This document shows, one piece after another, positions 1 through 64,000 of a stretch of 64,000 nucleotides of DNA. Within the stretch, counting starts at the first letter, position 1. Each line of letters begins with the position of its first letter. The stretch is from contig JAKABO010000006.1 of the NCBI GenBank assembly GCA_021796835.1, positions 3,325 to 67,324 on the forward strand, in the 5' to 3' direction. The position numbers and the translations under genes were made by a program. The DNA is from Pseudomonadota bacterium (GTDB lineage Bacteria; Pseudomonadota; Gammaproteobacteria; Burkholderiales; Ferrovaceae). The notes below the pieces were generated by a model. The model was not told the DNA's origin and made no database searches. It worked only from the letters and a program-made list of their open reading frames with translations.

Positions 1-196
1 TTTTGGTGGCCTGGCCTGCACAAGAATGCGCGCTTTTGTTGCTGGAACAGTCATTCATACCGGCTTTGGCGATGCCAAAACATTTATCCATATTTTTCAT
101 GTCCATTTTATTGTTTGGGGCGGCACCAGCATTGGCTACCAGTCCGAGGGTCAGCAAACCGCCGATAGCGGCTAGCAATACTTTTGATTTATCCAT
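1..196 (-). CDS. DUF2282-family secreted Cys peptide (bufferin BufA-like RiPP precursor); 3' end runs off the window
   Basis: Absent from the ORF track because it has no stop in the window. Hand translation from ATG at 196 (minus): MDKSKVLLAAIGGLLTLGLVANAGAAPNNKMDMKNMDKCFGIAKAGMNDCSSNKSAHSCAGQATK... This is a signal peptide followed by the DUF2282 core 'KCFGIAKAGMNDC...HSCAGQ'. Confidence 0.75.
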   Translation of the reverse strand, partial: MDKSKVLLAAIGGLLTLGLVANAGAAPNNKMDMKNMDKCFGIAKAGMNDCSSNKSAHSCAGQATK

Positions 197-295
197 TTTG
201 ATAGTCTCTGTGTGAGTTGAACGAGTGGAAGCGAAATATGAGCCTCCGAGTGATTAGTCGAATACCTCCTGAATTTCTTACAGAAAAAAAACACC

Positions 296-314
296 AATCG
301 AATTTTATTCGATT
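296..314. promoter_or_regulatory. Perfect 8-3-8 palindrome AATCGAAT-TTT-ATTCGATT upstream of the DUF2282 gene (candidate operator)
   Basis: Read directly. It lies about 100 nt upstream of the ATG at 196. A related TCGAAT/GATTAG half-site occurs at 251-264. Confidence 0.3.
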
Positions 315-461
315 AGAAATGCCACTTTTGGTCAGAATTTTTCTCACAGATGTTCAAACTGCTCCCGGATTTCAAATATCCAAGAGCGATTCATCTTGTG
401 TTTTCAGGAGGTTCACTAAATCAACTCTGTAGTCTGACCTGATTGGACAGGGCTTCATGCC

Positions 462-2284
<1,823 letters not shown>

Positions 2285-2287
2285 GGT

Positions 2288-2563
2288 TCATCTTCTGAGA
2301 TCAGCCGGATAACCGGCATCTTCGGTTGCCTTGGTCAGTTTCTGAATACTGGTCTTAGTATCATCAAAGGTGACAATGGCTTCGCGTTTATTCAAGATGA
2401 CTTCAACTTTGCTCACCCCATCGACTCTGGTAAGCGCTTTCTTGACAGTAATCGGGCATGTTGCGCAATGCATACTGGGAACAACCAAGGTAACGATTTG
2501 GGTGGCAGCCCACACAGGGGCCACAATAGCAAGGGCAGTAAGTAAAGCAACCAGTTTTTTCAT
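2288..2563 (-). CDS. merP: Periplasmic mercury-binding protein MerP
   Basis: Signal peptide, then 'ATQIVTLVVPSMHCATCPITVKKA'. Near colinear with Tn501-type MerP as recalled from memory. The metal loop reads SMHCATC rather than GMTCxxC. Confidence 0.9.
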   Translation of the reverse strand: MKKLVALLTALAIVAPVWAATQIVTLVVPSMHCATCPITVKKALTRVDGVSKVEVILNKREAIVTFDDTKTSIQKLTKATEDAGYPADLRR

Positions 2564-2575
2564 GAGGACTCCTGA

Positions 2576-2929
2576 TCAATAGAATAAAGTAGCAACATAA
2601 GGGAAACCGAGTGCGCCCAACACCAGCGCAGCAACAATCCAGAAAATGAGTTTGTAGGTGGCATGTACCTGCGGGATAGCACACACTTCACCTGGCTTGC
2701 ATATCTCTGGCGAGCCGAATATGCTCCGCCCACCAAAAAACAGTGCTATCAGCGCAGCACCAATGAAAAATGGGCGATACGGTTCCAGCATTGTGAGGTT
2801 TGCGATCCAGGCGCCGCTCACCCCTACAGAAAGGAGAACCAACGGCCCCAAACAGCAGGAGGAGGCGAGAATCGCTGCCAAGCCTCCTGTGACGAGGGCA
2901 CTAACTCCATGTTTTTTAGGTTTGAGCAT
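2576..2929 (-). CDS. merT: Mercuric ion transporter MerT
   Basis: Contains 'SSCCLGPLVL' in TM1 and a second Cys pair 'ICKPGEVC'. Start taken at MLKPKKHG (ATG 2929), giving 117 aa. Confidence 0.9.
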   Translation of the reverse strand: MLKPKKHGVSALVTGGLAAILASSCCLGPLVLLSVGVSGAWIANLTMLEPYRPFFIGAALIALFFGGRSIFGSPEICKPGEVCAIPQVHATYKLIFWIVAALVLGALGFPYVATLFY

Positions 2930-2964
2930 GTTTTCACTCTTTCGAATATGTTTTGAACAAGGTA

Positions 2965-2995
2965 ACCTTACTTCCGTAGTCATGTACGGAATCAA
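2965..2995 (-). promoter_or_regulatory. merTPA promoter with MerR operator
   Basis: Minus strand reads TTGATT-CCGTACATGACTACGGAAG-TAAGGT. That is a -35, a 19-bp spacer carrying the dyad TCCGTA-N6-TACGGA, and a -10, as in Tn501/Tn21 mer operators. Confidence 0.85.
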
Positions 2996-3000
2996 GCGCT

Positions 3001-3459
3001 ATGAAAAATATTTTTGAGAATCTGACTATTGGTGGCTTTGCCAAAGCGGCCGGGGTCAATGTTGAGACCATCCGGTTTTATCAACGCAAAGGTCTGGTGT
3101 CTGAACCGAGCAAGCACTACGGTAGCATTCGACGGTATACCGAGACGGATGTAGCGCGAGTGCGATTTGTGAAATCAGCCCAGCGCTTGGGCTTTAACCT
3201 GGATGAAATCGCCAAACTGCTAAGATTGAACGATGGCGCACACTGTGACGAAGCCAGCCTCCTGGCCGAGCACAAACTTCAGGAAATACGCAATAAGATG
3301 ACTGACCTGACGCGCATAGAAACCGTACTGTCCGCGTTGGTGTGTGCTTGTCACGCACAGAAGGGAAATGTCTCCTGCCCGCTGATTACATCGCTGCAAG
3401 GCGAGAAAAGGCATGGCAGTACAGACGAAACGCATAACCGAGCAGCGGAACTGCCTTAA
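3001..3459 (+). CDS. merR: Hg(II)-responsive transcriptional regulator MerR
   Basis: Contains '[26 protein letters not shown]' (HTH) and the Hg-ligand Cys pattern 'HCDEAS...CACH...VSCPLI'. It has a short C-terminal extension. Confidence 0.95.
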
Positions 3460-3518
3460 GGCTTTGTCTTTTGGCTTCGCTACCTGAGCGATGGGTTGAA
3501 AACCAACCGCCGCTGCGA

Positions 3519-4601
3519 TCAGAATCGAGCCAGCAGGAAGGCGATCGCCCCGGCCATGGGCAGGGTCGCTACCCACGACAACAAAATTCCCTGCAACACT
3601 TTCCGGTCCAGTGACTGGGCTCCCGCTCCTATACCTGCAATGGACCCCACTGCAACATGGGTTGTGGACACAGGAAACCCAAAATTGCTGGCAAAAAGAA
3701 CTATCATGGCCGTGGTCATATTCGCCATCAACCCCGGAACAGGATCCAATCGGGTCATCCGTTGACTCATGGTGACAGCCACTTTCTTCGCAAATAGCAG
3801 GCCCCCGGTAGCCATCATCCCGGTCACCATCATGACCGCAGACTGCGCTCCCGTTCCTGGGGTCACCAACAACAACGCCGCAAGCTTGGGCGTATCGTTC
3901 ACCGCCCGAGCAAAGCAAATAGACATTGCCGATAACGCATGGAGATGATCAAAAAAACGAGAGGAGGAAAACAAAATTTGGGGACCGATTTGTTCGCAAA
4001 CCACCTGGGGAGCCACCATGAGTTCAACTGACGACATGCTACGTTGCTGCACCAGTGAACCGTTGGTCAATAATCCAGTGGCCGGTTCAGAGACCACCAC
4101 ACAGGCACAATCATTTTCCGGACTGCGCCATTTAATTCCCAGTTGAAGGACCAAACTGATGGCTGCGGCCACTATCGGGCTGAGTAGCAACGGATAAAGA
4201 AATGTGTGTAGCAGCGGTCCCCAATTCACCCCTCCGCCGGGTTGTCCCAATCCTGCGCCGATGAGCCCACCGATCAAAGCATGGGTGGTGGACACCGGAA
4301 ACCCCAATCGGGTTGCCAGCAAGACCGTTGCTCCAGCCCCAGCCGCCACCTCAAACATAAAGGAAGACGTGTGCACGATCTCGGCAGAAACCAACCCTTT
4401 GCCGGAAAAACTCTGGACCAACGCCGTGGCCAAATAGACGGAAACCAAACTTCCCGCTACCGTGGCCACCGTAGCCAGTTGCAGCGCCCGTGGGTAGGAA
4501 AGGGTGTTTGATCCCCAGACGGTGGCAAACCCCTTGAAATTATCATTCGCCCCGTTGCCAAAGGCCACCAATAATGCAACGATCATCAATCCGCTATCCA
4601 T
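3519..4601 (-). CDS. PiT/PHO4-family inorganic anion (phosphate/arsenate-type) transporter
   Basis: Contains 'GANDNFKGFATVWGS' and a second-half 'PVSTTHVAVGSIAGIG' repeat, with multiple TM segments. SD GAGAGGGGG lies upstream. Confidence 0.8.
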   Translation of the reverse strand: MDSGLMIVALLVAFGNGANDNFKGFATVWGSNTLSYPRALQLATVATVAGSLVSVYLATALVQSFSGKGLVSAEIVHTSSFMFEVAAGAGATVLLATRLGFPVSTTHALIGGLIGAGLGQPGGGVNWGPLLHTFLYPLLLSPIVAAAISLVLQLGIKWRSPENDCACVVVSEPATGLLTNGSLVQQRSMSSVELMVAPQVVCEQIGPQILFSSSRFFDHLHALSAMSICFARAVNDTPKLAALLLVTPGTGAQSAVMMVTGMMATGGLLFAKKVAVTMSQRMTRLDPVPGLMANMTTAMIVLFASNFGFPVSTTHVAVGSIAGIGAGAQSLDRKVLQGILLSWVATLPMAGAIAFLLARF

Positions 4602-4637
4602 GCTTGCCCCCTCTCAATCCACCACTCCTGACCTGCC

Positions 4638-5678
4638 CTAGCAGCATGAACCGGCAGCATCCTCGCTACGCTTGGTATCAAAGGGAATGCAGGATCCACA
4701 GCCTGCAAACAATCCGAAATGCCGGTCAAAATCACCGATAAATTCAAAATGATCAGCGAACCGGGTATCCTGCAACAGACGAAAGGTATTGCCACAAACG
4801 GGAAATACCCGCCCCGTTTCCATGGAATGGTGTTTGTCGAAATCAAACCGGTATAACTGCTCAGGAATGGATCCCTGGTAAATCACCGCCTGTCCATGGT
4901 CTTCACAGGCGTCTTCGAGGTTGTCCAGTTTGAACAGCCGGTAGGTGGCCGAATAAAAACGGATATTCCCCACGCGTAACGCCAATTCCGGGTCCGTGAT
5001 GTCGAGTGGGCGGTCCGCCACGAGGCGCGGGTCGGTAAATCCGGAGGCTTTCGCCAAGCGTAGGAAATCATTCCAATACAGTGCTCCTCCCAGGCATTCG
5101 CCGTAGAGTACCGGATCGTTTTGCACCGACACCGGCACACGCCGATCCGCATACACATCAGAAAAATAGAATTCCCCTCCCGGTTTCAGCAAGCGCTTTA
5201 CCCCCGCCAGAACTTGCGGCTTATCGGGAGACAGATTGACTACACAGTTGGAAACAATGACATCGAAACTCTCCGGCACCAGCCCCAGTTCGTCCAAATG
5301 CTCGATGTACCCCTGGAGGAATTGCACATTATCCACGCCGCACTTGGCGGCGTGAAACGATCGATACTGTTGCGCAACCGCGAGCTGTTCTCCGGTCATG
5401 TCCACCCCCACCACACTTCCCGTCGGCCCCACCAGTTGGGCCAGCGCATAGACATCGCGACCCGATCCGCAGCCCAGATCCAGTACGCGGCATCCTCGCA
5501 ACAAGGGGGGACAGACCAGACCGCAGCCATAGTATCTGGCGAGTACCTCAGGATGAATGTTGGCCAACAGTGGCTTCATCCACCCCGGAATCTGGCTGGC
5601 ATCACAGCACGCGGTGGTTCTCAAGTCCTCGGTACGGTGAATCTGCTTGCCATAATAATCCTGAACAATTTCGTGCAT
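4638..5678 (-). CDS. arsM: AS3MT/ArsM-type As(III) S-adenosylmethionine methyltransferase
   Basis: Contains 'DLRTTACCD', 'RYYGCGLVCP', SAM motif 'VLDLGCGSGRD', 'VSNCVVNL' and 'YGECLGGALYW'. Colinear with human AS3MT as recalled from memory. Cys-rich C-terminus. Confidence 0.85.
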   Translation of the reverse strand: MHEIVQDYYGKQIHRTEDLRTTACCDASQIPGWMKPLLANIHPEVLARYYGCGLVCPPLLRGCRVLDLGCGSGRDVYALAQLVGPTGSVVGVDMTGEQLAVAQQYRSFHAAKCGVDNVQFLQGYIEHLDELGLVPESFDVIVSNCVVNLSPDKPQVLAGVKRLLKPGGEFYFSDVYADRRVPVSVQNDPVLYGECLGGALYWNDFLRLAKASGFTDPRLVADRPLDITDPELALRVGNIRFYSATYRLFKLDNLEDACEDHGQAVIYQGSIPEQLYRFDFDKHHSMETGRVFPVCGNTFRLLQDTRFADHFEFIGDFDRHFGLFAGCGSCIPFDTKRSEDAAGSCC

Positions 5679-5715
5679 CGTTATCCCCTTTCAATGGATG
5701 AACTTGAAATAAAAG

Positions 5716-6342
5716 TCATGCTGGAATGCCAGGGCGGAATTCTGTCCACTGGGCTGGCAACCATTTCAAATCGTCCGGTCGGTCGATGTCGTGGAGCATC
5801 GGCAATAGATGCACGGTCCAACCCAACTGACCCACCCGACACAGGGTAGTGAAGGCCACCGAGTCGGTACTCCAGGCCATATCGGAAAACAGCAGCGGAT
5901 CAAACCGGTTCAGGCCCAAAGCCACATATCCGCCATCCACTGCCGGTACAAGGACCGTATCGGCCAGGGTCAAAGACTCCGCAACCTGACGCAGTCGACC
6001 AGCATCCAGTGCCGGGCAATCCGTACCGATGAGAATCACCGCTTCCCCCGTGGAAACCACGCGCGCGCCAATGCGCGCCATGCGATCTCCCAGATCTCCG
6101 GAACCTTGGCTGCTACACCGTACGGTTGGCGGAATTTTTAACGACCCCAGCATCGCATTGTCAGGAGTCAGGCACAGTTCCACCGTGCCCACGCGAGCCC
6201 GCACGGCCTCAGTCACGGTGTGCTTCAAGAGTCGCAGCGCCAATGCATGCGCCCCCTCAGCCCCCAACAATGGAATCAGTCGGGATTTGGAAAACCCTGC
6301 GTTGGGCACCTTGGCCAAAATGACGATACGAATGTTCTTCAT
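5716..6342 (-). CDS. DUF2064 transferase (rSAM/selenodomain-associated transferase 1, TIGR04282-like)
   Basis: Contains 'IVILAKVPNAGFSKSRL', 'LIGTDCPAL' and 'VPAVDGGYVALGL'. Its ATG overlaps the upstream gene's stop as ATGA. Confidence 0.7.
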   Translation of the reverse strand: MKNIRIVILAKVPNAGFSKSRLIPLLGAEGAHALALRLLKHTVTEAVRARVGTVELCLTPDNAMLGSLKIPPTVRCSSQGSGDLGDRMARIGARVVSTGEAVILIGTDCPALDAGRLRQVAESLTLADTVLVPAVDGGYVALGLNRFDPLLFSDMAWSTDSVAFTTLCRVGQLGWTVHLLPMLHDIDRPDDLKWLPAQWTEFRPGIPA

Positions 6343-7034
6343 CGATAGTCCTTGGCAAGAATTTCAGGGGATACCCCGCACCAGTAGGCAAAACGCAACC
6401 GCCACATGAGCAAAATGGTTCGACCCACTCCATGCATTTCCCATCTTCGCCCGGAAGTCACGGCTGGTCCCGTCAAGCACATCGGAGAATTCAGGCGGCG
6501 CAGACGCGCCGAAAGCGCAATGTCCTCCATGAGACTTTGATCTGGAAATCCCCCGGCCCTGTCAAAGTTGTTGCGGAGAACGAAAATTGCCTGGTCACCG
6601 GTACAAATCCCGGTTATCCGAGAACGCAAGTTCATAAAAAAAGCCACCACGCGAAGCATGGCAGGCTGGCCTTCGATCCGGACATCAAACCGTCCCCAAA
6701 TTCCCTGCCTGTCAGAAAACGCTTGATCCATCTGCGTCACCGCCGCCTCTGGCAAGCGCGTATCCGCGTGGAGAAAGAGAAGCACCTCTCCCGTTGCCGC
6801 CTGGGCTCCTGCATTCATCTGTCTGGCCCGCCCCCGACTACTGCGCAAGACGGGAAACCCTGCGGATTGCCCCAAAGCCACAGAATTGTCGCTGCTGCCC
6901 CCATCCACCAATAAAATTTCACATCCGCTTTCCCGAAACTGACGCAAATGTTCGAGTAGAGCAGGCAATGATGCTGCTTCATCAAGCATGGGAACAATGA
7001 TGGACAGTTGCTTCTTCTTATCGCCCCTTGGCAT
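6339..7034 (-). CDS. Family-2 glycosyltransferase (rSAM/selenodomain-associated transferase 2, TIGR04283-like)
   Basis: Contains 'LSIIVPMLDEA...ILLVDGGSSDNS...FLHADTRLP', a typical GT-A fold signature. Confidence 0.7.
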   Translation of the reverse strand: MPRGDKKKQLSIIVPMLDEAASLPALLEHLRQFRESGCEILLVDGGSSDNSVALGQSAGFPVLRSSRGRARQMNAGAQAATGEVLLFLHADTRLPEAAVTQMDQAFSDRQGIWGRFDVRIEGQPAMLRVVAFFMNLRSRITGICTGDQAIFVLRNNFDRAGGFPDQSLMEDIALSARLRRLNSPMCLTGPAVTSGRRWEMHGVGRTILLMWRLRFAYWCGVSPEILAKDYR

Positions 7035-7824
7035 TCAGCCTCCAATCGTAGTCCAGATAAGTAATGGGAATCTCTCCGCGCTTAATCCGGAGGCTCTGAT
7101 CCACACTCAGATTCAAGGCTGCCGCATAGTGCACAAAAAAATCAGGCAAACCATGAATTCCCATCCATCCGAAGTCAAAATCCTCGTGGTACCACTTAAA
7201 AATGGAAGACACCTTCAGATCTCCACCTTCCAGACGATTGCGGGTTTTATCACCGAGAAAAAGTTTGGTCTGATTTTCCAGTTGACTGTCCAGACGACTG
7301 CCCTGATAGGCTTCAGGTCGCAACGCCGGACACCCGATACTGGCGCAATTCAGTGCGAAATGAACACGGGGGTCGTGATAGCGACCAGATCCTCGAATCA
7401 ACCCGTGTTCAATATCATTAAGAGTACGGGTTTCTCCAAATAGCGGAATAAAAGGCTTTTGCCAGGGAGATTGAATCCAATTTCCCAAATCCTTGATGGA
7501 AACAATGTCAGGATAACCTGTCAGCACAAATTTCACGGTCCAGGCATTGTACGCATTGATTAAAAACGAGAGCTGGTCCGTCTGTGACCAATGGTCAAAA
7601 TCCACCTGTTTCACCGCAGATACCTGACTCAAATATTGGTCTAGGGAACGAATATTCTGCGCCATGCCCGCGTAATCCACCTGGGTTACCTGTCCCGCAT
7701 CGAGAATCACCACATGGGCCTTGAGCAGGCTATCCCATATCCCTTGGTCAAAATCTTTGGATCCGGCTTTGGCAACAACCGTCCCACACAGCAAAATGAA
7801 CCCAAAAATAATTTTCCTGATCAT
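7018..7824 (-). CDS. DUF547-domain protein with signal peptide
   Basis: N-terminal 'MIRKIIFGFILLCGTVVAKA', then the DUF547-like core 'FLINAYNAWTVKFVL'. Overlaps the next gene by 17 nt. Confidence 0.65.
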   Translation of the reverse strand: MIRKIIFGFILLCGTVVAKAGSKDFDQGIWDSLLKAHVVILDAGQVTQVDYAGMAQNIRSLDQYLSQVSAVKQVDFDHWSQTDQLSFLINAYNAWTVKFVLTGYPDIVSIKDLGNWIQSPWQKPFIPLFGETRTLNDIEHGLIRGSGRYHDPRVHFALNCASIGCPALRPEAYQGSRLDSQLENQTKLFLGDKTRNRLEGGDLKVSSIFKWYHEDFDFGWMGIHGLPDFFVHYAAALNLSVDQSLRIKRGEIPITYLDYDWRLNAKGR

Positions 7825-7827
7825 TGC

Positions 7828-9990
7828 TCAACCTCTACGCCAATCATGAAAGTATTCCAACCAGACCAGGATTGGTCTGGAAACATGCGCCCGCTTCCAT
7901 TCGCCAGCCGCATACCTATTGGCTTCTGCCCAAGTGGGATAGGTATGAATCGTGGATAAAATTTTGTTCAGCCCCAGCCCCCATTTCATGGCCAAAACAA
8001 ATTCAGCTATCAGATCGCCCGCATGTTCGCCTACCAGGGTGACGCCAAGAATTTTGTCTTTCCCAGGGACAGTGAGCACTTTCACAAACCCATGGGCAGC
8101 ACCATCCGCAATCGCCCGATCCAGATCATCAAGACCGTAACGCGTAACTTCATAGGCAATCCCCTGGGCCTTGGCTTCCTGTTCATTCAGCCCCACCCGG
8201 GCCACCTCAGGGTCGATGAATGTGGTCCAGGGGACCACCCGATAATCGACTTTGAATTTCCTGACGCTTCCAAACAAACCGTTGACCGCGGCGTACCACG
8301 CCTGATGGGCTGCCATGTGAGTGAATTGGTACGGTCCGACCACATCACCAGCCGCATAGATGTTGGGGTAGAGGGTTTCGAGATAGTCATTGGTGGTGAC
8401 CGTACGTTCCACCGGAATCCCCAGTTCCTCCAGGCCATATCCTTCCAGACGCGCGACTCGCCCAACCGCGCAGATCAGGACATCAAACGGAATAATTTTT
8501 TCCTGACCCTGATGGGAGACCACCAAATATTTCTGGTCGTCCACCCGCTCGCAGCGCAACGCACTATGAGCAGTCAACACCTGCACGCCATTTTGTTCGA
8601 GCGCCTGTCGTGCCAGATCCGAAACTTCGGCATCTTCCCGAGCCAGGATACGATCACCCTTTTCTACCTGTGTGACCTCGGAACCCAGTCTTGCCAACGC
8701 CTGGGCCAGTTCCGTACCAATGGGTCCCCCGCCTAAGACCACGACCCGCCCAGGTGGCGTATCGCGTTTGGCAAATTCTTCCCAGAGGGTGTCGCTGGTG
8801 ACATAGTCCGAATTCTCGATCCCCGGTAACAGCGGGACAAAGGGCTTGGCCCCAGTGGCAATGACGATACTGCGCGTAGTCAGCCGCCGTTTCTCCCCAT
8901 CCTTCAGGGTCACTTCCACCGTCCATGGGTCCACAATTCGGGCATATCCCTGCCACACTTCCACCCCCAGTCCGGTATACCGTTCCACACTGTCGTGGGG
9001 AGCCACCGTCCGGATGACTTCACGCACACGCGCCATGACATGTTGAAATGGCAATTCATGAACCGACGGAGTGAGTCCGTAGTGATCAGCATGACGTATC
9101 TGATGAGCCAACTTCGCGCTCCTGATCAATGCTTTACTGGGAACACATCCATAATTCAGACAATCTCCGCCCATTTTTCCAGCTTCCACCAGAGTGACCT
9201 TGGCCTTGACCGCTGCAGCGATATAAGAAGTGACCAATCCTGCGGCTCCAGCACCGATCACCACAATATTTCGATCAAATCGAGCCGGACATTTCCAGCG
9301 CCCATAGATTCGCCGCCGCTGCCAGAGGTTCAACCCCAGTTTGGTCAGCCAGGGGAAAATCCCCAGCAAGGTAAAGGACAGGAGCAACCCCGGACTTAAC
9401 AGACCGGACAGGTGATCGATCTGCGCCAGTTGGGTTCCTGCGTTCACATAAACCACCGTTCCGGCCAACATCCCAATCTGGCTGACCCAATAGAATGTCC
9501 AGGGGCGCATGGAGGTCAAGCCCATGAGAAGATTGATGATGAAAAACGGAACCAACGGGACCAAGCGGAGCGTGAACAGATAGAATGGACCATCCTTGGC
9601 AATTCCTGCGTTGATGGTCTTCAACCGCTCGTCGAAACGTTGCTGGACAAAATCACGCAACAGATAGCGGGAAACCAGAAAGGCCAAAAGCGCTCCCGAA
9701 CTGGAAGCAAAGGATACGATCAGCGTCCCCCGAACCACTCCGAACAAGGCGCCTGCGACCAAGGTGATCAATGCGGCTCCGGGCAGCGCTAGCGCGCTGA
9801 GGGACATGTACCCCAAGAAGTAAGCGGCCGCGACCAATGCCGGCGCTTTGGCGTTCCAATCCGAAAATGCTTGCAGACTGCTTTTGATCCCTTCCAGGGT
9901 CAACCGCTGATCGAGGCCAGCGCCATAATAGATTCCCACCACAGCAACCGGTAACATCAGGGCCAGAATGCGTTTCACCGGGTTTCTCAC
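7828..9990 (-). CDS. TVP38/TMEM64 (DedA-like) membrane domain fused to a MerA-like FAD pyridine nucleotide-disulfide oxidoreductase
   Basis: The N-terminal half is multi-TM ('LPGAALITLVAGALFG'). The C-terminal half has 'VIGAGAAG', redox-active 'CLNYGCVPSK' and a dimerisation domain. Start set at GTG 9990, which overlaps the arsS stop as GTGA. The 793-aa track ORF is an artefactual 5' extension. Confidence 0.8.
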   Translation of the reverse strand: MRNPVKRILALMLPVAVVGIYYGAGLDQRLTLEGIKSSLQAFSDWNAKAPALVAAAYFLGYMSLSALALPGAALITLVAGALFGVVRGTLIVSFASSSGALLAFLVSRYLLRDFVQQRFDERLKTINAGIAKDGPFYLFTLRLVPLVPFFIINLLMGLTSMRPWTFYWVSQIGMLAGTVVYVNAGTQLAQIDHLSGLLSPGLLLSFTLLGIFPWLTKLGLNLWQRRRIYGRWKCPARFDRNIVVIGAGAAGLVTSYIAAAVKAKVTLVEAGKMGGDCLNYGCVPSKALIRSAKLAHQIRHADHYGLTPSVHELPFQHVMARVREVIRTVAPHDSVERYTGLGVEVWQGYARIVDPWTVEVTLKDGEKRRLTTRSIVIATGAKPFVPLLPGIENSDYVTSDTLWEEFAKRDTPPGRVVVLGGGPIGTELAQALARLGSEVTQVEKGDRILAREDAEVSDLARQALEQNGVQVLTAHSALRCERVDDQKYLVVSHQGQEKIIPFDVLICAVGRVARLEGYGLEELGIPVERTVTTNDYLETLYPNIYAAGDVVGPYQFTHMAAHQAWYAAVNGLFGSVRKFKVDYRVVPWTTFIDPEVARVGLNEQEAKAQGIAYEVTRYGLDDLDRAIADGAAHGFVKVLTVPGKDKILGVTLVGEHAGDLIAEFVLAMKWGLGLNKILSTIHTYPTWAEANRYAAGEWKRAHVSRPILVWLEYFHDWRRG

Positions 9991-10955
9991 TGTAACGATC
10001 CACCGCAACTCGACCCATGACCCGCCGTGCAGCCGAAACAATGATCGGCTACTTGAATGACCAACCCATCTGGATCTATCCGCAACAGATCCCGTAAATG
10101 GGTGGATGCCCCCCCAGGGTTCCATCCCTGAACCGGCAGCCCCAGTTGCTGATTGAAATCGCAGTCGTAGAGGTGGCCGCGCCAATCCACGCTGACATGA
10201 CTGCGGCACATGACCTGGTCCAGATTTTCAGGGTGATGATTGGCTTTCAGCAGATTCATGTAATGTTTGAACTGTCCCTTCGACACCAGCATGGAGCCAA
10301 AACGCTGGATGGGCATGTTGGTCAAGGTGAAAAGCTGGTTAAACATGATCCCGAACTGCTGACCCAACACTTGCTTGTACTCCGCCTCCAGTTTCTCCTG
10401 ATTGGGAGGAAGCACAGGACCTTGGGGGTTGTACACCAGGCTAAGCATGAGCCCGGAACCTTCCCTACCGTACCCCAGAGCGTTCAGCCGATGCAGTGCC
10501 GCAATACTCTTGTCAAACACCCCCTGACCCCGCTGGCGATCCACATTTTCCCCCGAATAACAGGGCAGGGAAGCCACCACCTGAACCTGCTCGGCAGCAA
10601 GAAATTCAGCAAGATCTTCCTGTCCGGGCTCCAGCAATACCGTCAAGTTACACCGATCGATCACCCTGACACCCAGACCACGGGCTTGACGCACCAGAGT
10701 CCTGAATCCCCCATGCAGTTCCGGGGCCCCTCCGGTCAGATCCAGCGTCTCGACACCCTGAGCTTTCAATACACCGGGGATCAGTGCCAGGGTTTTTACA
10801 TCCATCATTTCGGTGCGCGTCGGTCCCGCGTTCACATGACAATGTAAACAGGATTGATTACAGCGATACCCCAAGTTGACTTGAAGGGTCGTGAATGGCT
10901 GCCGCTGGAGAAGCGGGAAATTCGTCTCCACCAACAGGGGAAGAGTAGCGTGCAT
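9987..10955 (-). CDS. arsS: Radical SAM/Cys-rich-domain protein (ArsS-type, TIGR04167-like)
   Basis: Contains the 'LGYRCNQSCLHCHV' CxxxCxxC cluster and the C-terminal Cys-rich tail 'HCFGCTAGHGSSCGG'. SD GAGGAA lies upstream. Confidence 0.8.
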   Translation of the reverse strand: MHATLPLLVETNFPLLQRQPFTTLQVNLGYRCNQSCLHCHVNAGPTRTEMMDVKTLALIPGVLKAQGVETLDLTGGAPELHGGFRTLVRQARGLGVRVIDRCNLTVLLEPGQEDLAEFLAAEQVQVVASLPCYSGENVDRQRGQGVFDKSIAALHRLNALGYGREGSGLMLSLVYNPQGPVLPPNQEKLEAEYKQVLGQQFGIMFNQLFTLTNMPIQRFGSMLVSKGQFKHYMNLLKANHHPENLDQVMCRSHVSVDWRGHLYDCDFNQQLGLPVQGWNPGGASTHLRDLLRIDPDGLVIQVADHCFGCTAGHGSSCGGSLQ

Positions 10956-11025
10956 GTAAGTTCCTCAATTCGGAAGGAAACACAAAAATATGTCCTCTCC
11001 AAACTTAGTCGGGGAACCACCTGCG

Positions 11026-11054
11026 TTATTACAACTTCGGTATAAAATTTCCAA
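11026..11054 (-). promoter_or_regulatory. Candidate sigma70 promoter of the arsS operon
   Basis: Minus strand reads TTGGAA-17 nt-TAATAA, about 70 nt upstream of the arsS ATG in an AT-rich spacer. Confidence 0.3.
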
Positions 11055-11112
11055 AGTGGATTCGTATTAGTATTTTTCGCTCGAAGAGGTGGAAAGAATT
11101 CTTGCGGCAGAA

Positions 11113-11149
11113 TTAGAAAACAGCCGGTTTGGTTGGGTTGTCACCGGCT
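11113..11149 (-). terminator. Candidate rho-independent terminator after the integrase operon
   Basis: Minus strand reads AGCCGGT-14 nt loop-ACCGGCT followed by GTTTTCT. Confidence 0.4.
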
Positions 11150-11250
11150 TAACCAACTCCATGTCCGGTCAAAGTTTATCCAGCACCTCGGCATAACGAA
11201 CAAGGTTAGATCGTGCGCAAGCCACGATCTGAACCGGAGTTTAACGCTCT

Positions 11251-11286
11251 CAAAAAAATATTCATAACGATCAGTATATTATGAAT
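11251..11286 (-). terminator. AT-rich hairpin plus T-run (candidate terminator)
   Basis: ATTCATAA-11 nt-TTATGAAT is flanked by A7 and A8 runs. On the minus strand the hairpin is followed by T7. Confidence 0.35.
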
Positions 11287-11326
11287 CAAAAAAAATCGGA
11301 GGGCACTACATGCTCGTAATTTTGGT

Positions 11327-11656
11327 TCAACTGATCAGTTTTTTCGTACCTCCAGGTGCTGGGTTGGTTCCCAATGCCCGGTAAATTTTCATCAAGTCTG
11401 GTTCGGCTACGGTGCATTTGCGTACATTCAATGTGCGCCCACCAACTGTTCTCGACAGTGCACCGTCCACTGGAATATTGCCATCAGAAACACCAACTCC
11501 GGGGCGGGGGCCGCCCTCGGTAGGCGATTTCTCTTTCATGTCGCCACTGCAACGATAATCAAGATGGCTGGAAGAGGAGCGTGATCCAGCAAGCCCAAAG
11601 GCTTGGTCGGTGACTTTATTGAGAATTTTCCAAACGCCGTTTGGCCAGCAAGTCAT
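11327..11656 (-). CDS. Hypothetical protein (109 aa, or about 70 aa from the internal ATG at 11539)
   Basis: ORF only, with no recognisable motif and weak SD sequences. It overlaps the upstream small gene by 41 nt if the long form is used. Confidence 0.3.
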   Translation of the reverse strand: MTCWPNGVWKILNKVTDQAFGLAGSRSSSSHLDYRCSGDMKEKSPTEGGPRPGVGVSDGNIPVDGALSRTVGGRTLNVRKCTVAEPDLMKIYRALGTNPAPGGTKKLIS

Positions 11657-11771
11657 TTTCTCTTTTCTGACGGATCTGCTTATTGAAATAACGCACCATA
11701 AAAATGCTGATGATGAGTATCAGAACCTCCATCGCAATAACTATGATTCCGCCTTTTTCAAATTCGTCCAT
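11616..11771 (-). CDS. 51-aa single-pass membrane protein
   Basis: Sequence: MDEFEKGGIIVIAMEVLILIISIFMVRYFNKQIRQKRENDLLAKRRLENSQ. SD AGGGGG lies 7 nt upstream of ATG 11771. One TM helix plus a basic tail. Confidence 0.5.
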   Translation of the reverse strand: MDEFEKGGIIVIAMEVLILIISIFMVRYFNKQIRQKRENDLLAKRRLENSQ

Positions 11772-11942
11772 GGTGTGCCCCCTATATATCACCTGACAAC
11801 CCAACCGGTACATTGTAGTCCAATTGTCTGGCACTGGTTATCGATCGGATAACTGTGCACATGCTTGCCGACTTGCCCGTCATACTGGCCCGCCGTATCA
11901 GCGCTTTGCAGCGCCAGTCCATTCGTTGACCACCAAAGTGTT

Positions 11943-12944
11943 CTACGCCTTCAATGGGATAGATTCCACCTGATAGGGTTTCCCGCCCTTAAGTTTCTCG
12001 TGGTAACTTCCCCATCCTGATCCCCTGGGGGCACACCGGCGCATCAGTTCATCCTGTCCCGTGAACTGGTCGAGGCCGGAAAGAAGAATGGCTTCCCGCA
12101 TCCTCGGCCTGCGGATACCTAACCAGTCGGGAGCATGGGCATGGCAGGTGAGGCAGTGCAACAATGCCTCGTAATGCTCCCTTGGTAGATTGTGGATGGG
12201 GTATTTGGCATACGCTGCCGCAATCCATTCCACCACCGTCACTTGGTGTCCCAGTAATTTTCCACGGTCCGTCAGGACCCAGTCTCCCGTGGGGGAGAGT
12301 TGGTATTCTTCTGCCTTACCTGCATCATGGAGCAACCCCACCAAGATAGCCAAGGCTTCTTTTCTGGGATCTGGTTCCTTGAGAGCAATCCGCATCATTT
12401 GAGCCAACTCGATGCTGTGAATCAGATTGCCGTTGTCGTAATTGTGATGGGCTTTCATGGAGGATGGCCCCATACAGAACCGTCGAAACCGCTCCCCGTT
12501 CCAAAAAATTGCGTTGAACAGGAAGCGATAGGGACGAGGCAATTCTTCCAGCAAAGTGATGGCTTGCTGGATCAATGACCGATCCTTGACCCAGCCGGCG
12601 GGCACCATGCGGAACAGATTTTCCTCGGGCTCAGGACATTCCATCAGGACGAGCCTGGAGATCCGAATCGCACCGTTATTTGAGGTGGGGCATTGGTTCC
12701 ACCGGGGGGAAACCAGACAAAATGGACGCAGTCTGGTATCCGGTTGACTTCGGGTCCATTCAACCTTGATAGATGCCTTGTCATGGTACAGGTGTGCCGT
12801 GTACCGTATGCACCGTTCCTCCTGCCGATGGGTAATCGAGGTCAGCCGAAAAATATAGGGCATCCCCTCGGTACATGGGGCGGTGACCCTATTGGTCATG
12901 AGGTTTTTGATTTCAGGGTACGGCAAAACATTGGAGTTATTCAT
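11943..12944 (-). CDS. OB-fold + HD-domain phosphohydrolase (YhaM-like; also resembles the HD core of TraI_2/MobH relaxases)
   Basis: Contains 'KAHHNYDNGNLIHSIE', 'LVGLLHDAGKAEEY' and 'GKLLGHQV', the YhaM/TraI_2 HD signature. ATG 12944 overlaps the integrase stop (ATGAATAA). Confidence 0.55.
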   Translation of the reverse strand: MNNSNVLPYPEIKNLMTNRVTAPCTEGMPYIFRLTSITHRQEERCIRYTAHLYHDKASIKVEWTRSQPDTRLRPFCLVSPRWNQCPTSNNGAIRISRLVLMECPEPEENLFRMVPAGWVKDRSLIQQAITLLEELPRPYRFLFNAIFWNGERFRRFCMGPSSMKAHHNYDNGNLIHSIELAQMMRIALKEPDPRKEALAILVGLLHDAGKAEEYQLSPTGDWVLTDRGKLLGHQVTVVEWIAAAYAKYPIHNLPREHYEALLHCLTCHAHAPDWLGIRRPRMREAILLSGLDQFTGQDELMRRCAPRGSGWGSYHEKLKGGKPYQVESIPLKA

Positions 12945-14226
12945 GGCACACCTCGTCTTGGGCGGTCTTGGTATCGGAAGCAACGGGATTGTCCTGGGTG
13001 ACGGCGGGCAGGTTTTGCATCAGCAAGCGCTCAAAAGCACTGCCATCCTGCCGGGTCAAGTTGGGGACATAGCGGGAGTAGACACGGAATAACATTTCCG
13101 TGGTGGTATGCCCCATTTGCCGAGCGATCCACTCAGGATTTTCTCCGGCGGCAAGCCACAGGGTGGCGGCAGTATGGCGGGTCTGGTAGGGCCGTCTGAG
13201 CTTAAAACCAAGATGGCGAAGTAAGGGGTACCATACCCGGTTAGTGACATTCTTGTTATCTAACGGCGTGCCATTTCGGGTGCAAAATACATACTCGCCT
13301 ATCCCTTTGGACACTTTTTCCCGCGTCTTCAGAGCGTCATAGACCGCCTGAGACATTTGAATATCGCGCTGAGAACTGTCGTTTTTGGTATATTCCTCTT
13401 CACCGTCGACGATGGTTTCGCGCACCAGAATCAAGCGACGTTCAAAATCAACATACTTCCACTTAAGGCCATTGATTTCCGCACTGCGCATCCCCGTAAA
13501 AAAGCGTACAGTATAGAAACTGCGGAAATCCTCACGAATAGTGGTCAGAATCTGCATGACTTCGCTCAGTGTGAATGGGTCCACATCAACGCGCTGCACC
13601 TTAAGTTGTTTGATATTTCGGTAGGGTGTGAGAAAATCAAAACGGTCGGCGGCCTCATTGATGATTTGCCTCAACAGATTAATAATTTTGTTGATGCGAC
13701 GATTAGATAGGGTGGTTTCCTTTCCGCGTGCCTGGACTTTGGCGAGATCAGCACGATAGGCAAGGATGTCAGCCTTGGTGATTCTGCTGACCTCCCAATT
13801 TCCGAAACGCGAATTCAGACGCAACTCAATGTCCGCACGAATATTTTTCTTGTGGGACTTGCGCCATTCGACCTCCTTCTCTGCATACCAGACTGCCGCG
13901 AATTCACTGAGCAACGGCGTACCTGCGACACCTTCAGTACGGATCGCCATGGTGGATTCCTTCTGAATCACTGTGCTTGGTGCGGCATGCTGAGGCAGTG
14001 AGGAAGGAATATCAAATTTTCTCGCGTTTTTGCTTCCTGGGAAAAACTTGCGATACTCAAAGGTTCCTGTCGCAATTTCAGCCTCAATGTGGTCAAGAAC
14101 CTTTTGGACTTTCTTGCGGTTAGTAATATTGTCTTTCAGCGCTGTTTGTTCCCTGCAGCGCTGGCCTTGGTACCGGAAATCAATGAATAACAGACCGGTA
14201 TCTGCTCTAGTTCTAATGCTACCCAT
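12937..14226 (-). mobile_element. int: Tyrosine recombinase/integrase with DUF3596-type Arm-binding N-terminus
   Basis: N-terminus 'MGSIRTRADTGLLFIDFRYQGQRCRE'. Catalytic region 'FFTGMRSAE...YQTRHTAAT...GHTTTEMLFRVYSRY'. Start at ATG 14226 overlaps the upstream gene's stop. Confidence 0.9.
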
Positions 14227-14449
14227 GGCACACCCCACCATTTGCCATAGGAATGGACAACTGGTCCAATTGAGAGAACATGTCTCGTTCGATGTGTTCC
14301 CATATGAACAGTATTTTCCTTCCACCGAACGGTCTGAAGTAATGAATTCCTTCGAGCAGGACACTGTCCTTGAGGCGGTCACGAATGGTTCTGGGGTCGT
14401 AGTGGATACGCGCTGAAAGTGCGTCTGTGGTCAAATAAGTTAGTGACAT
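14219..14449 (-). CDS. AlpA/excisionase-family small DNA-binding protein
   Basis: 'LTTDALSARIHYDPRTIRDRLKDSVLLEGIHYFRPFGGRKILFIWEHIE' fits the HTH_17/AlpA layout. It lies immediately upstream of int and is coupled to it. Confidence 0.55.
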   Translation of the reverse strand: MSLTYLTTDALSARIHYDPRTIRDRLKDSVLLEGIHYFRPFGGRKILFIWEHIERDMFSQLDQLSIPMANGGVCHG

Positions 14450-14454
14450 GATTT

Positions 14455-14590
14455 TCTCCGTAAACTATAATATTTTGGATGTCAAAATATTTCTTGATAT
14501 GAATAAATGACATCCTGAATAGCATATTACACGAGAAAAATCTGTTTTGCAAGCAATTATGTCATTCTGAATAAAATATATTTACGGAGG
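14455..14590. promoter_or_regulatory. AT-rich divergent control region with repeated TG(A/T)CAT(C/T)C motifs
   Basis: GGATGTCA (14477-84) is inverted relative to TGACATCC (14508-15). Direct repeat TGACATCCTGAATAGCATA (14508-26) / TGTCATTCTGAATAAAATA (14560-78). TTTACGGAG precedes both divergent start codons. Confidence 0.45.
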
Positions 14591-14595
14591 GGGGC

Positions 14596-14805
14596 ATGAT
14601 CAAATGTCATTTGTCTCGGTTGATGGGAGAACGCAAGTTGCGGATTGCTGATGTCGCACGCGAAACGGGACTACATCGAAACACAATCACGCTGCTTTAC
14701 GACGAGACGGCAAATAGGGTAGAGATGGATACGATTGAACGGTTATGCCGACTTTTTAACTGCAGGGTGGGCGATCTATTGGAGTTTGTAGACTCAAATG
14801 CCTGA
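14596..14805 (+). CDS. XRE/Cro-family helix-turn-helix regulator
   Basis: 'LRIADVARETGLHRNTITLLYDE...LCRLFNCRVGDLLEF' is a typical short HTH_26-type protein. Confidence 0.8.
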   Translation: MIKCHLSRLMGERKLRIADVARETGLHRNTITLLYDETANRVEMDTIERLCRLFNCRVGDLLEFVDSNA

Positions 14806-14941
14806 TGGTTCTTTGAATAAGGGCACGGAAACCTATCGTCAAATGGTTGGGTATAATCAACGCCTGAAAAAATCTTGGGCACAAAGTTGGACAACAATGG
14901 GAACGGAAAAGGCGCGGGGAAAAACAAGAAGGAAATTTTGA
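14798..14941 (+). CDS. Possible 47-aa basic peptide overlapping the XRE stop
   Basis: Sequence: MPDGSLNKGTETYRQMVGYNQRLKKSWAQSWTTMGTEKARGKTRRKF. The ATG lies inside the last XRE codons (AATGCCTGA). ORF only. Confidence 0.2.
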   Translation: MPDGSLNKGTETYRQMVGYNQRLKKSWAQSWTTMGTEKARGKTRRKF

Positions 14942-14970
14942 CGACTGGTCGCCTGACCCTGAGTCAGTTT

Positions 14971-15047
14971 TGGCGCGCTCGACAGGAATTGAACCTGTGA
15001 CCCCCGGCTTCGGAAACCGGTACTCTATCCAACTGAGCTACGAGCGC
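14971..15047 (-). tRNA. tRNA-Arg (anticodon CCG)
   Basis: Reverse complement: GCGCTCGTAGCTCAGTTGGATAGAGTACCGGTTTCCGAAGCCGGGGGTCACAGGTTCAATTCCTGTCGAGCGCGCCA. It folds as a cloverleaf with anticodon loop TTCCGAA and an encoded CCA. Confidence 0.9.
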
Positions 15048-15325
15048 GTGTTTGAACAAATACTAGAACACACTGATTTTAAGAAATAATTTTCGCATTG
15101 TACCACAAAGCCAAATGAGCATCATGGTGTCAGTGAGACTGACTGGAGTGGCAATCGGGAAATGTGGTCACGGACAACCGAATGTAACTTGTATTCATGG
15201 ATCCTGAATGACCCTCGGCTTCGGAAACCGATACTCTATCCAACTGAGCTACGAGCGCGTGGTGTGGTCAACCAGAACGCACTGATTTTAAACAGTGATT
15301 CTCGCATTCTACCACAAAACCGGTT
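15000..15325 (-). repeat. Tandem duplication (two units of about 115 nt, 211-nt period) of the tRNA-Arg 5' half plus its upstream promoter-like region
   Basis: 15000-15113 versus 15211-15325. The tRNA part has 2 mismatches in 48 nt. The upstream part is similar and includes TGGTACAAT / TGGTAGAAT (minus strand; 15097-15105 and 15306-15314). Confidence 0.8.
15211..15258 (-). pseudogene. Truncated tRNA-Arg copy (acceptor 5' strand through the anticodon stem only)
   Basis: Matches 15000-15047. There is no T-arm or 3' acceptor sequence to its left. Confidence 0.75.
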
Positions 15326-15350
15326 GAAAGACCTGGAGTTTGAGGGTGTT

Positions 15351-15767
15351 TCACCGCCCCCCGTGCCTATCCGGGTTCGTCTGCATCGGCGGACTGCCGG
15401 CGTCAACGGTGGACAGGCCATTTCTTCCGCAGTGTTCCCGGATCACGAGCGCATGATTGTACACCGCATCCTTTGCCCCATAGACGAGCGTCACGATGCC
15501 CCCCTTGTCCAGTTCCTGCTTCAGGCGCAGAATTTGCTCACTGTTTTCGTTGAGTTCGGCGTGGTACCGTTCCCTGAACTCCTCCCATCGACGGGGGTCA
15601 TGTCCGAACCATTTCCGGAGTTCCGTGCTGGGGGCAAGGTCCTTGAGCCACAGATCGATGCTGGCTTTCTCTTTGCTCAAGCCCCGTGGCCAGAGCCTGT
15701 CCACGAGAATGCGCCGCCCGTCCTGTCCGTCCGGCGGTTCATAGACCCTTTTGATTCTGAGGTTCAT
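15351..15767 (-). CDS. DUF488-family protein
   Basis: 'RIKRVYEPPDGQDGRRILVDRLWPRGLSKEKA...WLKDLAPS..LRKWF' is the typical DUF488 N-terminus. Confidence 0.75.
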   Translation of the reverse strand: MNLRIKRVYEPPDGQDGRRILVDRLWPRGLSKEKASIDLWLKDLAPSTELRKWFGHDPRRWEEFRERYHAELNENSEQILRLKQELDKGGIVTLVYGAKDAVYNHALVIREHCGRNGLSTVDAGSPPMQTNPDRHGGR

Positions 15768-15834
15768 GACTTGAGCGGTTTTCGTCCTGGGAAAGAACCT
15801 GGGTTCAGGTTACCAAAGATCTGTCAAAGGGGGA

Positions 15835-16821
15835 ATGCCCACCGAGGAAATTTGGACAAATCCTCTCCACCATGAGAGCATGCGGACTTTAATCACTGCC
15901 CCGCCCCCTGCCATGATCACCAACCCCGAAACCCTGGTCCAGGCACTGTCCGACCACCCCGACTACCGGGTCCTGCGGCGCTTGAAAGCACGAACCCAAC
16001 TCGCCCCCGCAACCGGTCACCTCCTGCATCGCGGGGTGATCGTGGATACGGAAACCACGGGGCTGGATGCCAGAAAAGACAAGATCATCGAAATTGGCAT
16101 GATCGTCTTCGACTATGACCCGGTAACGGGCCAACCCATCCAGGTCAGGGAAACTTATGGCGGTCTGGAAGACCCCGGCTTCCCCCTGGGTCCCGAAACC
16201 GTTCGCCTGACCGGCATTACGGATGCCCTGGTTGCCGGTCAACGCTTCGATGATGCTGCGCTCACGGCATTATTGTCCGGCACCCAGTTGGTCATCGCCC
16301 ACAATGCCGCTTTTGACCGGCCCTTTCTGGAAAAACGTCTGCCCGCTTTCTCGGATCTGCCTTGGGGCTGCTCGATGATGGACATCGACTGGGAAGCCGA
16401 GGGCATCAGTTCCAGAAAACTGGACTACCTTGCCTTCCGGCAAGGCTTCTTTTTCGATGCGCACCGTGCCGAGGAGGATTGTCAGGCGCTTCTGGAAATT
16501 CTTGCCCTACCCCTGCCCCTCTCCACGCAGCCTGGGTTGAAGCCCATCCTGGACCGCCTGCCACAAAAAAGTTATACCGTCTCTGCGCTCAACTCCCCTT
16601 TTTCCACCAAGGATCTGCTCAAGGAGCGCCAGTACCGCTGGAATGGCGAACGCAAATGCTGGGTGCGTACCCTGGAAAACGAAACAGCCCTGAAGAAAGA
16701 AATGGAATGGCTCAAGACCGCCATCTATGGCGGGAAGACGGCCACGGTCGAAATCGATGAACGGAATGCGCGCACGCGTTTCTCGTTCCGGGCGGGCGAT
16801 ACGCGCCACTGCGTTCTATAG
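15835..16821 (+). CDS. DEDDh 3'-5' exonuclease (DnaQ-like) with DUF5710-like C-terminal domain
   Basis: Contains 'VIVDTETTGLD', 'IAHNAAFDRPFL' and 'DAHRAEEDCQAL'. C-terminal 'LNSPFSTKDLLKERQYRWNGERKCW'. Start uncertain (15835 or 15880). Confidence 0.75.
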   Translation: MPTEEIWTNPLHHESMRTLITAPPPAMITNPETLVQALSDHPDYRVLRRLKARTQLAPATGHLLHRGVIVDTETTGLDARKDKIIEIGMIVFDYDPVTGQPIQVRETYGGLEDPGFPLGPETVRLTGITDALVAGQRFDDAALTALLSGTQLVIAHNAAFDRPFLEKRLPAFSDLPWGCSMMDIDWEAEGISSRKLDYLAFRQGFFFDAHRAEEDCQALLEILALPLPLSTQPGLKPILDRLPQKSYTVSALNSPFSTKDLLKERQYRWNGERKCWVRTLENETALKKEMEWLKTAIYGGKTATVEIDERNARTRFSFRAGDTRHCVL

Positions 16822-16823
16822 GG

Positions 16824-19800
16824 TCAGACGTTTTTCTCGGACCGAACCTGCTCCACCAACCAATCCTTGAGGCGTTCACTGGCCTGCTGGCGTATTTCCG
16901 CGAGATTCGTTTCGTGAACCTGTGCATGCCACTGGGCCACAGCCGATCCTTCCAATCCTTTCTGCCGGAGAAAGTGCGTCAGGGGACAGGACTCCAGCGT
17001 CATATGGTTCCCCAGTTCCCTACGTTTGCCGACGCGTTGCATATAGCGCCAGTGGTGCGCCAGGGCGCCCAGATAGGTGCGTAAAGGATTCCCCGTGGGT
17101 ACCGGCTTCTGGGTCCGCCCGACCCAGGGCACCAGTTCTTCCTTCGGCATGGGCCGCGCCAGGGCATAGCCCTGTGCGTAATGGGCCCCCAGCAGGGTCA
17201 CCGCTTCCAGAACGCTTTCATTTTCCACGCCTTCGACGATCACCACGCGTTCGAGGTCATAACCGATCTGGATGATGGTCCGGATCAAACTCAGGATTTT
17301 GAGCGGTTCGCTGAAAATATCCCGCACCATGGCCTGATCCACCTTGATGACGTCAAAGGGCAAACTGGCCAGGCGTTTCAAACTGCTGAATCCTGCCCCC
17401 AGATCATCGATGGCCAACTTCACGCCCAACCGTTCCAGTTGCGTGATGGCCTCATCCACCATACTCTGGTCGACCTCCTGGTTTTCCAGCAGTTCCAGTG
17501 TCAGTTGAGCCGGTGCAATCTCATTCTTGCGCAACGCCTCTTCGACCCACTGGACACAGGACGGATGCAACAAGGTACTGGGAGAGAGGTTGAGGGACAA
17601 GGGAAAATCGAATCCCTGCCCACGACATTCCCGAATCCATTCCAGCCCCTGGGCCAGCCCCTGCCGAAACAGGGCGTCGAGATCGGAAGAACGCAACGCC
17701 GTCAGAAATTGGCCCGGCAGGGTCAGGCTTCCATCCGGCATGGTCAGACGCGCCAAGGCTTCCACCTTGAACAGGGCGCCGGTTTTCAGTTCCACCACGG
17801 GCTGCAGAAACAGGCGCAATCCCCCGGAATGCAACCGTTCCCGGTAAATCGCGGCCTGGTGCGAATCCATGACCGGGAATCGGCCGGCATGGCTCAATCG
17901 CACCAACTGCTCCCAGCGATTCTGGAGCGAAGCAATGAACGTACGCATCCAGCCCGAAGAAAACTGGTGGGGATAGGCGCCCAGCACGATCATGACGAAT
18001 TCCATTTCCTGCGGCCCCCGGACCGGAATGGCCACCGCGCTACGGATCCCCAGGGAACGAAAAGACGAGTGCCAGGTATGGGTACGCGCATCCATGAGAT
18101 AGGCATCGGTACACTGGATTTGCCCCGAATGCCAGGCACGGGCAATCAACCCTTGTCCTGCCTCGGAGCGTGTGTCCAGAATGGGGCGCATCCCCGGAAG
18201 CTGCAGGATGGAATCCAATGCCTGGGACTTGACCCCCGCGTTCAGTTCCGTGGCAAAGATCCCGTCAGCCTGGGGACGCAATACCTGTACAACCAGAATG
18301 CCCGGCAATGACGACAGTGTTTCCAACTCGGACTGGGCCACCTCCAGCCATTGCACCGAATGGGAATCCAGCGGACGGGAGTGATAGGCGCTGTAGAGGT
18401 CTGCGGTTTGCTGCATGGCGTCCAGTTGGCCCTCGACATCGATCTGCAGCCGCGCATCGATCACGCGCAGGGCGCGATAGCGTTCCCGCGACACCAGTGA
18501 CAGGGTATCCAGATAGCGCCGCAACAATCCACGATACAAACTCATGGCCCGGGTCATCCAGGCCCCCGTCACACCGATCAGGGCATGCACGCGTCCCAAC
18601 CGGGCCGCCTGGGCCTGGATCTGCTCGTAGGTCGTCGCCGGATCGATCAGGAAACTCAAATACGCCGACTGACTCCGTTTCAGTTTCAGGTATTCATCAT
18701 CCCCCAGAGTCTGCAGGATCTCGAGCGTGCCCTCATCCCGCTCCATATCCTCGTAGAAAGAACGAATAAACTCATCCGAAACCTGTTCCAGATGGGGTTG
18801 CACCAGACTCAGCAGAAACTTCGCCTCACTGCCAAAGGGATCAAAAGGGCCCTCTGGTGCAGGTTCTTCCATGGGCGCCGAGCCCAGAATCCACCATTCC
18901 TTTCGTTCATGTTTGTGCAACTTGGCCTGGTACATGGCTGCATCGGCTTTGCGCATCAATTCTTCCGGCGTCTCCGCATCCCCTGGGTAGAACACCACGC
19001 CCATGGTCATGTCGATCATCACGCCCCCTTCCGCCCCATCCAGATAAAAAGACGTTTCCACGGCCTGATGGAGTCGGGCCAGCGCGCTGCCGAGTTCATG
19101 CTGAACCTGGCTTTCATCCAGATCCTCGAAAACCACCACAAACTCATCGCCCCCGAGGCGGGCGACATAATTCGATTCCCGGATCTTGTGACGCAGGCGT
19201 TGCGCCAGTTCCTGCAAAAGGATATCGCCCTGCCCATGACCATAACGATCATTGACGGGTTTGAAATCATCCAGATCGATCATGCCCAGGGCAACCACCC
19301 GTTCGTGTCGTTCGGCCCGGGCCATCGCCCTGGGCAGGTATTCCTCCAGCGCCAGACGATTGGGCAGTCCTGTCAAATTGTCGGTGCGCGCAAGTTGGGC
19401 ATCCTCCATTTGCAATGCGTGGATATGCAGTTTGAGATCGTGTTCTCCGAGGCTCCGACTGAGCAAGGCGGCCACCCTCAGGCAGAGTCCCAACGTGTCT
19501 TCATCAAACGTATCGATACGGGGCGAAGCCAACACCAGCACAGCCCAGAGTTCTCCGCCTCTCTGGATGGGCGTGGCCAACAAACTGAGCCAGCGGTTTT
19601 TGGCGAAGAGCGCGTGCCAGTGGTGCAGGGAAGGATCGCTCAGGGTGTCGTTGGACAGGACAGTCTGCCCGGTTCGCCAGGCCCGCACGATGAGCGGTGC
19701 ATCTTCGGCCTGGGTCAGGCGGGGACGCGCCTCGATGATCTGGCGTGACCCGGTTCCCGACTTGGCTATTTCCTCGAAATAGCCGTCCGGCCCGGGGCGC

Positions 19801-20477
19801 CCGATCCAGGCTGCGCTGAAAATGGTGTCGTTCGTCAGGCTGGCACAGAGATTCTGCTGCATTTCCTGATCGCTCTGATATTGGATCAGAGCCTCGACGG
19901 AACCGAACAAAGCCCGATAGAGGCGACGTTGGTTTTCATCTTCCTGGCGCAGCAGAGGCAGGGAATGAATCAGTACCATGCCCGCCAATGCCGCACAGGA
20001 CTCCAGCAGGCTGACCTGCGCTGCGCTGGGTTCCCCTTCCACCAACCCCGTCAAGGCAAAGGTCCCCACCAGTCGTCCGTCCTTGCGCAGGGGCCAGGAC
20101 CAGCAGGATTTCAGTTGCCAGGTTTCCGCCGGAACGCGCAGATCATCCCAGCGCGAATCATGCGGAATATCACTGACCACCACCGGTTCCTGACGATGAA
20201 TGACGTTCCCGCAGGATCCCGCATGGGGCCCGGGGACGAGATCCGAAAAAACCTGAATCAGTTCAGGGGGCGCATGGGGTGCCGCCAGGGTCTGGAGGCG
20301 CCCGTTCTCATCCACGATCATCAGGGAGGCGATACGTCCGGGACTCACCGATTCGGCGAAAACGCAGATCTCTCCGGCCAGGACATCCGCCTGCGCCCCC
20401 TGTGCCAGGGACTGCAGAATACGGGCTGAAAAATGCACCAGAGCAAGATGCAGACCTTCTTCATTCATATCAGCCAC
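16824..20477 (-). CDS. Multi-sensor c-di-GMP protein: GAF-GAF-GGDEF-globin-like-GAF-EAL-His/Cys tail
   Basis: Contains 'RLGGDEFVVVF'. EAL set: 'FKVEALARL', 'DDLGAGFSSL', 'EGVENE', 'QGYALARP'. Globin-sensor-like 'RLGRVHALIGVTGAW'. C-terminal 'HWRY..CPLTHF..HAQVH'. Confidence 0.85.
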   Translation of the reverse strand: MADMNEEGLHLALVHFSARILQSLAQGAQADVLAGEICVFAESVSPGRIASLMIVDENGRLQTLAAPHAPPELIQVFSDLVPGPHAGSCGNVIHRQEPVVVSDIPHDSRWDDLRVPAETWQLKSCWSWPLRKDGRLVGTFALTGLVEGEPSAAQVSLLESCAALAGMVLIHSLPLLRQEDENQRRLYRALFGSVEALIQYQSDQEMQQNLCASLTNDTIFSAAWIGRPGPDGYFEEIAKSGTGSRQIIEARPRLTQAEDAPLIVRAWRTGQTVLSNDTLSDPSLHHWHALFAKNRWLSLLATPIQRGGELWAVLVLASPRIDTFDEDTLGLCLRVAALLSRSLGEHDLKLHIHALQMEDAQLARTDNLTGLPNRLALEEYLPRAMARAERHERVVALGMIDLDDFKPVNDRYGHGQGDILLQELAQRLRHKIRESNYVARLGGDEFVVVFEDLDESQVQHELGSALARLHQAVETSFYLDGAEGGVMIDMTMGVVFYPGDAETPEELMRKADAAMYQAKLHKHERKEWWILGSAPMEEPAPEGPFDPFGSEAKFLLSLVQPHLEQVSDEFIRSFYEDMERDEGTLEILQTLGDDEYLKLKRSQSAYLSFLIDPATTYEQIQAQAARLGRVHALIGVTGAWMTRAMSLYRGLLRRYLDTLSLVSRERYRALRVIDARLQIDVEGQLDAMQQTADLYSAYHSRPLDSHSVQWLEVAQSELETLSSLPGILVVQVLRPQADGIFATELNAGVKSQALDSILQLPGMRPILDTRSEAGQGLIARAWHSGQIQCTDAYLMDARTHTWHSSFRSLGIRSAVAIPVRGPQEMEFVMIVLGAYPHQFSSGWMRTFIASLQNRWEQLVRLSHAGRFPVMDSHQAAIYRERLHSGGLRLFLQPVVELKTGALFKVEALARLTMPDGSLTLPGQFLTALRSSDLDALFRQGLAQGLEWIRECRGQGFDFPLSLNLSPSTLLHPSCVQWVEEALRKNEIAPAQLTLELLENQEVDQSMVDEAITQLERLGVKLAIDDLGAGFSSLKRLASLPFDVIKVDQAMVRDIFSEPLKILSLIRTIIQIGYDLERVVIVEGVENESVLEAVTLLGAHYAQGYALARPMPKEELVPWVGRTQKPVPTGNPLRTYLGALAHHWRYMQRVGKRRELGNHMTLESCPLTHFLRQKGLEGSAVAQWHAQVHETNLAEIRQQASERLKDWLVEQVRSEKNV

Positions 20478-20609
20478 GGTACCGCATCAACGCATATTCT
20501 CCAAGTAGCGCCCATTGTCCTATACCAAACCGCCAGGATCAAGCCGTCCTGCCGTCGATCTGCGGCAAATCCCCCTGAATCGGGTTCCGGAAGGGGCGCC
20601 CGCGCAGAA

Positions 20610-20828
20610 TCAGACACGGCATACGTCGTAGCCGGCGTTCCGAACAGCGGCCATCACCGCTTCGGCATCCACCGCGCCCCGTACCCGGACGGCTCCGCTG
20701 TCCAGATCGATGGCCAGGTCTTCGACCCCCGGCACGGCGCCCACGACACGGCGAACCGTACCCACACAACCCTGACATGTCATGCCGGTCACGATCAGGT
20801 TCAATTCTCCAGATAGGGGGTTGTTCAT
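20610..20828 (-). CDS. Heavy-metal-associated (CopZ-like) metallochaperone
   Basis: 'LIVTGMTCQGCVGTVRRVV' HMA motif. SD GAGGAGG lies 7 nt upstream of ATG 20828. Confidence 0.8.
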   Translation of the reverse strand: MNNPLSGELNLIVTGMTCQGCVGTVRRVVGAVPGVEDLAIDLDSGAVRVRGAVDAEAVMAAVRNAGYDVCRV

Positions 20829-20844
20829 CAAATGCCTCCTCATG

Positions 20845-20887
20845 CCTTCAAGATATCTTTTTTGAAGGCTATACTATAGCCCTTCAA
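20845..20887. promoter_or_regulatory. Three CCTTCAA/TTGAAGG half-sites in the copZ-opgD divergent spacer
   Basis: CCTTCAA (20845-51), TTGAAGG (20862-68), CCTTCAA (20881-87). The last two form the imperfect 26-bp palindrome TTGAAGGCTATAcTATAGCCcTTCAA. This overlaps a TTCAAG-17-TATACT promoter-like motif facing opgD. Confidence 0.35.
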
Positions 20888-20916
20888 CCTTCCTCATTGC
20901 CAGGTGAAATTCCACC

Positions 20917-22572
20917 ATGTCGTTCCTGAATCGCCGTCACTTCATGGGTACCCTCGCTACCTTGCTGGCCAGTCCCTTCTTCACCCGCCTTGCACAGGCC
21001 GAACCCGATCATCTGGATCTGGGACCGGGGACCGCCTTTTCCTGGGAAGGACTATGTGCCGAGGCCAGGAAACGGGCCCAGCAACCCTATGCGCCGCCCC
21101 TGTCTCCCGATGCCGCCATCGTGGATCGTATCGACTGGGATGCCCATAGCCAGATTCATTTCAAGATGGACCATGCGCTTTTTGCCGACGGTCCGGGAGA
21201 CTATGCCATCGCATTTTTTCATCCGGGCAAGTTTTTCCCCTTCCCCGTCAAAATGTACCGTCTCGACCAACCCCTGGAAAACGAGCACGCACGCACCGAA
21301 GCACGGGAGGTACTCTTCGACAGGCACCTGTTTGACATGCCCGAACACAGTCCGGCCCGGGAATTGAGCCATCCGTCCGGGTTCGCCGGTTTCCGCATCC
21401 AGGAAAGCCGCAGCGGTTCCGGACCGGACTGGCGCAGCAACGACTGGGCGGCCTTTCTGGGCGCGTCCTATTTCCGCGCCATCGGCGACGAATACCAGTA
21501 CGGCCTCTCGGCACGAGGGGTTTCCGTCAATACCGGAACCCAGGACCAGAAGGAGGAATTCCCCCTCTTCACGCACTTTTACTTCGCCCCGCCTCAACCC
21601 GGCTCCCGGGAAGTATCGGTCTATGCCCTGCTGGACGGACCCAGCCTCTCCGGGGCCTACCATTTCACCCTCACCCGGAACAAGGCCGTCCTCATGGACG
21701 TCCAGGCGGAACTATTCCTGCGCCGGGACATCGCCCATTTCGGCCTGGCCCCCATGACCTCCATGTACTGGTTTTCTGACAAAGACAAGACCTTTCAGGA
21801 GGACTGGAGACCACAGGTCCATGATTCAGACGGACTTTCCTTATGGACCGGAAGCAACGAACACATTTGGCGGCCCCTGATCAATCCCTCCAACGCTGAA
21901 AACCCGAAGGGATCGCACCCCCCGACGTTTGAATGGGGATTGCCCATCGAGGTGTCCCATTTTTCCGACGAGAACCCGAAGGGCTTCGGCCTGATTCAAC
22001 GCGAACGCCACTTCGACCAATACCTGGATGCCGTGCATTACGAACGGCGCCCCAGTTTATGGATCGAGCCCCTGAATGCCTGGGGCAAAGGCACGGTCCG
22101 TCTGGTGGAACTCCACACCACGGAAGAGTTGTACGACAACGTCGTGGCCATGTGGGTCCCCGCCGCCCCGGCACGCGCCGGGTCCCGGCATTCCCTGCGT
22201 TACCGCCTCTACTGGCAGGCCGATGAACCCTTTGCCACTACCCTGGCGCGCTGCGTCGGTACCGGAATCGGACGAGGAGGAGAACCGGGGCACCGGTTGC
22301 CGGGTGTCCACAAGTTCGAGGTGGTTTTTCAGGGCGGAGAACTGTTCCATCTTCCGGCGGGGAGTGCGCCCGAAGCCGTCATCACACCTTCGCGCGGACG
22401 TATCCTGAGTGCCGCCACGGAACCCGTCCCCAATGGCCAACCGGGATTGTGGCGCGCACTCTTCGACCTGGCCGAAGTAAAAGGCAGCGATCCCGTGGAG
22501 ATCCGTTTATATCTGAAACGGGGAAACGACACCTTGAGCGAAACCTGGCTCTACCATTATCTGCCCACCTGA
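20917..22572 (+). CDS. opgD: Periplasmic glucan biosynthesis protein OpgD/MdoD (Tat signal)
   Basis: Twin-arginine 'NRRHFMGTLATLLA' followed by an MdoG/MdoD-family body. Confidence 0.8.
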   Translation: MSFLNRRHFMGTLATLLASPFFTRLAQAEPDHLDLGPGTAFSWEGLCAEARKRAQQPYAPPLSPDAAIVDRIDWDAHSQIHFKMDHALFADGPGDYAIAFFHPGKFFPFPVKMYRLDQPLENEHARTEAREVLFDRHLFDMPEHSPARELSHPSGFAGFRIQESRSGSGPDWRSNDWAAFLGASYFRAIGDEYQYGLSARGVSVNTGTQDQKEEFPLFTHFYFAPPQPGSREVSVYALLDGPSLSGAYHFTLTRNKAVLMDVQAELFLRRDIAHFGLAPMTSMYWFSDKDKTFQEDWRPQVHDSDGLSLWTGSNEHIWRPLINPSNAENPKGSHPPTFEWGLPIEVSHFSDENPKGFGLIQRERHFDQYLDAVHYERRPSLWIEPLNAWGKGTVRLVELHTTEELYDNVVAMWVPAAPARAGSRHSLRYRLYWQADEPFATTLARCVGTGIGRGGEPGHRLPGVHKFEVVFQGGELFHLPAGSAPEAVITPSRGRILSAATEPVPNGQPGLWRALFDLAEVKGSDPVEIRLYLKRGNDTLSETWLYHYLPT

Positions 22573-22584
22573 GGAAGTTCCCCC

Positions 22585-24069
22585 ATGGAGGTCGTCGTCG
22601 TTGGTATCCTTTCCCTGGCGCTGGGAGCCCTGCTCTCCAGTTTGATCTGGCGCAGTCGACTGGCGGTGTGCACCGAAAAGGGGCGTTCGGAAGGCGCGGT
22701 GGAGCGCACTCAATGGATGGAACGCGCCAGTCGGCTGCCTGAACTGGAAAGGCGTTTGAGCGAACTCGAGCAAGCCCTGAATCAGGCACGCGACCATGAA
22801 CATCACTGGCACCTCCAGGAGGGCCGCCTGTCCGCCGAACTCACCGCCGAACAGGCCCGTTGCCAGCGCCTGGTGGAAGAGTTGAACGAAGCGCGCCAAA
22901 ACCTCCAGAGGGAGGTCAACGAACACAGGCAACACCTGGCCCAGGTGGCAGAATTACAGACCAGGCTGGAGGCGGAACGCAGGCAGGCCGGAGAAAAAAT
23001 CGTTCTCCTGCAGGAGGCGCGGGATGAATTGTCCCTGCAATTCAAGAACCTGGCCAACGACATCCTGGAAGAAAAATCCCGCCATTTCAAGGAACAGAAC
23101 GAGAACTCCCTGGGACAGTTGCTCAATCCCCTGCGGGAGCGCCTGGGCGAGTTTGGCACGAAGGTGGAAGAAATCCACCGTCGGGACACGGAGCAACAGG
23201 CTCAACTCAAAGCCGAATTGGGACACCTCAAGGCGCTCAACCAGCAGATGAGCGTGGAAGCCCACCAACTGGCCACGGCCCTCAAGGGCCAGGCCAAGAA
23301 ACAGGGAAACTGGGGCGAACTGGTTCTGGAGAATCTGCTGGATCGCTCGGGATTGCGGGAAGGCCAGGATTACCGGCGGGAAGTCAGTTTTACCACAGAG
23401 GAAGGACGGCGCCGTCCTGATGTCATCGTCTATCTGCCCCAGTCCAAACATCTGGTCATCGACGCCAAGGTTTCCCTCAACGCCTACACCCGTTACGTCA
23501 ATGCGGAAGAGGATGCGGAACGTGCCGTAGCCCTGAAGGAGCATGTCCAGGCGGTGGCCGCACGCATCCAGGAATTGTCCGACCGTTCCTACTTCACCCT
23601 GCCGAACCTCAACACGCCGGAAATGGTCTTCATGTTCATCCCCATCGAATCGGCCTTCGTGGAAGCCCTGCGCGCCGATGACAGTCTTTTCCAGAAGGCC
23701 ATCGAAAAAAATGTGCTGGTCGCCACCCCCACCACCCTCATGACCAGTCTCAATATCGTCCGCCAGTTGTGGCGTTTCGAAGAACAGAATGCCCATACGG
23801 CCGAACTGGCAGAACGGGCCGGCCGGGTCTATAAAAAACTGGTGGGCTTCGTCGCCAGCATGGAACAGGTCGGCAAGGAACTGGAAAAGGCCCGCACCGT
23901 CTACGACAAGGCCTATGGTCAACTCCATTCGGGCAAGGGCAACCTGATTGCCCAGGCGCGCGAATTCGAACGCCTGGGCGTGTCCATCCAGGCACGCCTG
24001 CCCGAGGATCTGGTGGCCAAAGCCGCACTGGAACTGGAGACTCACGCGGAAAATCCAGAGCTCCCGTGA
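22585..24069 (+). CDS. rmuC: DNA recombination protein RmuC
   Basis: N-terminal TM, a long coiled coil, then the RmuC nuclease-like C-terminal region 'PDVIVYLPQSKHLVIDAKVSL'. Confidence 0.85.
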   Translation: MEVVVVGILSLALGALLSSLIWRSRLAVCTEKGRSEGAVERTQWMERASRLPELERRLSELEQALNQARDHEHHWHLQEGRLSAELTAEQARCQRLVEELNEARQNLQREVNEHRQHLAQVAELQTRLEAERRQAGEKIVLLQEARDELSLQFKNLANDILEEKSRHFKEQNENSLGQLLNPLRERLGEFGTKVEEIHRRDTEQQAQLKAELGHLKALNQQMSVEAHQLATALKGQAKKQGNWGELVLENLLDRSGLREGQDYRREVSFTTEEGRRRPDVIVYLPQSKHLVIDAKVSLNAYTRYVNAEEDAERAVALKEHVQAVAARIQELSDRSYFTLPNLNTPEMVFMFIPIESAFVEALRADDSLFQKAIEKNVLVATPTTLMTSLNIVRQLWRFEEQNAHTAELAERAGRVYKKLVGFVASMEQVGKELEKARTVYDKAYGQLHSGKGNLIAQAREFERLGVSIQARLPEDLVAKAALELETHAENPELP

Positions 24070-24117
24070 GGCCCCCCTGTCCTTCTGGTAGAATTCCATC
24101 CTTTGCGGGGATTGACC

Positions 24118-24999
24118 ATGTGGTTCAAGAATCTTGTGCTTTATCGCCTCAGCACCTGGAATGATTCGGCCGAGTCCCTGAGCGAACGGTTGTCGCACCG
24201 CCCCCTTCAGTCCTGTACGGGAAGTGATCTGCAGCGCAGCGGCTGGCTTCCGCCCAATGACGAAGATTTCGTGTATACCCTGCCGCCCCATCTGCTGATT
24301 TGTCTGGGCGTCGAAAAAAAACTCCTGCCCGCCTCCGTGATTGCCCAACAAGCCCGCCAGCGCGCCGAGGAATTCGAGCAAACCCGCGGCTACAAACCGG
24401 GACGCAAACAGATGAAGGACATCAAGGAAGAGGTGACGGACGAATTGCTCCCCCGCGCCTTTTCCGTGCAACGCAGGACCTACGCCTGGATCGACCCGAA
24501 AAACCAGTGGCTGGCCGTGGACAGCGCCAATCCCGGACGTGCCGAGGAAGTACTGGAGACCCTGCGAAAATGCGACGTGGCGTTCAGTGCTGCCCCCCTG
24601 CGCACCCGTTTGTCTCCGGTCACGGCCATGACTCAATGGCTGGTGGAAGACACGCTTCCCCCGGTTTTCACGATTGATCAGGATTGTGAGTTGCGCGCCC
24701 GCCAGGACGAACGCATGAAAGTGCGCTATGCCCACCATTCCCTGGAAGGCGCCGAGATCCGGCAACATGTTCAGGGAGGCAAGGAGGTTTCCCGCCTTGC
24801 TCTGACCTGGGGGCAAAAAATCTCCTTTGTGCTGGATGAAGCCCTGCAGTTGAGGCGCCTGTCCCCGCACGATATCCTGAGCGAAAATTCAAACGCCAGC
24901 GAAGAAGCCTTCGACAATGATTTCACCCTGATGACCAGCGAATTTTCTCATTTGATCCGGGATCTGGTGGAAGCTCTGGACGGTGTGGATGAGCGCTGA
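24118..24999 (+). CDS. rdgC: Recombination-associated protein RdgC
   Basis: 'MWFKNLVLYRL' is the canonical RdgC N-terminus. Length about 293 aa. Confidence 0.85.
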   Translation: MWFKNLVLYRLSTWNDSAESLSERLSHRPLQSCTGSDLQRSGWLPPNDEDFVYTLPPHLLICLGVEKKLLPASVIAQQARQRAEEFEQTRGYKPGRKQMKDIKEEVTDELLPRAFSVQRRTYAWIDPKNQWLAVDSANPGRAEEVLETLRKCDVAFSAAPLRTRLSPVTAMTQWLVEDTLPPVFTIDQDCELRARQDERMKVRYAHHSLEGAEIRQHVQGGKEVSRLALTWGQKISFVLDEALQLRRLSPHDILSENSNASEEAFDNDFTLMTSEFSHLIRDLVEALDGVDER

Positions 25000-25525
25000 G
25001 GCCTCCCGGCGAATCCTGATTCTCGGAGGCGTCCGCTCCGGAAAAAGCGCCCAGGCCGAACAGTGGGCCAAACTCAGTGCCCGCCCGGTCACCTATCTGG
25101 CCACTGCCCGAATCGAAGATGAGGAGATGCGCGCGCGCATTGCCCGGCACCGCTCGACCCGTCCGGCTCACTGGCAAGTGATCGAGGAGCCCGTGGCTCT
25201 GGCAGATACCCTGCTTGCCCATGCGCGCCCCGAGGGTCTCATCCTGGTGGACTGCCTGACGCTGTGGTTGACCAATCTGCTGATCGATGCCGACCCGCAG
25301 CGCGCGCAGTTCGAACAGGATGCCCTCCTGGCACTCCTCCCCACCCTGCCGGGCACTCTGATTCTGGTCAGCAACGAAACCGGATTGGGCGTCGTTCCCC
25401 TGGGGGAATTGACCCGCCGTTTCTGCGATCAGGCCGGTCGCCTGCATCAGGCGCTGGCGACCCTCTGCGACCCGGTTCTCTTGATGGTCGCCGGACTCCC
25501 CCTCTTTCTGAAAGGACACCCATGA
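24983..25525 (+). CDS. cobU: Adenosylcobinamide kinase / adenosylcobinamide-phosphate guanylyltransferase
   Basis: P-loop 'GGVRSGKS', about 180 aa. Overlaps the rdgC end by 17 nt. Confidence 0.85.
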
Positions 25526-26574
25526 TTCCCGACTGGTTCAGCCTTCCCGCCCACCCACTGGATGAAGCCGCACGTCTGGCCGCGCACCAGCGCCAGGCAC
25601 AACTGACCAAACCGCCCGGCTCGCTCGGCCAACTGGAGGAATTGGCCTGCTTTCTGGCCGCCGCTCAAGGGCGGGAACGTCCGCACATGAAGCAGGTGTG
25701 GATCAGCATCTTCGCAGGGGACCACGGCATCACCGCAGAAAACATCTCTGCCTTCCCCCAGGCCGTCACGGGTGAAATGATCAAGAACTTTGCCCGTGGC
25801 GGTGCAGCCATCAGCGTGCTGGCCCGAACCTTGGGCGCCTTCCTCGAAGTCATCGATCTGGGCACGGTTCAGAACCTGGCGCAGGTGCCTGGCGTGCAGC
25901 ATCTGGGGCTGGGTCCCGGCACCGCCAACTTTCTGCATGCGTCGGCCATGACCGAAACCCAATGCCATGCCGCACTGGACGCCGGTCGGGCCCGCGTCGA
26001 GGCCGCACTTCGGACCAGCGCCGATCTCTTCATCGGCGGAGAGATGGGGATCGGCAACACGACTTCCGCCACGGCCATGGCCTGCGCCCTGCTCAACCTT
26101 CCCCCGCACCAACTGGCGGGCCCAGGTACCGGATTGGCCGCATCCGGGGTATCCCACAAGATAGAAGTCATTACCCAAAGCCTGTTGAAACATGAACGTG
26201 TGCTCACTTCTCCTTATGCCATCCTGGAACATCTGGGTGGATTCGAGATTGCCGCCCTCACCGGGGCCTACTGTACGGCCGCCCAAAAGGGTCTGCCCGT
26301 GCTGGTGGATGGATTCATCAGCAGCGTGGCCGCCCTCGTGGCGGAACGCATGAATCCCGGGATAGCCCGTTGGTTCCTGTATGGACATCAATCGGCCGAA
26401 CCCGGGCATCAGGCCGTCCTCGAAGCGCTGGAGGCCCGCCCGCTCTTGTCCCTCGGACTGCGCCTGGGGGAAGGGAGTGGCGCCGCCAGCGCCATTCCCT
26501 TGCTGCGTCTGGCCTGTGCGCTTCATGAGGGGATGGCCACCTTTGCCGAAGCGGCGGTTTCGGAGAAACTGTGA
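25522..26574 (+). CDS. cobT: Nicotinate-nucleotide--dimethylbenzimidazole phosphoribosyltransferase
   Basis: Contains '[13 protein letters not shown]' and '[13 protein letters not shown]'. ATGA overlap with the cobU stop. The N-terminal 86 aa of the track ORF are out-of-gene. Confidence 0.9.
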
Positions 26575-27131
26575 GCTTCTCCCTTCTGCGCCACGGGGAT
26601 ACGGGATACAGCGGTTTTCGGGGGCGCCTGGATGATCCGCTCACCGCTTTGGGGTGGCAACAAATGGAACAGGCCGTGGCCCGCTGGCGCGGGGATCGGA
26701 TCGTATGCTCTCCCCGCCAGCGCTGCCAGCGCTTTGCCGAAAAGTTGGCCGCCCGTCTGCAGGTCCCGCTGACGGTGGACGAACGTTTCAGCGAACTGGA
26801 TTTCGGGCACTGGGAGGGATGCACCGCCGCAGAATTGGGCCAGAAAGACCCTCAGACGCTGACCGCATTCTGGCAGGATCCCTGGCGACAGCCCCCGCCC
26901 GGAGGGGAGACGCTCGAGCATTTCTGTCAGCGTGTCGAAGCCGGCTGGATCGAACTGGGCCGGCAGTACGCCGGTCAAACGGTCCTCCTGATCACCCATG
27001 GCGGGGTCATCCGCCTGTTGCATCATCGGCTGAAGCAAACCCCGCACGGCGATTTCCTGACCTATCCGGTCCCCCACGGCTCCCTGCATGTCGTGAACGA
27101 CTGGATGAAAAACGAGTCCCATCCTGCGTGA
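26571..27131 (+). CDS. cobC: Alpha-ribazole phosphatase (histidine phosphatase family)
   Basis: 'LLRHGDT' catalytic motif. GTGA overlap with the cobT stop. Confidence 0.8.
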
Positions 27132-27883
27132 AACCCCTGCGAACCTTTGGCCTGGCCCTGCAGTTCCTGACGCGCCTGCCCCTGCCCGCCTGTTCTCCCC
27201 CGACTCCCCAGGAGCAGGGACAGTCCCTCCTTTTTTATCCTGCCGTGGGTGCCATCATTGGCGCTCTTTTGGCTGGAATGTGTGCGCTCACTTCTTTCCT
27301 GGGAGTATCCTCCAACTTATCCGGTGCGTTGATCCTGGTTCTTTGGGTCGGACTCACCGGCGCACTGCACCTGGATGGACTGGCCGATTCGGTAGATGCC
27401 TTTGGGGGCGGACGGGGGGATCGGGAGCGCATTCTGGATCTCATGAAAGACCCTCGCTGCGGCACTTTTGCCGTAGTCAGCGTGGTCCTCGTACTACTGG
27501 TCAAGGGCATGGCCCTGATCACGCTGGATGCGCGCATTGCGCCGGGTTTTCTGCTGCTTCCGCCGCTCCTGGGCCGCACCGCCCTGTGCCTGCTGTTCCT
27601 GACCACACCCTACGTCCGCCCCGGCGGGATGGGGGAAGCACTCGCCCAACACATGCCGCGCACCCCGGTCTGGGGGGTCTGCATCATGACCCTGGCCAGC
27701 ATCCTGATCGGCTTTGGACGCCCCGGCCTGGGCGCCATTCTGGTGGCCGGAGTCACCGGTTACTGGTGGCACCAGAAACTCATGGAACGCATCCAGGGCA
27801 CCACCGGAGATACGGCGGGCGCACTGGTCGAACTGGTGGAAAGCGCCACGGTAGTCACTTTGGCTCTGGTAGCGCATAATTAG
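27128..27883 (+). CDS. cobS: Adenosylcobinamide-GDP ribazoletransferase (cobalamin synthase)
   Basis: '[20 protein letters not shown]' is a CobS-type N-terminus, and the protein is polytopic. GTGA overlap with the cobC stop. Confidence 0.85.
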   Translation: MKPLRTFGLALQFLTRLPLPACSPPTPQEQGQSLLFYPAVGAIIGALLAGMCALTSFLGVSSNLSGALILVLWVGLTGALHLDGLADSVDAFGGGRGDRERILDLMKDPRCGTFAVVSVVLVLLVKGMALITLDARIAPGFLLLPPLLGRTALCLLFLTTPYVRPGGMGEALAQHMPRTPVWGVCIMTLASILIGFGRPGLGAILVAGVTGYWWHQKLMERIQGTTGDTAGALVELVESATVVTLALVAHN

Positions 27884-27909
27884 GGCTTTAGGACCGACTT
27901 CACCACACC

Positions 27910-29655
27910 ATGCACCTTCTGCCTGGGACCGCCTCCCTCTATTCCCGCCTGTTACGCCATGTGCGCCCCTACCGTTGGGAATTTTTCAGCGCCGTTGTGG
28001 CCATGATCGTGACTGCGGCCACCGAACCGTTCCTGCCGGCCCTGCTCAAACCCATGCTCGACAAGAGTTTCGTGCACAAGGATCCGCACTGGATGCATTG
28101 GGTGCCGTTCATGTTGATGGGGTTGTTCCTTGTGCGGGGCGTTGCCAATTTTATCGCCAAGTTCGCCATGAACTGGGTCGGCAACAAAGTGGTCATGGAC
28201 CTGCGCCAACACATGTTCGAGCGCCTGCTCCACCTGCCTGCCCGTTATTTCGATGACCACAATACCGGAGAACTGATCTCGAAACTGGTGTACGACGCCA
28301 ATCAGGTCATGCAGGCCAGCACGACCGTGCTGACCAATCTGGTCACGGACAGTTTCGTGGTCGTGGGCCTGATGGGCTGGCTGATTTACCTGAACTGGCA
28401 ACTCACCAGCGTCACCCTGCTGGTGGCCCCGCCCATCGCCTGGGTGGTTCGGAAGGTCAATCTGCGCCTGCGCCACATCAACCGCGACACCATGAACGCC
28501 ATGGGCAACCTCACCAGTGTGCTGGATGAATCGATCCAGTGCCAGAAGGTCATCAAGGTGTTTGGGGGAATCCCCGTCGAAACCGACCGTTTCCATGAAA
28601 CCAGCAATTGGGTGCGGCGCCTGAGCATGAAGCAGGCGGCGGCCAGTGCAGCCAACGTGCCCGTCATCCAGTTCTTTGCCGCCCTGGCCATCGCCCTCAT
28701 CATCGGCATGGCCACCTGGCAGGCAGGGGCCGACCAAACCACGGTGGGCGGATTTGTTTCCTTCATCACGGCCATGATCATGCTGCTGGCCCCCGTCAAG
28801 CGTCTCTCCGATTTGAGCGAATCCCTGCAGCGGGGTCTGGCCGCCGCCGAGAGTGTCTTCGCCCTGATCGATCAGCCCTCCGAAAAGGACGAAGGGACCC
28901 GGGTACTGGAACATGCCCAGGGTCACCTGAGTTTTGAACAGGTATGCTTTGCCTATCCGCGCGGTCATCGTTTGGCTCTCGACTCTTTCAGCCTGGAGAT
29001 ACGGGCCGGTCAAACCGTGGCTCTGGTGGGCGCTTCAGGCAGCGGAAAAAGCACGCTGGCCAGTCTGGTACCCCGCTTTCACAACCCCACGTCGGGACGC
29101 ATCCTCCTGGATGGCTGTCCCATTGCGGACTTAACCCTGGCCAGCCTGCGCAGCAATCTGGCGCTCGTCACCCAGGAAGTGGTCCTGTTCAACGATACCG
29201 TGGCCCACAACATCGGTTACGGCCCCCTGCGCGGAACCCCGCTGGAACGACTGCGCGAAGTGGCCCGCGCGGCCCATGCCCTGGAATTCATTGAACAGTT
29301 GCCCGAGGAATTTCAAACCTTGCTGGGGGAGAACGGGGCACGCCTGTCCGGGGGACAACGCCAGCGCATCGCCATCGCCCGCGCCCTCCTCAAAAATGCC
29401 CCGGTCCTGATTCTGGACGAAGCCACCTCGGCCCTCGACAGCGAATCCGAGCGCGCCGTCCAGGCAGCCCTCGATACCCTGATGGAACAACGCACCACCC
29501 TGGTCATTGCGCACCGCCTTTCCACCATCGAAAAAGCCGATCTCATCGTTGTGCTGGATCAGGGACGCATCGTGGAGCAGGGGACCCATCGGGAACTGAT
29601 GGATCGGGAGGGACATTACGCCCGGTTACAGCACCTGCAGATCATGGATCACTGA
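27910..29655 (+). CDS. msbA: Lipid A export ABC transporter MsbA
   Basis: Six-TM domain plus Walker A 'GASGSGKST', signature 'LSGGQRQR' and Walker B 'ILILDEATS'. Confidence 0.85.
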   Translation: MHLLPGTASLYSRLLRHVRPYRWEFFSAVVAMIVTAATEPFLPALLKPMLDKSFVHKDPHWMHWVPFMLMGLFLVRGVANFIAKFAMNWVGNKVVMDLRQHMFERLLHLPARYFDDHNTGELISKLVYDANQVMQASTTVLTNLVTDSFVVVGLMGWLIYLNWQLTSVTLLVAPPIAWVVRKVNLRLRHINRDTMNAMGNLTSVLDESIQCQKVIKVFGGIPVETDRFHETSNWVRRLSMKQAAASAANVPVIQFFAALAIALIIGMATWQAGADQTTVGGFVSFITAMIMLLAPVKRLSDLSESLQRGLAAAESVFALIDQPSEKDEGTRVLEHAQGHLSFEQVCFAYPRGHRLALDSFSLEIRAGQTVALVGASGSGKSTLASLVPRFHNPTSGRILLDGCPIADLTLASLRSNLALVTQEVVLFNDTVAHNIGYGPLRGTPLERLREVARAAHALEFIEQLPEEFQTLLGENGARLSGGQRQRIAIARALLKNAPVLILDEATSALDSESERAVQAALDTLMEQRTTLVIAHRLSTIEKADLIVVLDQGRIVEQGTHRELMDREGHYARLQHLQIMDH

Positions 29656-30428
29656 TCCCTGGGCAAGGTCCGGCACTCCGGTCGATCCAGGCACCAGAGT
29701 TTGGCATAGCGGTAAAAGGTCGCGTGGGCGTTGGATACGGCCAGCAAAAAGCCCTGCCCCCCATCCAGAAAACTGCGGCGCAGAATGAAGGTCCGAAAAA
29801 ACGCCCAGCATCCATGCCGGAAAGCCTTGCCCAAGGTGGCACGCTGCCCCTTGGCGTGAGCCTGACGGGCGCCCAGCGTCGAATAATGGTTGGCTTTGTC
29901 GAGGGCCTCTTCCAGATCGACATAGGTATCGTGTTCCAGCGGGGCATTCAGGGTTCCGATGGCCCCCCCTTCCGTTCCCACCAGCCGTTCATGAACCCAG
30001 TCCTCAGAAAACCGGGCCTTGCCCCTGCGAAAGAGACGCACCACATGGTCGGGCCACCACCCGCCATGGCGCAGGGCACGCCCGCAATAGCGCGAAGAGC
30101 GGGGCATGCGATACAGATCCAGCGCCTCGGGATTGGCCATGACCGCCCATATCTCCGCCTTCAGCGCAGGGGACACCTGCTCGTCCGCATCCAGTGACAG
30201 CACCCAGTCCCCACCGGCCAGCGCCAGCGCACGATTCTTCTGCGGACCGAAGCCCGGCCAGTCCGCAGCGATCTCCACCCGTGCGCCACGCCGGCGCGCC
30301 AGTTCCACCGTGCCATCCTGGCTTCCCCCATCCAGCACGATCCGTTCGTCTGCCCAGCCAACCGAGTCCAGGCAGGCGCCTAACGCGGCCTCTTCATTTT
30401 TGGCAATGATGATGACAGAAAGTGACAT
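29649..30428 (-). CDS. Family-2 glycosyltransferase (LPS core, WaaE/KdtX-like)
   Basis: 'LSVIIIAKNEE...ERIVLDGGSQDGT...SLDADE'. LPS-core gene context. Confidence 0.7.
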   Translation of the reverse strand: MSLSVIIIAKNEEAALGACLDSVGWADERIVLDGGSQDGTVELARRRGARVEIAADWPGFGPQKNRALALAGGDWVLSLDADEQVSPALKAEIWAVMANPEALDLYRMPRSSRYCGRALRHGGWWPDHVVRLFRRGKARFSEDWVHERLVGTEGGAIGTLNAPLEHDTYVDLEEALDKANHYSTLGARQAHAKGQRATLGKAFRHGCWAFFRTFILRRSFLDGGQGFLLAVSNAHATFYRYAKLWCLDRPECRTLPRDQ

Positions 30429-30489
30429 GGAGGCGAGTGTACTCCACTTCCGACTAGCCGAGCAGGGTCAGGTCCCCTAGAATGGCGGC

Positions 30490-31446
30490 ATGACCGACCT
30501 CCTTCTCATCAAGACCTCTTCCCTGGGCGATGTGGTTCATGCCTTTCCGGCGGTGACGGACATGGCCCGTCATTGCCCCACACTTTCCGTCGACTGGATC
30601 GTGGAAGAATCCTTCGCGGCGTTGCCCCGCCTGCATCCGGCGGTCCGCCGCGTGATTCCCGTGGCCTTGCGGCGCTGGCGTAGCGCTCTTTTCTCACCGG
30701 CGACCCATGCCGAATGGCGTCGATTGAACCAGATCCTGGAGACCCTGAACCATGAGGCCAGTCTGGATCTGCAAGGTCTGGTCAAAAGCGCCCTGGTCGG
30801 CTGGTTCAGCCCCGCCTTGCGAATGGGATACGACCGTCACAGCATTCGCGAACCCCTGGCCAGCCTGTTCTACCAACGCCGCTTCCGGGTTTCCAGAAAC
30901 CTTCATGCCGTGGAGCGCAACCGCACGCTGGCCGGCCTTGCCCTGGGTTACACCCCGGAGAAGGAAGTCACTTACGGCCTGCGTTCCGATCTGGTCCGCC
31001 CGCGCACCCTGGGCACCGAACCCTACGTTCTCTTTCTGCACGGCACCAGCCGGCGCGACAAGGAATGGCCGGAAGCCCATTGGGTCGCCCTGGGCCAGCA
31101 TCTCTCTGCCCGGGGATTGACCGTCCTGCTCCCGGGCGGCAACGAACGGGAACACCAACGCGCCCAACGTCTGGCAAATCAAATCGTGGGCGCACAGGCC
31201 CTGGCGATGCTCGATCTGACTACCCTGGCCGGTCTGTTGGCCCATGCCCAGGCTGTGGTGGGCGTGGATACGGGCCTCTCCCATCTGGCCACCGCGCTCC
31301 AGCGGCCAGTCGTGGCCCTGTACACCGCCACCGACCCGCGGGCCACGGGCGTGTTCGGCAGTGCGCTGGCCACGAATCTGGGCGGAATGGGTCAGTGCCC
31401 GGACGTACCGGAGGTCCTGTCTGCCCTGGAGAGGTGGCTTCCGTGA
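30490..31446 (+). CDS. waaC: ADP-heptose:LPS heptosyltransferase I
   Basis: 'LLIKTSSLGDVVHAFPAVTD' GT9 N-terminus. Adjacent to waaA. Confidence 0.8.
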   Translation: MTDLLLIKTSSLGDVVHAFPAVTDMARHCPTLSVDWIVEESFAALPRLHPAVRRVIPVALRRWRSALFSPATHAEWRRLNQILETLNHEASLDLQGLVKSALVGWFSPALRMGYDRHSIREPLASLFYQRRFRVSRNLHAVERNRTLAGLALGYTPEKEVTYGLRSDLVRPRTLGTEPYVLFLHGTSRRDKEWPEAHWVALGQHLSARGLTVLLPGGNEREHQRAQRLANQIVGAQALAMLDLTTLAGLLAHAQAVVGVDTGLSHLATALQRPVVALYTATDPRATGVFGSALATNLGGMGQCPDVPEVLSALERWLP

Positions 31447-32699
31447 ATTTGTTCTGGTACACCCAGTTGACCCGCCTGCTCCTGCCCCTGTTTTTTCTCC
31501 GTCTCTGGTGGCGCGGTCGACAACAGCCCGGTTACCGCCTCCATTGGCCCGAGCGCCTCGGTCACTACCCCGGCCCCCCCGAATCCCGCCCCCTGATCTG
31601 GCTCCACGCCGTCTCGGTCGGGGAGACCCGTGCGGCCTTGCCGCTGCTTCGATCCCTGGCCGATCGATACCCGGACCACGCCCTCCTGTTAACCCATACC
31701 ACGCCCACCGGGCGGGAAACGGCGCTCGATGAAGCCACTTCGGGAATTCGACGCGTCTATCTGCCCTACGACCTGCCGGGCGCCGTGGGGCGTTTTCTGG
31801 AAACCTTCAAACCTACCCTGGGTTTTCTTCTGGAAACGGAACTCTGGCCCCGCCTGATCCATGAATGCCAGCGCCGTCATATTCCCCTGGTTCTGGCCAA
31901 CGCCCGACTGTCGGAACGTTCGGCACGGCGTTATGCCCTTTTCCCGACCCTGACGCGCACCCTCCTCGGTCAACTATCGCTCGTCGCAGCCCAGTCGCCT
32001 GCCGATGCCCAGCGCTTTGAAGCCCTGGGCGCCGCTCAGGTCAAACTCATGGGTAACCTCAAGTTCGATGCCCCCCTGCCTTGCGCGCATCATGCGAGTT
32101 TTCAACAACTCCAGCAGATGGTCGGAGAAAACCGGACCGTCTGGGTCGCGGCCAGCACCCGTGAGGGGGAAGAAATCCTCCTGCTGAAATATCTGGGTTC
32201 CCTGCTCACTCCGCCCCATCTGCTGGTGCTGGTTCCCCGACATCCGCAACGGTTCGACTCGGTGGCCGCCTTGCTGGAGGCGAATCACATCCCCTACCAG
32301 CGGCGCTCGGCGCAACGCCCCCTCTCTGCCGGAACCACGGTTCTCCTGGGGGACAGCATGGGCGAAATGTATGCCTGGTATCGTCTGGCCCAATATGCGC
32401 TCATGGGCGGTACCCTGCTCCCCCTGGGGGGACAGAATCTCCTCGAAGCCCTCAGCGTCGGGTGCCCCGTCCTGCTGGGTCCGCACACGTTCAACTTCGC
32501 CGAGGCCAGCGCCGCTGCCGTGGCGTGCGGTGCTGCCCGGCAATTTTCCGATCTGGAGGAATTGCCGGGGCTGGTCAGCGCATTCCTTGCGAACCCGGCG
32601 CTTTGCCGCACCATGGGCGAACGGGGACGGTCCTTCGTCGAGCGGCACCGAGGGGCCACCGCCACCCTGCTCGACCTGGTTCGCGAGTTAGTGCATTGA
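31443..32699 (+). CDS. waaA: 3-deoxy-D-manno-octulosonic acid (Kdo) transferase
   Basis: 'LHWPERLGHYPG...IWLHAVSVGETRAA' KdtA signature. GTG start overlaps the waaC stop (GTGA). Confidence 0.85.
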   Translation: MNLFWYTQLTRLLLPLFFLRLWWRGRQQPGYRLHWPERLGHYPGPPESRPLIWLHAVSVGETRAALPLLRSLADRYPDHALLLTHTTPTGRETALDEATSGIRRVYLPYDLPGAVGRFLETFKPTLGFLLETELWPRLIHECQRRHIPLVLANARLSERSARRYALFPTLTRTLLGQLSLVAAQSPADAQRFEALGAAQVKLMGNLKFDAPLPCAHHASFQQLQQMVGENRTVWVAASTREGEEILLLKYLGSLLTPPHLLVLVPRHPQRFDSVAALLEANHIPYQRRSAQRPLSAGTTVLLGDSMGEMYAWYRLAQYALMGGTLLPLGGQNLLEALSVGCPVLLGPHTFNFAEASAAAVACGAARQFSDLEELPGLVSAFLANPALCRTMGERGRSFVERHRGATATLLDLVRELVH

Positions 32700-33224
32700 C
32701 TGCAAACGATGCAGATCCGCAATGACTTCCTTGGGATTCTCTCCGGCATCCACATTCACATAAACTTTGGCGATACGACCGGCGGGATCGATGATGAAGG
32801 TATTGCGACGCGCCAATTTGTAGCCCAGGAGGGTCCGTTCCGATCCGTAACTTCTTGCCACCGTGCCTTCCTTATCGGCCAATAACGGGAACGGAAGATG
32901 GTGTTTGTCCGCAAATTCGGCGTGACTGCTGGCGTCGTCGATACTCACGCCCACCACGGCAGCCCCCAGATTCTGGATTTCATGGATGTCGTCACGGTAG
33001 GCACAGGCCTCCGTCGTACACCCTGGCGTCTCGTCCTTCGGGTAAAAATAGAGGACCAGCCACTTTCCCTGGTAATCGGACAATTTTTGCAGGGTCCCAT
33101 TCTGATCCATCACGCTGAATTCGGGCGCCTTCTGCCCCACACGGGGCGGTTCCGAGGCGTTGGCCGAACGCATGACCCACAGGACCAGGATCCCCAGCAC
33201 GAGAAGTGCCGTCATGACTTTCAT
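32688..33224 (-). CDS. bcp: Thiol peroxidase/peroxiredoxin (Bcp-type) with signal peptide
   Basis: 'YFYPKDETPGCTTEACAYRD' peroxidatic Cys motif. Start at MKVMTALLV with SD GGAGGG. Confidence 0.8.
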   Translation of the reverse strand: MKVMTALLVLGILVLWVMRSANASEPPRVGQKAPEFSVMDQNGTLQKLSDYQGKWLVLYFYPKDETPGCTTEACAYRDDIHEIQNLGAAVVGVSIDDASSHAEFADKHHLPFPLLADKEGTVARSYGSERTLLGYKLARRNTFIIDPAGRIAKVYVNVDAGENPKEVIADLHRLQSMH

Positions 33225-33416
33225 AAGCGCCCTCCACCCCTTCCGGATTCCATCGATACAGCGTGGACCCCGGGCCTGGACAGGAGTTCCTGAAAACGCC
33301 TTCGATTCCAGTGATTTTCCCGCCGCCGCGCCAGCAACCAACAACGACCCCCCTCACTGATTTTGCTACAATGGAAGATTGACAGAATAATGTTCCATCC
33401 CTCCCGGAGGCACGCA

Positions 33417-34070
33417 ATGAATCTCGAACAGGCTCGCTTCAACATGGTCGAACAACAGATCCGCCCCTGGGAGGTCCTGAATATCGAAGTACTCGACCTG
33501 CTCTATCAGGTCCGCCGCGAGGAGTTCGTCCCTGCCGCCCATCGGGAACTGGCTTTCGTCGACATGGAAATACCCCTGGATCACGGCGAATTCATGCTGT
33601 CACCCAAATTGGAAGCCCGCCTGATCCAGGAATTGCGTCTCAAGAAATCAGACCGCGTCCTTCACGTGGGAACGGGCAGCGGATACGTGGCCGCCTTGCT
33701 GGGCAAACGCGCCGCCACCGTCACCTCGGTGGAAATTCACCCAACGCTGGCCATGCAGGCTCGCCAACGCCTGCAAAACGCCGGAATTCACAACGTCACC
33801 GTGGAAGTGGGCGACGCCGCCCAGGGCTGGCGTTCTGGATCCGTCTGGGACACCATCCTGCTCACCGGCTCCGTCCCGTACCTGCCACCGGCATTTCTCG
33901 ACGCATTGGCCGCCGGAGGATGCGCCCTTGCCATCACCGGCCACGCCCCCGTCATGACCGTACGACGCTGGATGCGCCTGCCGGATGGAACACTGCGGGA
34001 GGAATCGCTTTTTGAAACCTGGGTTCCCCCCCTTCACCACGCGGCACAGCCCCCCCTCTTTGAATTTTGA
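33417..34070 (+). CDS. Protein-L-isoaspartate O-methyltransferase family protein
   Basis: 'VLHVGTGSGYVAALL' SAM motif and PCMT-like layout. SD GGAGG lies upstream of ATG 33417. Confidence 0.7.
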   Translation: MNLEQARFNMVEQQIRPWEVLNIEVLDLLYQVRREEFVPAAHRELAFVDMEIPLDHGEFMLSPKLEARLIQELRLKKSDRVLHVGTGSGYVAALLGKRAATVTSVEIHPTLAMQARQRLQNAGIHNVTVEVGDAAQGWRSGSVWDTILLTGSVPYLPPAFLDALAAGGCALAITGHAPVMTVRRWMRLPDGTLREESLFETWVPPLHHAAQPPLFEF

Positions 34071-34649
34071 ATGATGAACAAAGCCTTTGTGCGTGAGGCG
34101 GAGAATGAGGCGGAGGAAGACCTTTCCGCTCCAGATGCGGACCTCCCGCCCCACACGCCCAATTACCTGACTCCTCGAGGACATGCCCGGCTGGCCGCCG
34201 AACTGGATCACCTGTTGCGCGTGGAGCGTCCGCAAGTCGTGGAAACCGTGGCCTGGGCGGCATCCAACGGCGATCGTTCGGAAAACGGGGATTATATCTA
34301 CGGGAAACGGCGCCTGCGCGAGATCGACCGACGCCTGCGCTTTCTCACCAAACGACTGGAAATCGCCCAGGTCGTCGATCCTACCCTGCAATCCGGAAAT
34401 GATCAGATTTTTTTCGGGGCACAGGTGACCGTGGAAGAAGGCGATCAAACCCACGTCTATACCATCGTCGGTCGGGATGAAACTGATCCCGGATGCGGTC
34501 ACATCAGCTGGATTTCACCCCTGGCCCGCGCCCTGCTCAAACAGCGTGCCGGCGACACGGTCCGTTTCCTGAGTCCGGCAGGACCGCGCACCCTCGACAT
34601 CGTCGACGTTCAATACTTTCCTCTGGACCCACCCCCAACCACCCCTTGA
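34071..34649 (+). CDS. greB: Transcription elongation factor GreB
   Basis: 'NYLTPRGHARLAAELDHL...SNGDRSENGDYIYGKRRLREIDRR' Gre-family coiled coil plus C-terminal domain. Confidence 0.8.
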   Translation: MMNKAFVREAENEAEEDLSAPDADLPPHTPNYLTPRGHARLAAELDHLLRVERPQVVETVAWAASNGDRSENGDYIYGKRRLREIDRRLRFLTKRLEIAQVVDPTLQSGNDQIFFGAQVTVEEGDQTHVYTIVGRDETDPGCGHISWISPLARALLKQRAGDTVRFLSPAGPRTLDIVDVQYFPLDPPPTTP

Positions 34650-36629
<1,980 letters not shown>

Positions 36630-36632
36630 CCC

Positions 36633-37454
36633 ATGGATGTCCTGTTACTGATCAAGGCGGCCATTCTGGGCGTGGTGGAAGGTCTGACGGAATTCCTGCC
36701 GGTTTCCAGCACCGGGCACCTGATACTGGTCGGCAGTCTGTTGCACTTCAATGACGAAAAGGGCAAGGTTTTTGAAATCGTCATCCAGTTTGCCGCCATC
36801 CTGGCCATTTGCTGGGAGTACCGGGCACGGATCCGGCGTGTGGTCGCGGGATTGCCCGGGGATCCTGCGGCCCGACGCTTTACCCTCAACCTGCTGCTGG
36901 CCTTTCTTCCCGCCGCAGTTTTGGGCCTGTTGTTCGCCAAATCCATCAAGGCGCACCTGTTCGCTCCCTTGCCCGTCGCACTGGCCTTCATTCTGGGTGC
37001 CTTTGTCATTTTCTGGGTGGAACGCCGTCATCGGCCGATACGCATCACCACGGTGGACGACATGGACTGGCGGATTGCCCTCAAGATCGGACTTTGTCAG
37101 TCCTTTGCCCTGATCCCCGGCACTTCCCGTTCCGGGGCCACCATCATGGGCGGACTATTCCTCGGGCTGTCCCGCACGGCCGCCACGGAGTTTTCCTTTT
37201 TTCTCGCCATTCCCACCCTGAGCGCGGCCACCGTGTACGAACTGGTCAAATATCGCCATCTTTTTCATGCCAGTGATCTGGGCATATTTCTGGTCGGAAG
37301 TTTGTTCTCCTTCCTGTTTGCCTTCATGACCGTGCGCGCCCTGCTCCGGTTCGTCAGCCAGCATGATTTCACCGGTTTTGCCTATTACCGGATCCTGTTT
37401 GGCCTGCTCATCCTGCTCACCCATGCCTTTGGTTGGGTACAGTGGACCGATTAG
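36633..37454 (+). CDS. uppP: Undecaprenyl-diphosphate phosphatase
   Basis: Contains '[18 protein letters not shown]' and '[10 protein letters not shown]', the BacA signatures. Confidence 0.95.
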
Positions 37455-39454
37455 CACTCCCAGGGGTCGACTTCAAGCACCCAGTGGAGGTTTCGCCCCG
37501 AACGCAAGGCACGCAACGTCTCCACCCAACTGGCCAGAAAAGCCTGCAGATAAGCACGGTGCGCGCCCTGAACGAGTAATTGCCAACGGTGGAAGCCGGC
37601 CTTGCGCGCCAGAGGAGAGGGAACCGGATCAAAAATGCTGATCCCATCTCCGCCACGCGCCAGGGCTTCCTGCCGCGCCTCCTCCAGAAAGGCGGTGACT
37701 TTGGCCACGTCCCGTGCTTCGGCCCGGAGGACGGCCAGATAATGGAAAGGCGGCCATCCCATCTGACGCCGCAGAGCCAGTTCCTGGTCCAGAAAGTTTT
37801 CCGTGTCGTGCTGCATCAGCGCCAACAGCACAGGATGCCCGGGATAATCCGTTTCAATCCACACCTGCCCGGGCTTTTCTGCCCGTCCGGCCCGTCCGGC
37901 CACCTGGAGAAGTTGCGCGTACAGCCGTTCGGAGGCGCGAAAATCGCTGCTGAAGAGCGATTGGTCGGCATTCAGCACCACCACCAGGGACAAATCGGGA
38001 AAATCATGGCCCTTCACCAGTAACTGGGTCCCCACCAGAATATCCACCTGATGCCCCAGAATCTGTTCCCGCGCCTTTTCCCAGCTGCCCTTGAGGGCCA
38101 GGCTGTCGCTGTCCAGACGCAGGAGACGCGCGGACGGGCAATAGTTGCGCAAACGTTCTTCCACCTGCTGGGTTCCTTCTCCCCGGGTTTCCATGTGAAC
38201 ATTCCCACAGGACGGACAAGCCTCGTTCAGAACCTGCGTCAGACCGCAGTGATGGCAGCGCAATTGGCGCGACCGCCGGTGTACCACCAGGCGCACACTG
38301 CACCGTGGACAGGCCGCCTGCCAGCCGCAGTTGGGGCAATGCAGGACCGGAGCATAGCCGCGCCGGTTGATGAACACCAGAACCTGCTCCCCACGGTCCA
38401 GGGTTTCCTGCAACGCTGTCGCCCAGTAGGGGGGTCCCTCTTTGGTCGTGGGCGCCAGGGTCAATTGGGGCAGGCAGGCACCGGGTACGGCCCGCTCTCT
38501 CAAATGGTGCAGTTGATAGCGTCCGGTACGGGCGTTGTGCCAACTTTCCAGGGTGGGCGTTGCGGACCCCAGAATGATCGGAAAATCGCCCTGGCGAGCA
38601 CGGACGATGGCCATGTCCCGGGCAGAATAACGCAGCCCCTCCTGCTGTTTGAAGGAGGCCTCATGCTCTTCGTCCACCACGATCAATCCCAACTCGGGCA
38701 GAGGCGTAAAAACCGCCAGGCGCGTGCCCAATACCAGACGCGCGGTGCCCGCCTGGGCCGTCAACCAGCGCCGTGCCCGTTCCTTCTCGCTGACTCCACT
38801 GTGCAGACTGACCCAGTTCAGGGCGGGCCAGCGGCGCGCCAGACGCTGTTCCAGCTGAGGTGTCAGGTTGATTTCCGGCACCAGCAGGAGAACCTGTCGT
38901 CCGCGCCCCAATACCTGTTCGATCAGAGAAAAATATACTTCGGTCTTGCCGCTCCCGGTCACCCCATAAACCAGGTGCACGGCAAAGTTCGGCTGGCGGA
39001 GAATCGCCTGCACCACCGTCCGTTGAGCCTCGTTGAGCGGCGGCACCGAACCCTGGGGGGGAGATTTCGGGGCCTGGCGGATTCGGCGCGGGGGCAACCA
39101 GCCGCCAACCCGACGCAGGGCAGGCGGCAGCATGGTCAGCACCGTCTGACCCAACGGGTAGTGATAATAGGCGCTGCAGAATTCCAGCAACCGCCAGTCA
39201 CGAGCCTCCAGAGGCGGGACGTCCCGCCAGATCTCCAGGACTTCCCTGATTTTATCCGGAGGATAAGTGGAGGCGTGTTTGAGGGCTCGAATCACCCCCA
39301 CTTTTTGGCCAGTACCCCACGGAACCCTGACCCGCCGCCCCACATCCTCCTCTGTCGCCAGGGCGGCACGATAATCAAATCCGTGCGGCAAAGGCAGATC
39401 GAGCAGGACTTCGACGATCACGGGGCCCTGGAGATCCATGAATGAGCAGAACAA
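37451..39454 (-). CDS. priA: Primosomal replication restart helicase PriA
   Basis: Walker A '[11 protein letters not shown]', 'VVDEEHE' and the Cys-rich Zn motif 'CPNCGW..CPRC...CHHCG'. Start may be ATG 39439. Confidence 0.9.
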
Positions 39455-39658
39455 GTGCAGGGCATCTGTGGATAACTTTGTTTATAAGTTGAGGGTTTGA
39501 TACTTGTCAAGATTTTAAATCCGCCAGAACCCCCCTGACAAAACCCGGACAAACTACGATTTATACAAACAAATCATTATGTTAACTTATGTTTATCAAG
39601 AATCCCCGCAATTCGTTGGGATTCTTGTCCATCGACCTCGTTCTGTGCATAACGCTGG

Positions 39659-39689
39659 GGAAAAAACCATGAACAATCCGGTTTTTTCC
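39659..39689 (-). terminator. Hairpin downstream of hemE (candidate terminator)
   Basis: GGAAAAAACC-11 nt-GGTTTTTTCC, a perfect 10-bp stem whose 3' arm carries the T-run. Confidence 0.35.
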
Positions 39690-39696
39690 TTATTTG

Positions 39697-40764
39697 TCAG
39701 GCAATAGCGGCACCTTGCCGACGGCTCAGTTCATGTACGGCATCCACCAGCACCGCCACCTGATCCGGATCCGTAAAGCGCGTGATGCCATGACCAAGGT
39801 TGAAAACATGACCCGACCCCGGACCGAATTCCGCCAGGATTCTTCCCACCTCCGAGCGGATGCACTCGGGCGTGCCAAACAACACCATCGGATCCAGATT
39901 ACCCTGCAAGGCGACCTTATGGCCGACCTGGCGCCGGGCCTCACCCATGTCCACGGTCCAGTCCAACCCTACGGCATCGTAGCCCGCATCGGCAATGGAC
40001 TCGAGCCACAACCCCCCACCCTTGGTAAAGACGATGCTGGGTACCCGGCGCCCCTCTGCCTGTTTGGTCAGCCCGGCGGCGATCACGGACAGATAGTGCA
40101 GGGAAAATTCCTGATAGGCCTTCGGAGTCAGCGTTCCTCCCCAGGTATCGAACACCATGACCGCCTGGGCGCCTGCCTCGATCTGGGCATTCAGATACTG
40201 GATGACCGCTTCGGTGGTTACTTCCAGGATGCGATGCAACAAATCCGGGCGGCGATAGAGCATGCCCTTGATATGACGGAAATCTTCCGACCCACCGCCT
40301 TCCACCATGTAGCAGGCCAGCGTAAACGGGCTGCCCGAAAAACCGATGAGCGGCACCGAACCGGCCAATGCCTTGCGAATCTGGGACACCCCGTCCAGAA
40401 CGTAACGCAGGTTCACGGTGGGATCGGGCACGCTCAAATTGCGAACCTCCCATTCATCACGGATGGGGCGTTCAAATTTGGGTCCTTCGCCTTCCGCAAA
40501 ATAAAGCCCCAGCCCCATGGCATCCGGCACGGTCAAAATGTCGGAAAACAGAATGGCCGCATCCAGGGAATACCGGGCCAGGGGCTGCAGGGTCACTTCC
40601 GTGGCCAGATCCGGCGATTTGCACAAATTGAGAAAACTGCCGGCCCGGGCCCGCGTCGCGTTGTACTCGGGCAGGTAGCGACCCGCCTGGCGCATGATCC
40701 AAAGCGGTGTATAGGGGACGGGTTCACGCAACAACGCACGCAGGAAGGTATCATTTTTCAGCAC
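39697..40764 (-). CDS. hemE: Uroporphyrinogen decarboxylase
   Basis: '[15 protein letters not shown]' HemE signature, 355 aa. Confidence 0.95.
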
Positions 40765-40813
40765 AGGAACCTCGTCAGTCCGCCATCACTTCAGCGGGTC
40801 AATCATGAAAAAA

Positions 40814-42250
40814 TCAGCGGGGAAGATCTGATCGCCCCATCAGGAACTCGTCGATGGCTCGTGCTGCCTGACGCCCCTCCCGAATGGCCCAGACCACCAG
40901 GGACTGACCACGCCGCATATCCCCGGCGGCAAACACCTTGGACACCGAAGTCTGATAGTCCAGGACGTTGGCCTGCACATTGCCCCGGGCATCCTTTGCC
41001 ACCCCCAACTGTTCCAGCAAGCCGGTCTGTACCGGATGCAGGTAACCCATGGCCAGCAGGACCAGATCCGCCGGAATGTCGAAGGCGCTGCCCGGAATTT
41101 CCTGAGGTGTCATCTGGCCCTTTTCATCCGCCTTCCAGTCCAGGCGCACGGCACGCAACCGGTTTACCTGCCCGTCGACTCCCATGAACGCCTGGGTCGA
41201 AATGCTCCAGTCACGGGCACATCCTTCCGCCTGAGAGGTGGAGGTGCGGAACTTGAGGGGGTATTGGGGCCACACCAAAGGCTTGTCTTCCTGTTCCGGA
41301 GGACGCGGCATGACCTCGAACTGCGTGACGGAAAGGGCGCCCTGACGAATCGAGGTCCCCACACAGTCGGACCCCGTATCGCCTCCGCCAATCACCACCA
41401 CATGCTTGCCCGTGGCCAGCAGGCCGTTTTCCACCCGATCTCCGGCATTGCGTCGATTCTGTTGGGGCAGGAATTCCATGGCGAAATGAACGCCCTTCAA
41501 CGCCCGTCCCGGCACAGGCAAATCGCGGGGATGTTCCGATCCGCCCGCAAGCAGGATCGCATCAAACGTCTCCTCCAGATCCTGAGCGGACAGGGTCACG
41601 CCGACATGCACCCCAGTGCGGAATTCCACCCCTTCCGCCCGCATCTGATCGAGGCGACGGTCGATCTGGGGTTTTTCCAACTTGAAGTCCGGAATGCCGT
41701 AACGCAACAGCCCCCCGATCCGATCGTTTTTCTCGAACACCACCACGTCGTGGCCTACCCGTGCCAACTGCTGTGCCGCAGCCAGCCCTGAGGGCCCGGA
41801 ACCCACCACGGCCACCCGTTTTCCCGTTTTGTGCGCAGGAATTTTCGGGGTGATCCATCCCTCTTGCCAACCCCGGTCCACCAGGGTACGTTCGATGTTC
41901 TTGATGGTGACCGGTTCGGTATTGATGTTGAGGACACAAGCCGACTCGCAGGGAGCAGGACAGACCCGGCCCGTAAATTCCGGAAAATTGTTGGTGGAAT
42001 GAAGGTTGTCCAACCCCTCGCGCCATTGCCCCCGGTAGACCAGGTCATTCCAGTCGGGAATGATGTTGTTGACCGGGCACCCCGTCTGACAGAAGGGGAT
42101 TCCGCAATCCATGCAGCGCGCTCCCTGCTGGCTGACGCGCTCCAGGGGCAGATCGATGACAAATTCGCGGTAGTGGCCTACCCGTTCCTGTGGTGATTCG
42201 GCAGCGGGTTCCTGCCGTTCGATTTCCATGAACCCCGTAATCTTTCCCAT
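40814..42250 (-). CDS. gltD: Glutamate synthase small subunit
   Basis: Contains '[12 protein letters not shown]', 'CMDCGIPFC' and '[14 protein letters not shown]'. Start at ATG 42250, just after the gltB stop. Confidence 0.9.
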
Positions 42251-42251
42251 C

Positions 42252-46868
<4,617 letters not shown>

Positions 46869-47042
46869 CGGTACACCTCAGCACGCAGAAGACGGAGCAA
46901 TCGCTGCGGACACAAACCGGAGCCTGAGGCGGGTTTGAATTACGCGCAGCGGGTCTGCGATGATACCCCAGCCGGGCCGGCCAATCAACCGTTAACTTGC
47001 GGCACACGCCTTTCACACCCAAAGCTGGGCTACAATGACGGG

Positions 47043-47582
47043 ATGAATAAATCGTGCAACATCTTTCTGGTGGGTTTGATGGGCGCGGGCAAGACCACCA
47101 TCGGTCGCTTACTGGCCCGCCATCGTCACCTGGAGTTCGTGGATTCCGACCAGGAAATCGAAGTTCGTACGGGCGTGCGCATCAGCACCATTTTCGAACT
47201 CGAGGGAGAATCAGGCTTCCGTGCCCGCGAGGAAGCCATCCTGGGCGAGTTGGTCCAACGCCGGGGAATCGTTCTGGCCACCGGTGGGGGAGCCATTTTA
47301 AGTCCCCTGACCCGTCAACGTCTGCGCCAGCAGGGGGTCGTGGTTTATCTGCGCGGCAGCGTGGACCAACTCTGGCATCGCACCCGCCATGATCGCCATC
47401 GTCCCCTCCTGAAAACGGAAGATCCCAAAGCACGCCTGCAGGAACTGTTTGAAACCCGCGACCCCCTCTATCGGGAAATCGCTCACCTGATCGTGGATAC
47501 CGCCCAGCAAAGTCCACAACGTCTCATCTGTCAACTGGAACTGGAACTCGATACCCATGTCCTTGCACACCCTCCTTGTTGA
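47043..47582 (+). CDS. aroK: Shikimate kinase
   Basis: '[19 protein letters not shown]', 179 aa from ATG 47043. Confidence 0.9.
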
Positions 47583-48660
47583 AGTCTCTCCCCCCTACCC
47601 GATCCAGGTAGGGCCTGGATCATTGCGTCGCGGCGACCTCATTGCCCCTCATCTGGCGGGCACCACCTCTGCGATCGTGACCAATACCACCGTGGCGCCC
47701 CTGTATCTGGAGTGCCTCACGCACACGCTCACCAGCGAGGGACAACGGGTCATTCCCATCCTGCTCCCCGATGGGGAGTCCTACAAAACGCGCAGCAGTT
47801 TCAACCACATTCACGATGTACTGCTGGAACACCGCGCGGATAGAAAAACCACGGTCATTGCACTGGGTGGGGGAGTGGTCGGTGACCTGGCCGGTTATGC
47901 GGCAGCCACCTATCTGCGGGGCGTTCCGCTGATCCAGGTCCCCACGACCCTGCTGTCTCAGGTGGATTCTTCCGTGGGCGGAAAAACCGGCATCAACCAC
48001 CCTCTGGGCAAGAACATGATCGGCGCATTTCATCAACCCCGTCTGGTGCTGGCCGATACCACAACCCTCGATACCCTGCCTCAGCGAGAATTTCTGGCGG
48101 GTCTGGCAGAAGTCATCAAATATGGCCTGATCCGCGACCTTCCCTTTCTGGAATGGCTGGAAATCCATCTGGATGCCTTGCTGCAGCGTGATCCGGAGAT
48201 CCTGGCCCAGGCCATTCTGACGTCCTGCCGCAACAAGTCCGCCCTAGTGGCTGCAGACCCCCTGGAACAGACCGGGCTGCGCGCCTTGCTCAACCTGGGT
48301 CACACCTTCGGGCATGCCATCGAAACGGGTCTGGGCTATGGAAACTGGTTGCATGGCGAAGCCGTGGCTGTCGGCTCCCTGCTGGCCGCTGACCTGTCCG
48401 AACGACTGGGCTGGCTCGATGCCCGGGATCTGGAACGGATGGTGACCCTCTTCGAACGGGCCGGTCTGCCAACCCAGGCTCCCGACCTGGGGTTTCAACG
48501 CTATCTGGACCTCATGGCCGGAGATAAAAAGGTGGAGGCAGGATCCCTGCGTTTCGTACTTCTCCGCGCGCTGGGCCAGGCCTGCCTGACTTCCGTGAGC
48601 CGCCGGGATCTGCTTGAAGCCGTCCTGACCGCAGGGCAAGGACGTTTCATCGCCCCCTGA
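47557..48660 (+). CDS. aroB: 3-dehydroquinate synthase
   Basis: '[22 protein letters not shown]...[22 protein letters not shown]'. Confidence 0.95.
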
Positions 48661-48719
48661 AAGACGCTTCCCTCCAGACTTCAGTATAATTTCTTCCAAC
48701 TTCCGACAGTGGTGCCACA

Positions 48720-50975
48720 TTGCCCAAACTTCTTCTCTACCCCCTGATTTTTCTGGTCACTCTCGGCACTGTGGCGGTGGGCATCGTGGTCATGACCCTG
48801 GCCCTGCTGTACCCGAAACTGCCCAGTCTGGATGCAGTCACCGACTATCGCCCCAAGTTGCCACTCCGGGTCTACACCACGGACCATCAATTGATCGGCG
48901 AATTTGGGGAAGAGCGGCGCGCCATGCTCAAATTGGCCGAAGTGCCTCTCAACATGCGCCATGCCATACTGGCAGCCGAAGATGACCGCTTTTACCAGCA
49001 TGGTGCCGTGGATTTCCAGGGGGTTCTGCGGGCCATGCTGGCCGATGTGTTTTCCCACTCGGCCAAGGAAGGCGCCAGCACCATCACCATGCAGGTGGCA
49101 CGTAATTTCTTCCTGACCAATGAACGCACACTGACCCGCAAGTTATCCGAGGTTCTGCTGTCTTACAAGATCGAAAGCAACCTGACCAAGGACCAGATCC
49201 TCGAACTCTACATCAACCAGATCTATCTCGGGCAACGGGCCTACGGCTTTGGCGCCGCTGCCGTCGTGTATTACGGCAAGCCCCTGTCGCAACTCAGCGT
49301 TGCAGAAATGGCCATGCTGGCCGGACTGCCCAAAGCCCCCTCGCGCTACAATCCCATCATCAACCCACAACGGGCAGCACTGCGCCAACAGTATGTGCTG
49401 CGCCGCATGCACGACCTGAAGTACCTCAGCGATGCCGACTATGCCCTGGCCCTGCACAAGCCAGGACACGCCTCGGCCTATCATGCCAATGCCCTGACCC
49501 GCGCCGACTATGTCGCTGAAATGGTCCGTCAGTACATGGTTCAAACCTACGGAGAGGGGGTCTATTCCTCCGGCTACAGCGTCATCACCACCCTCCTCAA
49601 GCCGGATCAGGATGCCGCATTCCGGGCGGTACGTGAAGGCGTCCTGGCCTACGATCAGCGGCATGGCTATCGCGGCCCCGAAGCCACCCTGGATCTGCCC
49701 AGCAGCGGGGCCACCATCGCCGATTTCGAAGAGTCGCTGGAGGATCTGGAAATCACCAACGAACTGTACCCCGCCGTAGTCGAATCGGCCTCAGAAAAAG
49801 AAGTGAGTGCTTACATAAAGAACGTGGGGCCGGTGATCCTCAAGGACGGCGCCCTGACCTTCGCACGCGCCAGTCTGAACCCGAAAACGAGTGCCGATCG
49901 TCGAATCCGGCGCGGTTCCCTGATTCGCGTCATGCGGAACGACAAATCCGGCTGGGTCATCGTTCAGTATCCCAAGGCAGAGGCTGCGCTGGTTTCTCTC
50001 GATACGCACAATGGAGCCATCCGTGCCCTGGTCGGCGGCTTTGACTTCAATCGCACCAAATACAATCACGTCATCCAGGCCTACCGTCAACCCGGTTCCA
50101 GTTTCAAACCCTTTATCTACTCGGCGGCCCTGGAAAAGGGATTCACCCCCTTCACCCTGGTCGACGACAGTCCCATCGTCATCCATGATCCCAACGAAAA
50201 CGGCGGGGAAACCTGGGAACCCCATAACTACGAGAATGAATATCTGGGTCCGATTCGCCTGCGCGTCGGACTGGCCGAATCCAAAAACATGGTTGCCATT
50301 CGCGTGTTGAAAGCCATCGGTCCCGGTTATGCCCAGGCCTATGTCAAGCGATTCGGGTTTGAAGCCAATCGCCAACCCGCCTATCTCAGCATGGCCCTCG
50401 GTGCCGGCGAGGCGACCCCCCTGCAAATGGCCACGGCCTATGCCGTCTTTGCCAATGGCGGATTTCGGGTCAAACCCTATTTCATCGACCAAATCCTGGA
50501 CAGCAACGGAAAACCCCTTGGCCGAACTCAACCCATTCTGGCCGGGGAAGGCGCCGAACAGGTGATCGACCCGCGCAATGCCTTCGTCATGACCAGCATG
50601 ATGAAGGACGTCATTCGCATGGGCACGGCCACCCGGGCGTTGAGCCTGGGTCGTCAGGATCTGGCGGGCAAGACCGGCACCACCAACGATCATGTCGATG
50701 CCTGGTTCTGTGGCTTCCAACCCAGTTTGGTGGCCGTGGCCTGGGTCGGCTTCGACAAACCGGCTTCCCTGGGACCCCAGGAAACCGGCGCCCAGGCCGC
50801 CTTGCCGATCTGGATGGACTACATGGGAACGGCGTTGAAGAACGTTCCGGAAAGTGAAGCCATCATGCCCCCTGGCCTCGAAATGGTTGCCATCGACCCC
50901 AAGACCGGGCAACCCAGTACCGCACCGGACCACATCGATGATTATGCCTATGCCGCTGCCGCACAAAACAACTGA
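48720..50975 (+). CDS. mrcA: Penicillin-binding protein 1A (bifunctional transglycosylase/transpeptidase)
   Basis: Transglycosylase 'EDDRFYQHGAVD'. Transpeptidase 'SSFKP' and 'KTGTTND'. TTG start. Confidence 0.9.
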   Translation: MPKLLLYPLIFLVTLGTVAVGIVVMTLALLYPKLPSLDAVTDYRPKLPLRVYTTDHQLIGEFGEERRAMLKLAEVPLNMRHAILAAEDDRFYQHGAVDFQGVLRAMLADVFSHSAKEGASTITMQVARNFFLTNERTLTRKLSEVLLSYKIESNLTKDQILELYINQIYLGQRAYGFGAAAVVYYGKPLSQLSVAEMAMLAGLPKAPSRYNPIINPQRAALRQQYVLRRMHDLKYLSDADYALALHKPGHASAYHANALTRADYVAEMVRQYMVQTYGEGVYSSGYSVITTLLKPDQDAAFRAVREGVLAYDQRHGYRGPEATLDLPSSGATIADFEESLEDLEITNELYPAVVESASEKEVSAYIKNVGPVILKDGALTFARASLNPKTSADRRIRRGSLIRVMRNDKSGWVIVQYPKAEAALVSLDTHNGAIRALVGGFDFNRTKYNHVIQAYRQPGSSFKPFIYSAALEKGFTPFTLVDDSPIVIHDPNENGGETWEPHNYENEYLGPIRLRVGLAESKNMVAIRVLKAIGPGYAQAYVKRFGFEANRQPAYLSMALGAGEATPLQMATAYAVFANGGFRVKPYFIDQILDSNGKPLGRTQPILAGEGAEQVIDPRNAFVMTSMMKDVIRMGTATRALSLGRQDLAGKTGTTNDHVDAWFCGFQPSLVAVAWVGFDKPASLGPQETGAQAALPIWMDYMGTALKNVPESEAIMPPGLEMVAIDPKTGQPSTAPDHIDDYAYAAAAQNN

Positions 50976-52628
<1,653 letters not shown>

Positions 52629-52632
<4 letters not shown>

Positions 52633-53909
52633 CTCAGTTGTTTGAACACCCGTTCTGCAGCGCTGAGCGTATGATCCAGTTCCACACTGGTATGAACCGT
52701 GGAGACGAAACCCGCCTCGAAAGCCGATGGCGCAAAGTAGATCCCTTCCTCGAGCATCCCCTGAAAGAAGGCATTGAAAGTGAACCGATCCGATTCCATC
52801 ACCTCGGTCAGCGTATTGGGCAACCTTTCACGGAAATACAGCCCAAACATCCCCCCCAGGGAACAGGTGGACATGGCATATCCTGCATTGCGCCCCATTT
52901 CCACAATGCCCTCCGTCAACGTTCGGGTCATTTCGCCCAAACGTTCATACAGTCCATCGACCGTGGCCAGTTGAAGGTTCACCAGGCCCGCCGTCACGGC
53001 CACTGGATTGCCGGACAAAGTCCCTGCCTGATACACCGGTCCAATGGGGGCCAGATATTCCATGATGTCACGTCGTCCCCCAAAGGCAGCCAGGGGCATT
53101 CCTCCCCCGATCACCTTGCCCAGGGTCGTCAGGTCAGGACGAATGCCATACAGGGACTGGGCCCCGCCCAGGGCCACCCGGAACCCCGTCATCACCTCAT
53201 CAAAAATCAGAACGCTGCCATGGGCCGTCGTCAATTCGCGCAACTTCGAGAGAAACCCGGGGCGAGGCAACACCATGTTCATGTTGCCTGCCACGGGTTC
53301 AACGATGACGGCAGCAATCTGGTTGCCTCGGGTGGAGAATAATTCTTCCAGTTGTCCCATGTGGTTATATTCAAGGACCAGGGTTTGAGCGGCCACTTCG
53401 GAAGGCACGCCCCCGGAATCGGGCTGGCCAAAGGTCAACGCCCCGGAACCCGCCTTGACCAGCAAGGCATCCCCATGCCCGTGATAACACCCCTCAAATT
53501 TGACGATGAGGTTGCGACCGGTAAACCCGCGCGCCAGACGAATGGCGCTCATGGTGGCCTCAGTGCCCGAACTGGTCAGTCGAACCATTTCCAGGGAGGG
53601 AAGGAGTTGTGTCAGTTTTTCGGCAAAATCCACTTCCAGTTCCGTGGGTGCCCCAAAACTCAAACCCCGTTCGACACTGGCCTGCACCGCCCGGATGATG
53701 GAAGGGTGGGCATGCCCGTGCAGAAGCGGTCCCCAGGAACACACGTAATCGATATATTCCTTGCCTTCCACGTCCCAGACGCGGGGACCTTTCCCGCGCG
53801 TCAGAAAACGCGGGGTACCCCCCACGCTACGGAAAGCCCGCACCGGAGAATTGACCCCCCCGGGGATGAATTTCTGGGCACGTTCAAACAACTCCTGGTT
53901 GGTCGTCAT
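52629..53909 (-). CDS. hemL: Glutamate-1-semialdehyde 2,1-aminomutase
   Basis: '[12 protein letters not shown]' N-terminal signature and '[10 protein letters not shown]' (PLP Lys). Confidence 0.95.
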
Positions 53910-53969
53910 GGAAAGTCCAAATCCTAAGTCAGTGGTCAGACACCATTATACCCGCCCAGCCCATCCAGA

Positions 53970-54587
53970 TCATTCAAAATTCGCGGCATATTCCCGAGCC
54001 CGCCCCATGATATCCGGCGCATCGAACAATCCACTCAGAACCGCCACGGCATCGGCGCCTGCCGCGCGCAGCCCGGTGACCCGATCGGGCGTGATTCCGC
54101 CGATCGCGACGATGGGAACACGAAGTCGGACACGGCTGGCACGCAGAATCTCCAGGGTGACAGGCGCAGCCTCCGGCTTGGTCGGCGAAGGAAAGAAGCG
54201 GCCCAGGGCGACATAGGCGGCGCCTGCGGCTTCTGCCGCCAGCGCCCGATCCAGGTCTGCATAGCATGAAACGCCCAATAACCCCCTGCGGGCCAATCGA
54301 GGCCATTCTTCTGGACGCGCATCTTCCCGTCCGACGTGCACCCCCCCCGCCCACGCCGGATAACCGCCATCATTGAGAATCAAAGGTGCGCCAAACTCGT
54401 CACAGAGTGCGCGCAACTGGCGCAGTTGCGCCTGGCGCAAGGAAACCTCGAGAGATTTGACGCGGTACTGCAGGACAGACATCCCGCCCAGAAAAGCCAA
54501 TCTGACTCTTCTGAGCAGATCGGCGGTGTCGCTCAACTCCGGGGTAATGCCGTAGAGGCCACGAATTCCAGAGGATTCAATGGACAT
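53970..54587 (-). CDS. thiE: Thiamine-phosphate synthase
   Basis: 'GLYGITPE' start region and a TIM-barrel ThiE body. ATG 54587 overlaps the thiD end by 11 nt (alternative start at 54605). Confidence 0.85.
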   Translation of the reverse strand: MSIESSGIRGLYGITPELSDTADLLRRVRLAFLGGMSVLQYRVKSLEVSLRQAQLRQLRALCDEFGAPLILNDGGYPAWAGGVHVGREDARPEEWPRLARRGLLGVSCYADLDRALAAEAAGAAYVALGRFFPSPTKPEAAPVTLEILRASRVRLRVPIVAIGGITPDRVTGLRAAGADAVAVLSGLFDAPDIMGRAREYAANFE

Positions 54588-55440
54588 CGTTGCGCGGTTC
54601 CTCACGCGCCCAGAAAAGACGGTCAGGAACGATCTGTCCCATGCCGAGACGATAACCTTCTTTCAAGGTTTGCCAGGTGTAGTCCTGGGCTTCCGCCACC
54701 GCTTCCGGAATGGGTAGCCCCTGCGCCAGACTGGCGGCAATGGCGCTGCTCAGGGTACATCCGGAGCCGTGGTAACTGCCCGGAAGTCGTTCCCAGCGAT
54801 CGGAACGGATGACCCCCTCCCGGCCATACAACGTATTGACCACCTGTACACCCGGTGCGTGGGTCCCCGTCACCAGAACGAATTCGCAACCGCTTTCCAG
54901 TACTTCCATGGCGGCACGGGCATAATCCGGACGTTCTTCTTCCGGTGCCTCGTCATAGGCCAGACGCATCAATTCCAGGATATTCGGAGTCACCAGGGAG
55001 GTCTGCGGCAAAATCAGATCGCGCAACGCTTCGAGCATTTCCTCGCTGGCCAGTTCGTCACCCCTTCCACTGTTCAGCACCGGATCGAGGATCAGGGGCA
55101 CTTCGGGATAATCGGCCACGATTTCAGCGATCGCGGCGATGATTTCCACACTGCCCAGGACGCCCAATTTGAAGACGGCCACAGGAACGTCTTCCAGGAT
55201 GCAGCGCGCCTGGTCCACCACCCACTCCGCATCCATCGCCAATACGTCCTCGACCCCCGTCGTATCCTGGACCGTGATTCCGGTCACGACCGACAGGGGA
55301 TGGCATCCCATACTGGCAAGAGTCAGCAGGTCTGCTTGCAATCCCGCACCTCCACTGGGGTCCGTGGCTGCAAACACCAATACGGCAGGGGGGGCAGGCA
55401 TCATGGATGGTTGCTCTCGAGGGTGGATAAGTTTTATCAT
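54577..55440 (-). CDS. thiD: Hydroxymethylpyrimidine/phosphomethylpyrimidine kinase
   Basis: 'VLVFAATDPSGGAGLQADL' ThiD signature. The true start is possibly MMPAPP at 55404. Confidence 0.9.
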   Translation of the reverse strand: MIKLIHPREQPSMMPAPPAVLVFAATDPSGGAGLQADLLTLASMGCHPLSVVTGITVQDTTGVEDVLAMDAEWVVDQARCILEDVPVAVFKLGVLGSVEIIAAIAEIVADYPEVPLILDPVLNSGRGDELASEEMLEALRDLILPQTSLVTPNILELMRLAYDEAPEEERPDYARAAMEVLESGCEFVLVTGTHAPGVQVVNTLYGREGVIRSDRWERLPGSYHGSGCTLSSAIAASLAQGLPIPEAVAEAQDYTWQTLKEGYRLGMGQIVPDRLFWAREEPRNDVH

Positions 55441-55511
55441 GGCGGGGGATCGGCAGAATTAGCCAATCCTGCCGATCATCGCTATTATATTCTAACGTAT
55501 TCGAGACATTC

Positions 55512-55694
55512 ATGGATTCCGAACAAGGTTATAAAACCTGGCTATGCCTGATTTGCGGCTATATTTACGACGAAGAGTTGGGTGCCCCCGAGGAAGGCAT
55601 CGCTCCTGGGACCCGCTGGGCAGATGTCCCCATGAACTGGGTCTGCCCGGAGTGCGGGGCACGCAAAGAAGATTTTGAATTGATTGAAATTTGA
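55512..55694 (+). CDS. Rubredoxin
   Basis: 'CLICGYIYDE...WVCPECG', two CxxCG knuckles, 60 aa. Confidence 0.9.
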   Translation: MDSEQGYKTWLCLICGYIYDEELGAPEEGIAPGTRWADVPMNWVCPECGARKEDFELIEI

Positions 55695-55697
55695 GTC

Positions 55698-57482
55698 ATG
55701 TCGCCCAGTTCCGTGACGACTCCCGAAGAGTCCCTTGAAGCCCGCCTCTGCGCCCTCCTCACCACAGCGGTCCAGAAAATTTCTCCCTCTCCCATGCTTC
55801 ACCCGGCTCTGGAACGACCCCGTCAAAGCGCGCATGGAGATTTTGCCTCTCCCATCGCCCTGCAACTTGCCAAGGGGTTGCGTCGTCCTCCTCGGGAAGT
55901 CGCAACGCAACTGATCGCAGCGCTGCCCTCTTCCACACTCATCGAACGCGTGGAATTGGCGGGACCCGGCTTCATCAACATTTTTCTGACGGCACAGGCG
56001 CGCCAGGAAGTCGTGCATGAAATCCTGCGCCGCGGCTCCCTTTTTGGCTCGTCTCAAAAGGGTGCAGGACAGCGCGTGCAGGTGGAATTCGTCTCCAGCA
56101 ACCCGACCGGCCCACTCCACGTCGGCCACGGGCGCGGGGCCGCCTATGGCGCTTCGGTGGCCAATCTGTTGGGCAAGGCGGGGTACCAGGTGCATCGGGA
56201 ATACTACGTCAACGATGCCGGCCGTCAAATGGATATCCTGACCGTCTCCACCTGGTTGCGTGCCCTCCAGCAATCCGGCAAATTGAAGTCCCTGCCCTTT
56301 CCCGGCAACGGATATCAGGGTGACTATGTGGAGACCATGGCACGGGAGGCTGCGCAACGGTTTTCCGACCTGGTCATCCACGAAGAACCCCTGTTGTCCG
56401 CCCTGGGTCTTCCCCAAACTAACGACCTGATCGCCTTTCCGACCGAGCAGGAAGAACTTCACATGGATGCCCTGATCGCTGCGGCAAAGGAACTTCTGGG
56501 GCCAACTTACCGGGCCCTGCACCATTTCGTGCTGACCGAACAACTGGCCGACTGTCGTCAGGACCTAGAAGAGTTCGGAGTCGTCTTCGATGAGTGGTTT
56601 TCCGAGCAATCTCTCTTTGATTCCGGGGCCGTGGCCCTGGTCGTATCCCGTCTGGAAGAGGCCGGGTACCTCTATACAGAAAAGGGCGCGCGCTGGTTTC
56701 GCTCTTCGGCCTTTGGTGATGAGAAGGATCGGGTCGTTCAGCGGGAGAACGGGCTCTACACTTACTTTGCTTCAGACATTGCCTATCACGTCGACAAGTT
56801 TGAACGGGGTTACGATCTGATCGTGGATATCTGGGGCGCCGACCACCACGGTTACATTCCCCGGGTCCGGGCAGCCCTGAAGGCTCTGGGTTACGATGAC
56901 TCTCGTCTCTCCGTGCCCCTGGTTCAATTTGTCAGCCTGTTTCGCCAGGGCGAAAAAGCCCAAATGTCCACCCGCAAGGGACAATTCATCACGCTACGCG
57001 AATTGCGCACCGAAGTGGGTCGGGATGCTGCCCGTTTATTTTACATCCTGCGCAAATCAGACCAGCATCTGGATTTCGATCTGGATCTGGCGACTTCCCA
57101 GTCCCAGGACAACCCGGTGTATTACATCCAGTATGCCCATGCCCGCATCCAGAGGGTTCTGGAGCGCTGGGGCGGAGATCCGGCCCAACTGGAAAACAGT
57201 GCCCTGCACCCCTTGATCCATGAAGAAGAAACGCGCATCCTGCAAATCCTGTACGCTTATCCTGCCCTGTTGGAACAAGCCGCCGGTGACTTTGCACCCC
57301 ACCTCGTTGCCTTTTATTTGCGGGATCTTTCTGCAGAGTTCCATGCCTACTACAATCGGGTTCCTTTTCTGGAAGGGGAATCCGTTCAGGTACAGGCCCG
57401 CATGGCCCTGCTGGGCGCCATTGGCACCGTGTTGCGGGATGGTTTGAGCCTGTTGGGCGTCTCAGCGCCGGATCGGATGTGA
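55698..57482 (+). CDS. argS: Arginine--tRNA ligase
   Basis: 'SSNPTGPLHVGHGRG' class-I HIGH region, 594 aa. Confidence 0.95.
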   Translation: MSPSSVTTPEESLEARLCALLTTAVQKISPSPMLHPALERPRQSAHGDFASPIALQLAKGLRRPPREVATQLIAALPSSTLIERVELAGPGFINIFLTAQARQEVVHEILRRGSLFGSSQKGAGQRVQVEFVSSNPTGPLHVGHGRGAAYGASVANLLGKAGYQVHREYYVNDAGRQMDILTVSTWLRALQQSGKLKSLPFPGNGYQGDYVETMAREAAQRFSDLVIHEEPLLSALGLPQTNDLIAFPTEQEELHMDALIAAAKELLGPTYRALHHFVLTEQLADCRQDLEEFGVVFDEWFSEQSLFDSGAVALVVSRLEEAGYLYTEKGARWFRSSAFGDEKDRVVQRENGLYTYFASDIAYHVDKFERGYDLIVDIWGADHHGYIPRVRAALKALGYDDSRLSVPLVQFVSLFRQGEKAQMSTRKGQFITLRELRTEVGRDAARLFYILRKSDQHLDFDLDLATSQSQDNPVYYIQYAHARIQRVLERWGGDPAQLENSALHPLIHEEETRILQILYAYPALLEQAAGDFAPHLVAFYLRDLSAEFHAYYNRVPFLEGESVQVQARMALLGAIGTVLRDGLSLLGVSAPDRM

Positions 57483-57500
57483 AGTCCTGCTTTTCATTAC

Positions 57501-58250
57501 ATGGATTCTGCTATCATCCTCTCAGGCAGAAATCCCTATGTGGAGTGTCTTGTGACCGAGAAATCTAACAAGAAACCCGAAAAAAAACCAGGCAGTTCCT
57601 TTTTTGTCGGGAGCATGGCAGGACTGGCGGGCGGTGTGCTGCTGGCCGCAGGAGTGGCCCTGTACATCAGTCATCTCGCTTCGCCGATCACGACCCGTAA
57701 TGTCCCCCCCCACCCGACTGCCACACCCGAGAAACTTTCCGGATCAGATCTCGCCAAACGGGGGATGCTGACCCCCTCGCAAGTGACCGGGGAGAGTGAA
57801 CCCGGTGCGCCAGCCACGCCGGGTTCACCCGTACCTGCCGCTTCTGCGCCCACTCCGGCTGCGGAGGAGGGTACCCCTCCTGCCCCACTCGACGCCGGCG
57901 GAAACGCTCCAACGGCCGCTGGCCTTTCTTCGCCGGCCCCTTCCCTGCCTTCGTCCTTGAACGACGAATTGCAACATCCCGTGACGGTGCGCTACTTTGT
58001 CCAGACCGGTGCCTTCGGTCAATCTTCCGAAGCAGAAAACCAGCGGGCCAACCTGGCCTTGTTGGGCATCGACAGCACGATCGTACCCAGCCAGGTCGAG
58101 GGGAAACCCCTCTACTACCGCGTGAGAATCGGCCCCTTTTCTTCCGTGGACGAGGTCCGCACCCTGGTCAAATCCCTCAAGGATAACGGGGTTCCCGCCC
58201 AGGTCTTGCGCGAAACCACCACCAGTCACAGTTCCTTGATCCCCCATTAG
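57501..58250 (+). CDS. SPOR-domain cell-division protein (FtsN/DedD-like)
   Basis: TM helix, Pro/Ala-rich linker and C-terminal SPOR 'YFVQTGAFGQSSEAE...YRVRIGPFSS'. The real start may be GTG near 57553. Confidence 0.75.
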   Translation: MDSAIILSGRNPYVECLVTEKSNKKPEKKPGSSFFVGSMAGLAGGVLLAAGVALYISHLASPITTRNVPPHPTATPEKLSGSDLAKRGMLTPSQVTGESEPGAPATPGSPVPAASAPTPAAEEGTPPAPLDAGGNAPTAAGLSSPAPSLPSSLNDELQHPVTVRYFVQTGAFGQSSEAENQRANLALLGIDSTIVPSQVEGKPLYYRVRIGPFSSVDEVRTLVKSLKDNGVPAQVLRETTTSHSSLIPH

Positions 58251-58274
58251 GCTTTCCTTCAGGAGTTTTTTCCC

Positions 58275-58925
58275 ATGCGCTTGCCCTCCTCCCGTCGTCG
58301 TTTTCTGACCTGCACTGGCGCTCTTCTCTGGGCCGGTTCCATGCCGGATAAACTTCTGGCCGCCACTGCGGGACAGGATTATCAAGTCATTGCCCAAACA
58401 CCTCTGCCCGGGCCCTCGGTGGAGGTATTGGAATTTTTCTCCTATGCCTGTCCCCACTGCGCCCACCTTGCTCCCCTGCTCGAACCCTGGTCACGAAAAC
58501 TCCCGGCGGGTGTGATCTATCGTCGTGTCCCCGTCACCTTCGGACATGCTCAGTGGTCCGTACTGGCGCGTGCCTACTACGCCCTGGAAGCCCTTCATGA
58601 AGCCGATCGCCTTCAGGAAAAGGTGTTTACCGCGCTGCACGAGCAACAGATCAACCTGTTCTCCGAGGACGAACTCTTCGATTGGGTCCAGAAACAGGGG
58701 GTCGATCGCAATAAATTCATTGCGCTCTACCGTTCCTTTGCCATCCAGTCCAAGGTTCAGCAGGGCGATCAACAGGCCATGGGTTATGGCGTGGACGGTG
58801 TCCCTACCCTCATCGTCGATGGCATGTACACCACCTCACCCGCCCAGGCCGGGAGTAACGCAGCCCTCTTTCCGGTACTGAATGAATTGATTACCCGGGA
58901 ACTCGCCCTCAAGAAACGGCGCTGA
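58275..58925 (+). CDS. dsbA: Thiol:disulfide interchange protein DsbA
   Basis: Signal peptide and the 'FFSYACPHCAHL' CPHC active site. Confidence 0.9.
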   Translation: MRLPSSRRRFLTCTGALLWAGSMPDKLLAATAGQDYQVIAQTPLPGPSVEVLEFFSYACPHCAHLAPLLEPWSRKLPAGVIYRRVPVTFGHAQWSVLARAYYALEALHEADRLQEKVFTALHEQQINLFSEDELFDWVQKQGVDRNKFIALYRSFAIQSKVQQGDQQAMGYGVDGVPTLIVDGMYTTSPAQAGSNAALFPVLNELITRELALKKRR

Positions 58926-58935
58926 ACACGCCCCT

Positions 58936-60312
58936 TTACTTTTTGAGCGGGCGTTTCCAGTGAGGAATGGTTTGTTGCCTGCTGCGTGAAAGCGTCAGTT
59001 GAGCCGCGGGGGCCGTCCTGACGATCGTGGATCCGGCACCGATGGTTGCCCCTGATTCCACCGTGACAGGAGCCACGAGTTGCGTATCCGAACCGATGAA
59101 TACGTCATCGCCAATCTGGGTCCGGTGTTTGTTGACCCCATCATAATTACAGGTAATCGTCCCGGCCCCGACATTGACCCGAGCGCCGAGGGAACTGTCC
59201 CCCAGATACGTCAGATGATTGGCCTTGGTTGCCTGGTCAATGGTGCAGTTCTTGACTTCCACAAAGTTGCCCAGATGGACGGCCTGTTGCGTGATCGTTC
59301 CGGGGCGAATGCGTGCGTAGGGGCCCACACGGTTATCTGGGCCCAACCGGGCACCCTCGATGTGGGTATAGGCATGCACGACCGTCCCCGCGCCGATTGT
59401 GCAATTCCTGAGAACGCAATAGGGCCCGATGCTGACCCCCTCCTCCAGCGTCACGTCCCCTTCCAGAATGACCCCCACGTCGAGCATGACATCCCGACCG
59501 CAGGTAACCGTCCCCCGCACCGTCAAGCGCTCGGGATCGGCAAGGGTCACCCCGCGGCAGAGAAGACTTTCGGCCTGCTGTCGCTGCCAGATGGCCTCGA
59601 GTTGGGCCAGTTGGCGCTTGTCGTTGACGCCCAGGGCTTCCCAGTCGTGGGCGGGCTGAACCGCACGAACCGCAACCCCGTCTGCCACCGCGCTGGCGAC
59701 AATATCCGTCAGGTAGTATTCACCCTGGGCATTGGCACAGGTCAGTCGTTCCAGCCATTTGGAAAGATGCACGGCGGGCATGGCCATGATCCCGGTATTG
59801 ACTTCCTGAATCTGTTTTTCCTGGGGCGAGGCATCCTTTTCTTCGCGAATGCCCACCACTCGCCGCTGCTCATCCCTCAAAATACGCCCGTATCCCCCGG
59901 GCTCGGGAATCTGTTGGGTCAGCAGGACCAGCGCATCCCGCGCCGGTTGGATCAGTTGCTCGAGGGTGTGGGTTTGTAGCAGGGGAACATCCCCGTACAG
60001 GACCAGGACGATGCCCTGAGCAGACAGGTGGGGCAAAGCCTGGGCGAGAGCATGGCCGGTGCCTTTTTGTTCTGCCTGGTGAGCCCAGGTCAGTTTCCGA
60101 CCTTCAAAACAGGCCTGTACGGCTTCTCCGCCGTGCCCATAGACGACGATGACCTTATCCGGGTCGAGGGGTTGGGCCGCCTGAAGAACGTGTTCGAGTA
60201 AGGGTTTTGCCGCGAGGGGTTGCAGGACCTTGGGCAAAGCGGAATTCATCCGTTTGCCCTGGCCTGCCGCCAGAACAACGACGTAAAGCGGAGTGGTGTG
60301 CGCGTTGTTCAG
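58936..60312 (-). CDS. glmU: Bifunctional UDP-GlcNAc pyrophosphorylase / GlcN-1-P acetyltransferase GlmU
   Basis: Hexapeptide-repeat C-terminal domain. The conserved N-terminal 'LNNA...[12 protein letters not shown]' lies upstream of the first ATG (60249). That implies a CTG start at 60312 overlapping the atpC stop. Confidence 0.85.
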
Positions 60313-60734
60313 TGACGATCCTTATGCAAACGTTGGATGGCGGTCAATTGCGCCAAGGCGCTGGCCAATTCGGCAGAGGCACGGGCATAATCCACATCGC
60401 TGGACTTGTTTTGCAACGCTTCTTCTGCATTACGTTTCGCCTCCAACGCCCTGGCCTCATCCAGATCATGGGCACGAATGGCGGTGTCCGCCAAAACCGT
60501 CACGCTGTCCGGTTGTACTTCCAGAATTCCACCGGCCACGAAAATGGTTTCATCCTCGTCTTTTCCTGCCACCCGGACCCTGACCGTCCCCGGTTTGATA
60601 CGAGTAATCAATGGCGTATGGCGCGGGTAAATGCCCAACTCCCCGGCTTCTCCGGGAAGCACCACAAACTCTGCATCCCCGGAGAATAATTCAGCTTCTG
60701 CGCTGACGACATCCACATGGATGACATTGGCCAT
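60309..60734 (-). CDS. atpC: F1 ATP synthase epsilon subunit
   Basis: 141 aa, '[12 protein letters not shown]' N-terminus, follows atpD. Confidence 0.9.
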
Positions 60735-60746
60735 AATGATTTCCTC

Positions 60747-62135
<1,389 letters not shown>

Positions 62136-62164
62136 CTAATGATGAGTACTATGAATTAATAGGG

Positions 62165-63040
62165 TCAAACGGCAGCCGCGCCACCGACGATTTCCGACAG
62201 TTCCTTGGTAATGGCGGCCTGACGGGACTTGTTATAAATCAATTGCAATTCACTGATGACCGTGCCGGCATTGTCGGAAGCCGCCTTCATCGCCACCATC
62301 CGGGCACTTTGCTCGGAAGCAATATTCTCGGCCACGGCCTGGTAGACCAAGGCTTCCACATAGCGCATGAGCAACTCATCGATCACCGAGCGGGGATCGG
62401 GTTCATAGAGATAGTCCCAGGCCGCCGCCTCCTGACGCGTTTCGTCGCCAATCCTTTCCTGCGGCAAGGGCAAAATCCGTTCCACGATGGTCTGCTGTTT
62501 CATGGTATTGACGAAACGATTGTAGGCCAGATAGACCGCATCCACTTCGCCCGCCACATACTGATCCAGGATCACCTTGAGCGGTCCGACCAATCTTTCC
62601 AGATGGGGCTTGTCCCCCAACTGAACGGCTTGAGCGACGACCGGCACGGAAATCCGGTTCAGGAAGCCCAAACCCTTGTTGCCCAGGGTCACCGCACGAA
62701 TTTTTGCGCCTTGCTGTTCCCACTGTTTCATGGAATGAATCAGATGGCGAAAAAGATTGGAATTCAATCCGCCGCAGAGCCCCTTGTCTGAGGTCACCAG
62801 GACGACACCCACGTTTTTGGTCTGTTCCCGGGTCACCAGGAAGGGGTGTTTATATTCGGCATGGGCCTGCGCCAGATGAGAAGCCACCTTGCGGATTTTT
62901 TCGCCGTAAGGACGGGCTGCCCGCATGCGCTCCTGTGCCTTGCGCATTTTGCTGGCAGCCACCATTTCCATGGCCTTGGTGATCTTGCGCGTATTTTGTA
63001 CGCTTTTGATCTTTATCCGGATTTCCTTTGATCCCGCCAT
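62165..63040 (-). CDS. atpG: F1 ATP synthase gamma subunit
   Basis: '[36 protein letters not shown]' is the canonical AtpG N-terminus. Confidence 0.95.
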
Positions 63041-63062
63041 GATTCAGTGCTCCTCGTCCCGC

Positions 63063-64000
63063 TCAATACACGCCGGTTTTCTTGAAATCTTCAATCGCAA
63101 CTTCCAGGGCCTGCTCAGTGTCTTTGTCGAGGTCGTTGGTCGCCGCTATCTTTTCGATGATGGTGGGATACTTGCTCTTCAGGAATGCGATCAGACCGGC
63201 CTCAAAAGCCAGTGCGCGTTTGACTTCCACCGTATCAAAATGCCCCTTGTTGACCGTGTGCAGGGTGATGGCCATTTCCGCCACCGACAAGGTTGCATAC
63301 TGGGACTGTTTCATCAGTTCCGTCACCATGCGTCCCCGTTCGAGTTGCTTGCGGGTCGTATCATCCAGGTCGGAAGCAAACTGAGCGAAGGCGGCAAGCT
63401 CCCGATACTGAGCCAATGCCAGACGAATCCCGCCGCCCAACTTCTTGATCACCTTGGTCTGTGCGGCACCGCCCACCCGAGACACGGAAATCCCGGCATT
63501 GATGGCGGGACGAATCCCGGCATTGAACAAATCCGTTTCCAGGAAGATCTGGCCATCGGTGATGGAAATCACGTTGGTCGGAACGAAGGCGGTCACGTCT
63601 CCCGCCTGGGTTTCAATGATCGGCAGAGCGGTCAGCGAACCGGTCTTGCCCTTGACTTCGCCCTTGGTCATCCGTTCCACATAGTCCGGATTGACCCGTG
63701 CCGCCCGTTCCAGCAATCGGGAGTGCAGGTAAAAGACGTCCCCGGGATAAGCCTCGCGACCCGGTGGCCGGCGCAGCAGCAGGGAGATTTGGCGGTAAGC
63801 CCAGGCCTGTTTGGTCAGGTCATCGTAAATGATCAGCGCATCTTCACCGCGATCGCGGAAATATTCACCCATGGCGCACCCGGAATACGGCGCGATGAAC
63901 TGCATGGCTGCCGACTCCGATGCCGTCGCCGCCACCACGATGGTGTATGCCATTGCACCGTGCTCTTCCAGTTTGCGCACCACATTGACCACCGATGAGG
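63063..64000 (-). CDS. atpA: F1 ATP synthase alpha subunit (5' part beyond the window)
   Basis: Contains '[44 protein letters not shown]'. The reading frame is open to the window end. Confidence 0.95.

Follow-up and report, generated by a model that had tools for sequence, protein, structure and literature searches.

An ArsS-centred seven-gene cluster on a Ferrovum genomic island and its proposed route from inorganic arsenic to an organoarsenical

Within the 64,000-nucleotide stretch of contig JAKABO010000006.1 that we analysed (the window), seven minus-strand genes at positions 3519-10955 form a compact cluster that runs from arsS, encoding a radical SAM enzyme, to the gene of a PiT-family permease. 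We consider it likely that this is a widespread, modular, ArsS-centred proteobacterial cluster whose products convert inorganic arsenic to an adenosyl-derived organoarsenical (of the arsenosugar type and probably membrane-associated) by an eight-step scheme; the explanation includes the proposals that the genes would be co-transcribed as one unit and that an island integrated at tRNA-Arg brought them in along with a mer operon. An earlier sequence-only reading of the cluster as an organoarsenical pathway is supported, and the roles that it suggested in uptake, lipid attachment and membrane handling are ones that we likewise infer. Clusters of this type are common and NCBIfam and PGAP already have names for them, so that this one is less novel than that reading implied: it is a recurrent, annotated, biochemically uncharacterised arsenic cluster whose enzymes probably make sugars or lipids that contain arsenic. 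The description of the chemistry beyond ArsM and ArsS as unassigned agrees with the literature searched, in which no arsenosugar production by non-photosynthetic proteobacteria is documented.

Gene organization and genomic setting

All seven genes are joined by overlaps or by gaps of at most 37 nt (Table 1), and the open reading frame coordinates bear out in full the packing and junctions described from the sequence. The arsS stop and the GTG start of the VTT-FAD reductase gene share GTGA (9987-9990), a 3-nt gap (7825-7827) precedes the DUF547 gene, this gene overlaps the start of the TIGR04283 glycosyltransferase gene by 17 nt (7018-7034), and the TIGR04283 and TIGR04282 genes overlap at ATGA (6339-6342). 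The methyltransferase gene is bordered by a 37-nt gap on the TIGR04282 side (5679-5715), with AAAGGGG upstream of its ATG, and by a 36-nt gap on the PiT side (4602-4637), with GAGAGGGGG. A GAGGAA Shine-Dalgarno sequence lies upstream of arsS, as does an AT-rich region presumed to hold the promoter, which no regulator gene adjoins; a promoter and terminator consensus scan returned nothing above chance.

The GC content is 0.49-0.56 over positions 1-16000, as compared to about 0.60 elsewhere in the window, with a step up past about 16000. A phage-type tyrosine recombinase marks the island edge (Arm-DNA-bind_2 and Phage_integrase domains were found in the identical contig), and the 3' end of a tRNA-Arg(CCG) gene, the probable integration site, points toward it. 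The recombinase and the tRNA gene uphold the earlier view that the cluster sits in acquired DNA beside a mer operon. Its observation that arsR, arsC and acr3 are not nearby was also confirmed, as tblastn with six ars proteins found no arsR, arsC, arsA, arsD or acr3 in the 64-kb window, where no arsenate reductase was found either.

Table 1. Positions of the features discussed, with the evidence for each assignment
Feature	Position	Strand	Evidence
mer operon	462..3459		NCBIfam
merA	462-2228	-	NCBIfam MerA 1012 bits; protein ends ...SCCAG
merP	2288-2563	-	NCBIfam MerP 132 bits
merT	2576-2995	-	NCBIfam MerT 180 bits
merR	3001-3459	+	NCBIfam MerR 259 bits; 59 nt from PiT stop
PiT/PHO4-family anion permease	3519..4601	-	PF01384 204 bits
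AS3MT-type arsenite S-adenosylmethionine methyltransferase (ArsM)	4638..5678	-	PDB matches, aligned Cys
TIGR04282/DUF2064 protein, CofC/MobA-like nucleotidyltransferase fold	5716..6342	-	TIGR04282 181.9 bits, cut-off 134
TIGR04283 GT2-family glycosyltransferase	6339..7034	-	TIGR04283 273.7 bits, cut-off 182
DUF547 protein, N-terminal signal-like hydrophobic segment	7018..7824	-	PF04784 91.7 bits
VTT/DedA (TVP38/TMEM64) + class I FAD pyridine-nucleotide-disulfide oxidoreductase fusion	7828..9990	-	PF09335, PF07992, PF02852
arsS, radical SAM enzyme, DUF3641 Cys-rich C-terminus	9987..10955	-	TIGR04167, PF12345
Presumed promoter region, AT-rich, upstream of arsS	10956..11326		Sequence inspection
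Tyrosine recombinase (phage-type integrase), island edge	12937..14382	-	XerA/XerC-type matches
tRNA-Arg(CCG), probable integration site	14971..15047	-	ARAGORN

Predicted enzymes of the cluster

HMM and PDB searches reproduced every family call made from the sequence, with matches to TIGR04167, TIGR04282, TIGR04283, PF04784, PF09335 and PF01384. The radical SAM protein lies inside the ArsS family as had been proposed, scoring 450.6 bits against TIGR04167, well above the equivalog cut-off of 300, and matching PF12345 with E=7e-55. Both the CX3CX2C motif (CNQSCLHC, at C32/C36/C39) and the Cys-rich tail previously noted are present, and CNQSCLHC and HCFGCTAGHGSSCGG are invariant across 12 homologues. 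The predicted reaction of the enzyme is the adenosylation of DMAs(III), which yields 5'-deoxy-5'-dimethylarsinoyl-adenosine (DDMAA), a conversion that is established for ArsS (PMC13598754, ref 74; Cheng 2021, cited in PMC12159101). Its methyltransferase partner matches crystallised ArsMs in the PDB (5evj, 8e-100; 4fr0/4kw7, 2e-84), is about 50% colinear with them, and keeps all four catalytic cysteines, with C24/C52/C145/C195 aligning to C44/C72/C174/C224 of CmArsM, which substantiates the claimed retention of the As(III) ligands; the C-terminal tail is Cys-rich. The protein scores under every NCBIfam ArsM cut-off (168 vs 263 bits for PRK11873, 85 vs 400 for NF038099), and PGAP names its orthologue only 'methyltransferase domain-containing protein'.

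The fusion protein comprises a membrane domain with six hydrophobic segments (about residues 1-215; PF09335, 81 bits) and an oxidoreductase (residues 241-700; PF07992 Pyr_redox_2, 200 bits; PF02852 Pyr_redox_dim, 106 bits) in which C277/C282 form the redox pair and HTYPTWAE is present; its top PDB matches are MerA (5x1y, 6.5e-71) and E3 (2eq6). COG0398 DedA proteins, which often bear this fusion, are predicted to be scramblase-like (PMC10127716), and in some proteobacterial ArsS loci the two halves are encoded by split genes. The DUF547 protein contains an invariant NC160ASIGC165P motif, and its confident AF2 model (pLDDT 87, pTM 0.85) yielded no match in a PDB fold search (best E 2.4). The TIGR04283 protein, soluble or peripheral and without a transmembrane segment, has a conserved C-terminal helix of aromatic/amphipathic character and invariant VDGGSxD, HAD, GDQ and MED motifs; the best PDB matches of its profile, ArnC (3.9e-10), DPMS (1.1e-8) and GtrB (8.6e-6), make polyprenyl-phosphate glycosyltransferases its nearest solved relatives. 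The TIGR04282 protein, a predicted CofC-like nucleotidyltransferase, carries an AKxPxxGxxKxRL motif and matches CofC TIGR03552 with E=1.8e-12, and its profile found only nucleotidyltransferases in the PDB (3cgx, 2e-36; CofC 2i5e, 4.6e-5; the 3PG guanylyltransferase 7p97, 2e-4; FbiD 6bwg, 4e-4). The permease (PDB match 6l85, 8.6e-25) appears, from its gene neighbourhoods, to belong to a subfamily specific to ArsM/ArsS clusters: all six homologues sampled (52-58% identity) are encoded by the last gene of an ArsS cluster, immediately behind an AS3MT-like gene, and the same placement is seen in L010, L026, L036, L042, L056 and L093.

Proposed pathway and competing explanations

The first two steps of the scheme draw on strong homology, and those from MTA phosphorylase (MtnP) to PiT on synteny in relatives and fold relationships. 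ArsM would methylate As(III) to DMAs(III), to which ArsS would add the 5'-deoxyadenosyl radical of SAM to give DDMAA. This methylthioadenosine analogue may then be cleaved by MTA phosphorylase to adenine and 5-dimethylarsinoyl-ribose-1-phosphate; MtnP tolerates other 5' substituents (PMC8102628). No mtnP homologue is found in the window, and the enzyme would have to come in trans in Ferrovum. The TIGR04282 protein may carry out NTP-dependent activation of the ribose-1-phosphate or of the aglycone, and the TIGR04283 enzyme may transfer the arsenoribosyl unit to a membrane acceptor (a glycerol/phospholipid head group or polyprenyl phosphate). The scramblase-like VTT domain would move the lipid-bound product across the membrane, while the fused FAD/NAD(P)H disulfide reductase may supply reducing power, for example to hold ArsM thiols or methylarsenicals in the As(III) state. 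Outside the cytoplasm, the secreted DUF547 protein with its invariant CxxxxC may handle the product or a thiol-bound arsenical, and the permease may transport arsenic or phosphate oxyanions for the pathway.

Forty-five fully flanked ArsS loci from beta- and gammaproteobacteria were compared. Near ArsS, TIGR04283 is encoded in 40 loci, TIGR04282 in 38, the VTT-FAD fusion in 37, ArsM in 18, DUF547 in 15 and PiT in 5. The full seven-gene order had been put forward as something to survey and is not unique to this genome, as it recurs with equally tight junctions in a Herminiimonas MAG (L056), a metagenome contig (L087) and an Acinetobacter NDM-1 plasmid (L093), where PGAP already uses 'arsenosugar biosynthesis' names. 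MtnP is encoded in 19 loci, in 14 of which (about a third of the set) mtnP and arsS share a strand and mtnP is 6-46 nt upstream, and Burkholderia glumae plasmids carry an mtnP-TIGR04283-TIGR04282 operon; alternatively, the adjacency to arsS could reflect simple removal of inhibitory 5'-deoxyadenosine. The relatives supply candidate enzymes for the missing steps, with MTA phosphorylase, TIGR04282, TIGR04283 and DUF547 as leads. Genes for thioredoxin, CcdA and peroxiredoxin recur near ArsS loci, and a sterol desaturase is a neighbour in some.

The survey also bears on the possibility that the core (ArsS, TIGR04283, TIGR04282, VTT-FAD reductase and DUF547) serves a non-arsenic substrate, such as selenium or sulfur species, with ArsM and PiT as accessories in a minority of lineages. 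ArsM is absent within 7-10 kb of ArsS in 27 of the 45 loci, a TIGR03169 'N-terminal-to-SelD' oxidoreductase occurs in 23, the ArsS family name contains '(seleno)protein', and the redox genes just mentioned would fit such a role. However, the sole ArsS reaction known to have been demonstrated takes DMAs(III) (PMC13598754), ArsM is the commonest non-core partner, genomes lacking an adjacent ArsM could encode it elsewhere, and one cluster (L086) abuts a complete arsR-arsC-arsD-arsA-acr3-arsC operon; we regard this explanation as unlikely.

We attach equally little probability to two side-by-side units, in which a biosynthetic operon from arsS to TIGR04282 adjoins a separate arsM-PiT detoxification/transport module that methylates arsenic for volatilisation and uses a phosphate-selective permease to outcompete arsenate. 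The only gaps of any size, 37 and 36 nt, do border arsM, relatives have a median of about 60 nt between TIGR04282 and ArsM as compared to overlaps within the core, and the module is variably present, but no promoter or terminator signal was found between the units, ArsS requires the product of ArsM, all six sampled PiT homologues are found at the end of ArsS clusters rather than with stand-alone arsM genes, and four distant hosts share the gene order. A pure detoxification sink, in which arsenic becomes DDMAA or a benign arsenosugar for export without any membrane lipid of physiological role being made, is judged just as improbable. It would suit a metal-resistance island beside mer, the ars operons and ICE/plasmid backbones that the cluster adjoins elsewhere, and the Ferrovum host, whose habitat is arsenic-rich acid mine drainage; the VTT domain, the lipid-carrier-type glycosyltransferase relatives and the sterol-desaturase neighbours point instead to lipid chemistry, a PiT importer of its own would be odd for a sink, and the idea is compatible with the arsenosugar-type pathway rather than exclusive of it. 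Finally, it is very improbable that the VTT-FAD reductase works with the mer operon, which starts 59 nt past the cluster, as a paralogue of mercuric reductase. Although its best PDB match is MerA, the protein scores under the MerA cut-off (360 vs 454 bits), has neither an NmerA domain nor a C-terminal Cys pair, whereas SCCAG closes the true MerA, and is kept in 37 of the 45 ArsS loci, where mer genes are not found.

Comparison with known systems

The ArsM of the cluster is colinear over about 325 residues with human and algal AS3MT and with CmArsM/CrArsM (4fr0, 5evj), sharing the four As(III)-binding/catalytic cysteines and the Cys-rich C-terminal tail; unlike these enzymes, it is a predicted one that scores below the NCBIfam ArsM cut-offs and sits within an ArsS operon. 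The TIGR04282 protein has the nucleotidyltransferase fold and N-terminal NTP-binding motif of the CofC/FbiD guanylyltransferases of F420 biosynthesis, but it falls far under the CofC cut-off (47 vs 105 bits) and F420 genes are not nearby. Similarly, TIGR04283 possesses the GT2 catalytic domain and D..D/xAD motifs of ArnC, DPMS and GtrB, and its occurrence in one operon with a DedA-superfamily membrane domain recalls the pairing of those enzymes with DedA-family lipid transporters, whereas it is without their C-terminal transmembrane helices, the E-values are modest, and by its architecture the VTT domain falls in the COG0398 subfamily, predicted to be non-flipping for undecaprenyl phosphate.

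The cyanobacterial ArsM-ArsS arsenosugar pathway (Synechocystis type) was compared using Pseudanabaena galeata plasmid pPg_02 (L092). There, as here, ArsS is a radical SAM enzyme that ends in DUF3641 and is encoded beside an arsenite methyltransferase. Genes for a TVP38/VTT protein and for a MerA-like FAD reductase also adjoin arsM/arsS, but as separate genes. Identity is only 47% between the two ArsS proteins and 28% between the AS3MT-type enzyme and the cyanobacterial ArsM, which is of the NF038099 type, and the cyanobacterial locus lacks TIGR04282, TIGR04283, DUF547 and PiT; since cyanobacteria nonetheless make arsenosugars, the TIGR04282 and TIGR04283 enzymes are not universally required. 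Proteobacterial relatives frequently carry further genes (mtnP, those of an ECF sigma factor with its anti-sigma factor, CcdA-thioredoxin, DUF3047, TIGR03169 or a sterol desaturase), none of which occurs in the window. Close counterparts are the PGAP 'arsenosugar biosynthesis' clusters of Acinetobacter portensis pJNE5-X3_NDM-1 (L093) and the Herminiimonas MAG, which have the same seven genes in the same order with junctions of comparable tightness and encode proteins 47-77% identical to those described here, although the setting is a MOBP plasmid in A. portensis and a tRNA-Arg island with mer in the present genome.

Gene organization and genomic setting of the arsS unit

A sequence-only reading of the window had described seven closely packed minus-strand genes as an organoarsenical operon, and our ORF and sequence check found all seven, as well as every junction that it had claimed (see the table). 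The same genes are called on identical public contigs, down to the 720-residue product with its GTG start, and a purine-rich Shine-Dalgarno sequence is present in each of the two longer intergenic gaps. Read from arsS, the genes encode ArsS, a VTT-FAD reductase fusion, a DUF547 protein, TIGR04283 and TIGR04282 proteins, an ArsM and a PiT-family transporter. A scan of positions 2900-12000 for promoters and terminators returned fewer sites than shuffled sequences did and was uninformative.

The unit resides in a region of reduced GC content (0.49-0.56 over positions 1-16000, as compared to ~0.60 beyond), where the gene for a tyrosine (phage-type) integrase faces the 3' end of tRNA-Arg(CCG) and merR-merTPA lies 59 nt beyond the PiT stop codon. 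When ArsR, two types of ArsC, ArsA, ArsD and Acr3 were used as tblastn queries against the 64-kb window, no ars resistance genes were found, the only match being a marginal ArsR-like segment (E=0.008). The GC step, integrase and tRNA, along with the lack of ars genes, bear out the earlier claims that this is acquired DNA beside a mer operon and that the unit is not a classical ars operon. A search of positions 1-15200 for a direct repeat matching the 3' end of tRNA-Arg found none, so the island probably extends beyond position 1. Its edge also holds an HD-domain protein and small unknown ORFs, and a BufA1-family gene, which starts just past merA and leaves the window at its start, encodes a bufferin-type metal-binding RiPP precursor and is a further metal-related gene on the island.

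Positions of features in the window and in related loci
Feature	Position	Strand	Remark
Seven-gene unit	3519-10955	minus	
arsS	9987-10955	minus	TGA stop overlapping the GTG start downstream (GTGA, 9987-9990)
VTT-FAD reductase fusion gene	7828-9990	minus	3-nt gap (7825-7827) ahead of the DUF547 gene
DUF547 gene	7018-7824	minus	stop overlaps the following start by 17 nt (7018-7034)
TIGR04283/TIGR04282 junction	6339-6342		ATGA overlap
Gap before methyltransferase gene	5679-5715		37 nt
AS3MT-type ArsM gene	4638-5678	minus	
Gap before PiT gene	4602-4637		36 nt
merA	462-2228		
BufA1-family gene	~1-196	minus	20760-20969 in identical public contig L001
HD-domain protein gene	11943-12983		
Integrase gene	12937-14382		
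tRNA-Arg(CCG)	14971-15047		
ArsR-like match	19845-19991		
Seven-gene cluster, Acinetobacter plasmid L093	137070-144503		NZ_CP096121
ArsM orthologue, L093	14262-15299		
mtnP, L093	16429-17292		convergent with the PiT gene
mtnP, Burkholderia glumae plasmid L085	2162-3043		
Radical SAM and divergent DUF547 genes, L085	12117-14314		
arsM-arsS region, Pseudanabaena galeata plasmid L092	104012-109529		NZ_CP112876
DUF3047 gene, L086 (Steroidobacteraceae)	4154-4906		
DUF3047 gene, related locus L088	5036-5818		
DUF3047 gene, related locus L090	5129-5872		
DUF3047 gene, related locus L091	5136-5879		
DUF3047 gene, related locus L028	5904-6779		
TIGR03169 gene, related locus L045	4847-6001		
TIGR03169 gene, related locus L007	8678-9790		
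TIGR03169 gene, related locus L011	1177-2313		

Recurrence of the cluster in other genomes

Scanning one genome per species yielded more than 594 ArsS loci, and the 80 closest (65-73% identity, from beta- and gamma-proteobacteria) were analysed by tblastn and ORF clustering, with partners counted in the 45 loci that have at least 7 kb on either side of arsS. Among these 45, TIGR04283 is present in 40, TIGR04282 in 38 and the VTT-FAD reductase in 37, followed by TIGR03169 (23), MtnP (19), AS3MT-type ArsM (18), DUF547 (15), DUF3047 (15), an ECF sigma factor (10) and PiT (5). No ars resistance family was recognized among the clusters shared by 4 or more of the 80 loci, as assigned by eye from representative sequences. 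The junctions of the relatives are as tight as those of the window, with approximate medians of -1, 3, -10 and -2 nt for the core genes and of 60 and 35 nt on the two sides of ArsM. DUF3047, which is not encoded in the window, is a secreted protein whose gene usually sits between those of TIGR04282 and ArsM, and TIGR03169 is the ‘N-terminal-to-SelD’ pyridine-nucleotide-disulfide oxidoreductase (328 bits, cut-off 310).

The seven-gene order is not unique to this genome, as the complete set recurs with its order preserved (47-77% identity) at three other places, namely a Herminiimonas MAG (L056), a JGI metagenome contig (L087) and the Acinetobacter portensis plasmid pJNE5-X3_NDM-1 (L093), which is mobilizable (MOBP) and named for NDM-1. 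PGAP already names arsS and two ‘arsenosugar biosynthesis glycosyltransferases’ on this plasmid, where the cluster is flanked by genes for an ECF sigma factor, CcdA, thioredoxin, a peroxiredoxin-like protein, a YiiX cysteine hydrolase, mtnP and a sterol desaturase. ArsS is found on 54 plasmid records, mostly from Burkholderia glumae. The cluster is mobile: in the window it shares a tRNA island with mer, and in Acinetobacter and Burkholderia it is carried on plasmids; complex organoarsenical synthesis may thus spread on metal- or drug-resistance elements.

All six PiT homologues sampled on long contigs (52-58% identity) are encoded by the last gene of an ArsS cluster, immediately after an AS3MT-type gene, which argues that PiT is a dedicated, though optional, component, and this PiT subfamily appears to be dedicated to arsenic clusters. 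One of the six clusters, in a Steroidobacteraceae genome, abuts arsR-arsC-arsD-arsA-acr3-arsC and an ICE relaxase.

Protein families of the cluster and the linkage to MtnP

Profile searches reproduced all of the family assignments proposed from sequence alone. ArsS scores 450.6 bits against the equivalog model TIGR04167 (cut-off 300), aligning with 302 of its 303 positions, and thus falls within the ArsS clade. It contains the CX3CX2C [4Fe-4S]/SAM motif (C32/C36/C39) and a Cys-rich C-terminal DUF3641 domain (PF12345, E=7e-55); 12 homologues show no variation in this motif or in the C-terminal HCxGCTAGxGSSCGG, and the protein shares 47% identity with an ArsS from a cyanobacterium. The methyltransferase is a class I SAM enzyme (PF13847, Methyltransf_31, 130 bits) that had been described as colinear with AS3MT and as retaining its As(III)-binding cysteines. 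Over its full length it aligns with ArsMs whose crystal structures are solved (5evj, 8e-100; 4fr0/4kw7, 2e-84), and its C24, C52, C145 and C195 align with C44, C72, C174 and C224 of CmArsM (HMMER, 4kw7 and 5evj), which together identify it as an AS3MT-type ArsM. All NCBIfam ArsM models score it below their cut-offs (PRK11873, the best, 168 versus 263; NF040538, 127 versus 500; NF038099, the cyanobacterial arsenosugar ArsM model, 85 versus 400). These three models describe other ArsM subfamilies, and the 8e-100 match supports superfamily membership; at 28% identity, the window ArsM is of a lineage distinct from the cyanobacterial ArsM. PGAP labels the orthologue on the Acinetobacter plasmid only as a ‘methyltransferase domain-containing protein’, and this naming, together with the below-cut-off scores, constitutes an annotation gap for the AS3MT-type ArsM clade. 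From their strong homology to enzymes already characterised, ArsM is predicted to form DMAs(III) and ArsS to convert it to 5'-deoxy-5'-dimethylarsinoyl-adenosine (DDMAA), a conversion that is established chemistry (PMC13598754; Cheng 2021, as cited in PMC12159101).

The fusion protein joins a VTT domain (PF09335) to Pyr_redox_2 (PF07992) and Pyr_redox_dim (PF02852) domains, and its reductase portion has a CLNYGC redox pair (CxxxxC) and the HxxxxE dimer-interface motif. Fusions of DedA/VTT domains to disulfide reductases are the commonest in the COG0398 DedA subfamily, which is predicted to be phospholipid-scramblase-like and not an undecaprenyl-phosphate flippase (PMC10127716). Domain architecture alone places our protein in this subfamily, and a flippase role for its VTT domain was downgraded. 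VTT and reductase are encoded by separate neighbouring genes in some proteobacterial loci. A plasmid of the cyanobacterium Pseudanabaena galeata (pPg_02) has the order TVP38, ‘mercuric reductase’, arsM, TVP38, arsS, indicating that the partnership spans phyla; its ‘mercuric reductase’ is 41% identical to the reductase domain of the window. The split pairs in proteobacteria and the cyanobacterial plasmid make VTT/reductase the most widely shared partner of ArsM and ArsS, and the pairing is older than, or independent of, the association with TIGR04282 and TIGR04283.

TIGR04282 (DUF2064; 181.9 bits, cut-off 134) looks like an activating nucleotidyltransferase rather than a glycosyltransferase, as its profile matches in the PDB only 3cgx (DUF2064) and nucleotidyltransferases (CofC, 3-phosphoglycerate guanylyltransferase, FbiD and, marginally, KdsB), and K11, G16, K19 and R21 of its N-terminal motif are invariant. 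For the adjoining TIGR04283 gene product (273.7 bits, cut-off 182), a profile search hits ArnC (3.9e-10), then dolichol-phosphate mannose synthase (1.1e-8) and GtrB (8.6e-6), with GpgS behind; the protein retains the acidic motifs of the GT2 family, together with a C-terminal helix that is aromatic and conserved, and contains no transmembrane segment. The DUF547 protein (PF04784, 91.7 bits versus a gathering score of 27) has a signal-like N-terminus, and its only two other cysteines (C160 and C165, in NCASIGCP) are invariant. A confident AlphaFold (AF2) model (pLDDT 87, pTM 0.85) had no meaningful match among PDB structures by Foldseek (best E 2.4, TM below 0.35), nor did a PDB sequence search find one, and the predicted fold appears to be without a solved representative. 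In the searchable literature DUF547 occurs only in plant expression lists and in a remark on its fusion to class IV glutaredoxins in plants (PMC13621322), which suggests a thiol chemistry. A B. glumae plasmid has a divergent DUF547 gene (31% identity to the one in the window) that shows translational coupling with a second and unrelated radical SAM gene of 465 aa, suggesting that DUF547 can partner other radical SAM enzymes. PiT matches PF01384 (PHO4, 204 bits across 339 residues) and resembles the solved Thermotoga PiT (6l85, 8.6e-25). It scores only 42 against the PitA model (cut-off 800) and 58 against the CysP model (cut-off 400), and is accordingly placed by profile in an unnamed subfamily of the PiT family.

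S-methyl-5'-thioadenosine phosphorylase (MtnP; TIGR01694, 308 bits, cut-off 275) is a recurrent neighbour, its gene being physically linked to arsS/TIGR04283 in about one-third of ArsS loci. In 14 loci (L010, L020, L026, L028, L034, L037, L043, L045, L049, L051, L052, L054, L063 and L078) the gene precedes arsS by 6-46 nt on the same strand, and in at least 5 others it is a divergent neighbour. It directly follows the PiT gene on the Acinetobacter plasmid and, on plasmids of B. glumae, is first in an operon of the order mtnP-TIGR04283-TIGR04282. DDMAA, like methylthioadenosine (MTA), is a 5'-substituted 5'-deoxyadenosine. Since MtnP accepts other 5' substituents (PMC8102628), a parsimonious reading is that it would strip adenine from DDMAA to give arsenoribose-1-phosphate; alternatively, it may clear inhibitory 5'-deoxyadenosine. 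We found no link between arsenosugars and MTA phosphorylase/MtnP in the searchable literature.

A candidate route beyond DDMAA and relation to known systems

To our knowledge, ArsM and ArsS are the only known arsenosugar enzymes, the steps after DDMAA having no assigned enzymes. Synteny and fold suggest a route in which MtnP would phosphorolyse DDMAA, TIGR04282 would next activate the product with a nucleotide (NTP), and TIGR04283 would carry out a GT2 transfer at the membrane; the VTT-reductase fusion may provide lipid movement and reducing power, DUF547 may act in handling outside the cytoplasm, and PiT may transport an oxyanion. That the operon and a trans-encoded MTA phosphorylase constitute the missing post-DDMAA steps, with TIGR04283 delivering the sugar to a membrane lipid and the fusion and a periplasmic DUF547 handling the product, is a possible but doubtful proposal. 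Several observations stand against these steps: 27 of the 45 loci have no adjacent ArsM, the cyanobacterial locus that was examined lacks TIGR04282 and TIGR04283, and neither mtnP nor an arsenate reductase gene is present in the window. Our search met no account of arsenosugars made by proteobacteria of this kind in the searchable literature, which contained only passing mentions of DUF3641 and of the TIGR04167, TIGR04282 and TIGR04283 accessions.

Other explanations were weighed against this arsenosugar route. The core could act on a non-arsenic substrate, which we judge improbable; here the co-occurrence of TIGR03169 hints at a selenium or redox link that lies outside what the arsenic model explains. 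Two independent modules may merely lie side by side, an explanation to which we give little credence, and it seems similarly unlikely that the cluster is purely a detoxification sink. The idea that the fusion is a MerA paralogue can be dismissed, as it scores 360 bits against the MerA model TIGR02053 (cut-off 454) and ends in HDWRRG without the C-terminal Cys pair, whereas the window MerA ends in SCCAG.

The earlier interpretation of the operon is supported, and the operon is a compact example of a widespread cluster in which ArsS and ArsM are packaged with five uncharacterised proteins. Its relatives yield a testable order of reactions (MtnP, TIGR04282 nucleotidyltransferase, TIGR04283 glycosyltransferase) and a first genomic context for the DedA(COG0398)-disulfide reductase fusion, DUF547 and the arsenic-cluster PiT subfamily. 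The MtnP linkage, the nucleotidyltransferase nature of TIGR04282, the PiT clade and the orphan DUF547 fold are leads for the enzymes after DDMAA. Arsenosugars and arsenolipids are the dominant arsenic forms of marine food webs; if the doubtful proposal of sugar transfer to a membrane lipid is correct, non-photosynthetic proteobacteria, among them an iron oxidiser from acid mine drainage as well as plasmid carriers in Acinetobacter and Burkholderia, would make arsenosugar (phospho)lipids, and the PiT subfamily would be a dedicated importer of arsenic oxyanions.

The unit is not a new type of system, as it belongs to the common, already annotated ArsS-centred ‘arsenosugar biosynthesis’ cluster that NCBIfam and PGAP know by co-occurrence. 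It differs from the experimentally studied cyanobacterial ArsM-ArsS pair in that its methyltransferase is of the AS3MT type, its VTT and reductase domains are fused, and TIGR04282, TIGR04283, DUF547 and PiT genes are added.
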